From the IMG/VR virus record IMGVR_UViG_3300006072_000005: a stretch of DNA of 64,000 bases; one strand, 5' to 3'. The position numbers and the translations under genes were made by a program. Source of the stretch: an uncultured virus (IMG/VR IMGVR_UViG_3300006072_000005). Lineage: Duplodnaviria; Heunggongvirae; Uroviricota; Caudoviricetes. Below the pieces are notes generated by a model. The model was not told the origin of the DNA and ran no database searches. It saw nothing but the letters and a program-made list of their open reading frames with translations. Below, piece by piece: positions 1 to 64,000 of this stretch (positions are counted from its first letter, which is position 1; each line of letters begins with the position of its first letter).

Positions 1-951
1 ATCGTAATCATCACTGTCGCCTTTCTTTTGAGTAAACAATTGGCCTTTGTATTTAGGATCACGCCATTTAGCAGATTCTTCCATGTCTTCATAATCTTTA
101 GGATCATGTTCTTCATAGTGATAATGCTCTAGTGCTTCTTGATGACTCCAACCGTATTTTCGCATTAGGTGACGAATCTTTTTCTCTTCATCATCATCGT
201 GATGAGCGTTTTCTTTTACATCTTTTTTAGACATTTTTTCACTTTTGCGGCTCATTGATTTTTGTTTAACTTCTTCGTACATTGCTGAAAGTTTATTAAC
301 TAGACTTTCATCAAAATTACTTGGTTCACGTAATGGGTTAGTTCCAACTGCACGTTGAATAGGACTAATCTTACCCTTACTATTCATATCATCTCCGCTG
401 AATGTTACAGCATCTACACCGTGAACATGATGACCTGCTGATCCTTGAGCACTATTACCGTAAGTTTCTTCATCGTCGTCAAATTCTTCTTCCATACCAC
501 GTTCATCTGTTGTAAGAGGACTCATATCGCTTTGTCCTTCTTCGGCAGACATACTTGCAACCATATCACCCATCATAGGCTCTTCATGATCGTGTTCGCT
601 GGAATCTTTACCAATGATCATAGCTGGTTCTTTTTCGCTTGAACCATTTTCAATATTACGTAGAATACTCATCAGATCTTTAATACCGCCAGATCCTTGA
701 CCAGACATAGTAACATTCATCGAAACATTGTCCTGTTGACTTTGTTGGGCATGTGCAATCATTGGAAGTGGGCCTTCACCACATTCTTCAACACTTTCCT
801 CTTTTGGTTTCTGAGCCGCTAACTGATTTTTACGTTGTTGCATATAAAGGTCAAATTTAGCACCTTCTGGTCCTTGACCACCGTAATGATTTGGTGGCTC
901 AACACCTTCTTCAATCTTTTTTAATTTTGCCATTAAATCGTATAGTTGCAT
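1..951 (-). CDS. Hypothetical acidic protein, possibly an internal head protein; 3' end truncated by the window edge
   Basis: Missing from the ORF track because its stop lies outside the window. Read manually: ATG at 951 overlaps the upstream stop (TAATG) and the frame stays open to base 1 (MQLYDLMAKLKKIEEGVEPP...GDSDDYD). E/D/H-rich. Confidence 0.8.
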   Translation of the reverse strand, partial: MQLYDLMAKLKKIEEGVEPPNHYGGQGPEGAKFDLYMQQRKNQLAAQKPKEESVEECGEGPLPMIAHAQQSQQDNVSMNVTMSGQGSGGIKDLMSILRNIENGSSEKEPAMIIGKDSSEHDHEEPMMGDMVASMSAEEGQSDMSPLTTDERGMEEEFDDDEETYGNSAQGSAGHHVHGVDAVTFSGDDMNSKGKISPIQRAVGTNPLREPSNFDESLVNKLSAMYEEVKQKSMSRKSEKMSKKDVKENAHHDDDEEKKIRHLMRKYGWSHQEALEHYHYEEHDPKDYEDMEESAKWRDPKYKGQLFTQKKGDSDDYD

Positions 952-1586
952 TATTTTGTCCCCTTAGGCAATTTAGGGAGTTTATTTTGTTTAGTACCAA
1001 TGGTACTAGTTGTCCCTGGTTTGTTTGTGTTAAATTCTTTAACTTTTCTATATTCTTCTGCGACACCTGGCATTTTTTCAGCAAGAATTTGATCATTAAA
1101 TCCTTTAACTTGTGTCATGTTGTGTTTTTCTTTACCTAGTTCTTTTAACAAGTCATACTTGTATTTGTCGTTAACTAGGTCGCTGTGATCACTAGGATCT
1201 TGAGTAGTTCCGCCAACTGCTTTACCAGTTTTTTCATCGTGTTCGTGATTAATTTCGTGTTCACGTTCTTCCCACATGTTGCGTACAATTACGTGGCTGT
1301 GGGTAACGCCTAGGCCAGTTGCAACCATATCGCGAATTTGTAAACTAGTTGCAGGATAATCTGTAGTAACATCGTAGATAGTCATACCAACATTTTTGTG
1401 CTCTGGAAATTCGCTGTGACGTTCTTGAATTGGTGTTGTAATTCCTTTATTAACTTTAGTAACGTGGAATTGGCTCAAAGAGCCTTTGATTTGCTCAACA
1501 GCATTATCTGGGTGATCTCCAGCAATTTTTACTTTAAATTCGTAAACTTTTTTGCTTTCGGTCAAATATTCTTTGTATGATTTCAT
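951..1586 (-). CDS. Hypothetical protein with a T4 capsid-targeting-like N-terminus (putative internal head protein)
   Basis: 211 aa starting MKSYKEYLTE, like the T4 internal-protein targeting peptide MKTYQEFIAE; upstream TAAATA and AGGA SD. Confidence 0.6.
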   Translation of the reverse strand: MKSYKEYLTESKKVYEFKVKIAGDHPDNAVEQIKGSLSQFHVTKVNKGITTPIQERHSEFPEHKNVGMTIYDVTTDYPATSLQIRDMVATGLGVTHSHVIVRNMWEEREHEINHEHDEKTGKAVGGTTQDPSDHSDLVNDKYKYDLLKELGKEKHNMTQVKGFNDQILAEKMPGVAEEYRKVKEFNTNKPGTTSTIGTKQNKLPKLPKGTK

Positions 1587-1607
1587 AGTCTGATCCTAGT
1601 ACTATAT

Positions 1608-2090
1608 TTATTTTAAATTCTTTAATTTCTCTAACAAGCTATTACGATCCGAAATAATGACTCCATCGCCTGGAATCGTAACACCTTCATCATGACCGTT
1701 AGTATCTTGGTCTAACTTTTGTTTCTTGAGCTGTAGATCAATCATCTTTAGCTTTTTATCTAATTTGGCACTTTTAGCACTGATAGCGTGTCCTAACATA
1801 CCTGCGGCTACTTCAAACAATCTGGCACTGTATCTAGCTTCAACGTTCATGCCTAAATCCATGATATCTTCGTAGGCATCTTTTGCTTTTTGTGCTAGTT
1901 CGTCCAGTTCATTATCGGCAATATCGCCTAGACCTTTTACCGCTGGTAACGCGGCTGAGATTTTATCAAACTCACTCATGTCGCGAAGGAATGGCTGAGC
2001 AAGTTCAGCTTTGGCTTGTGCTTTTTCTTCCTGTTTAACGATTTTTTTACTATCGGGAAGATTTAGGATTTCTTCAAGTTTTTTAGTCAT
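1608..2090 (-). CDS. Putative terminase small subunit (gp16-like)
   Basis: 160 aa, helical; ARLFEVAAGML and C-terminal DRNSLLEKL loosely resemble T4 gp16 (PRHMEVFATLM...SPTELMDEI); lies next to gp4. Confidence 0.45.
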   Translation of the reverse strand: MTKKLEEILNLPDSKKIVKQEEKAQAKAELAQPFLRDMSEFDKISAALPAVKGLGDIADNELDELAQKAKDAYEDIMDLGMNVEARYSARLFEVAAGMLGHAISAKSAKLDKKLKMIDLQLKKQKLDQDTNGHDEGVTIPGDGVIISDRNSLLEKLKNLK

Positions 2091-2104
2091 ACTATTACTT
2101 ATGC

Positions 2105-2533
2105 TTAAACTTGACTGAAGATATCATTTTCATTAAGGATACGAAATTTAATACCTTGTTGTTTACACCATAGTCCAGCGGCAGCCCATTTGGCTTGATT
2201 TTTAACAAACTGTGCTTGGTTGTACTTGTTCTTGCCCACACGTTCTAGTATAGTTTGGCTAGCTGGTTTAATTTCAATTAGTTCTGTAAGGACATGATTA
2301 TGTCGGTCTACATACTGTATAAAAAAATCAGGAACATAAACTGTTTGTCTATCAGTTAGCGGATCTCTATAAGGAATCTGCACAGCTTCACTTGCCCATT
2401 TTTGCACATTTTCGTTGTTGTCGCAGAAATTCATAAAACTCCATTCCCAACTCGATCTGTAAGTAGGCGTTTTAGTACCTACATACTTTTCTGGATGTTT
2501 CATGGTGAATTTTCCACGTGCAAATTTAGCCAT
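2105..2533 (-). CDS. gp4: Head completion nuclease (T4 gp4-like, TnsA-type PD-(D/E)xK fold)
   Basis: KHPEKYVG, YRSSWE..FM.FCD, WASE, YVPDF, IEIKP and NQAKWAAA motifs. Confidence 0.9.
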   Translation of the reverse strand: MAKFARGKFTMKHPEKYVGTKTPTYRSSWEWSFMNFCDNNENVQKWASEAVQIPYRDPLTDRQTVYVPDFFIQYVDRHNHVLTELIEIKPASQTILERVGKNKYNQAQFVKNQAKWAAAGLWCKQQGIKFRILNENDIFSQV

Positions 2534-2534
2534 A

Positions 2535-2900
2535 TTATACTAATATGTTACGTGATTCAAACGTGTCAGTAACTTGAGCAGTTCTAAAACCTAATAGACT
2601 GGTTTTTTCTCTGTAAGCATTTAATACCTGTGCAACCACTTGGCTAAGTTGCACATCAGTTAAACTTTTTAGTTTATCTAACAAACTAAACACACTGACG
2701 TTTTCTACTCTAGATTGATTTAATAATATAATTGCCGTACTACTTGCACCTGCATAATCAAAACCACGCTTGACAAAAAATGCGATTGTTGCGTCGATCT
2801 CTGCCGCTGGAAAACTTACAGGAGTATTATAATACGTATCAAAAAATGTTTTAACATTTGTTGGTCCGCTTTGTGTTGCCGAAGGTAAATTTCCTATCAT
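2535..2900 (-). CDS. Hypothetical protein
   Basis: 121-aa ORF tightly packed between the gp54-like gene and gp4. Confidence 0.75.
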   Translation of the reverse strand: MIGNLPSATQSGPTNVKTFFDTYYNTPVSFPAAEIDATIAFFVKRGFDYAGASSTAIILLNQSRVENVSVFSLLDKLKSLTDVQLSQVVAQVLNAYREKTSLLGFRTAQVTDTFESRNILV

Positions 2901-2903
2901 ATA

Positions 2904-3899
2904 TTATCCTCCTGGTTTTTGTTGGGTAGCTTGGGTTGTGTTATCGTTATCGTTACTTTGTGGAAAGTTGTAACCACTCAACCCACCTGCATTATTATTG
3001 GAAGTTGAATCAATAATTCCCATAGTACCATTCGAATTAATTGGTTGTTGTGTGTTTTGATAGGAATTAATCTGTGTAATCACACTGTCAAGGAAACTTG
3101 CCGCATTGCCCTTAACATTTAAAGATTCTACAAAACTGGGATTTGGCACACTAGGATCTGGATTGATACCTTTTAAAGAACTCGGACTGTGATCATAATG
3201 CCCTTCTCCGAATCCTTCGGGGCTATCTTCGGATACTGCTCCTACACTATAACTTACAGCTTCATATTTGATTTTCATATCAAAATCATGCGTACCTGGC
3301 TGACTGTAATCTAATTTATTATGATTCCAACTAGTGATAATAGGATTAGCTAGGGTATATTGTACATATTCGTGTCTAGCCATTTGATAAATCTTAATGT
3401 ACTTAAAAAAAGGAACTGTACTACCGTTGTCTAATCCGTATGCTGTCGGAATATAATTTGCGTTTTTAGTGGCAGTTCTATTGTATGCTCCGGGTATAGT
3501 TGCACTAGTTGGATCAGCATAATAATAGTTGTAATAATTTTGCCACAGGGCATTAATCAGTCCCATATTATCATCATGAAATTTTATTCCAAGTTCCATG
3601 GGTTCATGTATGAACTGAATATTTTTCTTTCTGTTGTATTGATTTGCCATGTCAGTCTTGACTGTGAAATGGGGTAAATCAACACTTTTAACCATCAAGT
3701 TAATTTCTTTTCCGTAACGCTGTACTAAATTTAAATTATAAACTGTAGAATTATCGATGCCAAATGCAACATGGAATAAAAATTTACTTTTAGGCGCTAA
3801 TCTGAATTGATCAGTTACAAAGGTGTTATAGGCGTGGCGCCAATCTTTAAAAAAAAGATGGTTACTTGCTTGTAAATTACGGTTAGATGTAAAGCTCAT
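2904..3899 (-). CDS. Tail tube-like protein / baseplate-tail tube initiator (gp54/gp19 family)
   Basis: LMVKSVDLP, NQYNRK, IKFHDD, YTLANPIITSW and LDYS tube-fold motifs; follows the tail tube gene. Confidence 0.7.
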   Translation of the reverse strand: MSFTSNRNLQASNHLFFKDWRHAYNTFVTDQFRLAPKSKFLFHVAFGIDNSTVYNLNLVQRYGKEINLMVKSVDLPHFTVKTDMANQYNRKKNIQFIHEPMELGIKFHDDNMGLINALWQNYYNYYYADPTSATIPGAYNRTATKNANYIPTAYGLDNGSTVPFFKYIKIYQMARHEYVQYTLANPIITSWNHNKLDYSQPGTHDFDMKIKYEAVSYSVGAVSEDSPEGFGEGHYDHSPSSLKGINPDPSVPNPSFVESLNVKGNAASFLDSVITQINSYQNTQQPINSNGTMGIIDSTSNNNAGGLSGYNFPQSNDNDNTTQATQQKPGG

Positions 3900-3945
3900 A
3901 GTATTATTTATTTAAATAATTAACTACGTACATAATGAATAGTCA

Positions 3946-3975
3946 ATAAAAAGCCTACGTGTGTAGGCATTTTTA
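3946..3975 (-). terminator. Rho-independent terminator after the tail tube gene
   Basis: Minus strand GCCTAC-ACAC-GTAGGC followed by TTTTTATT. Confidence 0.7.
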
Positions 3976-4611
3976 TTATGAACCTAATGCGTTATGACCG
4001 CTACTTGCACCTGATTTTTGTACAGATTTAGGAGCACCAATTGCAGGAACTGGATCAGTTTGTACTGCATTATCAAACTGGATTGTTAGATCAATCATTA
4101 CAGGACCTTGCTCGCTGTATTTTAAATCTTGCCAGTTAGTTTGTTGTACATAACATCCATACAATTCCCAAGTTTCTAAAACGTTAGGAACATTAGAACC
4201 GTTACCGCCGTCTAACATTTCAATACGCATTGTAAACTTGTAATCACCAGCCGCTGCCGCTGAACTTTGTTCAAAAAAGTCAAACTGTTTCTGGTTCTGC
4301 TCACCGACCAATTTGCTAACTGCACCAGTAACATCATCACGCAATTTAACTGTAAGTGCTTTCCACTTAGGTTTGCCAGCATAATGAATAATACTGTTGT
4401 AGATATCGATCTTTTGATCTTCAAATTCAACTTGTGGACGAGCCGCTTCAGCAACTTGTTTTGTTAGTTCTGTTGTTGGAGTACTTACACCAAAGTTTTC
4501 AAAGTTAATTCTAAAACGATACTTCAACTTAGGCATTAGCATGCCCTGTGAAGCCGCACTTTGATCACTTGCTAGTGGTACTGTAAAATTTGATAGTGCC
4601 GCGATTGCCAT
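3976..4611 (-). CDS. gp19: Tail tube protein (T4 gp19-like)
   Basis: PKLKYRFR, HYAGKPKW..LTVKLRDD, ETWELYGC and IDLTIQFDNA; directly downstream of the sheath gene. Confidence 0.9.
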   Translation of the reverse strand: MAIAALSNFTVPLASDQSAASQGMLMPKLKYRFRINFENFGVSTPTTELTKQVAEAARPQVEFEDQKIDIYNSIIHYAGKPKWKALTVKLRDDVTGAVSKLVGEQNQKQFDFFEQSSAAAAGDYKFTMRIEMLDGGNGSNVPNVLETWELYGCYVQQTNWQDLKYSEQGPVMIDLTIQFDNAVQTDPVPAIGAPKSVQKSGASSGHNALGS

Positions 4612-4622
4612 TTAATTTCTCC

Positions 4623-7600
4623 TTATTTGCCACTTAAACCGGCAATTGCGCCAGTATTTTCAAGACGTAATGGAATGTAGATGAATTCCACAGACTTAAC
4701 TGGTTCGATTGCAATGTCAACATACAACTCATTAGCATCAATTCTGCTTGGAGTATTGTTTGAAGTGTCGCATACAACAATATAATCGTACAGGGCACGT
4801 TCAGCTGTTAGGTTAAGCAACAATTTTTCAATTTCTTGTTTAATTTCGTTACGTGTAATTGTATCATTTGGTTCAAATACATATGGTTTAGAAATGGCGT
4901 TCAACTGGTAACGTAAGTAAATTACTAAACGTGCTACATTGATACGATTTAAACTGCTTGCGACTAAACTACGAGTATATTGTCCGTATGCTACAAGTCC
5001 AACACCGCCAATGTATGTTATTGGGTTAACTTGTATTGTGGCTAATGTGTTACGTTGCCCAGTATTCAATGCGATAGGATTAAACACACCAGTTTGTGCA
5101 GTTACATAACCTACACTACTTGCATTTGTTACACCACCACGACGTACACCTGCTGGTGCAAACCAAGGATAAGCAACATTATCGCTTAATGCGATTGTAC
5201 GCAACATGATATGACTTGGAGGAACAACGATGTCATTACCGTATAAGTCTGTTGTATAGCCCCATGGATAATATACACCAGTATTTGCATCTGTTGTAAC
5301 TAGACCAACTTCGCCATCGCCTGTTGCATTATTTGTATTATTACCCCAGTTACTTAAACTTGTTGCATCGTTTGGTAAACGTGCAGGAGCATCTGCTACA
5401 ATAAATGATAGTAATCCACGACCAGTATTTAAATTAACCAATGCGGATGTTGTTTCTAAATATCCTGGGCAACTTAATAAGTTAAATGTAACACTATCTT
5501 CGTTACGAATTTGTTGATTAGCGTTAATTGTAGCATTTAAAGCCGCTACAACAACAGCACGTTGAGCTTTACGACCAAACACGCCCACACCTAAATAATC
5601 ATTAGCGGCATCTGTTACCCAACGATCTGGATAATAGTAAGTCATTACTGGGTTACCGGTAACGCTTGTATTATAGGCTTGTGTGTTTACATAACCTGAA
5701 ACGTACTTTTTAACGTTAAAACTGCTACGGCGTAGATTATACAACAAAGTTCCCTTTGGATATAATTGTGCGTTTGGAGCGTCAAAGTCAACAAAGTCGC
5801 TTGATAATAATAATGCAATCGAATCCAGTGTATCAGCACCAGTTTTTACAGTATTTGCATTTAATGTTTCATCGCTCCAACGTGCATCGGCAAATATGAT
5901 ACCATTACTAGTTGTGTGATCTGTGTTGTTAATCAATACCCATGCTTTTGTTAAGAAATTCCAACGATAAATTGTTGGCCATGCTTCTAAATTACTTGAA
6001 TTAATCCACAAATCACCATGTTGTAGTACACCGCCTGTACTGTTAGTAGTTGGTTGTGTTGAACTAATGATTGGACCGTTAGCATCAGTTTGTGTATAAT
6101 TATTTGTATATCCAACACCCTGGTTAACAACAACTTTACCAGCAGTTGAAGTATAACCTCTCCAATGTGTACCATCATTGATTAAAATATCTACATCAGT
6201 GATTGAACTATTATACCATAATTGTCCGTTAACTGGTAATGTTGAAGGTGCTGTTGCACTAGGTGTAACCAATGCAGTACCGCTACTATTGGCTGCCGCC
6301 CATGCAGTAATGATATAGTAGTTTGCTGTTCCGGATGGATCAGCATAAAATTCATTATTAGTTCCTACAGTAAATATTTTACCAATAGGTAAATTAGTAC
6401 CGTCTTGGATTCTAATGTCACCGCCTTGCGTATGGGTAATTGTAACTTGATTTGTACTTGTTACAGTTGCCACAACGTTTGCCAATGGAACTACTGCTGT
6501 GTTAATTGCGGCTGCCAATGCGTTTGCATCAGAGCTAGCACTGCCAGTTGTTGTAAAACTAACTGTTACATAACTTGGTAATGTTGCTGAACCAACTTGG
6601 CTAGATGAAAGAGCAAATGTAAATGAGCTTGAACCAAATGTACTATTTGTTATAATAGCACTAGTTGAACTTGTTATACCTGTTGATAAACGTTGATAAA
6701 TTTTGTAATTTACATAAGTTGGATTTGTGATTTCATCATCGTTATATTTTACATATACTTGTCCAACTGGAATATTAATACCGCCGCCTGTTGGATCTAA
6801 TGTTGCCATTGCCGCTTGATTGCTTGCAAATAACTGACCTACAGCTTGACGAATCCAACTTGCTGTTGTTGAATTATATAGTTCGATGTCAAAATTAGCA
6901 CCTTGGTTTACTGGAGTTGTTTTAATCCAGATAGAACCAGTTGGGTAACCGTTAACACTACCTGAATTTGTATAAGAACCATAGTTAGGAACTTGATAGT
7001 GTGGAGCAATAGTCACTGTAGGAGCATAGTATGTCCCAGCGGCAATAATTTTGTTTGTACTGGTTAGTGTACCACTTAATACAATGTTAGCACCTGTTGA
7101 ATATAAATTCAAATAACCGTTGATTACACTTGCTGTTACACCAGATACATGTGAACCTAATGCTGTTACTAATCCAGCGTATGTTGTTGCACCAGTTACT
7201 GTGTATCCATTAACAATTAATGTATCGCTACTACTAACTGTTGCGGCTGTGGATGCTACTGTACTTGTAGCAGTTGGCATACTTGCGGCCCAAGCTGTTG
7301 AACCAACTTGTACCCATGTGCCAGCTGTGCTTGCGGCGGCGGATGCTCCACCTGTGCCGTCGTTGGCAGTATTATATTGTTTGTACCATAACTGAGCTAG
7401 TGTTGTAGCTGTTACAACTGCATAACTACCGACAGCACCAAAACTTGGATTTGGAGCAAAAGTTCCAGTATTGTATAGACCAGATCCTGCGTTAATTACT
7501 GCTGGATTTTGTACTACAAAACTTTGACCGTTAGTTGCTGTAACTGCACTTGCGTTCCATTGGAAAACACCAAAACTTGTTGTTGCAGTATCCCACCAGT

Positions 7601-8006
7601 ATGTACCATTTGATGGAAGTCCTACTGGAACTGATGCTGAACCAATTAATTGACTTGTATCAACATTGGCACGAACAACGTATGCTTGACTGCTAACACC
7701 TAAGAAACTGTAAGCGGCTTGTAGACCGTATTCATTAATTTCGCTTGCATTGATAGGATTGTTGCTAGCATCTGTTTGAAAGTATGGTACACCAAATGTT
7801 GCGCCTAAGTCTGCTTGACTTGTCAACAGGTATACGTTTCCAGCATTTGCCGCTAGTGTGCCTGGAGCAATACCTGTTCCAGCTGAATTCATTTTGTTTG
7901 CTTGAGTAGCAACTACGATAAGGGGTACGGTACCTGGTGCAGAAGGCGTGTAGAACGATTCGTTAACTACGGTTACGCTAATTCCAGGTGAACTTAATTG
8001 AGCCAT
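4623..8006 (-). CDS. gp18: Tail sheath protein (T4 gp18-like), ~1127 aa with large insertions
   Basis: Start revised to ATG 8006 (MAQLSSPGISVTVVNES), with GGAGA SD and an upstream ATAAATA; C-terminal YPWFAPAGVRRG, LNRINVARL, VFEPND, CDTSNNTP and IEPVKSVEFIYI. Confidence 0.95.
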   Translation of the reverse strand: MAQLSSPGISVTVVNESFYTPSAPGTVPLIVVATQANKMNSAGTGIAPGTLAANAGNVYLLTSQADLGATFGVPYFQTDASNNPINASEINEYGLQAAYSFLGVSSQAYVVRANVDTSQLIGSASVPVGLPSNGTYWWDTATTSFGVFQWNASAVTATNGQSFVVQNPAVINAGSGLYNTGTFAPNPSFGAVGSYAVVTATTLAQLWYKQYNTANDGTGGASAAASTAGTWVQVGSTAWAASMPTATSTVASTAATVSSSDTLIVNGYTVTGATTYAGLVTALGSHVSGVTASVINGYLNLYSTGANIVLSGTLTSTNKIIAAGTYYAPTVTIAPHYQVPNYGSYTNSGSVNGYPTGSIWIKTTPVNQGANFDIELYNSTTASWIRQAVGQLFASNQAAMATLDPTGGGINIPVGQVYVKYNDDEITNPTYVNYKIYQRLSTGITSSTSAIITNSTFGSSSFTFALSSSQVGSATLPSYVTVSFTTTGSASSDANALAAAINTAVVPLANVVATVTSTNQVTITHTQGGDIRIQDGTNLPIGKIFTVGTNNEFYADPSGTANYYIITAWAAANSSGTALVTPSATAPSTLPVNGQLWYNSSITDVDILINDGTHWRGYTSTAGKVVVNQGVGYTNNYTQTDANGPIISSTQPTTNSTGGVLQHGDLWINSSNLEAWPTIYRWNFLTKAWVLINNTDHTTSNGIIFADARWSDETLNANTVKTGADTLDSIALLLSSDFVDFDAPNAQLYPKGTLLYNLRRSSFNVKKYVSGYVNTQAYNTSVTGNPVMTYYYPDRWVTDAANDYLGVGVFGRKAQRAVVVAALNATINANQQIRNEDSVTFNLLSCPGYLETTSALVNLNTGRGLLSFIVADAPARLPNDATSLSNWGNNTNNATGDGEVGLVTTDANTGVYYPWGYTTDLYGNDIVVPPSHIMLRTIALSDNVAYPWFAPAGVRRGGVTNASSVGYVTAQTGVFNPIALNTGQRNTLATIQVNPITYIGGVGLVAYGQYTRSLVASSLNRINVARLVIYLRYQLNAISKPYVFEPNDTITRNEIKQEIEKLLLNLTAERALYDYIVVCDTSNNTPSRIDANELYVDIAIEPVKSVEFIYIPLRLENTGAIAGLSGK

Positions 8007-8038
8007 TGTGTTATCTCCATGAGTACATGTTCTTAATG

Positions 8039-8106
8039 TATTTATGGCATTTTGGTAAATCAATGCTTATATAAGCCTACAAAAAGGCTCTAAAAAGGCT
8101 TAAATA
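8039..8106. promoter_or_regulatory. Divergent T4-late-type (TAAATA) promoters for the sheath gene and the HNH-like gene
   Basis: Minus-strand CATAAATA at ~8039-8046 and plus-strand TAAATA at 8101-8106; direct repeat AAAAAGGCT at 8081-8089 and 8092-8100 between them. Confidence 0.6.
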
Positions 8107-8110
8107 AAAT

Positions 8111-8437
8111 ATGAGACCATTATGTTCATGCGGAAGGGCACCGGTAGCCATCAATTATTATAAAAACGGACAGACTTATTACAGAAGCCTGTGCGGTAAC
8201 TGCCTACGAGGTGTCAAACTGCCTAGATGGCAGCAGGCTGGATACAAACTAAAACATACTTGCGACAAATGCGGGTTTAAAAGCCCGCACAAAGAAGTAT
8301 TTAATGTGTTCCACATTGATGGAAATTTAGATAATTGTAAACAAACTAACTTAAAGACTGTGTGCGCCAATTGTCAACGGGTTCTTCATCGAGAAGGTGT
8401 TCAATGGCGGCAAGGGGATCTTGTTCCGGATTTATGA
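8111..8437 (+). CDS. Zn-finger / HNH-like small protein
   Basis: Cys clusters CSC, CGNC, CDKC and CANC, plus HIDGNLDN...NLKTVCANC (HNH-like). Confidence 0.7.
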   Translation: MRPLCSCGRAPVAINYYKNGQTYYRSLCGNCLRGVKLPRWQQAGYKLKHTCDKCGFKSPHKEVFNVFHIDGNLDNCKQTNLKTVCANCQRVLHREGVQWRQGDLVPDL

Positions 8438-9056
8438 GAGTTTTTACTTGAGCGTATAAATCATCAATGCTACTATCATTAGAAAACACATAATCAAACT
8501 TAGTTCCAACCCAAGCAGTTTCACTAGCATGAATTCCTAGTTTTTCCATTCTAGTTTTAGCTAGCATCCAATTTATACATTTGTCGCCAGCGTTCATATC
8601 AGCGGCATCTCGATACCAGTCGGGTTCTGGACCACGCTTTACACGAATAACAATTCCGCCGGCATCTTTAATTGATTTAATTTCATTAGGAAAACGGCAG
8701 TCACTAATAACTATGTCATCTTTTGAGTTGCGTAGTTTATTCTCTAATGAAGCAATCCAAATATCATCATGGAAAGCCTTGCGACAAACTTCGGTACCCC
8801 AGTATTGTAATACCCAGCGTGGAGTTAATTCTGGCATACTTAAACGTTCTGCCCACCACGGATCTACTTGTTCGCGCCATTCACGAGCTTGTTTAGTGCG
8901 GCCTTCCAGCATAGTACGGTCCCAACCAAACACTTGTGCCACTGCATCTTTTAATGAATTTGCAAACGATTCTCGTCTAAATCCGTGAAAGTTAGTAAGA
9001 TAATCAGCAATAGTATCCTTGCCTGATCCAATAAAACCACACACACCTATAATCAT
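8346..9056 (-). CDS. Deoxynucleoside monophosphate kinase (T4 gp1-like)
   Basis: P-loop GFIGSGKDT, SFANSLKD, TPRWVLQYWGTE, ISDCRFPNE and HASE. Confidence 0.92.
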   Translation of the reverse strand: MIIGVCGFIGSGKDTIADYLTNFHGFRRESFANSLKDAVAQVFGWDRTMLEGRTKQAREWREQVDPWWAERLSMPELTPRWVLQYWGTEVCRKAFHDDIWIASLENKLRNSKDDIVISDCRFPNEIKSIKDAGGIVIRVKRGPEPDWYRDAADMNAGDKCINWMLAKTRMEKLGIHASETAWVGTKFDYVFSNDSSIDDLYAQVKTLINPEQDPLAAIEHLLDEEPVDNWRTQSLS

Positions 9057-9078
9057 AGAGCCCCCTAATATTAGCTCT

Positions 9079-9107
9079 AGTATATAACAGTTTTATTACA
9101 AGGTCAA
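9079..9107 (-). promoter_or_regulatory. Sigma70-type (early/middle) promoter for the dNMP kinase gene
   Basis: TTGACC (9107-9102), 17-nt spacer, TATACT (9084-9079), then an AGGGGG SD. Confidence 0.75.
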
Positions 9108-9115
9108 GAAATTTC

Positions 9116-9901
9116 TTAACCAGTTATAAAGTAATAGCCCGTTCCGCCAGAAATTAGATTCTCAATCTCTTTGTCTAATTTTTCTAATTCAGCTTTTGAA
9201 TCAGTTAGCAAAGCGGTTCCATTTAAAGTAATAGGACTTCCAGGACCTGCAATGCTACCAAATTTGCTACGAGCTTCCCCTAGCATACCTTTGGCGGTGG
9301 CAAGTGCATAATCTTTTAACCATTGTTTAGCATAGACATCCTGTAGTAAAACCCAATCAGGACGATAGTTATAACTTTGAACAAGAATCTGTTCACCCTG
9401 GGCAAAAGGACGTTGTAAAATATTTAAAATATGCGTAGTTGGTTTCCATAAAAATTCAATATAGCTACCGAACATACGACCTACTAACTTTTGATATCCA
9501 GCAAACGCATCATAAGTTGCTAGACCGCCCATCATACTACCTGACATTAAATAGGTATTTGTATAGGCCAAATTAAATGGTTCAAATAATGTGCCGCCAG
9601 CACCAATACCGGTACGGGAACCGATAGCACGACGAAATACCTGACGTACCGTAATAACTTCGTCAGGTAATCTGTATTCATTTTGATCCTGTATTAGTTC
9701 TAAAAACAAATAGCTTTCTTCTACAGCATTTGGACTACGTTGACGATAGCGGTTTAATGCACGATCTAACGCAATTTCTAGATGTTTATTATCTAGCTCT
9801 ACATCAATCATGCCGTCACCCAGCATAGTTTTGATATAATCAAACACTTTATTTCGCTCTTGAGTAGAATTGCTTTGCGTACTTGATGGCAAATCGTCCA
9901 T
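9116..9901 (-). CDS. gp13: Neck protein (T4 gp13-like)
   Basis: YIKTMLG..MIDVEL and WLKDYALATAKGMLGEARSKF...TLNG; divergent from gp14. Confidence 0.88.
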   Translation of the reverse strand: MDDLPSSTQSNSTQERNKVFDYIKTMLGDGMIDVELDNKHLEIALDRALNRYRQRSPNAVEESYLFLELIQDQNEYRLPDEVITVRQVFRRAIGSRTGIGAGGTLFEPFNLAYTNTYLMSGSMMGGLATYDAFAGYQKLVGRMFGSYIEFLWKPTTHILNILQRPFAQGEQILVQSYNYRPDWVLLQDVYAKQWLKDYALATAKGMLGEARSKFGSIAGPGSPITLNGTALLTDSKAELEKLDKEIENLISGGTGYYFITG

Positions 9902-9919
9902 ATTTTTGTCCTCTTACTA

Positions 9920-9939
9920 TATTTAGCTAACGATAAATA
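9920..9939. promoter_or_regulatory. Back-to-back late promoters for gp13 and gp14
   Basis: Minus-strand TAAATA at 9920-9925 and plus-strand TAAATA at 9934-9939. Confidence 0.65.
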
Positions 9940-9944
9940 TCAAT

Positions 9945-11405
9945 ATGCCACGATTATCCTTATACAAACCAGAAAAAGGCAACGACTATCAATTTATAGA
10001 TCGTCAAGCTAGCGAAATGTTCACAGTAGGTGGAACCGATGTTTATTGGCACAAATTGTTGGGTGCAAATACCCAGGAAGCCAATGCCACTGCCGAACAG
10101 CCATTTTATCCAAATGATAATGTTACTAACATTCAAGATTTGCTTTTTTTAGAAAATCGCGATAGTAAGTATGAAACTGAAGTGTATAGAATTAGAGGCA
10201 TGTATAACGTACAGAATATTGATTTTAATTTAAGTCAATTTGGATTGTTTATTGATAACGATACGTTGTATATGACTGTTCATATTAATGACATTATTAA
10301 AACTATTGGACGTAAACCTATTAGCGGAGATGTTTTAGAATTGCCGCATCTACGTGACGATTTTGCTCTAAACGATTTTGATGTAAGTTTACCTAGATAT
10401 TATCAAGTTACCGATGTAGGCCGTGCAAGTGAAGGATTTAGTGTTACGTGGTTTCCGCATCTATATAGATTAAAACTTAAACGTATCAACGATCAACAAC
10501 AATTTCAATCAATTTTTAATCAAGCCGCTACAGATGCCAATGGCGATCCAATTGTTGGAGCTAACGTTACTCTTAAAGACTTGTTGAGTACATTCAACAA
10601 AGAGATGGAAATTAATCAACAAATAGTTGCACAGGCAGAAGCAGATTCTCCTATGAGCGGATATGAAACTAGACAATTCTACACCTTGGCTGTAGATCCA
10701 ACCACTGGAAAACCCTTACTAGAGACTGCTGACGAAACTACATTAGATGCAAGCCAAATCAATTATCTTGCTAATGAAAACAATGCTAAACCAGTTCGTC
10801 CTGGATACACAGGATATTTAATTGGTAATGGGTATCCTGCCAATGGTAATGCATTTGGGTTTGGTATACAATTTCCCGAAAACCCAGGCACAGATGATTT
10901 TTTCTTGAGAACAGATTTCTTACCTAACAGATTATTTCGTTTTGACGGACCAAGCAGTGCATGGATTAAAGTAGAAGATGCGGTTAGAATGAATATGACT
11001 AATAATGATACAAGATCAACATTAAAAACTGGCTTTATCAACAATACAAATTATACCTATAATGATCAAGTATCAAGTGATGTGATTTCATTAGCACTGG
11101 GCGACACACAAATCAATACTAGAATATTGTATGCAACAAACAATGCTATTCCTTATGTAGTATTTAAATTTGGTGTAACGCAATTAGAATATGCATTAAG
11201 TGATTATCCGACAATGTATAGTTCATATTTGTATACAAGTCCAGCAGGAATACAAACAACTTGTTTAAGAATCACATTGCCAACTATAAACAACACGCAA
11301 CAAACCATACCTACTGCTGGTCAATGGACAGTTACACTATATAATACACGAGATGCACAACGATCAAGTTTATCAACTGCTCTCAAACCTAGGGCGGATC
11401 TATAA
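9945..11405 (+). CDS. gp14: Neck protein (T4 gp14-like) with C-terminal extension
   Basis: GGTDVYW, DLLFLENRD, LSQFGLF and RKPISGDVLELPH; gp13-gp14-gp15 synteny. Confidence 0.8.
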   Translation: MPRLSLYKPEKGNDYQFIDRQASEMFTVGGTDVYWHKLLGANTQEANATAEQPFYPNDNVTNIQDLLFLENRDSKYETEVYRIRGMYNVQNIDFNLSQFGLFIDNDTLYMTVHINDIIKTIGRKPISGDVLELPHLRDDFALNDFDVSLPRYYQVTDVGRASEGFSVTWFPHLYRLKLKRINDQQQFQSIFNQAATDANGDPIVGANVTLKDLLSTFNKEMEINQQIVAQAEADSPMSGYETRQFYTLAVDPTTGKPLLETADETTLDASQINYLANENNAKPVRPGYTGYLIGNGYPANGNAFGFGIQFPENPGTDDFFLRTDFLPNRLFRFDGPSSAWIKVEDAVRMNMTNNDTRSTLKTGFINNTNYTYNDQVSSDVISLALGDTQINTRILYATNNAIPYVVFKFGVTQLEYALSDYPTMYSSYLYTSPAGIQTTCLRITLPTINNTQQTIPTAGQWTVTLYNTRDAQRSSLSTALKPRADL

Positions 11406-12868
11406 TGCAGTGGTTTTATGACGGACAAGTAAGAAGATATTTGACACAAACTATACGAGTGCTCAGTAATTTTGTGGTCAAATATGGAGATGGAACACTA
11501 CATCAAGTACCCGTAATGTACGGCGATGCAGATCGTCAAGTGGCCAGCATCATACGTCAAAACAGTGAAAATGCTGTTAATAGTATTCCACGTATAAGTG
11601 TGTATGTAACTGGTTTAGAACTAGATAGAAATAGGTTAGCTGATCAAACTTATGTAGGCAAGTTGCATTTTCGCGAAAGAGATATTAACGGAAATAATTA
11701 TACCGGAAATCAAGGACGTAATTATACAGTTGAACGCTTGATGCCTACTCCTTTTCAATTAAAGATGAAATGCGATATTTGGACTAGCAGTACTGATCAA
11801 AAATTACAAATATTAGAACAAATACTAGTGTTATTCAACCCTAGTTTAGAATTGCAAACCACAGACAACTATATTGACTGGACTAGTTTATCAGTTCTTA
11901 ATTTAGGAGATATCGTTTGGGATAGTAGACAAGTTCCTGTCGGCAATGATACTCCTATTGATATAGCAACATTAAGTTTAGATTCTCCTATCTGGATTAG
12001 TCCTCCAGTTAAGGTCAAACATCTTGGTGTTATTACAAAAATTATTACAAGTGTCTATGGGTCCGAAGGAACTTATCCGTCTGGGTATGTTGAAGGATTA
12101 GGAATAGATCCTGCACTACAATCTGATGGCACTAGTCCGTCATTTAGCAATTTGCTTGCTACTGAAAATGTTACAGTTACAGGATTTCCTATAGCAGTAT
12201 ACGACGGCCAGGCAACTTTGTTAGAATCAGGAGGAGGTGTTAATCCTCCAGAACCGACGTTGACTATTCCTACTCCGATCAGTAATCCTCAAAGTTGGGA
12301 AAGTGTATTCAATTTATTCCCCGGAAAATATGTTGCAGGTTCTAGTATGTTGTATTTGTTGCAACCAAATGGGACTTACGTTATAGGTACTATTGCTATT
12401 AATCCTACAAATCCTGCAATTTTACAAATTAATTATAATACAGATACATTGACTAGCAATACTGGAATTGATAGTAACGGATTTTTAAGTACAGATGTAA
12501 AAGATTACAATGCCGCTACTAGTTATCGACCAAACAGCCCTGGTACTTTTGATGCCATTATTAATCCTCAAACTTATACACCTAACAACCCAATAGCAGG
12601 TACACGTTATCTAATTATTGAAGATATAGGCAACACGACTAATACAAATCCTGCTGTCGTATGGGGCAGTTTAGTAGCTAATGCTAATGACATTATAGAA
12701 TATACTGGTTCAGTATGGCAAGTTATTTTTCATGCCGCTCTAGAATCAGACACTATGGTATGGCAAACGAATATATACACTGGAGTTCAGTACTTGTGGA
12801 ACGGGGTTGCATGGGTCAAGAGCTTTGAAGGTGAATATGGTGTGGGCCAATGGAAAATAATATTGTAA
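11405..12868 (+). CDS. gp15: Tail sheath stabilizer / tail terminator (T4 gp15-like) with C-terminal extension
   Basis: WFYDGQVRRY, VPVMYG, IPRIS, MPTPF and QILEQILVLFNP. Confidence 0.88.
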   Translation: MQWFYDGQVRRYLTQTIRVLSNFVVKYGDGTLHQVPVMYGDADRQVASIIRQNSENAVNSIPRISVYVTGLELDRNRLADQTYVGKLHFRERDINGNNYTGNQGRNYTVERLMPTPFQLKMKCDIWTSSTDQKLQILEQILVLFNPSLELQTTDNYIDWTSLSVLNLGDIVWDSRQVPVGNDTPIDIATLSLDSPIWISPPVKVKHLGVITKIITSVYGSEGTYPSGYVEGLGIDPALQSDGTSPSFSNLLATENVTVTGFPIAVYDGQATLLESGGGVNPPEPTLTIPTPISNPQSWESVFNLFPGKYVAGSSMLYLLQPNGTYVIGTIAINPTNPAILQINYNTDTLTSNTGIDSNGFLSTDVKDYNAATSYRPNSPGTFDAIINPQTYTPNNPIAGTRYLIIEDIGNTTNTNPAVVWGSLVANANDIIEYTGSVWQVIFHAALESDTMVWQTNIYTGVQYLWNGVAWVKSFEGEYGVGQWKIIL

Positions 12869-13299
12869 AAGATAGAATAGTTTGTAGTGGTGCATTATTT
12901 TATGCTAAATCTACACAACGATTTTTATTACTTCAAAAAAGTCACGGTAAACACGAAGGCACGTGGGGATTAGTCGGCGGGACAAACATCATAGGTGAAA
13001 CACCTTGGCAAGGTCTTCAACGCGAAATTAAAGAAGAAATAGGTGCAGTGCCTAAAATAATTAAAACAATCCCATTAGAAACATTTGTCAGTAACGATAA
13101 AGTATTTAATTTTCATACTTATTTGTGTGTAATAGATAACGAGTTTGTTCCTGTCTTGAGTGACGAACACATTGGTTGGGCTTGGACTACTGTAGATCGC
13201 ACACCTAAACCCTTACATCAAGGACTACGTAATAGTTTTAACAGTAAAACTATTCGTACCAAATTACAAACTATATTTGACTTAGTTGATCTAGTTTAA
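12850..13299 (+). CDS. NUDIX hydrolase
   Basis: Nudix box GGTNIIGETPWQGLQREIKEEIG; EHIGWAW. Confidence 0.9.
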   Translation: MENNIVKDRIVCSGALFYAKSTQRFLLLQKSHGKHEGTWGLVGGTNIIGETPWQGLQREIKEEIGAVPKIIKTIPLETFVSNDKVFNFHTYLCVIDNEFVPVLSDEHIGWAWTTVDRTPKPLHQGLRNSFNSKTIRTKLQTIFDLVDLV

Positions 13300-14473
13300 T
13301 ATCAAAGCCTTCGATATATTCTTTCATCAAGGCTGAATTGTGTGCCCAATACTGCTCGTATTCTCCAGTCTGCTGACACAATCTTACATATTTTTGAAAT
13401 CTTTCCGATGTTTGTAAACGTTCTTTAGCCAGTGCTGTGACTGTATTCCAGAAAGGCGTATCTTTTTTGCAAGGACCTACATAGTTTAGTGCAACTAAAT
13501 TCAACATATCTTCCATACTTTTAAGATAAGAAGTATTAATTCCTCTATTAAAATGCGGTGTTTGTAAATTAGTACCTTTAATTAATGTTTCAATAAACTC
13601 TACAGACAAATTTATATAAAAATGTAACGGCAATGCTTGTGCAGGTTCAAGAAAATATAGTCTGTTACCCATGGATAATATGCGTCCATTCATTGCTTCT
13701 TTTTTATAATACTGTCTCCAGCTAAATTTTCTTAATTTACTAGCATCAATATTTTTTAATTTAGAAAATTTTTCAATCGCTTCTTCCTGAGTTGTTATAT
13801 TTTTATTATATAGATAACCAAAGGCTTTACGATGAGTTAATGGTACTCCAAACATCCAGCCGTCGTCATGTGGATATGCACTTGTTAAATCTTCGTTATA
13901 CTCTTTAAAGTCAGGAAATAGTATTACTGAGTTAACTGTTTCAAATTTTGGAAATTCGTATAGTCCACTATCCATTTCTTCGGCCGACGGTGATCCTCTA
14001 CAATCGATGATATAGTCAAATTTATGTTGCACTCCGTCGACTAATATCGATACGTGAGTATGATCTTGTGTTATGTCTGAGACATTACCGTGTATTTGAA
14101 AAAAATTATCGTATAATTTATCAAGTTTGTTGATAACAAATCCGCTAAATTTTTCACTGTTGACATGCAATCCTGTATGTCCATGCCTTACTAGGAAATT
14201 TTTATCATTAATATCTTCCCAGTAGTAACGAGTACCCCAGCGAAGGGTACCATCGAACTCTTTTAATTCTTCAGTAACAGAAAAATCAATAGCATGATAA
14301 AGTAAACTAGGCATTATAGGGCTAGTACTTTCGCCCACAGTAGTTACAGGAATGTCAGGATTGTATATGCAATACACATCTATGTGTTTGCATCTATGGA
14401 ATTTAAATTTATCAAAAATTGCAAGTAATGAAACGGCGCTGGCGGTACCACTACCTATAATGCCTATTTTCAT
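13271..14473 (-). CDS. Flavin-dependent enzyme of the tryptophan halogenase family (divergent)
   Basis: Rossmann motif IGIIGSGTAS, VGEST, IDCRG, GWMFGVPL (cf. WxWxIP), FGYLY and GNRLYFLEP. Confidence 0.8.
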   Translation of the reverse strand: MKIGIIGSGTASAVSLLAIFDKFKFHRCKHIDVYCIYNPDIPVTTVGESTSPIMPSLLYHAIDFSVTEELKEFDGTLRWGTRYYWEDINDKNFLVRHGHTGLHVNSEKFSGFVINKLDKLYDNFFQIHGNVSDITQDHTHVSILVDGVQHKFDYIIDCRGSPSAEEMDSGLYEFPKFETVNSVILFPDFKEYNEDLTSAYPHDDGWMFGVPLTHRKAFGYLYNKNITTQEEAIEKFSKLKNIDASKLRKFSWRQYYKKEAMNGRILSMGNRLYFLEPAQALPLHFYINLSVEFIETLIKGTNLQTPHFNRGINTSYLKSMEDMLNLVALNYVGPCKKDTPFWNTVTALAKERLQTSERFQKYVRLCQQTGEYEQYWAHNSALMKEYIEGFDIKLDQLSQI

Positions 14474-14480
14474 AAAAACC

Positions 14481-15476
14481 TTATTGTACGGTTATAACGC
14501 AGTCGTCTGATCCTGACCAATATTGAAAACCACAACTTACTGTGATAGTGTCACCTGGAACAAGATGTGTTGCAATTAAACGAACAGTTCCTACACCGTT
14601 GACTGTTTGTACTTGTTGTTTATTCAAGTGACCTGCCGTAGTTTTTAAATATATAGTTGCATTGTGATCCGTTATAGGCAATCCATGCTCAGAGCTTGTT
14701 TTTGCTGGGGGATTTAAATCGGTAGGAGTTCCTAAGTAAAACGGTAAATCGACATAGCCGTCTGGGCTGACAGTAGCAGTCTTATTTGTAAAATAAACTT
14801 TTGGCATAGTATATACGATTCTGCCAAGCTCGTCGGTGATTACATTTGTGAATTGTTCGCCTGACGATATTCTTACTAGGCCAGGATCGCTATCGCCCAA
14901 CGCAACCATCATGTTCCAATCTGATGGATTCATTTCTGCAAACGGAATAGAAATTAAAATCATAGGACTATTCTTTTGCAAAGACATTGCCCTAACTGGA
15001 TTTTTCTTATGTAGTTGTGAATTGGCTACTAAATTGTATAATGGGATACCTGTTCTTGTATTCAAAGCAGTTTGTTGAACGTATCTTACATTTAAATTTC
15101 TTACAGTAACTTGGTCAGCTGGGTGAGTGATTGCAAAAATAGCATGATCTGAAAATCCCTCATTGTTGGTAATATCTGTCCAATTTATTTCTCCAGAAAT
15201 TCCTGCTGTTACACCAGGATAGACTCCTGAAGTTTGACTATAAACTCTATGTGTTTCTGTTTCCCATGCAAATTCGTCAGCAGGGCTTGGATATCTAACT
15301 CCGGCTACTTTTCTAGCAGTAACGGTATTATCTGCTAAACTAGCCCATTCCAACTGCAATTCTGATTTTTTATAGGCATCAAATACTGTCCACTGAAATC
15401 CAGTGTCAGTAAATTTTATATCTAGTGCTATCAACTGCGAATGTTGAAACTGTATTAAATTTTGAGTTAAATTCAT
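14481..15476 (-). CDS. Hypothetical protein of the radical SAM cluster, with a beta-rich / Ig-like C-terminus
   Basis: 331 aa, 13 nt after the rSAM stop; AGGA SD; GATAAATA late motif at 15504-15511. Confidence 0.75.
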   Translation of the reverse strand: MNLTQNLIQFQHSQLIALDIKFTDTGFQWTVFDAYKKSELQLEWASLADNTVTARKVAGVRYPSPADEFAWETETHRVYSQTSGVYPGVTAGISGEINWTDITNNEGFSDHAIFAITHPADQVTVRNLNVRYVQQTALNTRTGIPLYNLVANSQLHKKNPVRAMSLQKNSPMILISIPFAEMNPSDWNMMVALGDSDPGLVRISSGEQFTNVITDELGRIVYTMPKVYFTNKTATVSPDGYVDLPFYLGTPTDLNPPAKTSSEHGLPITDHNATIYLKTTAGHLNKQQVQTVNGVGTVRLIATHLVPGDTITVSCGFQYWSGSDDCVITVQ

Positions 15477-15489
15477 GATCTGCTATTCC

Positions 15490-16956
15490 TTATTCCTGTT
15501 CAGTATTTATCAAGGAACTCTTACCGTAAACTTCGACATTGTCGATTACAGCAACTTTTTCACTGACAATCTTAATAGGTATTATTTTTTTCTTTTCTTC
15601 TTCGTGTTTGAATACACCGCCCCAGATATCTTGGCGCTCTAATGGTAATCCTTTGCCCTTAATATGGTAAGGAACATAACCACCTGTTATTTTTTCAATA
15701 CTTGCGGCAAACAATGGTACGTTATCGCTATAGGCGTTATTGCAACTTGTAGTCCAGAATTCATCTGAAAGGAACATACATGCACCTTTACAAATATGCA
15801 ACACTGGACAACTTGGACATTCTGCACGATTACTCCAGTGTGTACTAGTAGTAATTTTTACGTCCTCGATCTCAGTAATCTTACCACCTAAGTGAGGTTC
15901 TCCGTTTTTGTTAATTTCGATAGCACTGACATTTTGGCAAGTAATTACATTGCCGTTTAAATCAAATGCAACGGTTCTTTCGTCATCCATGCCGCATTTT
16001 TGACCTAAATAGTCTGCTTGCTGATGGGTCAATACTGATTCTGTGAAATTATCAACTTTTTGTAATATGTTGCCAAAGCCGATTTCACCGTTAGATCCGT
16101 AAATTTCTCCGAACGCGATTTTTCTAAATTCGAAATGATCTTGTTTAGTTTGTAAACTGTGTTGTAGGCCATCGGCATCATATGCATCTACAAAGGTACC
16201 TTCACCTAAACTAACATTGGGATCATTTGTAAAATTAATAAAATAATCAAATATAGCTTTACGACTAAGATTTTGTCTGTTTAACATTGAGTTAAAACTG
16301 ATGCGATTTAAAGGACGCAAAATCTGGTATAAATCTAAAATAATTTCACGTTTCTTAGGATCTGCAAATGGATCTGGTCCGCGTACATGTTGTCCTGGCC
16401 CGTCATGACTGATAGCTACATGGAATTCCATACTGTATAGCCAAGCACAGATTTCTTCTGTTAAAATACTACCATTAGTAATAATACTAAAAACTGGTTT
16501 CTTTCTCCAATCTTTAAAAAATTCTGCTACTGCTTCGGCCAGGGGTTTTAATGTCTTCCAGTAAACTAAAGGTTCACCTCCCCAAAATTCAACTCGTAAA
16601 CCGTCTTCTTCGTTAAACTCTAAAGTCTTAAACATTTCCATAAAATTTTCAATGTCTTTAGCATTAGTTTCACGTGGGCGTTCCACAAATTTTTGACTGC
16701 AATAATCACAACTATAATTACAACTTAATCCTAGTTGAATTTTTACGTGATTAGTACTGCGAGATTTAATTAAAGGACGATCTTTATCAAATGGTTTGTA
16801 TGGTACTCGATTTTCAAAATTATTTGCATAAGCATCGGGATACTCATAGACGAATCCTGTTTCATCGCTTAAGACATTTTTTTCGTTGTCATAGAAGAAC
16901 GTTCTTAGATCAGGTGGGTTTGATCCAAACTTTTCTGTCAGTATTTCAAAAATCAT
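15490..16956 (-). CDS. Radical SAM / SPASM-domain peptide or protein maturase
   Basis: CNYSCDYC (CxxxCxxC), FWGGEPL, ITNG and ISHDG; C-terminal seven-Cys pattern C-x18-C...CxxC-x5-C-x3-C-x11-C. Confidence 0.93.
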   Translation of the reverse strand: MIFEILTEKFGSNPPDLRTFFYDNEKNVLSDETGFVYEYPDAYANNFENRVPYKPFDKDRPLIKSRSTNHVKIQLGLSCNYSCDYCSQKFVERPRETNAKDIENFMEMFKTLEFNEEDGLRVEFWGGEPLVYWKTLKPLAEAVAEFFKDWRKKPVFSIITNGSILTEEICAWLYSMEFHVAISHDGPGQHVRGPDPFADPKKREIILDLYQILRPLNRISFNSMLNRQNLSRKAIFDYFINFTNDPNVSLGEGTFVDAYDADGLQHSLQTKQDHFEFRKIAFGEIYGSNGEIGFGNILQKVDNFTESVLTHQQADYLGQKCGMDDERTVAFDLNGNVITCQNVSAIEINKNGEPHLGGKITEIEDVKITTSTHWSNRAECPSCPVLHICKGACMFLSDEFWTTSCNNAYSDNVPLFAASIEKITGGYVPYHIKGKGLPLERQDIWGGVFKHEEEKKKIIPIKIVSEKVAVIDNVEVYGKSSLINTEQE

Positions 16957-16974
16957 AAGATTCCTTGTGGTATA

Positions 16975-17376
16975 TTAGCAGTTACAGTTACAGTTACAAT
17001 TACAGTTACAATTACAGTTATAATATACGTTGGTATTAATGTTACAGTTGTAAGTGCAGTTGCAATTACAGTTGTTTTGTAACCAGTTTTGACCATCGCA
17101 ATTTGTGCAATTGATGTTATTACAATTATAACAGTTTGTACAGCAAATGTTACCACAATTACAATTATTTGGACAATTTCCGTTGTTGCAATTACCCTTG
17201 TTATTTGAACGATAGTATGCTCTGTTACGCATTTCGTTCATAGTTGGGTAACTATCACGTTGTCCTGGAATTACATATCCATTAAGATTACTCAAATTGC
17301 TGTATGGACTGCTGTTAGGCAGTCCAATTTCGCCGTCAATTTGACTAATATAAATAGGACTTGAAGGAGTTGTCAT
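16975..17376 (-). CDS. Asn-Cys-rich small protein; putative rSAM substrate and possible tail-fibre tip protein
   Basis: 133 aa; residues 1-61 have no Cys, residues 62-133 have 21 Cys (19 as NC) and end in (NC)7; AAGGA SD; 3 nt after the tail fibre stop. Confidence 0.85.
   Translation of the reverse strand: MTTPSSPIYISQIDGEIGLPNSSPYSNLSNLNGYVIPGQRDSYPTMNEMRNRAYYRSNNKGNCNNGNCPNNCNCGNICCTNCYNCNNINCTNCDGQNWLQNNCNCNCTYNCNINTNVYYNCNCNCNCNCNCNC
16978..17019 (-). repeat. Hexamer tandem repeat (AAYTGY)7 encoding (Asn-Cys)7
   Basis: Minus strand AAC TGT AAT TGT AAC TGT AAT TGT AAC TGT AAC TGT AAC TGC then TAA; variation is synonymous only. Confidence 0.9.
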
Positions 17377-17379
17377 CGT

Positions 17380-19350
17380 TTATTCCTTGTTAATCTGTGC
17401 TTTTAATTCTTTAACTTGGCTTGACAATTCCTTAACTGCTTCAATCACTAATGGTAATAACTTTTCGTACTGAACTGTCATGTACTTAGCGTCGATTGGA
17501 GCTGGTTTGATAATTTCTGGCAGGATTGCATTAACTTCTTGAGCAGAAACTCCAACTTCACGTTGAACAGTATATCCCAAATCCTGAGCAGTTTGGTTAG
17601 CTTCAAAGTAAAAACCATTTAATGTTTCTAACTTAGCAAGAGCATCTTCAATTTTGCCCAAACGTGTCTTTAATCTGTCATCTGAGTAGTAAGCAACAAT
17701 GTTGTTTGCCGCATAAATTGTACCACCACCACCGTTAGTGTTAGTACCAACGCCTAGCGAACTAAAATAACCATATGTACTACCAGCATTCATTGTACCG
17801 CCGCCAGTTAAGTTAAACGCTGTTACGCTATTCATTGTGAAAGTTGTAATACCGTTAAAAGTAACTGTACCACCAGACTGTCCAACTGTAAAGTTAGTGT
17901 TGCTGATTGTAGCAGTACCACCGCTAGCACCAATGTTAACTGCTGAACTTGCTCCAGTAAACAAGTTACCTGTACCAGCGTTGGTTGCAATGTTAACAGT
18001 ACCAGTAGCTTGACCGTTGGTCAATAAGTTAAAGTTAACGTTGCTACCACTTTGAATACCAAATGTATTAGAAGTATTGATATACAACCCTTCTGAACTA
18101 ACCCAAGCTGGGTTACCGCCACCGCTTGTTGGACCTAATGTACTGCTTGCCCATTGTAATGTGTGATTACTAGTTCCATATAATAATATGCCGCCGCCGT
18201 TGGCAAATGTATCAGCACTACCTGGAGTAATAGCTGTAATTGTACCAGCTACAGGAGTTGTGCCGCCTGTTACTGTTACCTGAATACTAGTTCCACTTAC
18301 AATGTTGCTTATTACATAACTTGTACCGCCGCCGCCTAAACTACCTGTACCGTTAGTTGCACTAACAGCTTGACCGTTTACCAAGTTGGTAGTGTTGGGC
18401 ATACCGGTAATAGTTGCAATCCAAGGACTGTAGTTAACGTTGCTTACAGTGAATGTTAAGTTGTTAGGACTATTAGTACCACCAAGTAAGTTACCACCAA
18501 TAGTAATTGTATCATTGATTGCATAGTTACTTCCTGGATTAACCAATGTAATTGTAGTTACACCAGTATAAGTTGTACCTGACCCAGTTGTAGTGATGTT
18601 AAAAGTTGCACCCGATCCGCTACCACTTGTAGCAAATTGTCCAACACCACTGTATGTACCTGCACCAGTTACTTTTGTACCAGTAATACTTGTAAATGTT
18701 GTACTACCGCCTAACGCACCACCGATAGTTGTAACAGTACCGCCACCATAAGTAACTGGATTAACATATCCAATTTCAATATTTTTATCTTCTGTACGTA
18801 CTGAACTAGAGTTAAGAACAACTGTTCCGCCTTTTACTAACAATTGATTGTTAATAGTAGTTGTACCAGTGCTAGAACCAATATTGATACTAGTTGCCGC
18901 GCCTGCAAAGTTAACTGTCTGAGTATTTGTATTGTAGATATTGGTGGTACCAGTATTGGTACTAATCAAATCAGCTGAAAAAGTTCCGTTAATACCAAAT
19001 TGATTACCGCCTGGGAATGTAATTATACTATAGTTAGTACCATCAGATCCAATAATACAACTAGATCCTGCTGGCATGGCCAATAAGTTTGTACTAGAAC
19101 CACCTGGTCCGTTAAACACCGGAGAACTAGGACTACCAGCAATATATCCGCTAGGAGCAGAAAGTGTAACAACACCACTAGTGTTGTTAAAATAACTTTG
19201 CGACTGTCCTAAAAATAATGTTGGTCCTGGGATAACCACCGTGTACGGTGCAGATCCTTGAAATTCTGTGTAACCACCTTGTGCAGGTGTTAACAGAGTT
19301 TGTGCTCCGGAAACAATTTCTGTTGCCAGCGATGTATTATAACGTGCCAT
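17380..19350 (-). CDS. Tail fibre protein with C-terminal intramolecular chaperone (peptidase S74 / ICA)
   Basis: Gly/Thr-rich body; YYSDDRLK cleavage motif, VGVSAQEV..ILPE and MTVQYEKLLPLVIEAVKEL coiled coil. Confidence 0.9.
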   Translation of the reverse strand: MARYNTSLATEIVSGAQTLLTPAQGGYTEFQGSAPYTVVIPGPTLFLGQSQSYFNNTSGVVTLSAPSGYIAGSPSSPVFNGPGGSSTNLLAMPAGSSCIIGSDGTNYSIITFPGGNQFGINGTFSADLISTNTGTTNIYNTNTQTVNFAGAATSINIGSSTGTTTINNQLLVKGGTVVLNSSSVRTEDKNIEIGYVNPVTYGGGTVTTIGGALGGSTTFTSITGTKVTGAGTYSGVGQFATSGSGSGATFNITTTGSGTTYTGVTTITLVNPGSNYAINDTITIGGNLLGGTNSPNNLTFTVSNVNYSPWIATITGMPNTTNLVNGQAVSATNGTGSLGGGGTSYVISNIVSGTSIQVTVTGGTTPVAGTITAITPGSADTFANGGGILLYGTSNHTLQWASSTLGPTSGGGNPAWVSSEGLYINTSNTFGIQSGSNVNFNLLTNGQATGTVNIATNAGTGNLFTGASSAVNIGASGGTATISNTNFTVGQSGGTVTFNGITTFTMNSVTAFNLTGGGTMNAGSTYGYFSSLGVGTNTNGGGGTIYAANNIVAYYSDDRLKTRLGKIEDALAKLETLNGFYFEANQTAQDLGYTVQREVGVSAQEVNAILPEIIKPAPIDAKYMTVQYEKLLPLVIEAVKELSSQVKELKAQINKE

Positions 19351-19372
19351 GTTTTATTCTCTCTTATACTAA

Positions 19373-19711
19373 TTATGATGTCGATGTTTCAATTCCGTAA
19401 ACGTTAACGTTTACACCAGCAACGCTTGAGCTAGCAACAATGTTTGCACCAGCTGCCATTACAATTCCTGTACGTTCAAACACACCATAACCAACTACTG
19501 TTGTTAAGTATTCATATGCTTCACTGGCAACCTGAGATGCCGCAGTACTTGCACCTATATATAATCTAATAGTTGCCGCAGAAGCTGTAGTGTTTGTAAA
19601 TGAAATGTTATAAACACCGTAGTAACCGGTTGGTACTGTATAGATTAACGAATAAGTAGACTGTGTACCTGCGTTCAATTGTGTCGTTGCTTTATTTCCT
19701 GATCCTGCCAT
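19373..19711 (-). CDS. Small beta-rich virion or fibre-associated protein (paralogue of 43384-43716 and 48293-48631)
   Basis: 112 aa; IYTVP...ISFTNTTASAATIRLY...IVMAAGANIVA...VNVYGIE pattern. Confidence 0.7.
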   Translation of the reverse strand: MAGSGNKATTQLNAGTQSTYSLIYTVPTGYYGVYNISFTNTTASAATIRLYIGASTAASQVASEAYEYLTTVVGYGVFERTGIVMAAGANIVASSSVAGVNVNVYGIETSTS

Positions 19712-19731
19712 GTTATTTCTCCGTTTTTATT

Positions 19732-22700
19732 TTATCTTGATAAGAAGAATACGGTAGCTACAGGAGCACCGTCAATTCCGCCTGTGAACAGCATCTTACT
19801 GCTAACATAAATTTGATTACCATTTAGGTTACTAATAGTATTACCAGCTATGTATATCTGTCCTGCCGTTAGTGTATTTACGTTCAAACTACTTGATCCG
19901 CCACCAATTTGGGCTGTGATGTAAGATTTAATAGCTTTTTGTGTTGGTAAAATATTGTCACTATTAGCAGTAAAGTACGGATCTGTACTAAATTGCGTAA
20001 TCGTTGCACTATTTACACCTAAACTTACTGAACCTAGTGTCAAACTCTGTAATCCAGCTAAGTTAAATGCGTTGGCATTCAATGTAGCTGTACCAGTCGC
20101 TTGTTGAACTCCAAACAAGTTACCAACGTTAAAGTTACCGTCTTGGTCAGTTGATGTAAAGAATACGCGACCACCAATATTTGGATATGTTTGGTTAGCC
20201 TGAATTGCATTTGCATCAGTAACGTTTGGATAGTTAGTTTGTGTTTGGTTACCTGAGCCAACATACAAGAAGTCATGTCCAGTTAAACGTGTTTGACTGT
20301 ATTTCAATCTTGTAGTAATCAATGCACCGTTCGGTGGAGCAAGATAAGTTGTTAGACTTGGACTTACTTGGAATGTAGCAGTATAGTTACCTGCTTGTCC
20401 TAATTGATTACTTGTAGCAACTAGTTTGTACCATGCGTTAGAAATACTGCTGAACTGTACGTTAGCACCTGCGGCAGGTAATGCATATAAATTAGCAACG
20501 TTAATAAATGCTGTATTCTGGTAGATATCAGCATATCCATCGCCAGTAATACTTGCTGTTGCTGTTGCATTTCCAGCACCACGACATGGGAAACTTGGGT
20601 TACCTAACACACCATCACCTGTACGTACACGAGTTGGTGCTTTGTTAACTTGGTTAGGATCGGTAATAGTTAATGTTGGTCCTGTTGTATATTGCATACC
20701 AGTTGGAGTACTTGTTGTTAATGTAACACTAGTACCAATTGTTGCCAATGCAGATGAAGTTGCAACTTGGAATGTAGTAGATTGAATTGTTGATCCAATT
20801 ACATAGTAAGTTGTTTGTGTGCTTAATCCGCCAGAGCTTACAGTATTGAATTCAATTGGTTGTAGATTATACATGTTTTCTGTTTGATCTACAGTAATTA
20901 AATTCAATGGTCCAACTGTACCAGCTACTGATATGCTACTTGCAGTACCTGCATTAAATGGACTACCATAATAAGTTGAACTGATAGTTAGTGTTGTACC
21001 TGAACTTGTTACTTGTACATAATAAGTTGTGTTTGCAACTACGTTACCAAACCCAGTAGCAAATGTAATTGGTTGGCCAATTGTTAAATTGGTTGCACCG
21101 ATTGTAATTGAATTTCCAGATACGGCTGTTACGGTAACTGTTGTACCAGCAACATACGTAGTTCCAGTAACAACACCTTTAGCAAATCCACTGCCTGGTT
21201 CAATCATACGTATTTCAGTTAAAGCACCACTAGCTACTTTTGTACGTGCCAACGGTGTTGCACCGGTATGAATACTTGCCGCTACTGTACCAGATTGGTT
21301 ACTTGCGGTTACCCATAGTGGTGTGTAACCAGTTGTTGTAACTAATGGATTACCAAATGATGGAGTGATCCAACTTGCGTATGTTGGCAATGTTTGCTGT
21401 GTCCAGTTGATACCGTCCCAACTTGTTGCCGCGATGTTTGTACCAATTGTACTTGTCCATGCACCTGTGTCATTAACTAATGTAATTACTGGAGATAAAG
21501 TACTACTTGCACTTACAGTAATCTGATTGCCTGCAATACTAGCAATATAGTATGTATTACCTGAAATCAAGTTACCAAATAATGAACCTGCTTGTGCAGT
21601 CCAAGATCCGCCAGCGTTAGTAACTACCGCATTGGTTCCACCATAAATTGTACTTACTGATATTAGTGTACTTCCAACAATTTCAGTAATGAAATATGTC
21701 GAGCCGGATGTTAATCCACCAAATGTTGCACCTTCAGTTACTGACCATGATCCATTTCCGTTTGTTACAGTTAAGTTAGAACCGCCATAAGTTGTACTTA
21801 CAGTGATTGTACCGTTTACACCCGGAGTTGGAATGCTTGTAACGTAGTATGTTGTACCGCTTGTAATACTACCAAAAGCGGCACCTGCTACAAATGTCCA
21901 TACACCTGTACCGTTAGCAATAGTTACCGATGAACCATTGTATACTGTACTAATTGTAATATTACTGCCTGCTACACTAGTGATATAGAATGTAGTACTA
22001 GCTGTTAAATTACCGCCGCCTAATGTCGCACCAGCTGTTACGCTAACACTTTGACCAGTAGTTGTTACTAAAGTCAAATCACTTGTGGCACCATACACAG
22101 TACCTACAGCAAGCTGGTTAGTACTAATAGTTTTAGTAATATAATATGTGTTACCTGAAATCAAGTTACCTACGTTAGTAGCAACTGTAAATGTTTCACC
22201 AATTAACATACCGCTGTTAGAGTTAACAGTGATAATGTTTAATGTACCTGTAATACTTGTACTAGTTTGTGTAAATCCTGAACTTGTACTTACGTTCCAA
22301 GTACTACCGTTACCACTACCAGATATATTTGATATAATATATGTTCCAGCAGGAATACTACCACCTGAAATAACAGCTCCTGGAGTGATTGTACCTGCAC
22401 TCAAAGTACCAACAGTTAATATACTGTTAGTAATACTAGAACTTGATAATGTAAATGATCCGTTAGTTGTAGCAGTTAATGTAGTTGTTTGACTAACTGC
22501 TGTGAACACAATAGTTTCACCTTGTACTAAACCAGTAGTTGAGTTCAATGTAATTGTGTTACCAGTACTAGATGTAGAAGTAATATTACCAGTTTGGGTC
22601 ACTGCTGTAAACACGACTGGAGCACCTACCGCCATACCAACAGTTGTACCAACTGTTAACAAGTTACCAGTAGCGGCTGTTGTAGTCAATGTTGTGCTAA

Positions 22701-25700
22701 CAATATTACTCGTAAACACTATTGGTTCGCCCACTGACATACCGGCTGTGTTTCCAACTGTAATTGTATTTTGTGTACCAGTGATTGCACCAGCTGCCGC
22801 TGTTTGACTTGGAGTAATTGTCCAGCTTTGTCCGCCAATTGTCTGAGCACTTGAAATAGTTAATGCACTAGTATTCAATGTGTATGTACCAGTTCCGCCT
22901 GCTGTATAGAAGTTATAAGTACCAGTAGCATTTGACCCAGCAATAGTTGCCGCCGCGCCTCCTGCGACTCCCACGGCTAATGGAACTGTTGTACTACCAG
23001 GAACATATGAACTTGCTACTACTGTTCCTGATGGGATGCCTGTACCAATAATTAATTGGCCTGCTACGATACCTGTTCCAGTATTAACAACAAAAGAACT
23101 TGCACCAATAGTACCACCAGATGCCCAACTTGGACTTGCTACTGCACTTGCAGAGCTTGTATTTTGATATGCAATATAAGCAGTCAATCCGCCTGTTATT
23201 GTTGTAGATGGAACTAATGAGCCAGTGTTAGCTACCCATGCATTACCGGTTACAGTAACACTGGTTACTAAACTAGTAGTGCTAATAAAGTATTGTCCAG
23301 CAGTACCAGGAATATAACCGTTGTATGTTCCGCCACCGATTGTTGCATATAATGGCTGACTTAATGTAATTGTTGTGTTGGTTGCAACTGAAACAGCAAC
23401 TACATAAGTGTTATAGAACAAACTACCGCCAGTAATTAATTGTCCTACAGCGAATCCAGTCGATGAACCAGATATTACTAGTGTAGTAGTACCAATTGTT
23501 CCGCTTACTCCTGTACCTGTACCTACCGCACTACTTGTAGTACTGATTTGTCCAGTAATATATGTACCAGCGGTAATTGTACCAGTACCGCCTGTACTAG
23601 CCAATACCATACCTGGTATTAATGTATTATTGTTGATAGTACCAGTTGTTGTAAGTACATATGGTGTGCCTGTCAATGCAGTTGAACTAACTACTGTTGC
23701 TACGCTGACAATCCACTGACCGGTTGAGCTAGTTGGAGTTGTTGATGAACCGTATGGTGCAACAATAGTTGTGCCAGCTGTAACACCTGTACCACTTAGA
23801 ATATAACCTGGTTGAATACCAACACCGCTTGGTGTTGAAGACACAGTTAAAATACCTTGTCCGTTAACTATAGAAACACTACCGTTGAATGTAACTACTG
23901 TGCTTGGAGATGCTGTTCCAGTAATTGTGCTACCTGAAGTAGTTGGATTTGAAACAATATAAGTAGCACCAGTAGTTATATTTGTACCGCTCAACTGACT
24001 ACCTGTTGTAATTACACCAGTAGTTGTACCTGCTGGTACAAATACACCAGTTTGTACACCACTTGGATAGTACGTGTTCCAAATGTATGAACTTGTAGTG
24101 TTAAATTGTGCGCCAGTTAATGCCATTCCAGGTTGTACACTATAAGCACTGGTTGTACCAGTACCAGTAACTGTACCGCCAATGGTCAATATAGATCCTG
24201 CAATCGTTGACGATGTTGAATTAAATGTATTGCTACCAGTAATGTAAGTTCCTGATGTCACATTTGAACCAGTCAAATACATACCTAGTGCAAACGGACC
24301 TAAACCAACTGGTGCAGTTAATGTTGTACCTGCGTTGCCTGCAATACCGTTAGAAATAAACGATGTTGACAATCCAATTGCTGTTGCATTAATTGTCTGA
24401 CTAGCCACTGTAGTTTCAGTCACTGCTGTTGGAACAATAGTATTTCCTACGTTCAAACCGGCTGTACTGCTTAATGTAATCAAGTTACCACTTGAAGTAG
24501 TAGCTGTCATTGTAGGAGTTGGTCCTGTTGCTGTTGCAAAGAACTGTCCTTCTCCGTATGAGATTCCCCAGTTTTGTGCTAATGGTAAGTATGTACCGTT
24601 ATTTGCTACACTTGAGTACCAAGTTACACCACCGTTGTTGCTGTATGCAACAATATTGCTACCTGCGGCTACTGCAACAAAACGTCCGTTACCATAAGTT
24701 ACGCTAGACCAGTTAGCAACTGACGGTAATGCACCACCAGTAGTCCATGTTAAACCGTTAGTACTGTAAGCTGTTGATGTACTGTTAGTTGCGATAGCTA
24801 CAAACATACCTGTAGTTGTTGCACTAGATCCTGGTCCAGTCCAGCCAAATGCCACAGATGTAAACGCTTGTGTTGCACCGCTTGGAGCTGTTCTGCCAGT
24901 CCATGTAACACCGTCTGGACTAGATGTAATAATAGCACTGGCATTAGATGTTGTTCCAGTGTAACCAACTGCAACATAAATTCCGTTACCATAAGTTAAA
25001 CTGTTAAATCCAGCGGATGGAAGTGCGTTACCAGAAGTCCAAGATGATCCTAAATTAGCTACTGTACTATAAGCTGTTGCTGTAGTTGTTGTAGAAATTG
25101 CAACAAATTTAGCACTAGTATCTAATATTGTAATAGTAGGAGTTGCAGTATAACCGTAACCAATGTTAGTAATTGTGTAACTGCTGACACCGTAATCTGT
25201 CAATGTTGGAGTTGCAGTTGCGGCAGTACCTACGAATGTCAATGACACACCATATGTTCCTGCAGATCCTGTACCTGTTGTAAACGTTGGAGCAGTTGAT
25301 GAAAATGTTCCGCTCGATGTTGCTAGGTAATAGTTTGTAGCTTGAGTTGCACCACTATAATAGTAATAGTATGAGCCACTTGTTGCACTCGAACTTCCAC
25401 TCCAAACAGTTCCACTAAATGGAGCACTGATTGTTACGCTAACGTTTCCGCTATTGAAATAATTTTTACCCCAAGTGATAGGAGTAATCGCAGTAATAGC
25501 ACTAGTTACAACTGTTACAGTCGGTGCTGAAGTATATCCAGAACCATTAACTGTAATAATAACTGATTGAATTACTCCGTTAAGAACAACTGCTGTTCCT
25601 TGGGCACCGGTACCGCCACCACCTGTAAACAATAATGATGGAGCAGTATTATAGTTGTAACCGCCGTTAATTACGTTGACTCCAACTACTTGTCCTAAAC

Positions 25701-28700
25701 TTGTTCCAGTACCAATCACTGCTGTCAACTGAGCACCAGATCCGCCAAATCCACCTAGTGTTACTGTTGCGGCAGCACTTTGACCTCCACCGTAAACAAC
25801 GTTTGTAAATGCAGAAGCTGTTAATGCACCACCTGGAGTCCATGTTTTACCGTTAGTGCTAATTGCAGTCGATGTACTACCATTGGCAATTGCTACATAA
25901 TTTCCAGCACCGTATGTAATACTTGACCAGATTGCTGTAGCTGGTAATGTTCTTGCTGTTGCGGCATAACCTGGACCTGTGAATGAAACATAAGGTTCAA
26001 TAATATATGCTGTAGTTAAATCTAATGTGTTAACTATAGGAGTACCTGGTACAACATGATCCCAACCAGCGGCATATAAGCTGACTGTTTGTCCACTAGT
26101 TGCTGTTAAACCAGTAATTGCAGAACCGCCTGATGTTAATGCTAGTGTAAACTGAGTTGTACTTGAAATAGCCTGTACATAATAAACTTGATATGCAGTC
26201 AAATTCATATTAGTAGCGGTTGTACTCAAGTAAATTGGCATACCAACATATAATGTTGCAGTACTTGCCACAGTTAATGCAGTAGTACTTGAACTGGTAA
26301 CAGTTAAGGTTGCAAATGTTGTACGAATAATTTGTGCAATTTTACTACCGTTAGTATAAGTTAGTATTGACGCATATTGTCCAACACCTGTACCAGCAGT
26401 AATTTGTACTTTCATTCCGTTATATGAACCAGTCAATGCTACGTCGGCTGCCGCAATAGTAATATAACCTACTGCACCGCCTTGGCCTACGTTAACAGAA
26501 CTTACATAACTTGAACCGCCAACACCTAAACCATTGTTTAAGTCAATTAAACGTGATTCAAATACACCAGCATCACGGAACTCATCTGCAAAAGAAAGAA
26601 TGTTATAACCTGATCCACTAATTGTTGGTATAGCATTGGTGTAGTTTGTACCTGCATTTTCGTATTCTAAACGTAAAATTTGTGTTGTACTATCTGTAAC
26701 CACGTTAGTAACTTGAGGTCCGTAACTTCTGTTATTTACAGTACCGTAAATTGGAGTTTCAAATGTGTCAACACCTTCGGCAACTACACCGTATGTACCA
26801 TATGAACTGTTACCGTTAGTAGCACGAATGCGTCCTCCTAATTCACTCATGTATCCAGCGTAGCTGTAGTAGTTAAACACTGAAACAAGTTCTGATAATG
26901 AACCTGTTCCAGTTGTCCACCAACCGATACCATCGCCGATAACACAAGTATAGTCGTTTGCAACCATTGATTTGTATCCACCGGCATGCAATGCACCGTC
27001 AACTTTGGCGCCAACGCAAGCGTAACCGAACATTGTACAATTTTGTACGAATGTTGAACGTGCATAGACCCATGCATTTTGATCGTTTGGTCCAAAGCCT
27101 GGATCTAAACTTGCATACGCACCTGCTGTTGGTCGACGTGTTCCATAAGCATTTGCTGTACTTAAAACACCAGTCAATCCGTTCATAGTTTGATTACGAA
27201 TACCACATGCATTTCTTACTAGATAGAAGTTTTGTGTTGTAGATCCTGCCACCGCGTTAACATAAAGTTCTGCGGCACGCATTGATTTCCAGTTACCTGT
27301 ATAATTAATATCATAAATCAACGCATTGATAAAGTTTGTTGTATCGCGTACACACTTAGCATAGTTATAGTAGTAGCCTACAGTTAAACTTCCTAACGAA
27401 CCTGTTGCTAATGTAAATGTTGTTTGTGTACCTGTGCCATATTGAGTTGCACTGATAGTAAATGTTGTTGAGCTTGGCACAGTTAAAACATAATAAGTAG
27501 TACCAGCAACAATATTGCTTGAACCAACAGTACCAGTAAACACTACTGGGTCATTTACTAATAAATTATGTGCGCCACTTGTATTAACAACACTACCAGA
27601 TGTTATACTGGATACTGTACCGCCGTAACTTGCTACTGTATAAGCAGATGCTTCTGCGGCCAGGAATGGAATGTTAGCACGAAGAATTTCTGTGCCTTGA
27701 ATTGTTAGAACGTTATCATTGTAAGTTAATGAACCATTAATCATTGGATTATTTAAATATGGCCATGTCACTGTTGCTCCAGCAGTGGTTGTAGCTGACA
27801 TACCAGTTACTGTATTAGTAATTGTGTATGCTGTACCACTCTTAAAGCTGTTGGTCAATGTTAATGTTGCGGCAGGAACTGTTACAGTAATACCAGTAAT
27901 TGTTCCACCTGATGTTGTTGATGTTACAGCACTTCCGCCTAATGTTGCTGACAATTGGAAAGCTGTTGATGTTGGATTACCAATAATATAATATGTTGCA
28001 CCACTAGTATAACCAGTGATACTACCAGCTGAGAACGTACCAGTAATAACAACTGGCTGTCCTACTGTTAATGTTACTGAACTTGTTGCACAACTGAATA
28101 CACCTGTTGTACTAGTAATTGCCAATGTGCTTAATGTTGCGGCAGATTGCAATGAATTAATCCAGTATGTAGTATTATTCCATAGTCCGCCTGCGTTATT
28201 GAATGCCATTGTCATTGTACCAGTTGCTGATATCAATGCCACATTACCGCCACCAAATGTTAAACTAACAGTAATTGTACCGTTAGTTCCAGGTGTTGGG
28301 ATACTTGCAATATAGTATAACTGGCTTGGAACAATATTACCAAATACTGTACCTGTGAAGTACACTTGCTGTCCAACTGATAAGCCTGTTGTAGTTGCAA
28401 CTGTAATTAAATTGCTGGTTGTTGTAGTAGCTGTTGCTGTTACAGAACCTAAAGCTGGTAAACCTGAGAATGTAATTGGCATGTTAGTTGGCATACCTGC
28501 TGTACTTCCAAGTGTTACAATATTGCTAGATGTTTGTACACCAGCTACTGTAGTTGAATAACTACTTGATACAAATCCTAATGACAATGTTAAACCTTGT
28601 CCTGAACTTGTAGTTGTTGTTGCTTGTGCGGCACTGTATAAACTTGTGTTGTTCCAGTTACCACCAGATGTTACTGTTACAGATGCGATAGTATTATAGT

Positions 28701-31700
28701 ATGTACCAATAGTTACTACGCCAACTGCTCCAGTAACTGTACCACCTGTAAATGAACCAGGTGTTCCCGCCACTGCATTTGCATAACTGCTAGATAAACT
28801 TACAGTAAAACTGTTGTTTACACCAGTTGTTACATAATATGTGCCTGCTGACATACCGCCTGCGGCTGCCGCAAGAGTAACAGATGTACCTTTAACTAAT
28901 GTTTGAGCACTACTAAATGTTGCTAAACCACCAGCAGTAATGTATGTGATAGTTTGTCCAGTAGTTGCTGGAGTCAACGATACTGAGAATGTAGCTGTAC
29001 CGCCCGATGTTGTTACAGTAATTACGTCTGCTGTACCATAGGCAATAGTCTGTGTACCTGCAAGAATTGCTGAACCAACAGTATTAAACGCTACTTGTCC
29101 ATTGATCTTAGTTACGATATCATCAATCAATGTTTGTGCTTGAACTGTCGAACCTGCACTTGCAATTTGTTTTGCTTTAAATCCAATAAATGTTATTGCA
29201 CCGGTTGTTGCATTCAATTCTTGGTTTGTATTTGCCACTAATGCCAACGCACTTGCGTTTAAACGATTAAATGCACGACCGCATGCAATACTATTAAAGT
29301 TAGTACCAAATAAAACATCCCAAGCTAATGCCAATGCAATATAACCAGCATCGCGTTGAGTTAATGATTGACTGATTGGATATGCTTGATAATATTTTTG
29401 AACCCAAACTTGAGCATCGCTTGCAATTTCGGTTTGTCTTGCAATTAAATTATTATATGCTGTTTGTAAGTATTGATTGGTTACTAAGGCATACGCACCG
29501 CTTGTTACTGGTGTGAATGTTGACAATGCTGTAAATGTTGTACCAGTATTGCCACTAGTACTCAACGTATAAGTACCTGCACCGTTAGCTGGATAGAATA
29601 AGTATGCACCTGTACCGCCAGTTGACGTAAAGTTTTGTGGAGCACCAAACGCATTAACTACGGTAATACTTGTTCCGCTAATATATGATGAGCTAACATA
29701 AGATCCAGCTGGAAGGTTAGTACCTGTAATTAATTGTCCTGCCGCAATACCTGTTGCACTTGAAACCACAAATGTATTAGTACCAGCTGATCCTCCGCTG
29801 GCTAATGTTGTAGCCGCTGTTGCACTTGCAGAACTTGTTAATTGATTAACAATATATGTACCTGCCACAACACCTGTACCAGTTAACATAGAACCAATAT
29901 AAATTCCATTACCTGTTCCTGAAGTAACAGTTAAAGTTGTACCACTCACACTACCGACTAGTGTTAATGTAGTTGCATTACTTGTAGCATTTTGTAACCA
30001 GTAAATTACATCACCAACGCGGCCTGCGGCAAAACTTGCGGCTGCGGCTGAACCTGCTGAACCGCCAGTTGACTGCGTTACAGAGTTACCGCTTGTTGCT
30101 GTTACACTTGTACCTGTAACTATCTGACTGATAATTGCTTGTAAACGTTGTAGTGCTCCAACAGTTGCGGCATTGTATGATGCTAAGATTTGTGGAATTT
30201 GTAAACTGTAATAAGAGCTACCATTAATAATACTTTGATTATTACAACCATAAGTCATATCGTACTGTAGGCCATCTAATACGAAACCGATATCACGTAA
30301 TGTTTCTGTTTGGTTTGTACCGCCAAATGTTGTCCACACGCTACTATAATATGTATTTAGATATGCGGCAATTTCTGCTTTGATAAACAAATAGTTATTT
30401 TGAATCTGTGTTATACCGTATCCAAATCCTACTAGATAACTTGTATTGTATCCAGTTAATTGTGGGATAGTGATTGCAGGAGTCTTTGGAAGACCGTTAT
30501 AAATCATATCATTAATTAAACTAACACTTGTGTTAATTTGATTAACTACGGTTGTGCTTCCTACATCGCCTGCTGGTAATCCAGTAGCTTGGCCACTTAC
30601 AACTCCGCCACTTACATAAGATGCAGAAGTAGTGGAAGTATAACTCACACTATTAGTTGTTACAGCAGTTACAATGTAACTTCCGTTATAACCAGAAGGG
30701 TTTACACTAGTTACAGTAATATATTGATTTACGTTAAATGGTGCAGATGTCTGTGATGCAAAAGTTAATGTTGCAACAGAACCAGTACCGCTTGCACCTG
30801 TTACAGTCAAATACTGAGTATTACCCGATGTTGGTGTAATTGCAGTATTTTGTAATAAATTTGGAATTAAACTTTGAATACGTGTTAACGAATTGATTGA
30901 TCTTGTTTTATCATTAATCATATTCAAATTTGGACCTGCTGGTTGAACTACGGTACCACGTAATTCGTCACCGATAATAGAAGTGTATGATGGAACTACA
31001 ATTGGTAGTACTTCATTATATGTTCCTGTCTTAACAAAAATAGTTGTGTTTGGTGTAGCCGCTGGCTGTACGTTTGTTGTATAACCAAGAGTCAGTGGGC
31101 TAGTGATAATTGAAATTAAATTAGCTACTCTTGCAACACCAGTAAGTTCTGCTGTATATCCTGTATTGATTTGTTGTGTTGCTCGTGCAACGTTAACTGT
31201 ACCGCCACTTACATAAGAAGTAGTTGTTGTGCTTGCATAACTTACACTTGTTAATGTACTTGCAACAACAATGTATGTGCCGTTATATCCGCTTGGGTTG
31301 ACCCCTGCAACTGTAATAAATTGTCCAACAGGATAAACATAAGGTTGTGTTGCAAATGTAATTGTTGCAACTGCGCCAGTACCGCTAGCACCAGTAATAG
31401 TTACACCTGGCCATACTGTACTTTGATAGCTTACTGCGGCCGATGTGTTTGTTAATACATAGTTTGTTGCTAATGTATTCAAATAATTCAATGCTGATAC
31501 AAATGGAGGAATATCATATGCATTCACATTAGTTGCAAAGGTTGTGGAATTTGCAAAATATGCCAATGCATTAGTTGTTGTTTTGTAGTTGCCGCCACGG
31601 CCGATATCAAATAACAAACCATCAATAACTGTTCCGGTATCGCGTTCTGTTTTAGCTTGATTGTAACTGTAAGTACCGATGTTTGCAGAACCTGTGCCTA

Positions 31701-34404
31701 CTGTAAACAATGTAGGACTTGCCGCAGTTGCGTTAGCATAGGTTGTTGCAATATTAAATGAAGTTGAATTTATCACTTGAGCAACAAAATATGTTGTACC
31801 TGCAACAATATTACCTGATGTTTGTGTAAACACAATAGGCATTCCAGAATACATATTGGTGGTCACAGTCTGTGCTATTGAACTAGTACCGCCTACTGTA
31901 ATTGTTTGAACTGACGTACCTGTTACGTTAAAACTGTATGAATAATAAACATAGTTGTTGATTTCTTTCAACATGAATTGTTTATTAATAGATAATAATC
32001 CTGTGGTATTAGTATTTAAATAACCATTTTCAATTTGATAACACGCATATCTAATAGTTGCCCATGGTTTATCAATAGTTGTACCTTGACTGGCTCCTAA
32101 GGAATCCACACCAGTAGTTGAACTAACATAAACAATATTATTAATTTGTCCGTAATATGCCCAAGATGGAATTGTTCCGCCAACACGTAAAATTTGTCCG
32201 TCGGTACCAACTGGTAAACGAGTAGGACCGTTTGTTCCGTAATAGGCTAAATCACCTTGTGTTGTTAACACAGCACTTTCAGCACCGCTAGCTAATAAAT
32301 TCCAGTATGTGCCAGTTGTGTCTGCATCTGGACGATTACCAGATGCAGAAGTATGTGCAGACACACAAATATAACTGTTTGCACCAAAATAAACTACATC
32401 ACCTAAAACATAGTTTGATGCAGTAATCCAAGTAACACTATAACCAGTCCATGTAATACCGCTTGATAAGTTAATTGCACCAGCAGTTACACCTGTTATA
32501 GTAATAGTAATATCATTAGCTGGACTGATACCGCCAACTTGTGTTCCTAAAATCTTTAATGTTGTACTTGCACTATAACCAGTACCTTGTGATCCAGATT
32601 TAACAGTTACCGAATATGTTGTTCCACTTGTTGTTACGTTAAATTGTGCGCCTGAACCTGCGGCTGTTATATTTGTTCCGCTTAATCCATTATAAGACTG
32701 AGTTGTTCCAGCGTTCCAGCGTATACCTGCATTTAGTCGAGTCCAATATGTACTGAACGGAGGTTGACTTTGTGTTGTACCAGTTAATGATCCTGTGGCA
32801 TTAGTTACTGCAAGTGTTGAACCGCCTGAACTTGTAAGCAATGTGATATGTGTACTATCAATGATAGTACCGACATAGTATGTTGTACCAGATACAATGT
32901 TACCAAAACTTGTACCAGAAAATACAATTGGCAAGTTTGCAACCAAGCTACCTGTTGCTGAAACACTTACAGAATTACTACCGCTAGATGTTTGATTAGC
33001 AATAATAGTTTGCTGTGCATTATCTGCCATGGCCATATATGTATAGCCACCTAAACGAACTACTTGTCCAATTTTATAACTTGTAAGACCTGACCAATCA
33101 CCTTGGAAACTAAAACCTGTACTGAAAACTTGCCAGCTGGCTGTGCCTGTACTAGGTGTGGTAGCTGTGTTACTTGCTATTGCAGTATATAAATTTCCGC
33201 CGTAAGAAACGATGTCGCCTGTAACATAGTTAGCGGCAACAGTACCAAAGACCGATCCTGTCAATGATCCAGCCAATGCATACGATACTTGAGTTGTTGT
33301 TGGAGTTCCAGTTACGATAAATGTACCATTAAATGAACTTGGTGTAACTCCACTGACTGTTATACTTTGACCAACTGCAAATGGTATAGCAGATTGTGTA
33401 GCAAAAGATAATGTTGCAGTACCGCCTGATGCACTAGCCGCAGTTAATGTGATAGAACCGACCCAAGCATTATTTCCGCCTGACACATATTCTAAACCAT
33501 TAACAAAAACACTAAAGTTTGCTGAGGCAAATGTGCCAGAACTAGTGTGTGCTGTTGTACAAATCCAAAGACTTGCACCGTATTTTACAATATCATTAAT
33601 ACGATAATGTGTACTGTTACCGTTCCAAAGTCCTTGATATGCTACTCCTGTATTGAATACAGTCCATGAACTTTGATTAGCTTCTAATCCAAGTGTAGTT
33701 GTATTTGCACTAACATGAGCTGTATTACAAATATAATTTAAACCACCGTAGCTTACTAAGTCATTATATTTGTAACGTGTATTAATTGTCCATGCACCTG
33801 TCCAGTTAAAACTGCTGGCAAATGATGTCCAGTTACTTTGATTAACTTCAAGTCCTAGGGTGCCTGTACCGCTAACAGTACCCATTACGGTACCAGTCAA
33901 TGACTGAGCAAGAGCATAACTAACTGTAGTAGCTGTACATGCTGTTACTGTAAATGTTCCGTTAAATCCAGTTTGTGCTGAAAATCCTGAAACAGTTATA
34001 CTTGCACCAACTAAAAATGGTTGAATATTTGAACTTAATGCTGTAAATGTAAGTGTTGCTGTAGTACCATTAGCAGTTGCGGCTGTTGGTGTTATGGTAG
34101 CTGTAGAAGAAGCACTAGTATGAGCAGTCGTACATAGATAAACAACTCCGCCATATAATACTTGATCGTTTACAAGATAGTATTGATTATTTGTCCAGTT
34201 ACCAGTCCATCGACTTCCGTCTGCAACTACACTCCAGTACCCTGAACTAAAATCTGTTGCAAAAGTAGCACTTGCTGTGTTACTTGTTGTACAAATATAA
34301 GTTCTGCCGCCGACTGTAACGACGTCATCTACAACATATCCGGTTCCTGTAGTCCATGTACCTTGGTAAACAAACTTAATTCTACCTAATTTAAACTGTG
34401 CCAT
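19732..34404 (-). CDS. Giant virion structural / tail fibre protein (4890 aa)
   Basis: N-terminal W..Y...D.V.YGG..Y.C...HTS repeats (CBM-like), a beta-helix-like region, S.DG.TW Asp-box repeats, many TTYY modules, and C-terminal GHDFLYVGSG...FFTSTDQDGNF; late promoter at 34431-34436. Confidence 0.85.
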   Translation of the reverse strand: MAQFKLGRIKFVYQGTWTTGTGYVVDDVVTVGGRTYICTTSNTASATFATDFSSGYWSVVADGSRWTGNWTNNQYYLVNDQVLYGGVVYLCTTAHTSASSTATITPTAATANGTTATLTFTALSSNIQPFLVGASITVSGFSAQTGFNGTFTVTACTATTVSYALAQSLTGTVMGTVSGTGTLGLEVNQSNWTSFASSFNWTGAWTINTRYKYNDLVSYGGLNYICNTAHVSANTTTLGLEANQSSWTVFNTGVAYQGLWNGNSTHYRINDIVKYGASLWICTTAHTSSGTFASANFSVFVNGLEYVSGGNNAWVGSITLTAASASGGTATLSFATQSAIPFAVGQSITVSGVTPSSFNGTFIVTGTPTTTQVSYALAGSLTGSVFGTVAANYVTGDIVSYGGNLYTAIASNTATTPSTGTASWQVFSTGFSFQGDWSGLTSYKIGQVVRLGGYTYMAMADNAQQTIIANQTSSGSNSVSVSATGSLVANLPIVFSGTSFGNIVSGTTYYVGTIIDSTHITLLTSSGGSTLAVTNATGSLTGTTQSQPPFSTYWTRLNAGIRWNAGTTQSYNGLSGTNITAAGSGAQFNVTTSGTTYSVTVKSGSQGTGYSASTTLKILGTQVGGISPANDITITITGVTAGAINLSSGITWTGYSVTWITASNYVLGDVVYFGANSYICVSAHTSASGNRPDADTTGTYWNLLASGAESAVLTTQGDLAYYGTNGPTRLPVGTDGQILRVGGTIPSWAYYGQINNIVYVSSTTGVDSLGASQGTTIDKPWATIRYACYQIENGYLNTNTTGLLSINKQFMLKEINNYVYYSYSFNVTGTSVQTITVGGTSSIAQTVTTNMYSGMPIVFTQTSGNIVAGTTYFVAQVINSTSFNIATTYANATAASPTLFTVGTGSANIGTYSYNQAKTERDTGTVIDGLLFDIGRGGNYKTTTNALAYFANSTTFATNVNAYDIPPFVSALNYLNTLATNYVLTNTSAAVSYQSTVWPGVTITGASGTGAVATITFATQPYVYPVGQFITVAGVNPSGYNGTYIVVASTLTSVSYASTTTTSYVSGGTVNVARATQQINTGYTAELTGVARVANLISIITSPLTLGYTTNVQPAATPNTTIFVKTGTYNEVLPIVVPSYTSIIGDELRGTVVQPAGPNLNMINDKTRSINSLTRIQSLIPNLLQNTAITPTSGNTQYLTVTGASGTGSVATLTFASQTSAPFNVNQYITVTSVNPSGYNGSYIVTAVTTNSVSYTSTTSASYVSGGVVSGQATGLPAGDVGSTTVVNQINTSVSLINDMIYNGLPKTPAITIPQLTGYNTSYLVGFGYGITQIQNNYLFIKAEIAAYLNTYYSSVWTTFGGTNQTETLRDIGFVLDGLQYDMTYGCNNQSIINGSSYYSLQIPQILASYNAATVGALQRLQAIISQIVTGTSVTATSGNSVTQSTGGSAGSAAAASFAAGRVGDVIYWLQNATSNATTLTLVGSVSGTTLTVTSGTGNGIYIGSMLTGTGVVAGTYIVNQLTSSASATAATTLASGGSAGTNTFVVSSATGIAAGQLITGTNLPAGSYVSSSYISGTSITVVNAFGAPQNFTSTGGTGAYLFYPANGAGTYTLSTSGNTGTTFTALSTFTPVTSGAYALVTNQYLQTAYNNLIARQTEIASDAQVWVQKYYQAYPISQSLTQRDAGYIALALAWDVLFGTNFNSIACGRAFNRLNASALALVANTNQELNATTGAITFIGFKAKQIASAGSTVQAQTLIDDIVTKINGQVAFNTVGSAILAGTQTIAYGTADVITVTTSGGTATFSVSLTPATTGQTITYITAGGLATFSSAQTLVKGTSVTLAAAAGGMSAGTYYVTTGVNNSFTVSLSSSYANAVAGTPGSFTGGTVTGAVGVVTIGTYYNTIASVTVTSGGNWNNTSLYSAAQATTTTSSGQGLTLSLGFVSSSYSTTVAGVQTSSNIVTLGSTAGMPTNMPITFSGLPALGSVTATATTTTSNLITVATTTGLSVGQQVYFTGTVFGNIVPSQLYYIASIPTPGTNGTITVSLTFGGGNVALISATGTMTMAFNNAGGLWNNTTYWINSLQSAATLSTLAITSTTGVFSCATSSVTLTVGQPVVITGTFSAGSITGYTSGATYYIIGNPTSTAFQLSATLGGSAVTSTTSGGTITGITVTVPAATLTLTNSFKSGTAYTITNTVTGMSATTTAGATVTWPYLNNPMINGSLTYNDNVLTIQGTEILRANIPFLAAEASAYTVASYGGTVSSITSGSVVNTSGAHNLLVNDPVVFTGTVGSSNIVAGTTYYVLTVPSSTTFTISATQYGTGTQTTFTLATGSLGSLTVGYYYNYAKCVRDTTNFINALIYDINYTGNWKSMRAAELYVNAVAGSTTQNFYLVRNACGIRNQTMNGLTGVLSTANAYGTRRPTAGAYASLDPGFGPNDQNAWVYARSTFVQNCTMFGYACVGAKVDGALHAGGYKSMVANDYTCVIGDGIGWWTTGTGSLSELVSVFNYYSYAGYMSELGGRIRATNGNSSYGTYGVVAEGVDTFETPIYGTVNNRSYGPQVTNVVTDSTTQILRLEYENAGTNYTNAIPTISGSGYNILSFADEFRDAGVFESRLIDLNNGLGVGGSSYVSSVNVGQGGAVGYITIAAADVALTGSYNGMKVQITAGTGVGQYASILTYTNGSKIAQIIRTTFATLTVTSSSTTALTVASTATLYVGMPIYLSTTATNMNLTAYQVYYVQAISSTTQFTLALTSGGSAITGLTATSGQTVSLYAAGWDHVVPGTPIVNTLDLTTAYIIEPYVSFTGPGYAATARTLPATAIWSSITYGAGNYVAIANGSTSTAISTNGKTWTPGGALTASAFTNVVYGGGQSAAATVTLGGFGGSGAQLTAVIGTGTSLGQVVGVNVINGGYNYNTAPSLLFTGGGGTGAQGTAVVLNGVIQSVIITVNGSGYTSAPTVTVVTSAITAITPITWGKNYFNSGNVSVTISAPFSGTVWSGSSSATSGSYYYYYSGATQATNYYLATSSGTFSSTAPTFTTGTGSAGTYGVSLTFVGTAATATPTLTDYGVSSYTITNIGYGYTATPTITILDTSAKFVAISTTTTATAYSTVANLGSSWTSGNALPSAGFNSLTYGNGIYVAVGYTGTTSNASAIITSSPDGVTWTGRTAPSGATQAFTSVAFGWTGPGSSATTTGMFVAIATNSTSTAYSTNGLTWTTGGALPSVANWSSVTYGNGRFVAVAAGSNIVAYSNNGGVTWYSSVANNGTYLPLAQNWGISYGEGQFFATATGPTPTMTATTSSGNLITLSSTAGLNVGNTIVPTAVTETTVASQTINATAIGLSTSFISNGIAGNAGTTLTAPVGLGPFALGMYLTGSNVTSGTYITGSNTFNSTSSTIAGSILTIGGTVTGTGTTSAYSVQPGMALTGAQFNTTSSYIWNTYYPSGVQTGVFVPAGTTTGVITTGSQLSGTNITTGATYIVSNPTTSGSTITGTASPSTVVTFNGSVSIVNGQGILTVSSTPSGVGIQPGYILSGTGVTAGTTIVAPYGSSTTPTSSTGQWIVSVATVVSSTALTGTPYVLTTTGTINNNTLIPGMVLASTGGTGTITAGTYITGQISTTSSAVGTGTGVSGTIGTTTLVISGSSTGFAVGQLITGGSLFYNTYVVAVSVATNTTITLSQPLYATIGGGTYNGYIPGTAGQYFISTTSLVTSVTVTGNAWVANTGSLVPSTTITGGLTAYIAYQNTSSASAVASPSWASGGTIGASSFVVNTGTGIVAGQLIIGTGIPSGTVVASSYVPGSTTVPLAVGVAGGAAATIAGSNATGTYNFYTAGGTGTYTLNTSALTISSAQTIGGQSWTITPSQTAAAGAITGTQNTITVGNTAGMSVGEPIVFTSNIVSTTLTTTAATGNLLTVGTTVGMAVGAPVVFTAVTQTGNITSTSSTGNTITLNSTTGLVQGETIVFTAVSQTTTLTATTNGSFTLSSSSITNSILTVGTLSAGTITPGAVISGGSIPAGTYIISNISGSGNGSTWNVSTSSGFTQTSTSITGTLNIITVNSNSGMLIGETFTVATNVGNLISGNTYYITKTISTNQLAVGTVYGATSDLTLVTTTGQSVSVTAGATLGGGNLTASTTFYITSVAGSNITISTVYNGSSVTIANGTGVWTFVAGAAFGSITSGTTYYVTSIPTPGVNGTITVSTTYGGSNLTVTNGNGSWSVTEGATFGGLTSGSTYFITEIVGSTLISVSTIYGGTNAVVTNAGGSWTAQAGSLFGNLISGNTYYIASIAGNQITVSASSTLSPVITLVNDTGAWTSTIGTNIAATSWDGINWTQQTLPTYASWITPSFGNPLVTTTGYTPLWVTASNQSGTVAASIHTGATPLARTKVASGALTEIRMIEPGSGFAKGVVTGTTYVAGTTVTVTAVSGNSITIGATNLTIGQPITFATGFGNVVANTTYYVQVTSSGTTLTISSTYYGSPFNAGTASSISVAGTVGPLNLITVDQTENMYNLQPIEFNTVSSGGLSTQTTYYVIGSTIQSTTFQVATSSALATIGTSVTLTTSTPTGMQYTTGPTLTITDPNQVNKAPTRVRTGDGVLGNPSFPCRGAGNATATASITGDGYADIYQNTAFINVANLYALPAAGANVQFSSISNAWYKLVATSNQLGQAGNYTATFQVSPSLTTYLAPPNGALITTRLKYSQTRLTGHDFLYVGSGNQTQTNYPNVTDANAIQANQTYPNIGGRVFFTSTDQDGNFNVGNLFGVQQATGTATLNANAFNLAGLQSLTLGSVSLGVNSATITQFSTDPYFTANSDNILPTQKAIKSYITAQIGGGSSSLNVNTLTAGQIYIAGNTISNLNGNQIYVSSKMLFTGGIDGAPVATVFFLSR

Positions 34405-34438
34405 CTTATTTCATTCCTCTGGTCTATTAATATTTATC

Positions 34439-37400
34439 TTATTGCTGACTTGAGCTTCTATGTATACTATTGTTCATAAAGAAGTCTAAAGCTATCATAT
34501 TTCCGTCTACTCCGTAGGCATCTACATACACTTTATTCAACATTTTAACGGATGATCCTACTTGTCCGTTAGGAATACTTGAACGAATATACTGTGCGCC
34601 ACCAACTACAACTGTACCGGCTGTCATTTGTCCGGTATAGGTATTTGATCCACCTTGACTTAAACGACTAGCCAAGTAAGTTCTAATAGCTCTTTGTGTT
34701 GGGATAATACTGTCGCTATTAGCGGTAAATGCGCCATCTGTGCTAAACTGTTGTACAATAGTGGCTGATCCGCCTACGCTAATACCACCCAAGCTCAATG
34801 TACTCAATCCTGTTAATCCAAACTGGCTAGCACTTAATGTAACGATACCCGTTGCTTGTTGAACACCAAACAAGTTACCAACTTTGAAGTTACCGTCCTG
34901 ATCTGTTGATGAAAAGAATACACGCCCAAAATTAACTTCAACTGTTTGATTGTTAACAATTAATTCACTGTCATTTGTTAATGGATATAATGAGTTTACT
35001 ATATCCCCAGAACCAATATATAGGAAGTCGTGATTTGTAATACGACATTGACTGTATTTTTGACGAATAGTCGCTACAGCTCCGTTGACAGGACTTAATG
35101 CTAATGTCATTGCTGGACTTATTGAAATGTTTGCTTGAATATTTGGAGCAACTGTTCCATATACTGCGACTGCACTGGTAATCTTATAAGCCTGTGAATT
35201 ATTACCGGCAAACTGAATGTTTGATCCCTGACTTGGTAACAAACTTAAATTATTAATAACAATAGTTAATCCAGTTTGGAATGTATCTGCATATCCGTTA
35301 CCTGTAATTGCCACCTGTGTTGTTGTATTACTATATCCAGCCCCCTTATTAACAAATGTTGGACCTCCTAATGTACCGTTACTTACACGAGGAGTTACTG
35401 TAGCCAAACTAGTTACGTTTGGATCTGTAAATGTAATTGTTACGCTTGAAGAAACTGATCCGTTTATGCTAGAACTAAAAGATCCTGACAACGAATAAGC
35501 CACGTATGATGTAGAAGAATTAGTTACAATATAAGTTCCGTTAATAGCCGTAGGAGTAAATCCAGTAACTACAATAGTTGAACCTGCAGGGAATGGATTT
35601 GTTGTTTGTGTTGCTGAGAAAGTTAATACAGCAGTGCCTGCTCCTACTACGGCAGTAGCAAAAGATGAAATAGTTTGTGTGACATAACCTGAACCAGGTT
35701 CAAATTCGCTTACACCATTTAAAGTATTAGAACTTATACTTGGTCTACCTTTAGCTCTGCAACCAGCTGATATTAAACTACCTGTGCTTTGTTGACTTAA
35801 TGTTGTAAACACTCCAACGTTGGTCGATGTAAAACCAAATGCCAAGGAAGTGTACAGATCATTTGTGACAGTTCTTGGAGTCCAATCTAAACCATTTTCA
35901 CTGGTGTATGCAGTTGTGGATCCGTTGTATACTGCTACAAAAACACCTTGTCCGTATTTTACACTACTTGCAACTACTGTTTGATTAGACTGATACCATG
36001 TTATACCATCAAAACTGTATATAGCTAGTGAACCGTCATTGGCAACTGCTACGAAACGGCCGTTTCCAAATGCTATACTAGTCCATGCACTGGCGGTTGG
36101 CAATGTAGTTGATATCCAAGTTTGGCCGCCGTTAACACTTCTTGCGCCTGTAAGAGATCCAGGACCTATTGCAACAAAAATATTACTACCGTATGCTAAA
36201 CTGTTCCAAGTTTGGCTGATTGGTAATCCGTAAGCAGAATTTCCTCCGGATATAGTTCCAAAAATTCCAGAACTATATGTTCCAGTTAATGCAAATTGTA
36301 CTTGGCTAGTTGTACAACCAGTTACTACAAATGTTGTGTTAACAGCATTTACTGTACCGCTTGTTGTAGTAGGAGTAAATCCAGATAGTGTAATAGTTGA
36401 ACCAATTGCAAAAGGTGTAATAGGTTGTGTAGCAAAAGCTACGGTAGCTGTACCTGCACTAACAGTAAATCCAGTTGCGGCTACTGTTGAAATAGTCTGG
36501 CCGTTAGTCCAATTTAATCCAAAGTTTGTTGAATACGCACTAGTGGTGCCGCTAGCGCCAATAGCTACAAAGTTTCCGTTTCCATATGCAATCTGTGTCC
36601 ACTGAGAATTGCTTGGCATAGTGCTGGTTCTCCAACCAGAACCATTATTGTTTGAATAAATTACGTTGGCATTTGAAGAATTTACTGCTACAAAGTAGTT
36701 GTTACCAAACGCAATACTTGACCAGCTGGCACTACTTGGTAGTACCATATTCGACCAGTTGCTACCGTCTGTCGAAGTTGCTCCAACAGCGTTAGCACTT
36801 GGTATTGCTACAAACGTATTATTTCCATAAGCTATTGCATTCCAGTATATACCAGATGCTAATGTGATAGTTGAACCTGCAACTGCTTGTGTAAACCCTG
36901 GACTACTAAATGCAGGTCTCGATTCGATAAAATAAACTGATGTAGAGTCAAGACTTGGAACAATTGGAAAACCAGATGTTACATGATCCCAGCCTACTGC
37001 GGCTAAGTTCATAGTACCACTCTTTGTAGTTGGAACTACTACACCGACACTGTTTATTGCAGTACTGACTGTAAATGTCCCGCCATTACCAGGTGTTGGT
37101 ATACTTGCAATATAGTAAGTTGTTCCTGAACTAATTCCGCCAAACAATGTAGTAGAGAATGTACCAGTCATTGAGCCAATTCCCAAATTAACTGATAATT
37201 TCTTGCTAGTTGTTACACCTACCATGCTACTACCAGTAACGGCTGTAAATGTTAAAGGTGTTGGGCAAGTACGTAAACTCATACTGCCTGTTCCGGTGGT
37301 TACACCAAATACACCGCCTCCAAGTGTTTGACTTATAGTAAATGAAATACCATCGCCTGCCAATGATAAAATATAATAAACTGTTTCTGCTAAAATATTT

Positions 37401-40400
37401 CCAAATGTAGTACCTGTGAATATAATAGGTTGTCCTACTATAAATCCTGATGTACTAGATGTCACAACAGTATTAGTTGTTCCGTTGGTCGAAGATACTG
37501 TTTGGTTTATAATTGATGTAGATATAGTAAAATCTGTTTGGTCTACTATAGAACTAATATAATATTTTGTTGTATCAGCAATACCACTTCCAGCAATAGC
37601 AGGCGCAGTGAATATAATTGGATTTAAAACTTGCAATCCAGTTGTTGATGCACATTGTAGTGTATTGTTTACTGTACCTGTGACTGTAATATTAAATGTT
37701 GCCGCAGAAATTGTAAAATCATTGCTGTCAATAATATCATTAATATAGTATGTAGTAGCAATACTTAGTCCACCGATAGCTGTTCCTGTAAACGCTATAG
37801 GATAATTAACAACCATATTTGTAGTACTGGCTTGGATATAACTATTACCCGAAGTAAAACTCATAACCATAGTTCCTGATCCGCTTGTCAACGGCCAAAC
37901 AGTTCCAAATGCCTGTGTTGAAATTTGAATCGTTGTAGAACTTAAAATAGCATAGACATAATATTGATATCCTGCTGTAATGGTACTGAAAATTGCGCCA
38001 GATCCTGCTGAAAATATGATAGGCATGTTAACAGTCAAGCCATTTGTACTTGCTAATGTAAGTGTATTAGTTGTTCCGCCAATAGCTTGAGTTACTGTAG
38101 TCTGTGATAAAGAAGTAGATGTTACAGTAGTTGTATAGTATGTTGGAACAAATTGAACTGGCATGTTTAGATATAACAAACTAGTTGTTGAATTTGCTGA
38201 TAAAGTAAAAGCACTGGTTACTGCACTACTACTTGCAATCTGTAACGGAGTAAATGATTCTTTTAATACGTATGCCAATTTGCTTGTAGTATTGTAAGTA
38301 GCCATATATCCGTATTGGCCTGCACCTGTACCACTTTGAATAAACACACGCATACCGATATAATTACTTGGTTGATTAACATCAGACTGAGCCAATACAA
38401 TGTATTGATTTGTTCCGCCTTGTGCATTATTACCTGCTGTCAAATATCCCGAGCCACCTGATGTAACTAATGTTTGGAATACACTATTAGATCTTAGTTC
38501 ATCTCCAATTAATAATGCACCTGTTCCTGATCCAGTTACATTATAATAAGCATACGCACTATATCGGCTTACACCAGTATTTTCAATATAAAAACTTGGA
38601 GCAAGTGTAGGTTTAGAAATTTCAACTTGAGCACCATACAAATAATTATAAAGTCCTACAGCGCCATTGATACCTTTTGGATATATTCTTAGTTGTAATG
38701 TGTTGTTTAGGCCGGCTGTGTCGTTGAACGCAAACCATATTCTATACCAACCAGCAACTAGCGTAACTTGTGAACCAAATTGTGTTGGTAAATATCCACC
38801 GTTAGAATTAGTTGGAGTAATTGTGTTAGTAGTAAAATTATAATTAATTGCACTAGTACGTGTACTAGATCCAGAATAGATTGCTTGGATATCAAGCTGT
38901 GTTGCAGTTCCTTGATATACATAAACACTAGCAGTATAACTTTGTGTACTGCCTGTTGGAACAATTCCAGTTGCAACTACCGAAGAAATAACATTACCTG
39001 TTACAGTATTAACTGTGATATTACAATTATTAAGACCAGATAGTCCTCCTAACAATGCACCTGAAATTGTAAGTGTATTGCCTGCGGCGTATCCGGTTCC
39101 TCCGTAGTTTACAGAAACAGTATATCCTGTGCTAGTAACTACTACGTTAAATGTTGCTCCGCCACCAGTACCCGTATTTGTTGTAGATGGAAGATTAGTA
39201 TAACTTGCTCCAGCTGGATTTAATGTTATATTTTGATAGATGTAGCCAGTACCAGTACCACCAGTACCAATCATTGTGTATGCTTCAATGTTGCCGGTCG
39301 GAGCGGCAAAAGTTTTGTCAAAAATAATATTTCCGTCAGATACCCAATTTGGTCCAAGATAGTTATTACTATAGTACAACATATTTGTCGATGTTGTATT
39401 ATATGCACTACCTGCATTTGCATAATTTAATTTAATCAATTGGGCTGCCGCACCTAAACTACTTTGCACACTTGCCTGTACTTGGCTCGATTGATTATAA
39501 ACTGTGCCGGTGATAGGAACTTCAGTGGTATCAAATCCGCTACTAATAACACCATAGTTACCGTATGAACTATTACCGTTGGCCGCACGGATACGACCGC
39601 CTGCTTCAGCAAAATAACCAGTATATCCAAAATAACAGAACACACTAATACACTCGGTCAATGCTCCGGGGCCTGTACACCAAATGCCTACGCCATCTTG
39701 AATAACTTGTGTAAAGTCGTTACTTGTAAATGATTTGTAACCGCCGTTATGCAAAGTTCCATCGATTTTATTACCTGTACATCCGTTACCAAATGTTGTA
39801 ATATTTTCCATAAATGGACTACGACGAATAATCCAAGCTGTCGAATCGTTAGGACCTTGTCCTGGATCTAATGCTGTATAAGCACCACCACTTGGATGCT
39901 GAATATTATTTGCATCTGGTGCCAACAATGTTCCTTGTAGACCTGACAATGTCATATTACGAACGCTAGTACCATTGCGGCAACGGAACATGTCTTTTAA
40001 ACAATCTCCTGCATATACTGTCATAGTACCTGTTGCAGATGTTAAAGATAATGTTGCACCAGTAGATGTCAAATATACATTGCTTGCAGTTACAGTCGTT
40101 GGTAAACTAATTGAAATAGAATTCAAACTAGAATTGCTAGGAGCAATAGTTATACCTGTAATTGTTGTACCTGTTTGTATACCAGGACCTGTAATTGTAG
40201 CACCAACCACAAGGCCGATAATATTTGAAACATCTGTTAATACCTGACTACTAGCAGTTGTTGTTGCAATAAATTGTGTGGTGGGACTCAATGCTACACT
40301 AAATTGGTTTGATGTAATTGTCGACCCAATTACATAATATGTCTGGCCTGGAGTAATTCCACCAAACCCAGTATAAATGGATGTGGTAAGAATAGTAGTA

Positions 40401-42976
40401 TCTGCAAATTGAATTGGCATTTGATCTACTAATCCAGATGTGCTAGTAACTGTAATTAAATTTGTTCCTGTAGTAGTTGCTGTGCAAGTTGTTTGGATAC
40501 TTGTTTTTGGAAGAACTACTACTCCTCTTAATTCATCTCCAATAATAGAAACGTTTGCCGGAACAACAATTGGTAACGATTCAAGATATGTTCCAGTTTT
40601 AACATTAATAACACAAGACACTCCACTATTTTGTGCAGGTAACAACGATGTACTTTGTGTAGCCAACGCATTGTAAATGTAATTAAACAATGTTGTTGCT
40701 GAACTTGCGCCAGAAGCTTCTGCCGCTGATCCAGAAGTATTTTGATAAATGACTGGAGATACGCTGTTTAATACTTGATAGTTGTATGCTGGAGTTGTTT
40801 GTGTTATTGCATCGGTTAATAATGTCAATGCGTAGTTTAACATTGGAAGATAATATGGCATATCAGCCGCAACTGCTGTATTATAGAATGTACTTGTCAA
40901 TCCATATGCAAAATAAGCCAATGCCGTTGCAACACTTTGACTGTTTCCACCTCGAGCTAAATCGTATGCGATGGCATCGATAATTAATCCAATATCTCTT
41001 GCCGCTTTAGTTGAATTAAATGCGTATGCTGTACTATAAGGACTAATATTATTATTAATCTGATACTGTGCCCATTGTACCATCTCTGCTTGAATCCAAG
41101 ATTTATTTTGTGTAATCAAAGCAACTGTGTTGGTGTTTTGTGTGCCGGCACCAACTGTGGCAGCCGCATAGGCAATAGTTTTCCATGGGCGATCCCAGTT
41201 TTTTCCATAGCCAGGCGCATCTATACCAGTTAATGCTGACACATAAAACACGTTTGGAACAACGTTAATTTGACTCCAAGTCGGATTATTATTAGTAGCA
41301 CGTAAAGTATAGCCACTTGTACCGATGGCAATGTTAGAATATGCACCGTTGCTAAATGTTTCAATATCGCCTTGCGATGTTAATGCTTCTTTTCTTGCAC
41401 CAACTGCTAAAATTTTCCAATAGGTATTAAATGAATCCAAGTCTGGACGATTGGCATTAGATGCTGTATGATTTTGATCACATTGGTATGTTGTGTTGCC
41501 CCATATTACCTGATCTCCTACAATGTAAGATGCTCCAGATGCCCAACGTCCGTACCAAATGCCGCCTGGTATTACTAATTTCCAATAAAGATAATTGATT
41601 CCAACAAAATTAATATTTTGTCCATTAATTAATGTGCCATCAGGAGCATAATTTAAAGTTACTCCCACTGGGGAAGAAATAATACTATTAACAGATTGTC
41701 CTAAAGTTAATCCAGCTCCTAGAGCTATCATACCTACTTGAACACCAGATGTTGAACTAAGATTTACAGTTGTTCCGCTACTGCCTGTGCTGTTATAAGT
41801 GATACCCGAAGTAGAATAGGATGCTGGATCTTGACTTGTATTGTCTTGTACAGCTTGGAATACTAGACCGTGTCTGCGTACCACTGTTCCAATTTGATAA
41901 AGTTGTCCTGTAATCCAATCAACCGGACTACTACCATTTGGTGTTAGCAATGTCCAGTCTATTGTGTCAGTTGACGGTGCGGACCCGCTATTATTACTAG
42001 CAGTATTATTAATATATGTATTGCCACCATAGGTAACAATGTCTCCTATTTGGTATGTTACACCGACGTTAAATCCTGAAATAAATCGTTGATCAGGAAT
42101 ATAAGCAATCCAATATGTAGATGTTGCAAATGCAATACCAGACACATTGTATTGTGTACAGGCATATAAACTTCCGCCCACTTGCACTATGTCATTTAAT
42201 TTATATCTTGTATTGGCAGCCCATGCTCCAACATAATTATAATTACTATCTAGAACTGTCCAAGATGATTGATTGGCTTCTAGTCCTAATTGCGACACAC
42301 CTGTAGAGATACCTGGAGTTGCAATAGTACCATTGATTGTAATTTGTGATGCAAATGTTACACTACTTTGTGTACTAGAAACAACTGTATAAGTACCATT
42401 AATAATTGTAGGATTAAATCCTGATAAAGTTATAGTTGTACCAACTGCATAAATTACAACGGGTTGAGGAGTAAATGTAATTGTTACTTGGCTTCCAGTA
42501 CTAACTGCGCCTACGGCTTGCAAAGCACCTGTGGATGTATGACCAGTTATACAAGAATAAACAATACCACCATATTGTACCACAGCACCGACACCATAAA
42601 CAGTATTAGGTTGCCATGTTGATAACCATTGCGGGTATTGAGTATATTGTGTCCAGTTAGACTGTTGACTCTTAAATGCTGTTGAAGTATGAGGAGTTGT
42701 ACAATAGTAAACAAATCCACCAAATATAACAATATTACCTAAACTATAAAATGTATTTGTCTGCCAAGGACCATCAAATTGTTTACCATCTAAAATTAGA
42801 CTCCAAAGTCCATTATTAAGATCTGTGTAAAAATTTGAACTTGCTGTATTAGGTGTTACGCATGAATATGTTTTTCCTTGATAACCGACAACACTATCTT
42901 TTGCATATTGTGTGCCAGTAGTCCATGCTCCTGACCATATAAAACGTAATCTACCAATTTTAAATTCTTGTGCCAT
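34439..42976 (-). CDS. Giant virion structural / tail fibre protein (2845 aa), paralogue of 19732-34404
   Basis: Same architecture: starts MAQEFKIGRLRF, has KTGTY.E.LPIVVP, GGRIRA.NGNSSYG, Asp-box repeats and HDFLYIGSG...FFSSTDQDGNF. Confidence 0.85.
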   Translation of the reverse strand: MAQEFKIGRLRFIWSGAWTTGTQYAKDSVVGYQGKTYSCVTPNTASSNFYTDLNNGLWSLILDGKQFDGPWQTNTFYSLGNIVIFGGFVYYCTTPHTSTAFKSQQSNWTQYTQYPQWLSTWQPNTVYGVGAVVQYGGIVYSCITGHTSTGALQAVGAVSTGSQVTITFTPQPVVIYAVGTTITLSGFNPTIINGTYTVVSSTQSSVTFASQITINGTIATPGISTGVSQLGLEANQSSWTVLDSNYNYVGAWAANTRYKLNDIVQVGGSLYACTQYNVSGIAFATSTYWIAYIPDQRFISGFNVGVTYQIGDIVTYGGNTYINNTASNNSGSAPSTDTIDWTLLTPNGSSPVDWITGQLYQIGTVVRRHGLVFQAVQDNTSQDPASYSTSGITYNSTGSSGTTVNLSSTSGVQVGMIALGAGLTLGQSVNSIISSPVGVTLNYAPDGTLINGQNINFVGINYLYWKLVIPGGIWYGRWASGASYIVGDQVIWGNTTYQCDQNHTASNANRPDLDSFNTYWKILAVGARKEALTSQGDIETFSNGAYSNIAIGTSGYTLRATNNNPTWSQINVVPNVFYVSALTGIDAPGYGKNWDRPWKTIAYAAATVGAGTQNTNTVALITQNKSWIQAEMVQWAQYQINNNISPYSTAYAFNSTKAARDIGLIIDAIAYDLARGGNSQSVATALAYFAYGLTSTFYNTAVAADMPYYLPMLNYALTLLTDAITQTTPAYNYQVLNSVSPVIYQNTSGSAAEASGASSATTLFNYIYNALATQSTSLLPAQNSGVSCVINVKTGTYLESLPIVVPANVSIIGDELRGVVVLPKTSIQTTCTATTTGTNLITVTSTSGLVDQMPIQFADTTILTTSIYTGFGGITPGQTYYVIGSTITSNQFSVALSPTTQFIATTTASSQVLTDVSNIIGLVVGATITGPGIQTGTTITGITIAPSNSSLNSISISLPTTVTASNVYLTSTGATLSLTSATGTMTVYAGDCLKDMFRCRNGTSVRNMTLSGLQGTLLAPDANNIQHPSGGAYTALDPGQGPNDSTAWIIRRSPFMENITTFGNGCTGNKIDGTLHNGGYKSFTSNDFTQVIQDGVGIWCTGPGALTECISVFCYFGYTGYFAEAGGRIRAANGNSSYGNYGVISSGFDTTEVPITGTVYNQSSQVQASVQSSLGAAAQLIKLNYANAGSAYNTTSTNMLYYSNNYLGPNWVSDGNIIFDKTFAAPTGNIEAYTMIGTGGTGTGYIYQNITLNPAGASYTNLPSTTNTGTGGGATFNVVVTSTGYTVSVNYGGTGYAAGNTLTISGALLGGLSGLNNCNITVNTVTGNVISSVVATGIVPTGSTQSYTASVYVYQGTATQLDIQAIYSGSSTRTSAINYNFTTNTITPTNSNGGYLPTQFGSQVTLVAGWYRIWFAFNDTAGLNNTLQLRIYPKGINGAVGLYNYLYGAQVEISKPTLAPSFYIENTGVSRYSAYAYYNVTGSGTGALLIGDELRSNSVFQTLVTSGGSGYLTAGNNAQGGTNQYIVLAQSDVNQPSNYIGMRVFIQSGTGAGQYGYMATYNTTSKLAYVLKESFTPLQIASSSAVTSAFTLSANSTTSLLYLNMPVQFVPTYYTTTVTSTSLSQTTVTQAIGGTTNTLTLASTNGLTVNMPIIFSAGSGAIFSTITAGYQYYVYAILSSTTIQISTQAFGTVWPLTSGSGTMVMSFTSGNSYIQASTTNMVVNYPIAFTGTAIGGLSIATTYYINDIIDSNDFTISAATFNITVTGTVNNTLQCASTTGLQVLNPIIFTAPAIAGSGIADTTKYYISSIVDQTDFTISTSIINQTVSSTNGTTNTVVTSSTSGFIVGQPIIFTGTTFGNILAETVYYILSLAGDGISFTISQTLGGGVFGVTTGTGSMSLRTCPTPLTFTAVTGSSMVGVTTSKKLSVNLGIGSMTGTFSTTLFGGISSGTTYYIASIPTPGNGGTFTVSTAINSVGVVVPTTKSGTMNLAAVGWDHVTSGFPIVPSLDSTSVYFIESRPAFSSPGFTQAVAGSTITLASGIYWNAIAYGNNTFVAIPSANAVGATSTDGSNWSNMVLPSSASWSSIAFGNNYFVAVNSSNANVIYSNNNGSGWRTSTMPSNSQWTQIAYGNGNFVAIGASGTTSAYSTNFGLNWTNGQTISTVAATGFTVSAGTATVAFATQPITPFAIGSTITLSGFTPTTTSGTVNAVNTTFVVTGCTTSQVQFALTGTYSSGIFGTISGGNSAYGLPISQTWNSLAYGSNIFVAIGPGSLTGARSVNGGQTWISTTLPTASAWTSIAFGNGRFVAVANDGSLAIYSFDGITWYQSNQTVVASSVKYGQGVFVAVYNGSTTAYTSENGLDWTPRTVTNDLYTSLAFGFTSTNVGVFTTLSQQSTGSLISAGCRAKGRPSISSNTLNGVSEFEPGSGYVTQTISSFATAVVGAGTAVLTFSATQTTNPFPAGSTIVVTGFTPTAINGTYIVTNSSTSYVAYSLSGSFSSSINGSVSSSVTITFTDPNVTSLATVTPRVSNGTLGGPTFVNKGAGYSNTTTQVAITGNGYADTFQTGLTIVINNLSLLPSQGSNIQFAGNNSQAYKITSAVAVYGTVAPNIQANISISPAMTLALSPVNGAVATIRQKYSQCRITNHDFLYIGSGDIVNSLYPLTNDSELIVNNQTVEVNFGRVFFSSTDQDGNFKVGNLFGVQQATGIVTLSASQFGLTGLSTLSLGGISVGGSATIVQQFSTDGAFTANSDSIIPTQRAIRTYLASRLSQGGSNTYTGQMTAGTVVVGGAQYIRSSIPNGQVGSSVKMLNKVYVDAYGVDGNMIALDFFMNNSIHRSSSQQ

Positions 42977-42991
42977 TATATAATGTTCCTA

Positions 42992-43372
42992 TTAACCTAA
43001 TGATATTGTTTGTGCGCCAGTATAGTTATATACCTGATTGATCTGAACACATAATTCGCCTTGGTTATCTAAAAAATAATAACAATTTTTATTATCCCAG
43101 CGATATTGATCAAACTGTAAATTAGGATAAGGACGACTGTGATCTGTTGCCAAACGTCCGTCGAAGAAATCGACACCGTACTCAAACTGTTCAAAATTTC
43201 CAGTATTAGGACCTGGAACATTTACAGTTAGAGTTGTGACAGATGTTAGCTGATCGATTTTATAAAAATAAAGAGTACCATCATCTAAACGTTGTAGTCC
43301 GTAGAAATATCTAGGATTTCCTTCGCCTAAACTGTCATTTAAATTAAGTTCTGTACCAATAGTATATGCCAT
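42992..43372 (-). CDS. Hypothetical protein (structural cluster)
   Basis: 126 aa, AGGA SD, in operon context. Confidence 0.75.
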   Translation of the reverse strand: MAYTIGTELNLNDSLGEGNPRYFYGLQRLDDGTLYFYKIDQLTSVTTLTVNVPGPNTGNFEQFEYGVDFFDGRLATDHSRPYPNLQFDQYRWDNKNCYYFLDNQGELCVQINQVYNYTGAQTISLG

Positions 43373-43383
43373 AATAGTTATCC

Positions 43384-43716
43384 TTAACTGATCTCAACCC
43401 AACTCATTACTAAATCTATACTACTAGCAAGATTTGAAGTAACTATAACATAAGTTAATGGTCCTAGATTTAATTTTTCACCGCCAGTAATTACCCTAGC
43501 ACTACTATTGGGAGGTATGGTGAGATTGTTTATAAAATATGCTGTAGTACCTGCCACAGTATCTTGTAACTGTACGCTAGCTTGTATAATACTAGATGTT
43601 GTGTTAGTTAAACTCATGCCAATTACAGTAGTAGTAGCACTACCGTTAGTTGTTACTACTGTTGTAGGAGTTGTTCCTAGCCCTGTGTTTAATACGTTTT
43701 TAAATACTGTTCCCAT
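43384..43716 (-). CDS. Small beta-rich virion or fibre-associated protein
   Basis: 110 aa; IGMSLTNTT...IPPNSS...GEKLNL; paralogue of the two 112-aa proteins. Confidence 0.75.
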   Translation of the reverse strand: MGTVFKNVLNTGLGTTPTTVVTTNGSATTTVIGMSLTNTTSSIIQASVQLQDTVAGTTAYFINNLTIPPNSSARVITGGEKLNLGPLTYVIVTSNLASSIDLVMSWVEIS

Positions 43717-43719
43717 ATA

Positions 43720-45867
43720 TTATCCTAGTGCGATCGCTAGACCTGCGCCAATTGAATTTGCTGTTGCTGTTGTTACGCCTGAACTACTACCTGCAACACT
43801 TCCCCAACCTGATCCGTTATATACTTCAACATATTGTTGTTGAGTATTAAATCGAAGCATGCCTGTTGTTTCGTAAAGTGTTATAGGATAGTTGCCACTG
43901 GTTCCTACTGGAATTACAACACCGTTTGTTCCGGTAAATTGAAAATATCCTTGACTTGTTCCTGCAATAGTTACGGAAGTTATAGTTTGACTTGGTGCAA
44001 CATAATAAGTTCCTGTGCCGCCTGTTCCTGACAAATTGGCAACAATACCTGAATTTGCAAGAATTGTGTTAGCACCACTACCTCCGCTTATACCCATGCC
44101 TGGAATAATTGTTCCACTATTTACACTAGTTACGTTCAATACGATTGGTGTTGCAAGAATGGTTTCGATTGCAATAGTACTTGAATAATTTGAACTGATG
44201 TACCATGTACTACTAGAGCTTGAACCAGTTCCTGATATATTACTTACTATGTATGTTCCGGTTGTAATGCCAGTTCCTGACAAAGACATTCCAGGAACTA
44301 GTGTAGGAGTTCCGCTTGCATATGGAGTTGCTATTGCAAATGCAGTTCCGTTATTGGTCAATGTTTGATATCCGCTTGGACCAGAAGTATCTGTTGTAAA
44401 TGCGCCTGGTGTTAAAGCTGTTAATAACAATTTTGTGTTGGCTACGGCTGTTAATGTTGTATTTGGTACGGTGATGGTTGTCTGTGTTGGATCGTAAACA
44501 TTGCTACCAATTACAACTCTAATATTAGTCAAATTGCCTTTAAAGTAATTTGTATTACCTTGTTCGCCTACCAAAGACATATATCCTTGATAATTTAAAT
44601 TGTTAGATGTTGTACCACTACTTGAGCGTGTTCCATTTAAAAATATAGTCTCTATACCACTACTGTTACGTGTGGCTGCCACATGATTCCATGTGTTTAA
44701 ACTAATTGTAGGAACTGTGTATGTATTAGTTGTTGTGTTATAAGTTGATGTAGTAATGCTAGTTAATGAATTAATAATTAATCCATATCCATAATTATTT
44801 GACCCGCCTAGAATTACTCCGCTAGTGCCGCTGGTCATATAAAACCATGCTTCGGCAGTATATGCACCTGTACCAAGAATTAATCCAGGACTCATGCTTA
44901 GATACTGTGGACTACCTGTCATTGCAATACTTCCGCCTGCTGGCCAGAAAGGAGCAACTGCCAATGTCAATACAGAACCTGTTATAGTAGAACTTGTAGC
45001 AATTGGTGTACCAGGTGTGATAGTTCCTACAAAACTGGCATTGCTAACAGTTTGTGTAAATTGTGTTACAGCATTGGGACTAATATTTGTAAGAGTATTA
45101 TTAGTAAATTGTAAATTTCCAAATACAATACCGCCTGAACCTGTTGAGTTAAAGTAGATGCTAGTGTTGGTTCCAGTAGCTTGAATAGTACTTCCAGAAA
45201 TTATTAAATTACTTGTATTAAATGTAGTTGTGTTTAATGTTGTAGCATTAAATGTGCTGGTTGTTAATCCTGCTGTATAAACGTTTGCCCAAGTTAAATT
45301 ACTTGCGCCTAAATTATATGTGTTTGTAGTTGATGGTAAAATATTACTATTAACTTCACCTGTAAAAGTAATAGTATCGTTTGTTGCGGCACCAAGATTA
45401 ATGTTTCCGTCGGCTGTAATATTGCCAGTTGCATGCAAATTACCATTTACCAATACATTATTGTTAAGATTAATAACACCAGTTCCGTTGGCTGTAATAT
45501 TAATTGCTTCATTAGTATTAATACTACTGATAGTATTTCCACTAAGTGACAAATCGCCAATGTTGGCAGTTGTCATGTTAACTGATGGAGTGCCACCACT
45601 AGGTGTAAATGTAATTGTACCGTTAGTACTTGAAATTGTACTGCCAGAAACAGTAATATTACCTAGTGTACTTGATCCGCTAATGTATAAATTGGTAGTA
45701 CGGGTTGTCCCATTAACTGACAAATCGTTAGTGGGCGTGGCGGTGTTGATGCCCACGCGGCTGTTATTAACATCCAAATAGAGAAGGCTCGTCTCAAAGG
45801 CTAAATTGACCCCGTTACGAAGCAAATTATCCTTTAAGAGCGGACCTGAAATTCGACCAACAGCCAT
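43720..45867 (-). CDS. Fibre/structural protein with a LamG / ConA-like lectin domain
   Basis: Starts MAVGRISGPLLKDNLLRNG; YTAEAWFY...WNHVAATR...IFLNG...FKGNLTNIRVV (LamG-like); ends with GMLRFNT..YVEVYNG. Confidence 0.8.
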   Translation of the reverse strand: MAVGRISGPLLKDNLLRNGVNLAFETSLLYLDVNNSRVGINTATPTNDLSVNGTTRTTNLYISGSSTLGNITVSGSTISSTNGTITFTPSGGTPSVNMTTANIGDLSLSGNTISSINTNEAINITANGTGVINLNNNVLVNGNLHATGNITADGNINLGAATNDTITFTGEVNSNILPSTTNTYNLGASNLTWANVYTAGLTTSTFNATTLNTTTFNTSNLIISGSTIQATGTNTSIYFNSTGSGGIVFGNLQFTNNTLTNISPNAVTQFTQTVSNASFVGTITPGTPIATSSTITGSVLTLAVAPFWPAGGSIAMTGSPQYLSMSPGLILGTGAYTAEAWFYMTSGTSGVILGGSNNYGYGLIINSLTSITTSTYNTTTNTYTVPTISLNTWNHVAATRNSSGIETIFLNGTRSSSGTTSNNLNYQGYMSLVGEQGNTNYFKGNLTNIRVVIGSNVYDPTQTTITVPNTTLTAVANTKLLLTALTPGAFTTDTSGPSGYQTLTNNGTAFAIATPYASGTPTLVPGMSLSGTGITTGTYIVSNISGTGSSSSSTWYISSNYSSTIAIETILATPIVLNVTSVNSGTIIPGMGISGGSGANTILANSGIVANLSGTGGTGTYYVAPSQTITSVTIAGTSQGYFQFTGTNGVVIPVGTSGNYPITLYETTGMLRFNTQQQYVEVYNGSGWGSVAGSSSGVTTATANSIGAGLAIALG

Positions 45868-45987
45868 TTACGCTCCCGTATACCCCGTGTTTCACGGTTA
45901 ACCACTTTTTCAGCTGGACGCTCTTAGCGGGTTTACCACTGTTTAACCATACGAAAAATTGGTCATTTTTCGTAATCAATGTATTTA
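45868..45987 (-). promoter_or_regulatory. Late promoter plus a structured 5' leader
   Basis: TAAATA at 45982-45987; 10-bp hairpin at 45950-45974; CCGTG/CACGG hairpin at 45885-45897; three TGGT(T)AA-type repeats. Confidence 0.55.
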
Positions 45988-46009
45988 GCTGTTTTTAATT
46001 TTTGGGTTA

Positions 46010-47074
46010 TTATCTGCCGAATATTATGGCATCTGTAAGCATAATAGTTTGTACTTGAGAAAGGCTTAGGGTAGCACTGGCTCCGCCAATGGCTTGCCAG
46101 GATCCGCCATTAAAAAATTCCCCATAGCCCAAAGTTGTATTAAATCTTATCATTCCTATAGTAGCGTTGAATGGTCTTTGGGCTGTTGTTCCTGCCGGAA
46201 TTGCTACCCCATCCGTACCGCCAAACTGGAAATATCCGTTACTCGTTGGAACAAATTGAAACGCACCCGTCGATGGATTTGTAATACTATTTTGATTTAC
46301 TGCTGTAAACTGAGTGCCGTTTAGGCTAATTATACCAGTACCAGTAGGCAAAATTTGTGTGTTTGTACTGGCTGTAGTATTAGTAATTGTACTACCATTA
46401 AAACTTAATTGTCCGCCATTAAATGTAGTAGCAGATGTTGTAGGAACTGTAGTAGATCCTACACTAAAAGAATTTGTATAAACATTGTTCCATTGATTTG
46501 TATTAGATCCTAGCGTATAGGTGTTAGTAGTTGATGGTAAAATATTACTATTAATTTCGCCTGTAAAACTGATAGTGTTACTATTGCTAGTACCTAAAGT
46601 TAAATTTCCATCAAAAGTTACATTTCCAGTAGCATGTAAATTTCCGCTCACTGTAACTTGAACACTAGAATTTCCGTTAGATAAATTGATTGACCCTGAA
46701 CCGTTCGCAGTAATATTAATGTTGTCATTTGCAACATTATTACCAATAATATTACTACGTAAATATAGGTTATTTGTAGTTAAACCAGGAGTAACCGTTG
46801 TTCCACTAACAGTAATATTGCCAACAGCATTTTGAATATTATTTGTACTAATGACAAAATTGCCAAGGTCGGCAGTAGAATCAACTGTTAATCCGACCGA
46901 ATCTATTGCAGTAGGAGTATAAAGATCGTTAACTGGTGTAGTTGTATTAAATCCGACACGTTTGTTATTAACATCTAAAAACAAAACTTGAGTGTCAATG
47001 GCGAGGTTATTACCGTTACGTAATAAATTGTCCGATAATAACGGACCGCTAATTCTACCTAGTTCTCGCCCCAT
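46010..47074 (-). CDS. Fibre/structural protein, paralogue of 43720-45867 without the LamG insert
   Basis: MGRELGRISGPLLSDNLLRNG; GEINSNILPSTTNTY; PAGTTAQRP...GMIRFNT. Confidence 0.8.
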   Translation of the reverse strand: MGRELGRISGPLLSDNLLRNGNNLAIDTQVLFLDVNNKRVGFNTTTPVNDLYTPTAIDSVGLTVDSTADLGNFVISTNNIQNAVGNITVSGTTVTPGLTTNNLYLRSNIIGNNVANDNINITANGSGSINLSNGNSSVQVTVSGNLHATGNVTFDGNLTLGTSNSNTISFTGEINSNILPSTTNTYTLGSNTNQWNNVYTNSFSVGSTTVPTTSATTFNGGQLSFNGSTITNTTASTNTQILPTGTGIISLNGTQFTAVNQNSITNPSTGAFQFVPTSNGYFQFGGTDGVAIPAGTTAQRPFNATIGMIRFNTTLGYGEFFNGGSWQAIGGASATLSLSQVQTIMLTDAIIFGR

Positions 47075-47087
47075 GGTAGGCTCCTAA

Positions 47088-48293
47088 TTACTGGTCAAAG
47101 CCAAGTAATGCAATAACTGTTTTTCCGTAAGGTACTGGTGCAGTAAATTGCAAATAATAACCAGACTCAAGTGTACTTGAACTAGTAATTGTAATTTGTG
47201 TATTAACTGCCAATGTGCTTGTTGTAGTTGCTTTGTTGATTGTAATACTGGTCAATGCATCTGTGTTTGGATCTGTTGTGAATGCTGTTATTATAGTGCT
47301 TGCTTGAATATTTGTACCTGTTACTGTTGCTCCAGATATATCTCCAGTAACAGTTGTTGCGGTACCTGTACCACTACCTACGCCAGTTGCCACAAAACTT
47401 GTACCAACGTTGCTGTTAGCCGCGCCAATTAATGTAAAGTTTGTAGTACCTGCTGAAGTAATTGTATAAGTTGTTCCTAGAATAAATGAACCAGCAGTTA
47501 CAGTTGTACTTTGACTTGCTACAAACGTTGCATAACCATTAGTTGTTCCGCTAGTTGTAATTGTTCCCGGTACTGTTCCTGCTCCAGGGTTACTTGCCAA
47601 TGCATAGCTAACACTAGAACTTGTACTAGCTGTTACTGTAAAGACTCCGTTGTATCCGCTTGGAGTAAATCCTGTCACAGTGATAGTTGCACCAACTGCA
47701 AACGGTACCCATGAATAACCAGTAAAGGTTAATGTTGCCACACTACCTGACCAACTTGCACCAGATGCATTAGCACTTGTATTAAAATATAATGTTGTCG
47801 AACCACTTGGTGCAGCCACACTCAATGTTGGTGTATAAGTTCCATCTATGATTGTAGGATTTTGAACAACTGTATAATTGATACCTGACAACTGAGGAAT
47901 GTTTTCAACATAGACTAAAACATTTTGTGCACCAAAGTTTGTAACATCGCTTGATTTATTTGTTGGATTGTAATATACTGGATTCAAAGGTCCAAAGTAT
48001 GTACTAGAACTATCTCCAGCACCTAAATTTTGTTGAACAATTTGTGTAGCCTCTTTAAAACGCAAAGCTCTCCACGTACTACCTTGATAAATTTCTGCTT
48101 CGTTAGTTGTTGTATTATAACGCATCATACCAGATGTTGGACTACCTGGACGTTGTGTAGTTGTGCCGTTAGGAAGTACTAGGCTTCCTGCACCGGTAGG
48201 ACTTATATAGACGTTGGCATTTGCTGTATCTGAATATACAGTAGTATCAAAAATTGCACGACGACTAAGAGTTTGTTGTTTAAGAAATCTCAT
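47088..48293 (-). CDS. Virion structural protein
   Basis: LPNGTTTQRP...GMMRYNTTTNEAEIY motif; Thr-rich modules shared with the giant fibres. Confidence 0.75.
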   Translation of the reverse strand: MRFLKQQTLSRRAIFDTTVYSDTANANVYISPTGAGSLVLPNGTTTQRPGSPTSGMMRYNTTTNEAEIYQGSTWRALRFKEATQIVQQNLGAGDSSSTYFGPLNPVYYNPTNKSSDVTNFGAQNVLVYVENIPQLSGINYTVVQNPTIIDGTYTPTLSVAAPSGSTTLYFNTSANASGASWSGSVATLTFTGYSWVPFAVGATITVTGFTPSGYNGVFTVTASTSSSVSYALASNPGAGTVPGTITTSGTTNGYATFVASQSTTVTAGSFILGTTYTITSAGTTNFTLIGAANSNVGTSFVATGVGSGTGTATTVTGDISGATVTGTNIQASTIITAFTTDPNTDALTSITINKATTTSTLAVNTQITITSSSTLESGYYLQFTAPVPYGKTVIALLGFDQ

Positions 48294-48631
48294 TATACTG
48301 GCAATGTGCTTATGGTTATATTCAAAGTGCTAGCCTGACTGCTAACTGCTACGATTGTGTCGTTTGAACTCAAAACTAATTTCTCTTGATCTAAACTTAC
48401 AGTTTCACCCGCAGGCACTGCAAGAGCATTAATGATCATATTAGAAGTACTAGCAGTACCTACTGATCCGCCATTGTTAGGAACTGCATACAATGTTAAA
48501 TTTGATGCAGTTGATCCACTTGTGTTGCAAACAATCATACAAGTAATAGCATTACCAATTTGAGGACTAGTTACGGTACTAGTATAAACTGTTGTGTTTG
48601 TTGTTCCGATTATCTGTGATGTTAATGGCAT
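48293..48631 (-). CDS. Small beta-rich virion or fibre-associated protein
   Basis: 112 aa; TVYTS...MIVCNT...VPAGET...EKLVLSSNDTIVA. Confidence 0.75.
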   Translation of the reverse strand: MPLTSQIIGTTNTTVYTSTVTSPQIGNAITCMIVCNTSGSTASNLTLYAVPNNGGSVGTASTSNMIINALAVPAGETVSLDQEKLVLSSNDTIVAVSSQASTLNITISTLPV

Positions 48632-48640
48632 GTTATGTCC

Positions 48641-49891
48641 TTATAGTAAAATACTTAGCAGTACTGCTCGGTTTCTACTAATTAATTCGTCTGCGGTTTG
48701 TACGGTAGAATTGACCAAATACAATCCAGTTCTTCCTGGGCCAATTGTAGTACTAGAATATAATTTTGTACCACCACTAGTATAAGTAGGAGTGCTTGCT
48801 TGGTTGTCCAACTGAGCAACTGCATTAATTTCTACAGGATAAGTTGAACTTTGTGTTGTTAAAATTAAATTAGCATTGGTAGAGTTTGAAATAGTATTAG
48901 GATTAGCTGTTGATCCAACTGATAAATTTCCTAAAACAGCACCTGTACTGTTAATAGTAACGACTGTGCTACCAGCTATCTGGAATAAAAGACCTGAGCT
49001 GGTCGCTTGAATAGCACTATTGGCTGAACCAATAGCAACGCCGACTGGCTGTTGGATTGTTTGAACTGTAGCAGTACCTGGTGTACTTGAACCTAATGTA
49101 TAGTTAGATGCGATATAAGTTTGTACCCATTGCACGTTTGGAATATCGTCACCACTTAACACACGTTGATAATATGGAACTCCTGCGGCTGTTGTACTAT
49201 TAGCCAAACGCAAAGTAGGAGCTCCTCTTTGCATGTCAATGATTAAAGTATTATTTCCGTCACTTGTGATTGTTCTTAATTCTAATCCGCTCAAAGATCC
49301 GTCAGCAGTTTGTAATTTAAATGTACCACCTTTGTTTAAAGTGATAGTACCTAATGTTGTAATAGTTCCAGTCACAGCACTGGCAAATGTAACAGAACTA
49401 GTAGTACATGCTGTTACTGTATATGTTCCGTTATATGTTGAAGGTGTAAACCCTGCAACTACAATGGTAGATCCAGTACTTCCGTTTGAAGCCACTGGAA
49501 ATGGTACAGAACTCTGTGTTGAAAAATTAAATGTTACTGCTGATCCTGTTGCAGTATAACTTGTTGCAGTTATAGCAGTTGTTGGATCATAATGTCTTAC
49601 TGATTCATCAAATAATAATTCTGCCGCTTGTGCAACACCCCTATCTATTTGTAATCCAGATTGATAACTTAATGCACTAGGAATTCCGTTAGTAGTTAGT
49701 CCTGCATTGATTTGTAATACGTTTACTTCAACGTTTAAAGTACTCGAATTAATTGTAGTAGTTGTACCATTAACAACAAGATTGCCAGTGACTGTTACTT
49801 GACCAGAACTAGTAGGGTCAAGAATAATTGTCCCACCATTTTGAACTAATACGTGGTAATCGCCTTGGTTTGTTTTTACAACTCTTGTCAT
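48641..49891 (-). CDS. Virion structural / fibre protein
   Basis: VTGNLVVNGTTTTINS, SGLQIDRG and one copy of the shared Thr-rich module. Confidence 0.75.
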   Translation of the reverse strand: MTRVVKTNQGDYHVLVQNGGTIILDPTSSGQVTVTGNLVVNGTTTTINSSTLNVEVNVLQINAGLTTNGIPSALSYQSGLQIDRGVAQAAELLFDESVRHYDPTTAITATSYTATGSAVTFNFSTQSSVPFPVASNGSTGSTIVVAGFTPSTYNGTYTVTACTTSSVTFASAVTGTITTLGTITLNKGGTFKLQTADGSLSGLELRTITSDGNNTLIIDMQRGAPTLRLANSTTAAGVPYYQRVLSGDDIPNVQWVQTYIASNYTLGSSTPGTATVQTIQQPVGVAIGSANSAIQATSSGLLFQIAGSTVVTINSTGAVLGNLSVGSTANPNTISNSTNANLILTTQSSTYPVEINAVAQLDNQASTPTYTSGGTKLYSSTTIGPGRTGLYLVNSTVQTADELISRNRAVLLSILL

Positions 49892-49904
49892 TTAGAATCC
49901 TAAT

Positions 49905-49922
49905 TGGGGACCGAAGTCCCCA
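49905..49922 (-). other. cUUCGg tetraloop hairpin (mRNA stabilizer or attenuator)
   Basis: TGGGGAC-TTCG-GTCCCCA between two genes, no U-tract, just upstream of an AGGA SD. Confidence 0.65.
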
Positions 49923-49931
49923 TTGAGTTTA

Positions 49932-51443
49932 TTAAGCGTTATCTAGTGTTACTGAAACGTTAGCGGTCGGAGTTGTTAAATTCCATTGTGCCGCTTGTCC
50001 AGTAGTAAACTGTGTACCTGAAATTGGAGTTAAGTATGCCTTACGGTTTGTTAACTTAGATACAGCATAGATACCACCAGCACTGTCAGTAGCAATGATT
50101 GCCATTTGACCTGAAGTCAAACTGCTTTCAGCAACTGCTGTTAGCCTGCACAATGTACCTGGGAATGTACCACCTTGTTGGATAACACGGAATGTACGTG
50201 AACCTTCTTGTTTGATGATGTCACAATCGGTATACAATGTTCCGCCAATGTTGGCGTTAGCAATAATCTGCTCGTAACGTCCTGTGTAACCACTTGTTAC
50301 TTGAGCGGCTAATGTAGCTGTAGCTGTAGCTGAACCAGAACTTAATGTTACAACTGGAGTGTAACCAGCGATTGTTACAGAATCACTTACAGTATAAGTG
50401 AATGTCAAACCAGTTGATGTTGAACCACCAACTGTTACAGTACCTGTACCGGCAAGAGCACCTGCTAGTGATGTACTTAATGTAACTGCTGTAGTTGTTG
50501 GAGCAACTGCTGAGCTAACATAATATGTTGTACCGCTTGTTACACCTGTTAAGTTACCACTTAGTGTACCTGTTACTGCAATCGCTGTTCCTACTGGAAG
50601 AGCTGTTGTAGTTGCTGTATATGTTAACTGACCGGCTGTTTGGCTAACTGCGGCCAATGCGGCACTGTTAGGTTGTGATGTTGTTGATGCGGCTGTACCA
50701 ACACCTGCGCCAGTAACTGAAGTACTTACTGTAACTACTTTAGTTGCTGTGTTAGCAGTTTTGATATAGTAAGCTGTACTACCTGTTAACCCACCGATTG
50801 ATTGGCTTGGTGTAAATTTCATACCAACAATCATTTCATCAATCGAACTAACTGTAATGTTACCACTACCGTCAGTTGCTGTGATGCTCATAGTCTTAGT
50901 ATCTGCAGAATCTAAATAACCATCACCACCGTTGTTAGTTAATGAATAACTTGTAATTGTGAATGATGTTAGTGTGAATGTAGCGGCCGATGTAAATGTA
51001 CTACCAACTGCCGTTAAAGCTGTTGCACCTGATGTTGCGCCAGTCCATGTACCGCCAGAAGTTACTGAGTTAACTGTTGTAATAACGCCAGAACCGTTTG
51101 TTGTAACGTTCAATACTGCTGTACCACCGCCTTGAGCACTTGTACCAGTTACTGAAACTGTAAATGTACTTGATGCTGGATAACCTGTACCACCACTTGT
51201 TATGCTTGCGGCTGCGGCTGTTAAAACTGCAACTGCCGTAGCTTGTACACCGTTAGCAAGTTGTGGACCAAAGATTGATAAACTTGGAGCACCAGATGTA
51301 TAACCTGTTAGTGTACCGCCTGTTGCAAGACTTGCAATATTTGAACCACCAATGCCGGCATCAACTGCGGCAGAGCGGCTATATGTACCTGATGCTGACG
51401 CATTACGTGAGCCAAAGTACTTTTTATTAAGAGGACGTCCCAT
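49932..51443 (-). CDS. Virion structural protein (possible capsid decoration or head fibre)
   Basis: 503 aa, Thr/Ala/Gly-rich, starts MGRPLNKKYFG; strong AAGGAG SD; near the major capsid gene. The specific role is a guess. Confidence 0.65.
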   Translation of the reverse strand: MGRPLNKKYFGSRNASASGTYSRSAAVDAGIGGSNIASLATGGTLTGYTSGAPSLSIFGPQLANGVQATAVAVLTAAAASITSGGTGYPASSTFTVSVTGTSAQGGGTAVLNVTTNGSGVITTVNSVTSGGTWTGATSGATALTAVGSTFTSAATFTLTSFTITSYSLTNNGGDGYLDSADTKTMSITATDGSGNITVSSIDEMIVGMKFTPSQSIGGLTGSTAYYIKTANTATKVVTVSTSVTGAGVGTAASTTSQPNSAALAAVSQTAGQLTYTATTTALPVGTAIAVTGTLSGNLTGVTSGTTYYVSSAVAPTTTAVTLSTSLAGALAGTGTVTVGGSTSTGLTFTYTVSDSVTIAGYTPVVTLSSGSATATATLAAQVTSGYTGRYEQIIANANIGGTLYTDCDIIKQEGSRTFRVIQQGGTFPGTLCRLTAVAESSLTSGQMAIIATDSAGGIYAVSKLTNRKAYLTPISGTQFTTGQAAQWNLTTPTANVSVTLDNA

Positions 51444-51540
51444 TTTGTTTTCTCCTTATGAAAAACACGGCGTTCTAGGCCGTACGCAGTTGGATTTCTG
51501 CATAAAACTCACCCCATGTGAGTTGTTACTATGTATTTAT
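51444..51540 (-). promoter_or_regulatory. Late promoter plus a three-hairpin 5' leader
   Basis: TAAATA at 51534-51539; hairpins at 51506-51524, 51483-51504 and 51467-51483. Confidence 0.6.
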
Positions 51541-52127
51541 GCGTAGGTAACTCTTACACCTATTTGATCTATATAAGCTGTGTCTCTGTGAGGGTATATA
51601 CTGTTGCTTTTAAAACTAATTACAACTCCAAATGTAGGATCACTAATGTTGGCCGCTGTAAGCCCAGTTGTACCCCATAAATCTGCAGGACCGCCATATA
51701 TATTAAAATCACCCACAGGTACTAGCGGAATATCGTTAGGACCTCCACCTGTATACATATTACTTTGTACAGGATTAATTAAACTGGCATAATTATTTCC
51801 AATAAGATTACCTCCCAGTGTTAATTGTATTACTAAATCTTCAATTCGTCCTGCACGTAAAAGATTTAATTTAAATTCTATACCCTGTACTGCGGTTGCC
51901 TTCAATGGAATTTTTAAATTAGTCAGCCACAGTTGACTTGTATTACTAAGAAACTTTTCCATCCACATACCACTAATGGTATACAACGGTTGTTTGCTTG
52001 TTGCATAATTATTTTCTGATATAATCTTATTAAACTGCCAATCAATACTAGGAGTATTAATGATTTCATTTAATACATTAACATTTGTAACTGTTTGCGG
52101 ATTATAAAATTGTGTGGTAGTCATCAT
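51537..52127 (-). CDS. Hypothetical protein (beta-rich)
   Basis: Start revised to ATG 52127 or 52124 (MMTTTQFYNPQ), downstream of the capsid terminator and directly after TAAATA. Confidence 0.7.
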   Translation of the reverse strand: MMTTTQFYNPQTVTNVNVLNEIINTPSIDWQFNKIISENNYATSKQPLYTISGMWMEKFLSNTSQLWLTNLKIPLKATAVQGIEFKLNLLRAGRIEDLVIQLTLGGNLIGNNYASLINPVQSNMYTGGGPNDIPLVPVGDFNIYGGPADLWGTTGLTAANISDPTFGVVISFKSNSIYPHRDTAYIDQIGVRVTYA

Positions 52128-52137
52128 ATATTTACCG

Positions 52138-52167
52138 AAAAAAAAAGTCCACCGAAGTGGACTTTTT
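52138..52167 (-). terminator. Rho-independent terminator after the major capsid gene
   Basis: AGTCCAC-TTCG-GTGGACT followed by a run of T (cUUCGg loop, typical of T4-like phages). Confidence 0.9.
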
Positions 52168-52197
52168 AATTTACTAATTAACCTCTTGGTTATCAGA

Positions 52198-53373
52198 TTA
52201 GCTGAACTTAACGTTAGCGGCAGTGATAGCAACTAGACCTAAATAGTCAGCGGCGTTACCTAGAGATGATGCAGTGTTTGACAACTCAACATAACCATAA
52301 CGTGTCATGAATGAAACGACTGGTTCGAATGTTGATGGGTCAAGAACAACACCAGAACTCATTAAAGGAATATATGGGCAATAGAATGCAGGAGCATCTG
52401 ATTCACTTGCACCTTTGTATCCGATAAGGATTGGTGTAGCATCTTGTGCGTAGCTGTTAACATACACTTTCATTGCATTGTTTAATGTACCAACAAACTT
52501 AGTGTTTGTAGGTGCTTCAAATGTACCTTCTGTTGTACGAGCAAAAGCTGAAGTAGTAGCAGATTGTAGAATTGTTAATGCAAATGGGCTTACAACAGCA
52601 TAATTACCAGCGCCACGACGTGTTCTTTGAGCGATCAAGTTGCTTACGCGATTGATCTGAACAGCTAGAGCGGCATGCTCGTCACCTACGAATGTTGCAG
52701 TACCAGAAACTTGTGACTGGTCAAAAGTTTGTGTTGCAGTACCAGCTAAAGAAATCAATGAAGAAATAATTTCTTGGTCGATTTCAGCTGTAATTTCTTG
52801 TGCTAAAGCAGCCATTACTTCTGCTTCAACGTCGATACCTTGTTGTGCTTGAGCATCTTGTGCTGACTCAAATGTCCAACGAGCTGATAGCTTGCGTGTT
52901 TTTGCTTCAACAGTTTGCTTCAAGATTTGAATACTTAAACGGTTACCAGCAACACCTTCTAAAGTAGCTGTTGAAGCTGCCTTAGCAAAAGCGTCGTTAG
53001 CGTTACCAGAATAAGCACTAGCAATCTTGAATGGGCTCAATGCCTCTTCACCAGCTAGTACGTTAGCACCAGTTGATGTATCACTATAACGCACACGCAA
53101 TGTGTGGATCTGTCCTACTGGACCAGTCATTGGTTGTACACCTACTAATTCGTTAGCAATAACGGTAGGCATAACGCGGCGGATTACTGGAAGAATCACG
53201 CGATTTAAAGTTGCAACGTTACCAGCAGAAGTGGCACCAGCAGTTGGAGATTCCATCAAATACTTGCGAGTATTCTCTAGGGTTACACCCATTACTGATT
53301 TTTTTGTGCCTTGTAAGCCTTCTAATAGGGCTTCCTTAGTTTCTGCCCAACGTCCTGTTAATAGTTCTGACAT
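52198..53373 (-). CDS. gp23: Major capsid protein (T4 gp23-like)
   Basis: GVQPMTGPVGQI, VEAKTRKLSARWT.E.AQD, EITAEIDQEI, AFYCPYIPL and FMTRYG. Confidence 0.97.
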   Translation of the reverse strand: MSELLTGRWAETKEALLEGLQGTKKSVMGVTLENTRKYLMESPTAGATSAGNVATLNRVILPVIRRVMPTVIANELVGVQPMTGPVGQIHTLRVRYSDTSTGANVLAGEEALSPFKIASAYSGNANDAFAKAASTATLEGVAGNRLSIQILKQTVEAKTRKLSARWTFESAQDAQAQQGIDVEAEVMAALAQEITAEIDQEIISSLISLAGTATQTFDQSQVSGTATFVGDEHAALAVQINRVSNLIAQRTRRGAGNYAVVSPFALTILQSATTSAFARTTEGTFEAPTNTKFVGTLNNAMKVYVNSYAQDATPILIGYKGASESDAPAFYCPYIPLMSSGVVLDPSTFEPVVSFMTRYGYVELSNTASSLGNAADYLGLVAITAANVKFS

Positions 53374-53385
53374 TTAAATTTCTCC

Positions 53386-54498
53386 TTAAAATTTTAGTCC
53401 AGCAAGTCTACGAATGTCAACAATATTGCTACTGTCACCATCTAACCCACTGCTATTTTGGTTGTTGGAAATCTTATTTCCGGTTATTTCTTTAGCCTCT
53501 ACTAGTGCCTGTTTCTTCTGCGGAGTCTTGCTAACATTACCATTGATAACGCTTGGCAAGTACTTTTCAAAACTTTCGTTTAGACGTTCTGTTTTCACAG
53601 ACTCCATCAACTCGCTCATGATTTGCTTTTGCTCACTGTTAAGTGGCGCCAACAATTCACTCATGATTTCTTTTCTTTCTTTAGCTTCTTTCAAAGCACG
53701 GATCTCTGCATCTTTACTTTCTAGGATTTGCTCAGCTTGTACGACTGCCTTAGCGGCCTCTTGCATAGCTTGATCTTTCAGGTCTATAACCTTGAGTAAT
53801 TTAGATGTTTCCGATTTTTCATTTAGGTAAGACGCTTGATATTCGTGAGCAAAAGCTTCAAATAACTTGCGACCAAAATCTGCACGACGAGCTGTTTCGA
53901 TGTCTTCTTTTAATGATGTAATTTCAGAACGTAGTCCTTCGCTTACAACACCTTGAACCATCTTAGCGGCACGAGTTACAAATTGCTCTTTTACCTTCTT
54001 GATTTCTTGTCGACCTTCACGGATTAAGCGAACTTTAGTTTCTGCTAAATCCTTCTTGTCTTGACCAAACTCTGTAATTTCTTGAGCTAGAGCCTCAACT
54101 ACAAATTGTTCTAACACGCCAAACTTATTTGCCATTCTTACTTGATCTTCATGAAGTTCACGAACTTCTTGAGCTAGTTGACGAGTAACAAATTCCTTCA
54201 TCATCTCGGCATCTTTCTTCATCTTCTTAGCATACTTGACTTTCATCTCAGCTAATTGATTGCGATCATCGGCAAATTCTACGATTTCAACAGCTAGTTG
54301 ATCAGTGATCATACGATCAATTGCTTCAACCATTGTTGCTTTATCGTGTTCATATTTTTGTGCAAACTCTTCACGTAATTGTTGAGCGGCTGTTTCCTTA
54401 GCTTCGTTAACCTTAGCTTCAAACGCCTTCTCAATTGACTCTTTAATCTCTACAGAAATCACATTGTTTTCAAATAAACTTTTTAGTGCATCCAACAT
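53386..54498 (-). CDS. gp22: Prohead core scaffold protein (T4 gp22-like)
   Basis: Coiled-coil, E/K-rich protein between the protease and capsid genes. Confidence 0.85.
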   Translation of the reverse strand: MLDALKSLFENNVISVEIKESIEKAFEAKVNEAKETAAQQLREEFAQKYEHDKATMVEAIDRMITDQLAVEIVEFADDRNQLAEMKVKYAKKMKKDAEMMKEFVTRQLAQEVRELHEDQVRMANKFGVLEQFVVEALAQEITEFGQDKKDLAETKVRLIREGRQEIKKVKEQFVTRAAKMVQGVVSEGLRSEITSLKEDIETARRADFGRKLFEAFAHEYQASYLNEKSETSKLLKVIDLKDQAMQEAAKAVVQAEQILESKDAEIRALKEAKERKEIMSELLAPLNSEQKQIMSELMESVKTERLNESFEKYLPSVINGNVSKTPQKKQALVEAKEITGNKISNNQNSSGLDGDSSNIVDIRRLAGLKF

Positions 54499-54511
54499 AT
54501 GATTCTCCTTG

Positions 54512-55141
54512 TTATTGGAGTCTGCTTATTATCGCTAATAAGCTCTCTTTGAGATATTTCTGTGCCTTAGGATCCCCTTTCACCTCTTCCGCTATACGCA
54601 AGGCACTTAGACCACCGCGATTATTCATCAGGTGTTCATAAATTGGTGTGGGATATGCTCCAGGAGCACTAGGTTGAGCTACCATATCTACTGTGATAAT
54701 CTCAAAATCTGATACTTCACCGGATCCGTCATCTTTGACGTTTCCGGATCCGCGACTTGAAACACCTAACTTGACTCCGCTTTCTAGCATCGTCTTGATT
54801 AGTTGTCCCATTGGTGTTGGAAGTATTTTCAACTTCCCGTAACCATTAGGACCGTCCATCCACATATTAACTATCATGTGTGACACACGGTCCAGGTTAA
54901 TTTTTAGATCATCTGGATGATCCACTTCTCCGAGAACTGAATAACCGTTTTGAATCTGATCGTTAAGGGTCTTAACAGCCTTGCCAATCTCATTAACAGG
55001 GTAAACACGCTGGTTGGCGTTTTTAATACCGCCCTGGATGCAAATCCCGGACATGTACAAGTTTTTCCCATCTTTGTCATCAGATTCAACGATCATTTTT
55101 GCTTCGTTGAAACTGAGATTCTCTCGGAGGTATAAAGACAT
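54512..55141 (-). CDS. gp21: Prohead protease (T4 gp21-like)
   Basis: NANQRVYP, LGEVDHP, TPMG, GVSSRGSG and DMVAQPSAPGA. Confidence 0.95.
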   Translation of the reverse strand: MSLYLRENLSFNEAKMIVESDDKDGKNLYMSGICIQGGIKNANQRVYPVNEIGKAVKTLNDQIQNGYSVLGEVDHPDDLKINLDRVSHMIVNMWMDGPNGYGKLKILPTPMGQLIKTMLESGVKLGVSSRGSGNVKDDGSGEVSDFEIITVDMVAQPSAPGAYPTPIYEHLMNNRGGLSALRIAEEVKGDPKAQKYLKESLLAIISRLQ

Positions 55142-55162
55142 ACTTTTAATAGTCTCTTTTAA

Positions 55163-56230
55163 TTATTTACGAGCACGTAAAACGCTTTGTGTGTTGCTTT
55201 CGCCACGGCCATTAGAATCTTTAGCACCTACTTCTTTACCTTGTGCTTTTTTCTGATTGCCATTGCTGTCTACACCACCATAACCATTTTGACGATCACG
55301 GAACGCTTTCTTACCAGCATCGCCACCTGGACGGTTCATTGTATCACCGATTAATGGTTTTGGATTGCTTGGATCAGCTAAACCACCTTTGGTTCCGCCG
55401 GCTCTTGTACCAGCATCACCTTTTACTTCTACGTGATTCTGTGCAATGTTTTCTGAAGTGCCGCCCATGTTGTTTACCATGTGTCCGTCGATTGAACTTT
55501 TCTTGTTCATGTTACTTGTAACTGAACCAGCTTGAGCACCAACGTGTGCGCCTTCTGTTGAACCAGCAATGTTTTTGCCTGATTCGTATGGAGCACCGAT
55601 CTTGTTAACGTATTCCATGATGTGAGCTAGTTCATCTAAACCGCCCATTTCATGATCATCGTCACTACCCATGTCACCACCCATCTCAGCACCTAAATCG
55701 TGCATTGGAGCGCCATCACCATGGATACCTGGCTCGTTTTCTTCTTCGTGTTCTTCACCAGCCAATAGCTGTTCAAATTCTGCTTTTAGATCTTCTAATG
55801 CATCTTCTAGATCCATTACGCGATCTTCCATGTCGCCTGCATCTTGATCGATAGCTTCTGCGTCATCTTCTGCGTCATCCATATCATCTTCTGCGTCATC
55901 TTCTGCATCATCGCTGTCATCTTCTGCATCATCGCTATCATCTTCTGCATCATCTTCTGCATCATCGCCGCCGAATGGGTTTTCTTCTTTGTCTTCCCCG
56001 TCATCTTCGGAGCTTTCTTCTTCCATATCCTTTTCTTCCATCTCTTCTGTGTATGGATTTCCGGAATCTTTTTTGTTTGTACCAGCAATACCAAAGTCTT
56101 CTGCTAGTAGTTCTTCGTAGATTTCACGGCTTTTGCCTACTACGATATTATGAAATATTTCTTTTGCCGCTTGTTGGTCGTCATTGATTAACGCTTCAAG
56201 CATGGCTTCAAATTGAGCACGGTCAGTCAT
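55163..56230 (-). CDS. Highly acidic prohead core protein (occupying the T4 gp67/gp68 position)
   Basis: 355 aa, D/E-rich, between portal and protease; late promoter at 56270-56275 and AGGAG SD. Confidence 0.65.
   Translation of the reverse strand: MTDRAQFEAMLEALINDDQQAAKEIFHNIVVGKSREIYEELLAEDFGIAGTNKKDSGNPYTEEMEEKDMEEESSEDDGEDKEENPFGGDDAEDDAEDDSDDAEDDSDDAEDDAEDDMDDAEDDAEAIDQDAGDMEDRVMDLEDALEDLKAEFEQLLAGEEHEEENEPGIHGDGAPMHDLGAEMGGDMGSDDDHEMGGLDELAHIMEYVNKIGAPYESGKNIAGSTEGAHVGAQAGSVTSNMNKKSSIDGHMVNNMGGTSENIAQNHVEVKGDAGTRAGGTKGGLADPSNPKPLIGDTMNRPGGDAGKKAFRDRQNGYGGVDSNGNQKKAQGKEVGAKDSNGRGESNTQSVLRARK
55855..55966 (-). repeat. Degenerate tandem repeat encoding DDAE/DDS units
   Basis: Repeated tcatcttctgc units on the plus strand; protein DDAEDDAEDDSDDAEDDSDDAEDDAEDDMDDAEDDAE. 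Confidence 0.85.
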
Positions 56231-56338
56231 GTTAAATTCTCCTGTTGTTATAGATACAAGGCTGTGTAATATTTACACCTATGTTAAAAAAACGGGGTGA
56301 TATAGGCAAAAAACAGTCAAATTTTGACAGTTTTATTA

Positions 56339-56587
56339 TTATTGAGGTGCACCAGCTTCAGGAGCGGGCATTGCATACATGGCATGTATAAATTCTAGTT
56401 CTTTTTCTTGTTCTAGAATGTGTGCTTCTGTGCTTTTGCGTAATTCGTTGATTTGTCTAAGAGTTAAACGTGTCTTACGTGTATCGTCTCTATGTAATTG
56501 AGTATCGTCACGATGGGGCTCGTAGCGTAAGTCGTTAGCTACATTACGAGTGCTTGGATCAATATAAAACAATTCACGTAGGATCAT
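56339..56587 (-). CDS. Hypothetical protein (head module)
   Basis: 82 aa; RKTRLTLRQINELRK; perfect TATAAATA 4 nt upstream of the ATG. Confidence 0.75.
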   Translation of the reverse strand: MILRELFYIDPSTRNVANDLRYEPHRDDTQLHRDDTRKTRLTLRQINELRKSTEAHILEQEKELEFIHAMYAMPAPEAGAPQ

Positions 56588-56599
56588 ACTATATTTATA

Positions 56600-58357
56600 T
56601 TAAACCGGTCCTTGAGCACCACCTGCTACACCTGCTCCGCCGGTACTAGGAGGTACTGCACCGCCTGCACCTTCACCAGATTCAGGACCTTGCATATCTT
56701 CAGGTGCTTCCATATCGCTTGCACCAGCTAAATCGCCTGCAATACCAGCGGCACTAAGCCCTGCACCACGCAATTCACCTTGACTATCTGTAGTAGTTGG
56801 CTCACCGTGACCGTTTTCTTCTGCCCACATGCGTTCATTTTCTGCAATTTCTTCGTCTGTTAGGGCTAGGAAACGTTTAAATGCAAAGCGTTTTGACACG
56901 AAAGGCAATGCACTGATGGTACTAAAGGTGTTAATACGCTCTGCATCGATAGTAGCTTGACGGCTACTTGCAAAGTTCATCGGTGGATTAAAGTTTAATT
57001 CAAACAAATTAGGATCAATGTTCATGCCTTTGTAATACATGAAGCGTTTAAACTCTTCATCAAAGATATGAACTAACAAACTTTGCAAACGTTCGCAATA
57101 TTTGTTGAAACGTAGTTCTTGAATGTATGCTGTTCCGACACGACCGTCATTGAAATTGCTTTGACTGTCATCTTGTCCTGTAGGCAAATAGCTACTAGGA
57201 ATACGCAATCCACGGAATAACTTGTTAGTAAAATACTTCAAGTCATCAATCTCGCCAATATTCTTACCGCCTTCTAGCATTGTTACGTCGGAACCTTTGC
57301 CGTCTGGAGTTTTAGGGAAGAAATAATCTTCGTTAATGCTTAGAGGGTTGTATGCAGAGTCTATGACGTTCTGTCCTCCACCTGTTTGTGAAGGAATACG
57401 ACGTTGGTGGATTTCGTTCTTTACACGTTCTACAAATGCCATGGCCAAATGCGGAGGCATATTACCTACATCAATGTGGAATACTCTGCGTTCTGGAGCA
57501 CGTTGTATACGATAGATTAGAATAGCATCTTCTAATAATTCTTTTTGTTTGTAAACTTTAAAGATATTCTCTAATAAACTGTTGCCAAATGGATAGTTGT
57601 TGTCTAACCCTTCTGACAAACTTAAATGTATGACATGTTCTGCATTGACAGCAGATTCTTTTTGATTTAAACCAAAGCGACTAGTGTTGCCTGGAGTAGG
57701 ACCTTTGCCACCACCTGGACCGCCACTTGTGCTTCCACCAAAATTTCCACCGCTAGGTTGTGATCCTTGTCCGCCTTGGCGTGGTCCAACTTGTGGAGTG
57801 ATCTGTGTTGCTACTAAATTTTCAAAATTAGGAGCAAGATCTTTAATAATGAACTGCTCTGGTTTCTTACCTTCGCTTTCATTTACAATAACTTTAATAA
57901 TTTGTGCAGAATCGACCCAATTCCATTTTTGATTTTCTGGATCACGTACAAAGAATGCATCTCCGTATTTGAATGTGTTACGCACAATACGGAACATGCG
58001 AGTATCAAACTGTTGTAGCTTGTTCCATTGCTGTAGATATTCACCTAAGATTTTAATTTCAGCGTTAGTTGCTTTGTTGCGCCATTTAATAGCAAATGGA
58101 CTCTTAGAATCTTTTAATTTTTGTGTGCAGAATTCTGCAAGAATATCTAGTGCCGCATTAACTTCTGGATCGCTATCCATGACTTCGTATTGAGCATAAC
58201 GTTCAATACGGTTTGGACTACCAGTGTACACATCTGGCAAATAGCTGGAATAATTTGTACGTGCTGGTCCTGGACGGTTTCCGCTAGATTGCCCGCTGAT
58301 AGGGCTTAGTAACTGACCGTTAACAGGGACGGGTGTAAAATATTTTTTCCAACTCAT
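56600..58357 (-). CDS. gp20: Portal vertex protein (T4 gp20-like)
   Basis: LLEDAILIYRIQRAPERRVFHIDVGNMP, EDYFFP, LFRGLRIPSS and ELRFNKYCERLQ. Confidence 0.97.
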   Translation of the reverse strand: MSWKKYFTPVPVNGQLLSPISGQSSGNRPGPARTNYSSYLPDVYTGSPNRIERYAQYEVMDSDPEVNAALDILAEFCTQKLKDSKSPFAIKWRNKATNAEIKILGEYLQQWNKLQQFDTRMFRIVRNTFKYGDAFFVRDPENQKWNWVDSAQIIKVIVNESEGKKPEQFIIKDLAPNFENLVATQITPQVGPRQGGQGSQPSGGNFGGSTSGGPGGGKGPTPGNTSRFGLNQKESAVNAEHVIHLSLSEGLDNNYPFGNSLLENIFKVYKQKELLEDAILIYRIQRAPERRVFHIDVGNMPPHLAMAFVERVKNEIHQRRIPSQTGGGQNVIDSAYNPLSINEDYFFPKTPDGKGSDVTMLEGGKNIGEIDDLKYFTNKLFRGLRIPSSYLPTGQDDSQSNFNDGRVGTAYIQELRFNKYCERLQSLLVHIFDEEFKRFMYYKGMNIDPNLFELNFNPPMNFASSRQATIDAERINTFSTISALPFVSKRFAFKRFLALTDEEIAENERMWAEENGHGEPTTTDSQGELRGAGLSAAGIAGDLAGASDMEAPEDMQGPESGEGAGGAVPPSTGGAGVAGGAQGPV

Positions 58358-58367
58358 CGATTATCCT

Positions 58368-60293
58368 TTAGGCGTGAAGATCTGGATGCAGATCTTTTAA
58401 GGCACGTATTTGTTTATCAGTATTGCTGGCAATTTCAGGCAAATGTGACATAAATGTATTTAACTGTCCTAGCAGTTGTTTGATATCAGTTAAATGAGCA
58501 TCATTGAGTTGATTAACTTGAGCTCCGGCAGTATTACTATTAGTTTTTTGAATATCGCTTGAAATATTCATTGCAGTTCCGGCAACACTATTGATAATAT
58601 TAGAAAATTGGGCTTCGGTGACCACTGCTTCTCGACCGTCTAACTGATGCAGTTCACCGTTAGTATTAAAGTCGTGAAATAGTTCTCCCCACACTCCCAT
58701 AGTTCCAGTTGCATGGGGTTTTACATTTCCAGTTAATTTATCTGAAGCCCAATCGAATGCTGATTTACCATATTTTGCAATAATGTCTGTAGCATTTTCT
58801 AAGCCTTTAACAAATCCAGCAGGCATAGTTTTACCTACAGCATCTGTTATTGCATTAAAAATCTCCTCGGTCTTACGCTGTATGTTGTCAGGGTTAAATG
58901 TATTAGGACTACCGTCCGGTTTTTGTTGATTTAATTTACTCGATATATCATATTTCAAAGCTTCAGAACCTAATTTATTTGCTCCTACTTTTAATAACTC
59001 ACCTAGTAGTATTGTATTCTGTTGATTTAATATCTGTTGTCCACGAAGCATGTCTTTTGATAATTCTTCCTGAGCTTTTCTTTCTTTTTTCTGCTCTTCT
59101 GTTTCATTTTTTCTTTGTTCTTCGTCTTTTTCTACTTTTTTCGTATATGCCTGTATTATAGAAGTTACACTTGCATTTTTGTCTCCGCCTTCTTTTGATC
59201 GTTCGGCACGAATAGCTTCGTTAATGTTTCGATTAGCGGCAGATACTTTTGAAGAAAATTCTCCCACTTGGCTGCCTGCATCTGTGTAAAACTGTTGATA
59301 TCTTACTCTGTCTTGAAATTCTTTAGTTTTTGTTAATTCGTTAATGCCTTGTTCAGCCGCTCTTAAATCGGCTTTTGCTTTTTCTTTGACCGCAGGTTCT
59401 GCATCTGACGCCATGGTCTTAGTATAATTTAATAATGCATCTCTAAATTGAATACCAGGTGCACCTAACACAGCCAGTTGTTCTGATTGTTTTTGTGTTA
59501 AATTACCGTTTTGTGCTACAATCGCTTTGCTAATGTCTCCGACACCAAATGCTTTTAATTCACTTTCCATAGATTCAAAAGCGGCTCTCGCTCCTTCACC
59601 TAATTGATCGTATGCTACTTGTAAGGCCTCATTCTCTCTGGATTTTTGTATTTCTTCCATCTGGGCTTTTCTACTTTCGCCGGTCAGTTCAGCAACTAAA
59701 GATAATTGTTGCCCTAAATCACGTGTTGCTTGAAGAGTCCGATCGATGCCATCAGGACCTAGTCTACCCATTTTAGAATTTAATGCTCCAAATTGTGTAG
59801 CCGATATGGCTAGCAACTCATTGTAACCTTCTGTGTCATATCCTAGATCTCTCAACTGTGTTGCAAAATCGCTCTTAGAAAGATCTTTACTCAATTGAGC
59901 AAATGCTTTTGTACTTTCCTCCATGCCGCCACCGAGTCCAGTAAAGCCAATTTTATTTTTATTGATTACTTTAACAAAGTCTTCTGTAGACAACATAGTT
60001 TGCAAAACTGCAATGTTGAAACCTACAAGATTTTTTGTAAATGTTACGCCGGTATCGGACGCTTGTTGAAAATTTGTTATTAACTGTTCTGATGCTTTTG
60101 CAATAGATTGAAACGCACTTGCTACTAATTTTGCCGAGGTTACTACAGTACCAAACGTTCCACTTAGTAGTCCCATATTACCAATTAAATTTGTAATATT
60201 TCCACTTCCACTTCCAGCTCCAGAGCCAAAAGAGCTTCCGGCACTTTTGAATCCGTCTTTGATTGCGGCAATGATTTCGTCTTTATCTGACAT
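58368..60293 (-). CDS. Tape measure-like / baseplate hub protein
   Basis: 641 aa, helical and Ala/Gln/Lys-rich; late HATGT...LDGREAVVT motif; divergent from gp26. Confidence 0.55.
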   Translation of the reverse strand: MSDKDEIIAAIKDGFKSAGSSFGSGAGSGSGNITNLIGNMGLLSGTFGTVVTSAKLVASAFQSIAKASEQLITNFQQASDTGVTFTKNLVGFNIAVLQTMLSTEDFVKVINKNKIGFTGLGGGMEESTKAFAQLSKDLSKSDFATQLRDLGYDTEGYNELLAISATQFGALNSKMGRLGPDGIDRTLQATRDLGQQLSLVAELTGESRKAQMEEIQKSRENEALQVAYDQLGEGARAAFESMESELKAFGVGDISKAIVAQNGNLTQKQSEQLAVLGAPGIQFRDALLNYTKTMASDAEPAVKEKAKADLRAAEQGINELTKTKEFQDRVRYQQFYTDAGSQVGEFSSKVSAANRNINEAIRAERSKEGGDKNASVTSIIQAYTKKVEKDEEQRKNETEEQKKERKAQEELSKDMLRGQQILNQQNTILLGELLKVGANKLGSEALKYDISSKLNQQKPDGSPNTFNPDNIQRKTEEIFNAITDAVGKTMPAGFVKGLENATDIIAKYGKSAFDWASDKLTGNVKPHATGTMGVWGELFHDFNTNGELHQLDGREAVVTEAQFSNIINSVAGTAMNISSDIQKTNSNTAGAQVNQLNDAHLTDIKQLLGQLNTFMSHLPEIASNTDKQIRALKDLHPDLHA

Positions 60294-60318
60294 AAAAAAA
60301 ATCCTGAAAATATGCGTA

Positions 60319-60342
60319 TATAAATACTGTACACTATATTTA
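60319..60342. promoter_or_regulatory. Crossed late promoters for gp26 (+) and the tape-measure-like gene (-)
   Basis: Plus-strand TATAAATA at 60319-60326 and minus-strand TAAATA at 60337-60342. Confidence 0.65.
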
Positions 60343-60355
60343 TCAGGAGCCTAAA

Positions 60356-61180
60356 ATGGCAGAAAACAACCCTTTACAGCAATACTTTAGACAACCAAAA
60401 ATATTTGTAGATTTACCTTCTAAAGGGATCTATAATAAGCCCGGTTCTTTAAACAAACACAGTAATCTAGCTGTATATGGATTAACCGGCATGGATGAAA
60501 TCATTTTAAAGACACCTGATGCTTTACTGTCAGGCGAAGCAATTACACGAACTGTTAAAAGTTGTTGTCCAGATATTACAGATCCTTATGAATTACCCAG
60601 TATGGATATAGAAATGCTAGTGGTGGCTATTAGAGTAGCAACCTATGGCAATAGTATATCACTGACCCATACATGTAAAAAATGTCAATCAGAAAATGAT
60701 TATGATGCAGATTTAGGAATTATTTTAGAACATTATAAACATGCGTCATTCTCTAACAAAATCAAAGAAGATGAAATTGTTATAAATGTAAGACCGTTAT
60801 CATACAAAGAATCAAACAAATTCAACATAGAAACTTTTAACCTTCAAAGAAGATTATTTCAAATAAACAATGTTCCAGAAGCTGATCAAGAAGGATTCTT
60901 GCGTGAAATATATGAATCGCTTGGAGTAATACAAACAAACATGATGTTTGAAAGCATTGAAAGCATTGAATTACCTGACACTGTGGTAGTTGAAAGAGAA
61001 TTCATTAAAGAATTTGTAGAGAAATGTGACCGAGCTGTTTTTCAATCACTTAAAACACAGTTTGAAAATAATATTAAAAATATGAAGTATCCAGATATTG
61101 ATATAGTTTGCTCTTCTTGCGATACAGCTGACAAAATTTTATTGGAGTTAAATCAGACAAATTTTTTCGTTGGCGCCTAA
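60356..61180 (+). CDS. gp26: Baseplate hub subunit (T4 gp26-like)
   Basis: LPSKG, DEIILKTPDALL, AIRVATYG, two CxxC and NFF near the C-terminus. Confidence 0.8.
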   Translation: MAENNPLQQYFRQPKIFVDLPSKGIYNKPGSLNKHSNLAVYGLTGMDEIILKTPDALLSGEAITRTVKSCCPDITDPYELPSMDIEMLVVAIRVATYGNSISLTHTCKKCQSENDYDADLGIILEHYKHASFSNKIKEDEIVINVRPLSYKESNKFNIETFNLQRRLFQINNVPEADQEGFLREIYESLGVIQTNMMFESIESIELPDTVVVEREFIKEFVEKCDRAVFQSLKTQFENNIKNMKYPDIDIVCSSCDTADKILLELNQTNFFVGA

Positions 61181-61185
61181 CAAAG

Positions 61186-61401
61186 ATGACTAACGAAGAT
61201 ATTAAAGATTATCTTGTTAGGCTAGAAAAAGAAGTTTTAGATTTTAAAGAAGAATTATTTAGAATAAGTTGGTTCATGCGTGGTGGAGTGAATATAAACG
61301 ATTTATTTCACACGTACAGTCATGAAGATATCAAGTTGATTTCAGAAATAATTAAGGGTAATACAGAAGCTACTAAGAATTCAGGCCTGCCACTGATTTA
61401 A
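61186..61401 (+). CDS. Baseplate hub assembly chaperone (T4 gp51-like)
   Basis: 71 aa directly after gp26; ISWFMRGG motif. Confidence 0.6.
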   Translation: MTNEDIKDYLVRLEKEVLDFKEELFRISWFMRGGVNINDLFHTYSHEDIKLISEIIKGNTEATKNSGLPLI

Positions 61402-62282
61402 TTCTTTTGCCAAGGATTTCCGTATTTTTTAGCAAACGCATTGTCTGATGTATAGTTGGCAGGATCATGTAATAGTTTATCCGTGTCAAGACCATTGCCC
61501 GAAGCTGAAGTAGCGTTGATTGATGCATTAGGAGTTGAACTGCCAGCTGTAGTATCTTTACTGTTAGAACTTGTGGCATCTACACCCAATGCTGTGCCAG
61601 CAGTGCCTGCCAAACCGTTAAGTTTGTTTGAAATTTTATCGCCGATATCGCCAGGTCCTAATTTCTTATCGTATCCAGCTTGGCCTTTGCTACTTAAGTC
61701 TTTTAGTTTGCCAGCAAATGTGCCTGGTCCTAAATCCCATAATACTTTTACACCTGGATCGACCAAGTGTAGTACAACATAGGCCACGCATTGTTGACCT
61801 TCTTTGGTAGCTAGCCATTTTTGCAAATACAATGCCGCGGCTTCTTGAGCCAACAATAAAGCAATACTTTCTGGAGCAAGTATGCCCCCGGTAAAAATAC
61901 CAGCGGCAGTTCCAACTACGCCAGTTGCAATTCTACCAACTAAAAATATTCTAAAGAAAAATTGAATAACACGCAGTATAGCACCGCTTGCTATCATAGA
62001 CACCACCATCTTTTCAGCTTCAAGACGCATGGCCACAGGATAGTCTTCTTTTTCTAGCTCTCCAGCTTGAATCATCTTTTCAATGACCATTCTGTGTTGC
62101 ATGAACTGATAGATAAAAGTGGCAAGATTCAAATACTTGATGATTTTTAAATAACCACCAAGAACTTTTTCTGTTTTAAGTGTAACAGCTTTGCCGGAAA
62201 TAGGTGTAGTACTGGCAAATTTATCAATAGCTGCCAATATACTACTGCCAGTTCCTTCTGAGATTATTTCATAAACTTTCAT
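61398..62282 (-). CDS. Hypothetical protein with a capsid-targeting-like N-terminus and hydrophobic segments
   Basis: Starts MKVYEIISE; Gly/Ala hydrophobic stretch IATGVVGTAAGIFTGGILA; TAAATA at 62301-62306. Confidence 0.7.
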   Translation of the reverse strand: MKVYEIISEGTGSSILAAIDKFASTTPISGKAVTLKTEKVLGGYLKIIKYLNLATFIYQFMQHRMVIEKMIQAGELEKEDYPVAMRLEAEKMVVSMIASGAILRVIQFFFRIFLVGRIATGVVGTAAGIFTGGILAPESIALLLAQEAAALYLQKWLATKEGQQCVAYVVLHLVDPGVKVLWDLGPGTFAGKLKDLSSKGQAGYDKKLGPGDIGDKISNKLNGLAGTAGTALGVDATSSNSKDTTAGSSTPNASINATSASGNGLDTDKLLHDPANYTSDNAFAKKYGNPWQKN

Positions 62283-62317
62283 TATTCAATTCCTGTAAGA
62301 TATTTATCAAGTCATTT

Positions 62318-62775
62318 AAGAAGAACTTGCGTTCTTCTATTCTTCGCTTTCGCTCGAACTATTAAGGATTAGTTAACAACACTTATAACGCGAAGCGTTT
62401 AAGATATTATCCAGATCGTTCAGTCACACTTTGCCCTGGCGGGCAAAATGACAAACATTATCCGAGTCGAACATGCTCACTCTTACGTTTTGGCATTACA
62501 GTGGCGGTCATCCGGTACCACGAGCCAAGTCTTTATATGACGGCAGTCTAATAAACAACGTAAAACGTTTATTAAACCCGAGGTTTCTCTCCTCTCTTTT
62601 AGCCTGTAAAATATATTTTCTTGCTGATCAAACGGGTTTATTCATAGGCATATCCCATCCGCGTCCTGTAAAGGATAGTGATCCAGCTACTCTGCGCCAA
62701 GCAGAGATTCCTTGCCGCCACACATCAGAGCGGATTCAGGGCACAATACTATCGCCTGTGCGGGCTTATTTGGCG
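62318..62775 (-). ncRNA. Candidate large structured non-coding RNA or cis element
   Basis: ~460 nt with no credible CDS and many stems (62319-62338, 62423-62452, 62549-62574, 62573-62580/62633-62640, 62690-62706, 62741-62761). Strand is inferred from the flanking genes and a GCAA loop. Confidence 0.45.
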
Positions 62776-63219
62776 TTATTTTGCCTGGTTTTCTTGAAGT
62801 TTGCGAATATGCGAACCATGTACACGCACTTGAATATGACCATTATAATAGTCATTTGATTCTAAAACTCTGCGTGAAAATTGTTCTCTAGCCTCTATAT
62901 AACTGCATTCTGCCTTGCTTCGACAGAGAAACAGTATCTCTCTTGTAAAATTTTCTGTGCCTAATGCCGTAACATCCTTGCTTAATTCTGGGCTTGAACC
63001 ATAATATTCCCGCCAGTCTGAGTCAATTTTGCTACGAATTTTCTTTTTTTTCTTGTTGCCGTTCTTTAATTTTACTGTCTTGTATGTGGTTTTTGAGAAT
63101 TTAGCTAGTTTTTTGCCTATGTACATGCGACCGTTAGTAGTGTTTGTTATGATATAAACAAATCCTATACAGTCTTCTGGTAGTGTTTCTATTGGTTGAG
63201 ATTGATAAGTCCAAGACAT
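62776..63219 (-). CDS. GIY-YIG family endonuclease (nuclease domain only)
   Basis: GFVYIITN...MYIGKK, YYGSS, FTREIL, YIEAREQ and YYN. Confidence 0.85.
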   Translation of the reverse strand: MSWTYQSQPIETLPEDCIGFVYIITNTTNGRMYIGKKLAKFSKTTYKTVKLKNGNKKKKKIRSKIDSDWREYYGSSPELSKDVTALGTENFTREILFLCRSKAECSYIEAREQFSRRVLESNDYYNGHIQVRVHGSHIRKLQENQAK

Positions 63220-63231
63220 TAACTATGTAGT

Positions 63232-63501
63232 TTATTCGGACTCACCCTCCCCTGCCTTTTGATTTGCCTTGCGTTCTGCCTTGTTTTTATCTAACCATAC
63301 GCGATACTGTTGCACATGTTCCCTGCGTTCCCGGGCAATAATGCGTATTTGTGCCAGCCAGTATCGCATGTTTTCCCCAGCACGACGAGTCCCACGAGCT
63401 TGCCATTTTTGATTTTCTTTAAAGTATTCCTTAAAAGCATGCATCAAACGCTCATGTGACTCTTCATTTTGATAGGGACTGGGTTCTACGTGTCTACTCA
63501 T
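63232..63501 (-). CDS. Small basic protein, possibly a histone H1-like (Hc1-type) DNA-binding protein
   Basis: 89 aa; KWQARGTRRAGENMRYWLAQIRIIARERR helical hairpin. The CDS is clear but the function is tentative. Confidence 0.55.
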   Translation of the reverse strand: MSRHVEPSPYQNEESHERLMHAFKEYFKENQKWQARGTRRAGENMRYWLAQIRIIARERREHVQQYRVWLDKNKAERKANQKAGEGESE

Positions 63502-64000
63502 GTATCTCTAAATCGTTTGCATAGCTGGTAAAACCGTTTTCTTTGATAACTCTCAGTACATTGTTTACACGGCCTATCAGCTCTTCCTTGTGACTGATCA
63601 AGAATATGTTTTTCTTGCGTTCACGACCCATCTTTTTCAGTATGCCCAGGGCACCTTCTACTCCTGAAGGATCTAGTCCGTTGTCTATGAGCTCGTCAAC
63701 AAACAGCAAATTAATACTTTGATATAGACTTTCCCATACATCACGGAAAGCCCACGACAAGCCCAGTATGAGTCTATTGCGTTCGCCTCGACTTAGATTA
63801 TCAAAATCTAAATCTTGCCCCAGCTGTGTGATTAAGACCGTCAAGTCGTTTTGGAATGTAACTGTGTGTGGTAACCCCAGCTTGTCCAAGTAATAGGTCA
63901 AGCGATTGTTTAAGTATGCTAGGTTTTGATCTATAATCTTTTTGCGAATAAATGAATCTTTTGATGTCAGCAATTTCAACAAGAACTCTTGATGATCCTT
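63494..64000 (-). CDS. gp46: Recombination endonuclease ATPase subunit (T4 gp46 / SbcC-Rad50), 3' part only
   Basis: ABC signature LSRGE, Walker B LLFVDE and ISH H-loop; frame open to the window end. Confidence 0.92.
   Translation of the reverse strand, partial: KDHQEFLLKLLTSKDSFIRKKIIDQNLAYLNNRLTYYLDKLGLPHTVTFQNDLTVLITQLGQDLDFDNLSRGERNRLILGLSWAFRDVWESLYQSINLLFVDELIDNGLDPSGVEGALGILKKMGRERKKNIFLISHKEELIGRVNNVLRVIKENGFTSYANDLEIHE

Follow-up and report, generated by a model that had tools for sequence, protein, structure and literature searches.

A five-gene cluster in an uncultured caudovirus is read here as a maturation cassette for the tip of a tail fiber, in which a radical S-adenosylmethionine (rSAM) enzyme would cross-link a Cys-rich fiber-tip protein. 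We place the probability of this reading at roughly 55%. The gene architecture, the sequence motifs, and the conserved pairing of the enzyme with Cys-tract proteins are established. The pairing recurs at the ends of tail fibers in many other phages, which would fit a chemical hardening by viruses of the structure that contacts the host.

Organization of the cluster and its products

The five co-oriented genes occupy positions 19350-13271 on the minus strand of the window (the whole 64,000-nt stretch analyzed) and are separated by gaps of 3, 18, 13, and 7 nt. In the 5'-to-3' order of that strand, they encode an S74 tail fiber (656 amino acids [aa]), a 133-aa protein, an rSAM/SPASM enzyme (488 aa), a 331-aa protein, and a flavoprotein (400 aa). 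The parent record spans 153.7 kb, with an estimated completeness of 42%. Scans for sigma-70 promoters (34 versus 29.3 expected) and terminators (4 versus 4.4 expected) were at chance level. The T4 late-promoter word TATAAATA gave three matches versus 8.9 expected, leaving a late promoter unsupported. A DNA search with the whole cluster against 50,697 phage records matched nothing.

The tail fiber (17380..19350, minus strand) matches PHROG tail-fiber/baseplate families (phrog_8215, E = 7.8e-28; phrog_1699, E = 6e-22). Its C-terminal intramolecular chaperone domain (residues 556-613; 17512..17685, minus strand) matches Peptidase_S74 (PF13884; E = 2.7e-8; 34.4 bits versus a cutoff of 22) and begins at an SDDRLK (Ser-Asp...Lys) motif. 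Immediately upstream of the cluster lies a gene for a 112-aa fiber-like protein (19373..19711, minus strand; phrog_11338 tail fiber, E = 2.2e-5), which was found in nine loci and is co-conserved with the cluster in close relatives.

The 133-aa protein (16975..17376, minus strand) comprises an N-domain (residues 1-56), a Cys/Asn core (residues 57 to about 120), and an (NC)6 tail. Of its 21 Cys residues, the first is residue 63, and 19 are preceded by Asn; Cys and Asn together account for 66% of the final 80 residues. The Cys fraction is 0.157; across the 153.7-kb record, the 123 frames with lengths of at least 120 aa have a median of 0.008. A hexanucleotide tandem repeat (16979..17020, minus strand; period 6, 7 copies, 88% matches) encodes the tail, which is shorter in relatives (four NC in L008 and three in L011). 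This repeat, together with a second open frame of 67 aa in the same DNA, could suggest that the reading frame is open by chance and represents no real gene. That explanation is refuted by conservation: homologues with identities as low as 38% keep invariant Cys, Asn, Gly, and Tyr positions beyond the repeated segment, and at least 196 longer homologues exist. We give it practically no credence. Within the core, 11 Cys and 12 Asn/Asp columns are invariant (alignment A1), and the N-domain is conserved as strongly as the core. A core HMM recovered the Cys/Asn protein in 79 loci, while an N-domain HMM gave 95 matches among locus frames, every one of them in a frame with at least eight Cys. The tail residues that alternate with Cys vary among relatives (N, D, A, Q, L, and V). 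Pfam searches at E values up to 1 returned no family for the 133-aa protein or for two relatives of about 300 aa (L083 and L047). A tblastn search of the protein against the 50,697 phage records gave no match, possibly owing to the low-complexity filter, and AlphaFold2 (AF2) with 39 aligned relatives produced an unusable model (mean pLDDT, 43.7).

The 488-aa enzyme (15490..16956, minus strand) belongs to the radical SAM superfamily (PF04055, 34.8 bits versus a cutoff of 29.5; phrog_1802, E = 7e-62). Alignment A2, with seven rSAM homologues at identities down to 45%, contains ten invariant cysteines. Three form the CX3CX2C cluster motif (C79-x3-C83-x2-C86, residues 79-86; 16699..16722, minus strand). 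The other seven form the SPASM region (residues 321-405; 15742..15996, minus strand), in the order C321-x13-G-x4-C340, C380-x2-C383-x5-C389-x3-C393, and C405, and TIGR04085 matches residues 321-397 (30.6 bits versus a cutoff of 27). No PqqD/RRE family matched the enzyme at E values up to 0.01; the segment ahead of its rSAM core is only about 70 residues long.

The gene for the 331-aa protein (14481..15476, minus strand) follows. This protein is a conserved third partner of the system, with homologues in 37/166 loci and in phage RSP15 (gp047, E = 6e-10). Pfam and family scans matched no known family, and a profile search retrieved 16 proteins, none of which is named or carries a Pfam domain. 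The AF2 model (mean pLDDT, 78.3) predicts an Ig-like C-terminal domain (residues 224-331; 14484-14807, minus strand), which VIA-align matched to GH2 Ig-like and intimin domains (Z = 11.6; rmsd, 2.2 over 92 residues). This domain was the only part matched by Foldseek and VIA-align, with residues 1-223 barely covered. A complex prediction for the 331-aa and 133-aa proteins scored 0.00 in a run without controls and carries no weight either way.

The last gene encodes the 400-aa flavoprotein (13271..14473, minus strand), which matches the Trp_halogenase family (PF04820; E = 1.3e-31; 110 bits versus 21) and phrog_2928 (E = 5e-60) and aligns with RebH over residues 193-346 (E = 1.5e-14). The catalytic Lys of RebH and PrnA is Lys79. 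At this site, Arg78 of the flavoprotein aligns both in the RebH alignment, where the stretch is weak, and in a 12-sequence alignment, in which Arg is present in the window, L008, and L011 and Lys in the nine other phage homologues. The flavoprotein further differs from RebH and PrnA in reading WMFGVP where relatives have W-x-W-K-I-P, in carrying Gln for the Glu of E-P-L-E, and in being about 130 aa shorter. Given Arg at the position of the catalytic Lys, it is probably not a halogenase.

These results confirm the observations of an earlier note on this DNA, among them the co-oriented cluster with its four short gaps, the Cys-free N-terminal half followed by a 21-Cys remainder, and the complete seven-Cys SPASM pattern. 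The interpretation given in that note is supported in part. Its halogenase-family assignment of the flavoprotein holds as to family, but halogenase activity is unlikely.

Pairing of the enzyme with Cys-tract proteins

A partner gene with a Cys tract is present in 144 of 166 related rSAM loci, and 20 of the 22 partnerless loci are truncated on the side in question. Within the window's clade (rSAM proteins sharing at least 54% identity with that of the window), a Cys-core protein is encoded in 84/90 loci; in all six others, one flank is missing. The Cys-core gene mostly lies within about 45 nt of the rSAM gene, upstream or downstream, and at a distance of 0.7 to 1.4 kb in five loci (L024, L036, L054, L068, and L123). 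A second clade, containing phages JWF and RSP15 and prophages, has a same-strand CxCxC ORF in 60/76 loci, which is upstream of the rSAM gene in 58/60 with the motif at or near the C terminus of the ORF. In the two exceptions (L134 and L150), the sole CxCxC ORF lies downstream and is probably spurious. Upstream sequence is shorter than 2.1 kb in 14 of the 16 loci of this clade that lack such an ORF, and the background rate of CxCxC is 20/1742 opposite-strand ORFs. After clustering of the rSAM proteins at 90% identity, a partner is present in 96/101 clusters. The pairing is thus beyond chance. The earlier note had suggested testing whether this rSAM clade consistently follows NC-rich ORFs and S74 fibers. 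Its refuting condition, homologues that mostly lack the NC-rich ORF, is not borne out, as the rSAM family nearly always has a Cys-tract protein encoded beside it. An S74 fiber is nearby or fused in only 27/166 loci.

Where the (xC)n tract occurs, it either forms the natural end of the protein or directly precedes one of three domains: S74 (L026, L085, L087, P0014, and P0100), Hint (JWF gp028, L093, L113, P0050, P0080, P0108, P0115, and P0119), or a domain of about 170 aa with no known family. In four of the S74 cases (L026, L085, P0014, and P0100), the SDDRLK motif directly follows the tract. As read from these domain arrangements, the tract marks a mature C terminus. In JWF-like prophages, it terminates proteins having tail-fiber domains, and 12/18 tract-ending proteins match PHROG tail-fiber families. 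The rSAM genes of JWF and RSP15 are located within a tail-fiber module. The 402-aa ORF of L123 was considered as a fiber fusion and was not counted; it is probably a miscalled frame, because the S74 match within its span falls in a different frame.

The position of the tract at fiber ends or before fiber-type self-cleaving domains favors a part of the virion over a secreted peptide, in line with the earlier note. Alternatively, the 133-aa protein might give rise to a RiPP-like product that is released, such as a bacteriocin, a signal, or a peptide that manipulates the host, and its N-terminal half would then be a leader. This competing proposal draws on the juxtaposition of a Cys-free N-terminal half and a Cys-rich C-terminal half beside an rSAM/SPASM enzyme. 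It is also consistent with the many loci, indeed most, of the window's clade that have no adjacent fiber gene, the neighbors being small uncharacterized genes and oxygenases. Also counting against a fiber tip, the commonest architecture, of about 295 aa, has an uncharacterized C-terminal domain with a hydrophobic end and is not obviously fiber-like; an atlas search with this domain retrieved unnamed viral clusters only. Nevertheless, this N-domain and core also occur in fusions with Hint domains or with the S74 trimer chaperone, and tail-fiber-domain proteins of the other rSAM clade end in the tract without having such an N-domain. Conservation of the N-domain to the same degree as the core would be unusual for a discarded leader. 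As the earlier note had stated for transporters and leader proteases, neither C39 peptidase (PF03412) nor ABC transporter (PF00005) matches were found in the 153.7-kb record (about 42% complete), and Pfam scans of nine proteins revealed no leader protease or exporter. A released product is accordingly quite unlikely.

Candidate chemistry for the proposed fiber-tip protein

The top NCBIfam matches of the rSAM enzyme are peptide maturases (PapB, E = 1.2e-20; QhpD, 2.7e-19; CcpM, 4.2e-16). The enzyme nonetheless falls below every cutoff of the curated thioether maturase families (PapB, CteB/SCIFF, CcpM, QhpD, and TIGR04463), with a best curated score of 74.1 bits versus 340 for PapB, and all 25 of the equivalog or subfamily models listed are below cutoff. 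The only model to span the whole enzyme, including the SPASM part, is that of the anaerobic sulfatase maturase (TIGR03942; residues 75-393; E = 8.6e-12), and among solved chains the nearest in sequence is 8vpo, which is cited in a paper on cyclopropyl synthases. Taken together, these scores and alignments leave the chemistry unfixed by sequence. The sulfatase-maturase alignment raises the prospect that Cys is converted to formylglycine or another Cys-derived group, giving a reactive tip with no cross-link, and the JWF homologue was deposited under the name anaerobic sulfatase maturase. We find this highly doubtful, as the TIGR03942 score is 44.8 bits versus a cutoff of 349, and sulfatase-type modification uses a Cys/Ser-x-Pro-x-Arg motif, of which reading by eye found none in the 133-aa protein.

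We infer instead that the rSAM enzyme acts on the 133-aa protein, probably by thioether chemistry, and that the product resides in the virion. The substrate would be a small fiber-type protein, probably docked through its N-domain. The enzyme, with one SAM cluster and two auxiliary [4Fe-4S] clusters, would modify it in the cytoplasm, most likely, by analogy with PapB, QhpD, CteB, and CrpC, by abstracting hydrogen from an acceptor carbon and joining that carbon to a Cys sulfur. Many repeats of this reaction could build a ladder of thioether cross-links that is independent of redox state. The cross-linked product would be located at the distal end of the S74 fiber, which removes its own chaperone. 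The conserved Ig-like 331-aa protein may assist, whether as a chaperone/adaptor or as a partner at the tip, and the flavoprotein may perform another tailoring step, other than halogenation. The partner residues of the tail vary, so a side-chain-specific acceptor cannot hold for that segment.

The alternating tract might alternatively be a metal-binding needle, in which the Cys residues of three parallel chains coordinate Fe or Zn, much as iron is bound by HxH repeats at the tip of T4 gp37; the rSAM enzyme would then have a role other than stapling. With strict alternation, the Cys side chains of a strand all point to the same side, the S74 fusions imply parallel trimers, and variable tail partners (N, D, and A) suit a Cys-only role. 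This alternative leaves unexplained the dedicated rSAM/SPASM enzyme in 96/101 clusters and the invariant Asn of the core, and Pfam matched no metal-binding family; we consider it unlikely.

A broader version of the cross-linking proposal, which we advance tentatively and at somewhat less than even odds, is that phages of at least three body plans staple the distal fiber tip by means of a dedicated radical SAM enzyme. Cys-to-Asn or Cys-to-backbone thioethers would then form a RiPP-like adhesin knot carried on the virion, and repeat slippage could alter the length of its (xC)n tract. The body plans that we have in mind, with the same reservation, are a T4-like myovirus, Ackermannviridae, and JWF-like siphoviruses and prophages.

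Relation to known systems

In T-even phages (gp37-gp38) and lambda (stf-tfa), the small gene right after the distal fiber gene encodes a tip adhesin or chaperone. The 133-aa gene is placed like gp38, and the likeness is one of gene order alone: the gp38 adhesin families GP38/Gp38_N (PF05268 and PF21721) gave no match to the 133-aa protein at E values up to 1, and those systems involve no enzyme. The streptococcal rSAM RiPP system NxxcB/NxxcA reportedly features a Cys-to-Asn beta-thioether, the only cross-link of a short peptide under quorum regulation, and we know of no other precedent for Cys/Asn pairing like that of the 133-aa core.

PapB (NF047865), CteB (PDB 5wgg), and QhpD (TIGR03906) link the sulfur of Cys to a carbon atom of a second residue, Asp and Glu among them. 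They are the best curated matches of the phage enzyme and share its rSAM and seven-Cys SPASM layout, but it scores 4- to 6-fold below their family cutoffs. Their substrates are short leader-bearing peptides (PapB and CteB) or a dehydrogenase subunit (QhpD), whereas neither leader protease nor exporter was found in the scans of the phage record (about 42% complete). According to the report on CrpC/CrpA of Methanococcus voltae (PMC13692751), a SPASM rSAM enzyme with three [4Fe-4S] clusters installs several thioethers on a Cys-rich, protein-sized substrate encoded adjacently. That system, as described there, is archaeal and nonviral, and its substrate is not a fiber and has no Asn-Cys pattern; against the related model TIGR04463, the phage enzyme scores only 42 bits versus a cutoff of 525.

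Tail-fiber tips determine the host choice of phages and are usually regarded as plain polypeptides. In the literature that we searched, no paper describes a phage fiber as the target of a radical SAM enzyme. If true, stapling of the fiber tip would be the first case of an enzyme installing covalent cross-links in a viral receptor-binding organelle and would extend radical SAM "peptide antibiotic" chemistry to virus particles. Structure and host-range prediction from sequence alone would then overlook an essential feature (for the 133-aa protein, AF2 already fails), and engineered fibers might require the rSAM enzyme for folding. The idea is directly testable, since JWF and RSP15 are two cultivable carriers of a family that matched at least 542 viral contig stretches and at least 188 genome contigs.

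The five-gene cluster and its surroundings

The cluster comprises five co-oriented minus-strand ORFs encoding a tail fibre (17380..19350), a 133-aa Asn/Cys protein (16975..17376), a radical SAM (rSAM) enzyme (15490..16956), a 331-aa protein (14481..15476), and a flavoprotein (13271..14473), separated by gaps of 3, 18, 13, and 7 nt. Re-reading the ORFs reproduced exactly the coordinates and strand of the layout described in the earlier note, as well as its gaps. The 656-aa fibre gave PHROG tail-fibre family matches, and its residues 556-613 form a Peptidase_S74 chaperone, in agreement with the S74-chaperone fibre of the earlier note. The neighbourhood of the cluster consists of T4-like tail genes, among them those for a tail sheath stabiliser (gp15) and a virion structural protein, together with giant fibre-like ORFs. 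Directly upstream of the cluster are two giant ORFs, at 19732-34404 (4890 aa) and 34439-42976 (2845 aa). Four CBM_5_12 carbohydrate-binding modules (E 4.8e-22) occur in the 4890-aa ORF, along with extended fibre-like sequence rich in Thr, Ser, Gly, and Ala.

The 488-aa rSAM protein scored above both the Pfam Radical_SAM and the NCBIfam SPASM cutoffs. No variation was seen in its CX3CX2C motif or in any of the seven SPASM Cys among homologues with identities as low as 45%, which confirms the full seven-Cys pattern originally read from the sequence. The 133-aa protein showed no family match in Pfam, PHROGs, or NCBIfam. As first described, its N-terminal half is Cys free and its core Cys rich: all 21 Cys residues lie from residue 63 onward, 19 of them preceded by Asn, and the protein ends in (NC)6. 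Its Cys fraction (0.157) is the highest among 123 long frames of the 153.7-kb parent record (median, 0.008). The tail is encoded by a 6-nt tandem repeat (a microsatellite of seven copies; 16979-17020, minus strand), and relatives have shorter (NC)n tails; tail length could thus be tuned by in-frame slippage. Many relatives also have a terminal Trp, which is absent from the window's protein.

Pairing of the rSAM gene with a Cys-tract gene

Searches with the window rSAM protein and a seven-sequence alignment, which matched at least 542 viral stretches and at least 188 genome stretches in total, yielded 165 loci for comparison (85 on viral contigs and 80 on genome contigs). Adding two annotated phages, Ralstonia phage RSP15 and Achromobacter phage JWF, brought the set to 167 loci, of which 166 had an rSAM match. 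These 166 were divided into group 1 (90 loci; rSAM at least 54% identical to that of the window) and group 2 (76 loci; below 52%), to which JWF and RSP15 belong along with contigs that are mostly from freshwater Burkholderiales.

In group 1, a Cys/Asn-core protein was encoded beside the rSAM gene in 84/90 loci (78 detected by core HMM, 5 by pattern, and 1 by eye), usually at a distance of no more than ~45 nt, upstream or downstream; the distance was 0.7 to 1.4 kb in L024, L036, L054, L068, and L123. The six loci without a partner are all truncated at one flank. A same-strand ORF with a CxCxC pattern was present in 60/76 group 2 loci. In 58 of these, 0.6 to 3.1 kb separates the rSAM gene from the ORF, which lies upstream and carries the Cys tract, an alternating (xC)n run, at or near its C terminus; at the end of the RSP15 fibre, the tract is a shorter N-C-Q-C. 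The sole CxCxC ORF of the other two (L134 and L150) lies downstream and is probably spurious. Most group 2 loci lacking such an ORF (14/16) have less than 2.1 kb of upstream sequence. One Comamonadaceae contig (L104) retains the rSAM and lysis genes, with unrelated DNA replacing the upstream fibre genes, and looks like a decayed prophage.

After clustering of the rSAM proteins at 90% identity, 96/101 clusters had a partner, compared with a background of 20/1742 opposite-strand ORFs containing CxCxC; rSAM homologues therefore do not occur mostly without the Cys-tract ORF, the outcome that would have refuted the earlier note. The rSAM enzyme likely acts on the 133-aa protein, with a probability of roughly 85%.

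Partner architecture and the fibre tip

Group 1 partners were always tripartite: a conserved N-domain starting M-T-L-P-x-S-G is followed by a core in which columns of Cys, Asn, Gly, and Tyr are invariant and then by a tail of alternating (xC)n, x being N, D, A, or sometimes another residue. The N-domain was never seen without the core (95 HMM matches, none in frames with fewer than eight Cys). The sequence beyond the tail differs among partners. The window's protein stops there; other partners continue into an S74 chaperone from its Ser-Asp motif (L026, L085, L087, P0014, and P0100) or a Hint domain from its first Cys (P0050, P0080, P0108, P0115, and P0119); one of these, the 466-aa P0115, has two tandem Hint domains. 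Tracts also lead into a Hint domain in group 2 (JWF gp028, L093, and L113). A further variant carries a ~170-aa domain of no known family, for which Pfam gave no match and the Atlas only unnamed viral clusters. Since it occupies the S74/Hint position, it could represent a third type of domain that is removed or serves as an anchor. The commonest relatives, of ~295 aa (L023-L091, e.g., L079 7440-8333; P0002-P0013), have this domain conserved after ...NCNCS, beginning K-I-I-C and with a hydrophobic stretch at its end.

S74 and Hint domains cut themselves off, so wherever the C-terminal domain is recognisable, the mature protein should have the tract as its end. The trimeric nature of the fibres and spikes served by S74 chaperones argues for a Cys-tract module that forms a parallel trimer. 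Group 2 tracts are the end of proteins with tail-fibre domains, and the cassettes lie between host-specificity/tail genes and lysis genes. PHROG tail-fibre families matched 12 of 18 submitted proteins, one of the 18 (L123) being probably a mis-called ORF. S74 fibres like that of the window occurred just upstream of, or fused to, the module in 27/166 loci; the proposed S74 link is thus real but not general. Taken together, these architectures suggest that the 133-aa product is probably located at the fibre tip or elsewhere in the virion.

Our literature search found no description of a system combining an rSAM enzyme with a Cys-tract fibre tip. A pelagimyophage paper only mentions rSAM gene cassettes near tail-fibre genes, and a cyanophage paper terms an unrelated rSAM gene an antibiotic gene. 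The pairing of an rSAM/SPASM enzyme with a Cys-rich substrate is already known; what appears to be new is a predicted substrate that is the receptor-binding tip of the virus.

Predicted chemistry and other cassette genes

The best curated matches of the rSAM enzyme were the peptide maturases PapB, QhpD, CcpM, and SCIFF, all far below family cutoffs. These maturases join Cys sulfur to carbon. In the core of the aligned proteins, invariant Asn/Asp (12) and invariant Cys (11) are nearly equal in number, a balance that would fit NxxcB- or PapB-like linkage of Cys to Asn/Asp. Because Ala is tolerated in the tail, any tail link would have to go to the backbone or core. The sole curated model aligning end to end with the enzyme was that of anaerobic sulfatase maturases, and the closest solved chain by sequence was 8vpo, which is cited in a cyclopropyl synthase paper. 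The CrpC/CrpA report describes a SPASM enzyme able to place several thioethers in a whole Cys-rich protein, with CrpA sites mapped by MS/MS and by reductive desulfurisation in deuterated solvent (PMC13692751). By analogy, thioether chemistry is a tentative assignment for the phage enzyme, at slightly under even odds.

The 331-aa protein still matches no known family, as originally reported, and a profile search with its family retrieved only 16 proteins, none named. Homologues were found in 37/166 loci, plus RSP15 gp047. The gene follows the rSAM gene in close relatives of the window and directly follows the tract-ending fibre gene in group 2; this is the position expected of a tip partner or of a protein for fibre assembly. 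The AF2 model (mean pLDDT, 78.3) has an Ig-like domain at residues 224-331 that resembles the Ig-like domains of GH2 (Z 11.6, rmsd 2.2, 92 residues aligned) and intimin (Z 10.5-10.7); the structural matches were confined to this domain, leaving the N-terminal part unassigned. Loci of the prophage clade have, between the gene for the 331-aa homologue and that for the rSAM enzyme, one to three genes resembling 2OG-Fe(II) oxygenases (L110 3852-5734, L131 5129-5815, and L001 6078-6944; PF13759 and PF13640 near cutoffs). The window cassette has the flavoprotein instead.

This 400-aa flavoprotein belongs to the Trp_halogenase family (E 1.3e-31), as the earlier note proposed, and can be aligned with RebH and PrnA, but halogenase activity is doubtful. 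Its Arg78 occupies the position of a RebH Lys that we take to be catalytic. The flavoproteins of the window, L008, and L011 share this Arg and have Arg for both Lys in the T-x-K...I-K-F stretch, WMFGVP in place of the W-x-W-K-I-P of relatives, and Gln instead of Glu in E-P-L-E. It is because of these replacements that we doubt halogenation; the three proteins look like a halogenase fold in another use. Nine other phage homologues retain the canonical residues. The flavoprotein gene and a plus-strand NUDIX gene (12850-13299) have convergent 3' ends that overlap by 29 nt (13271-13299).
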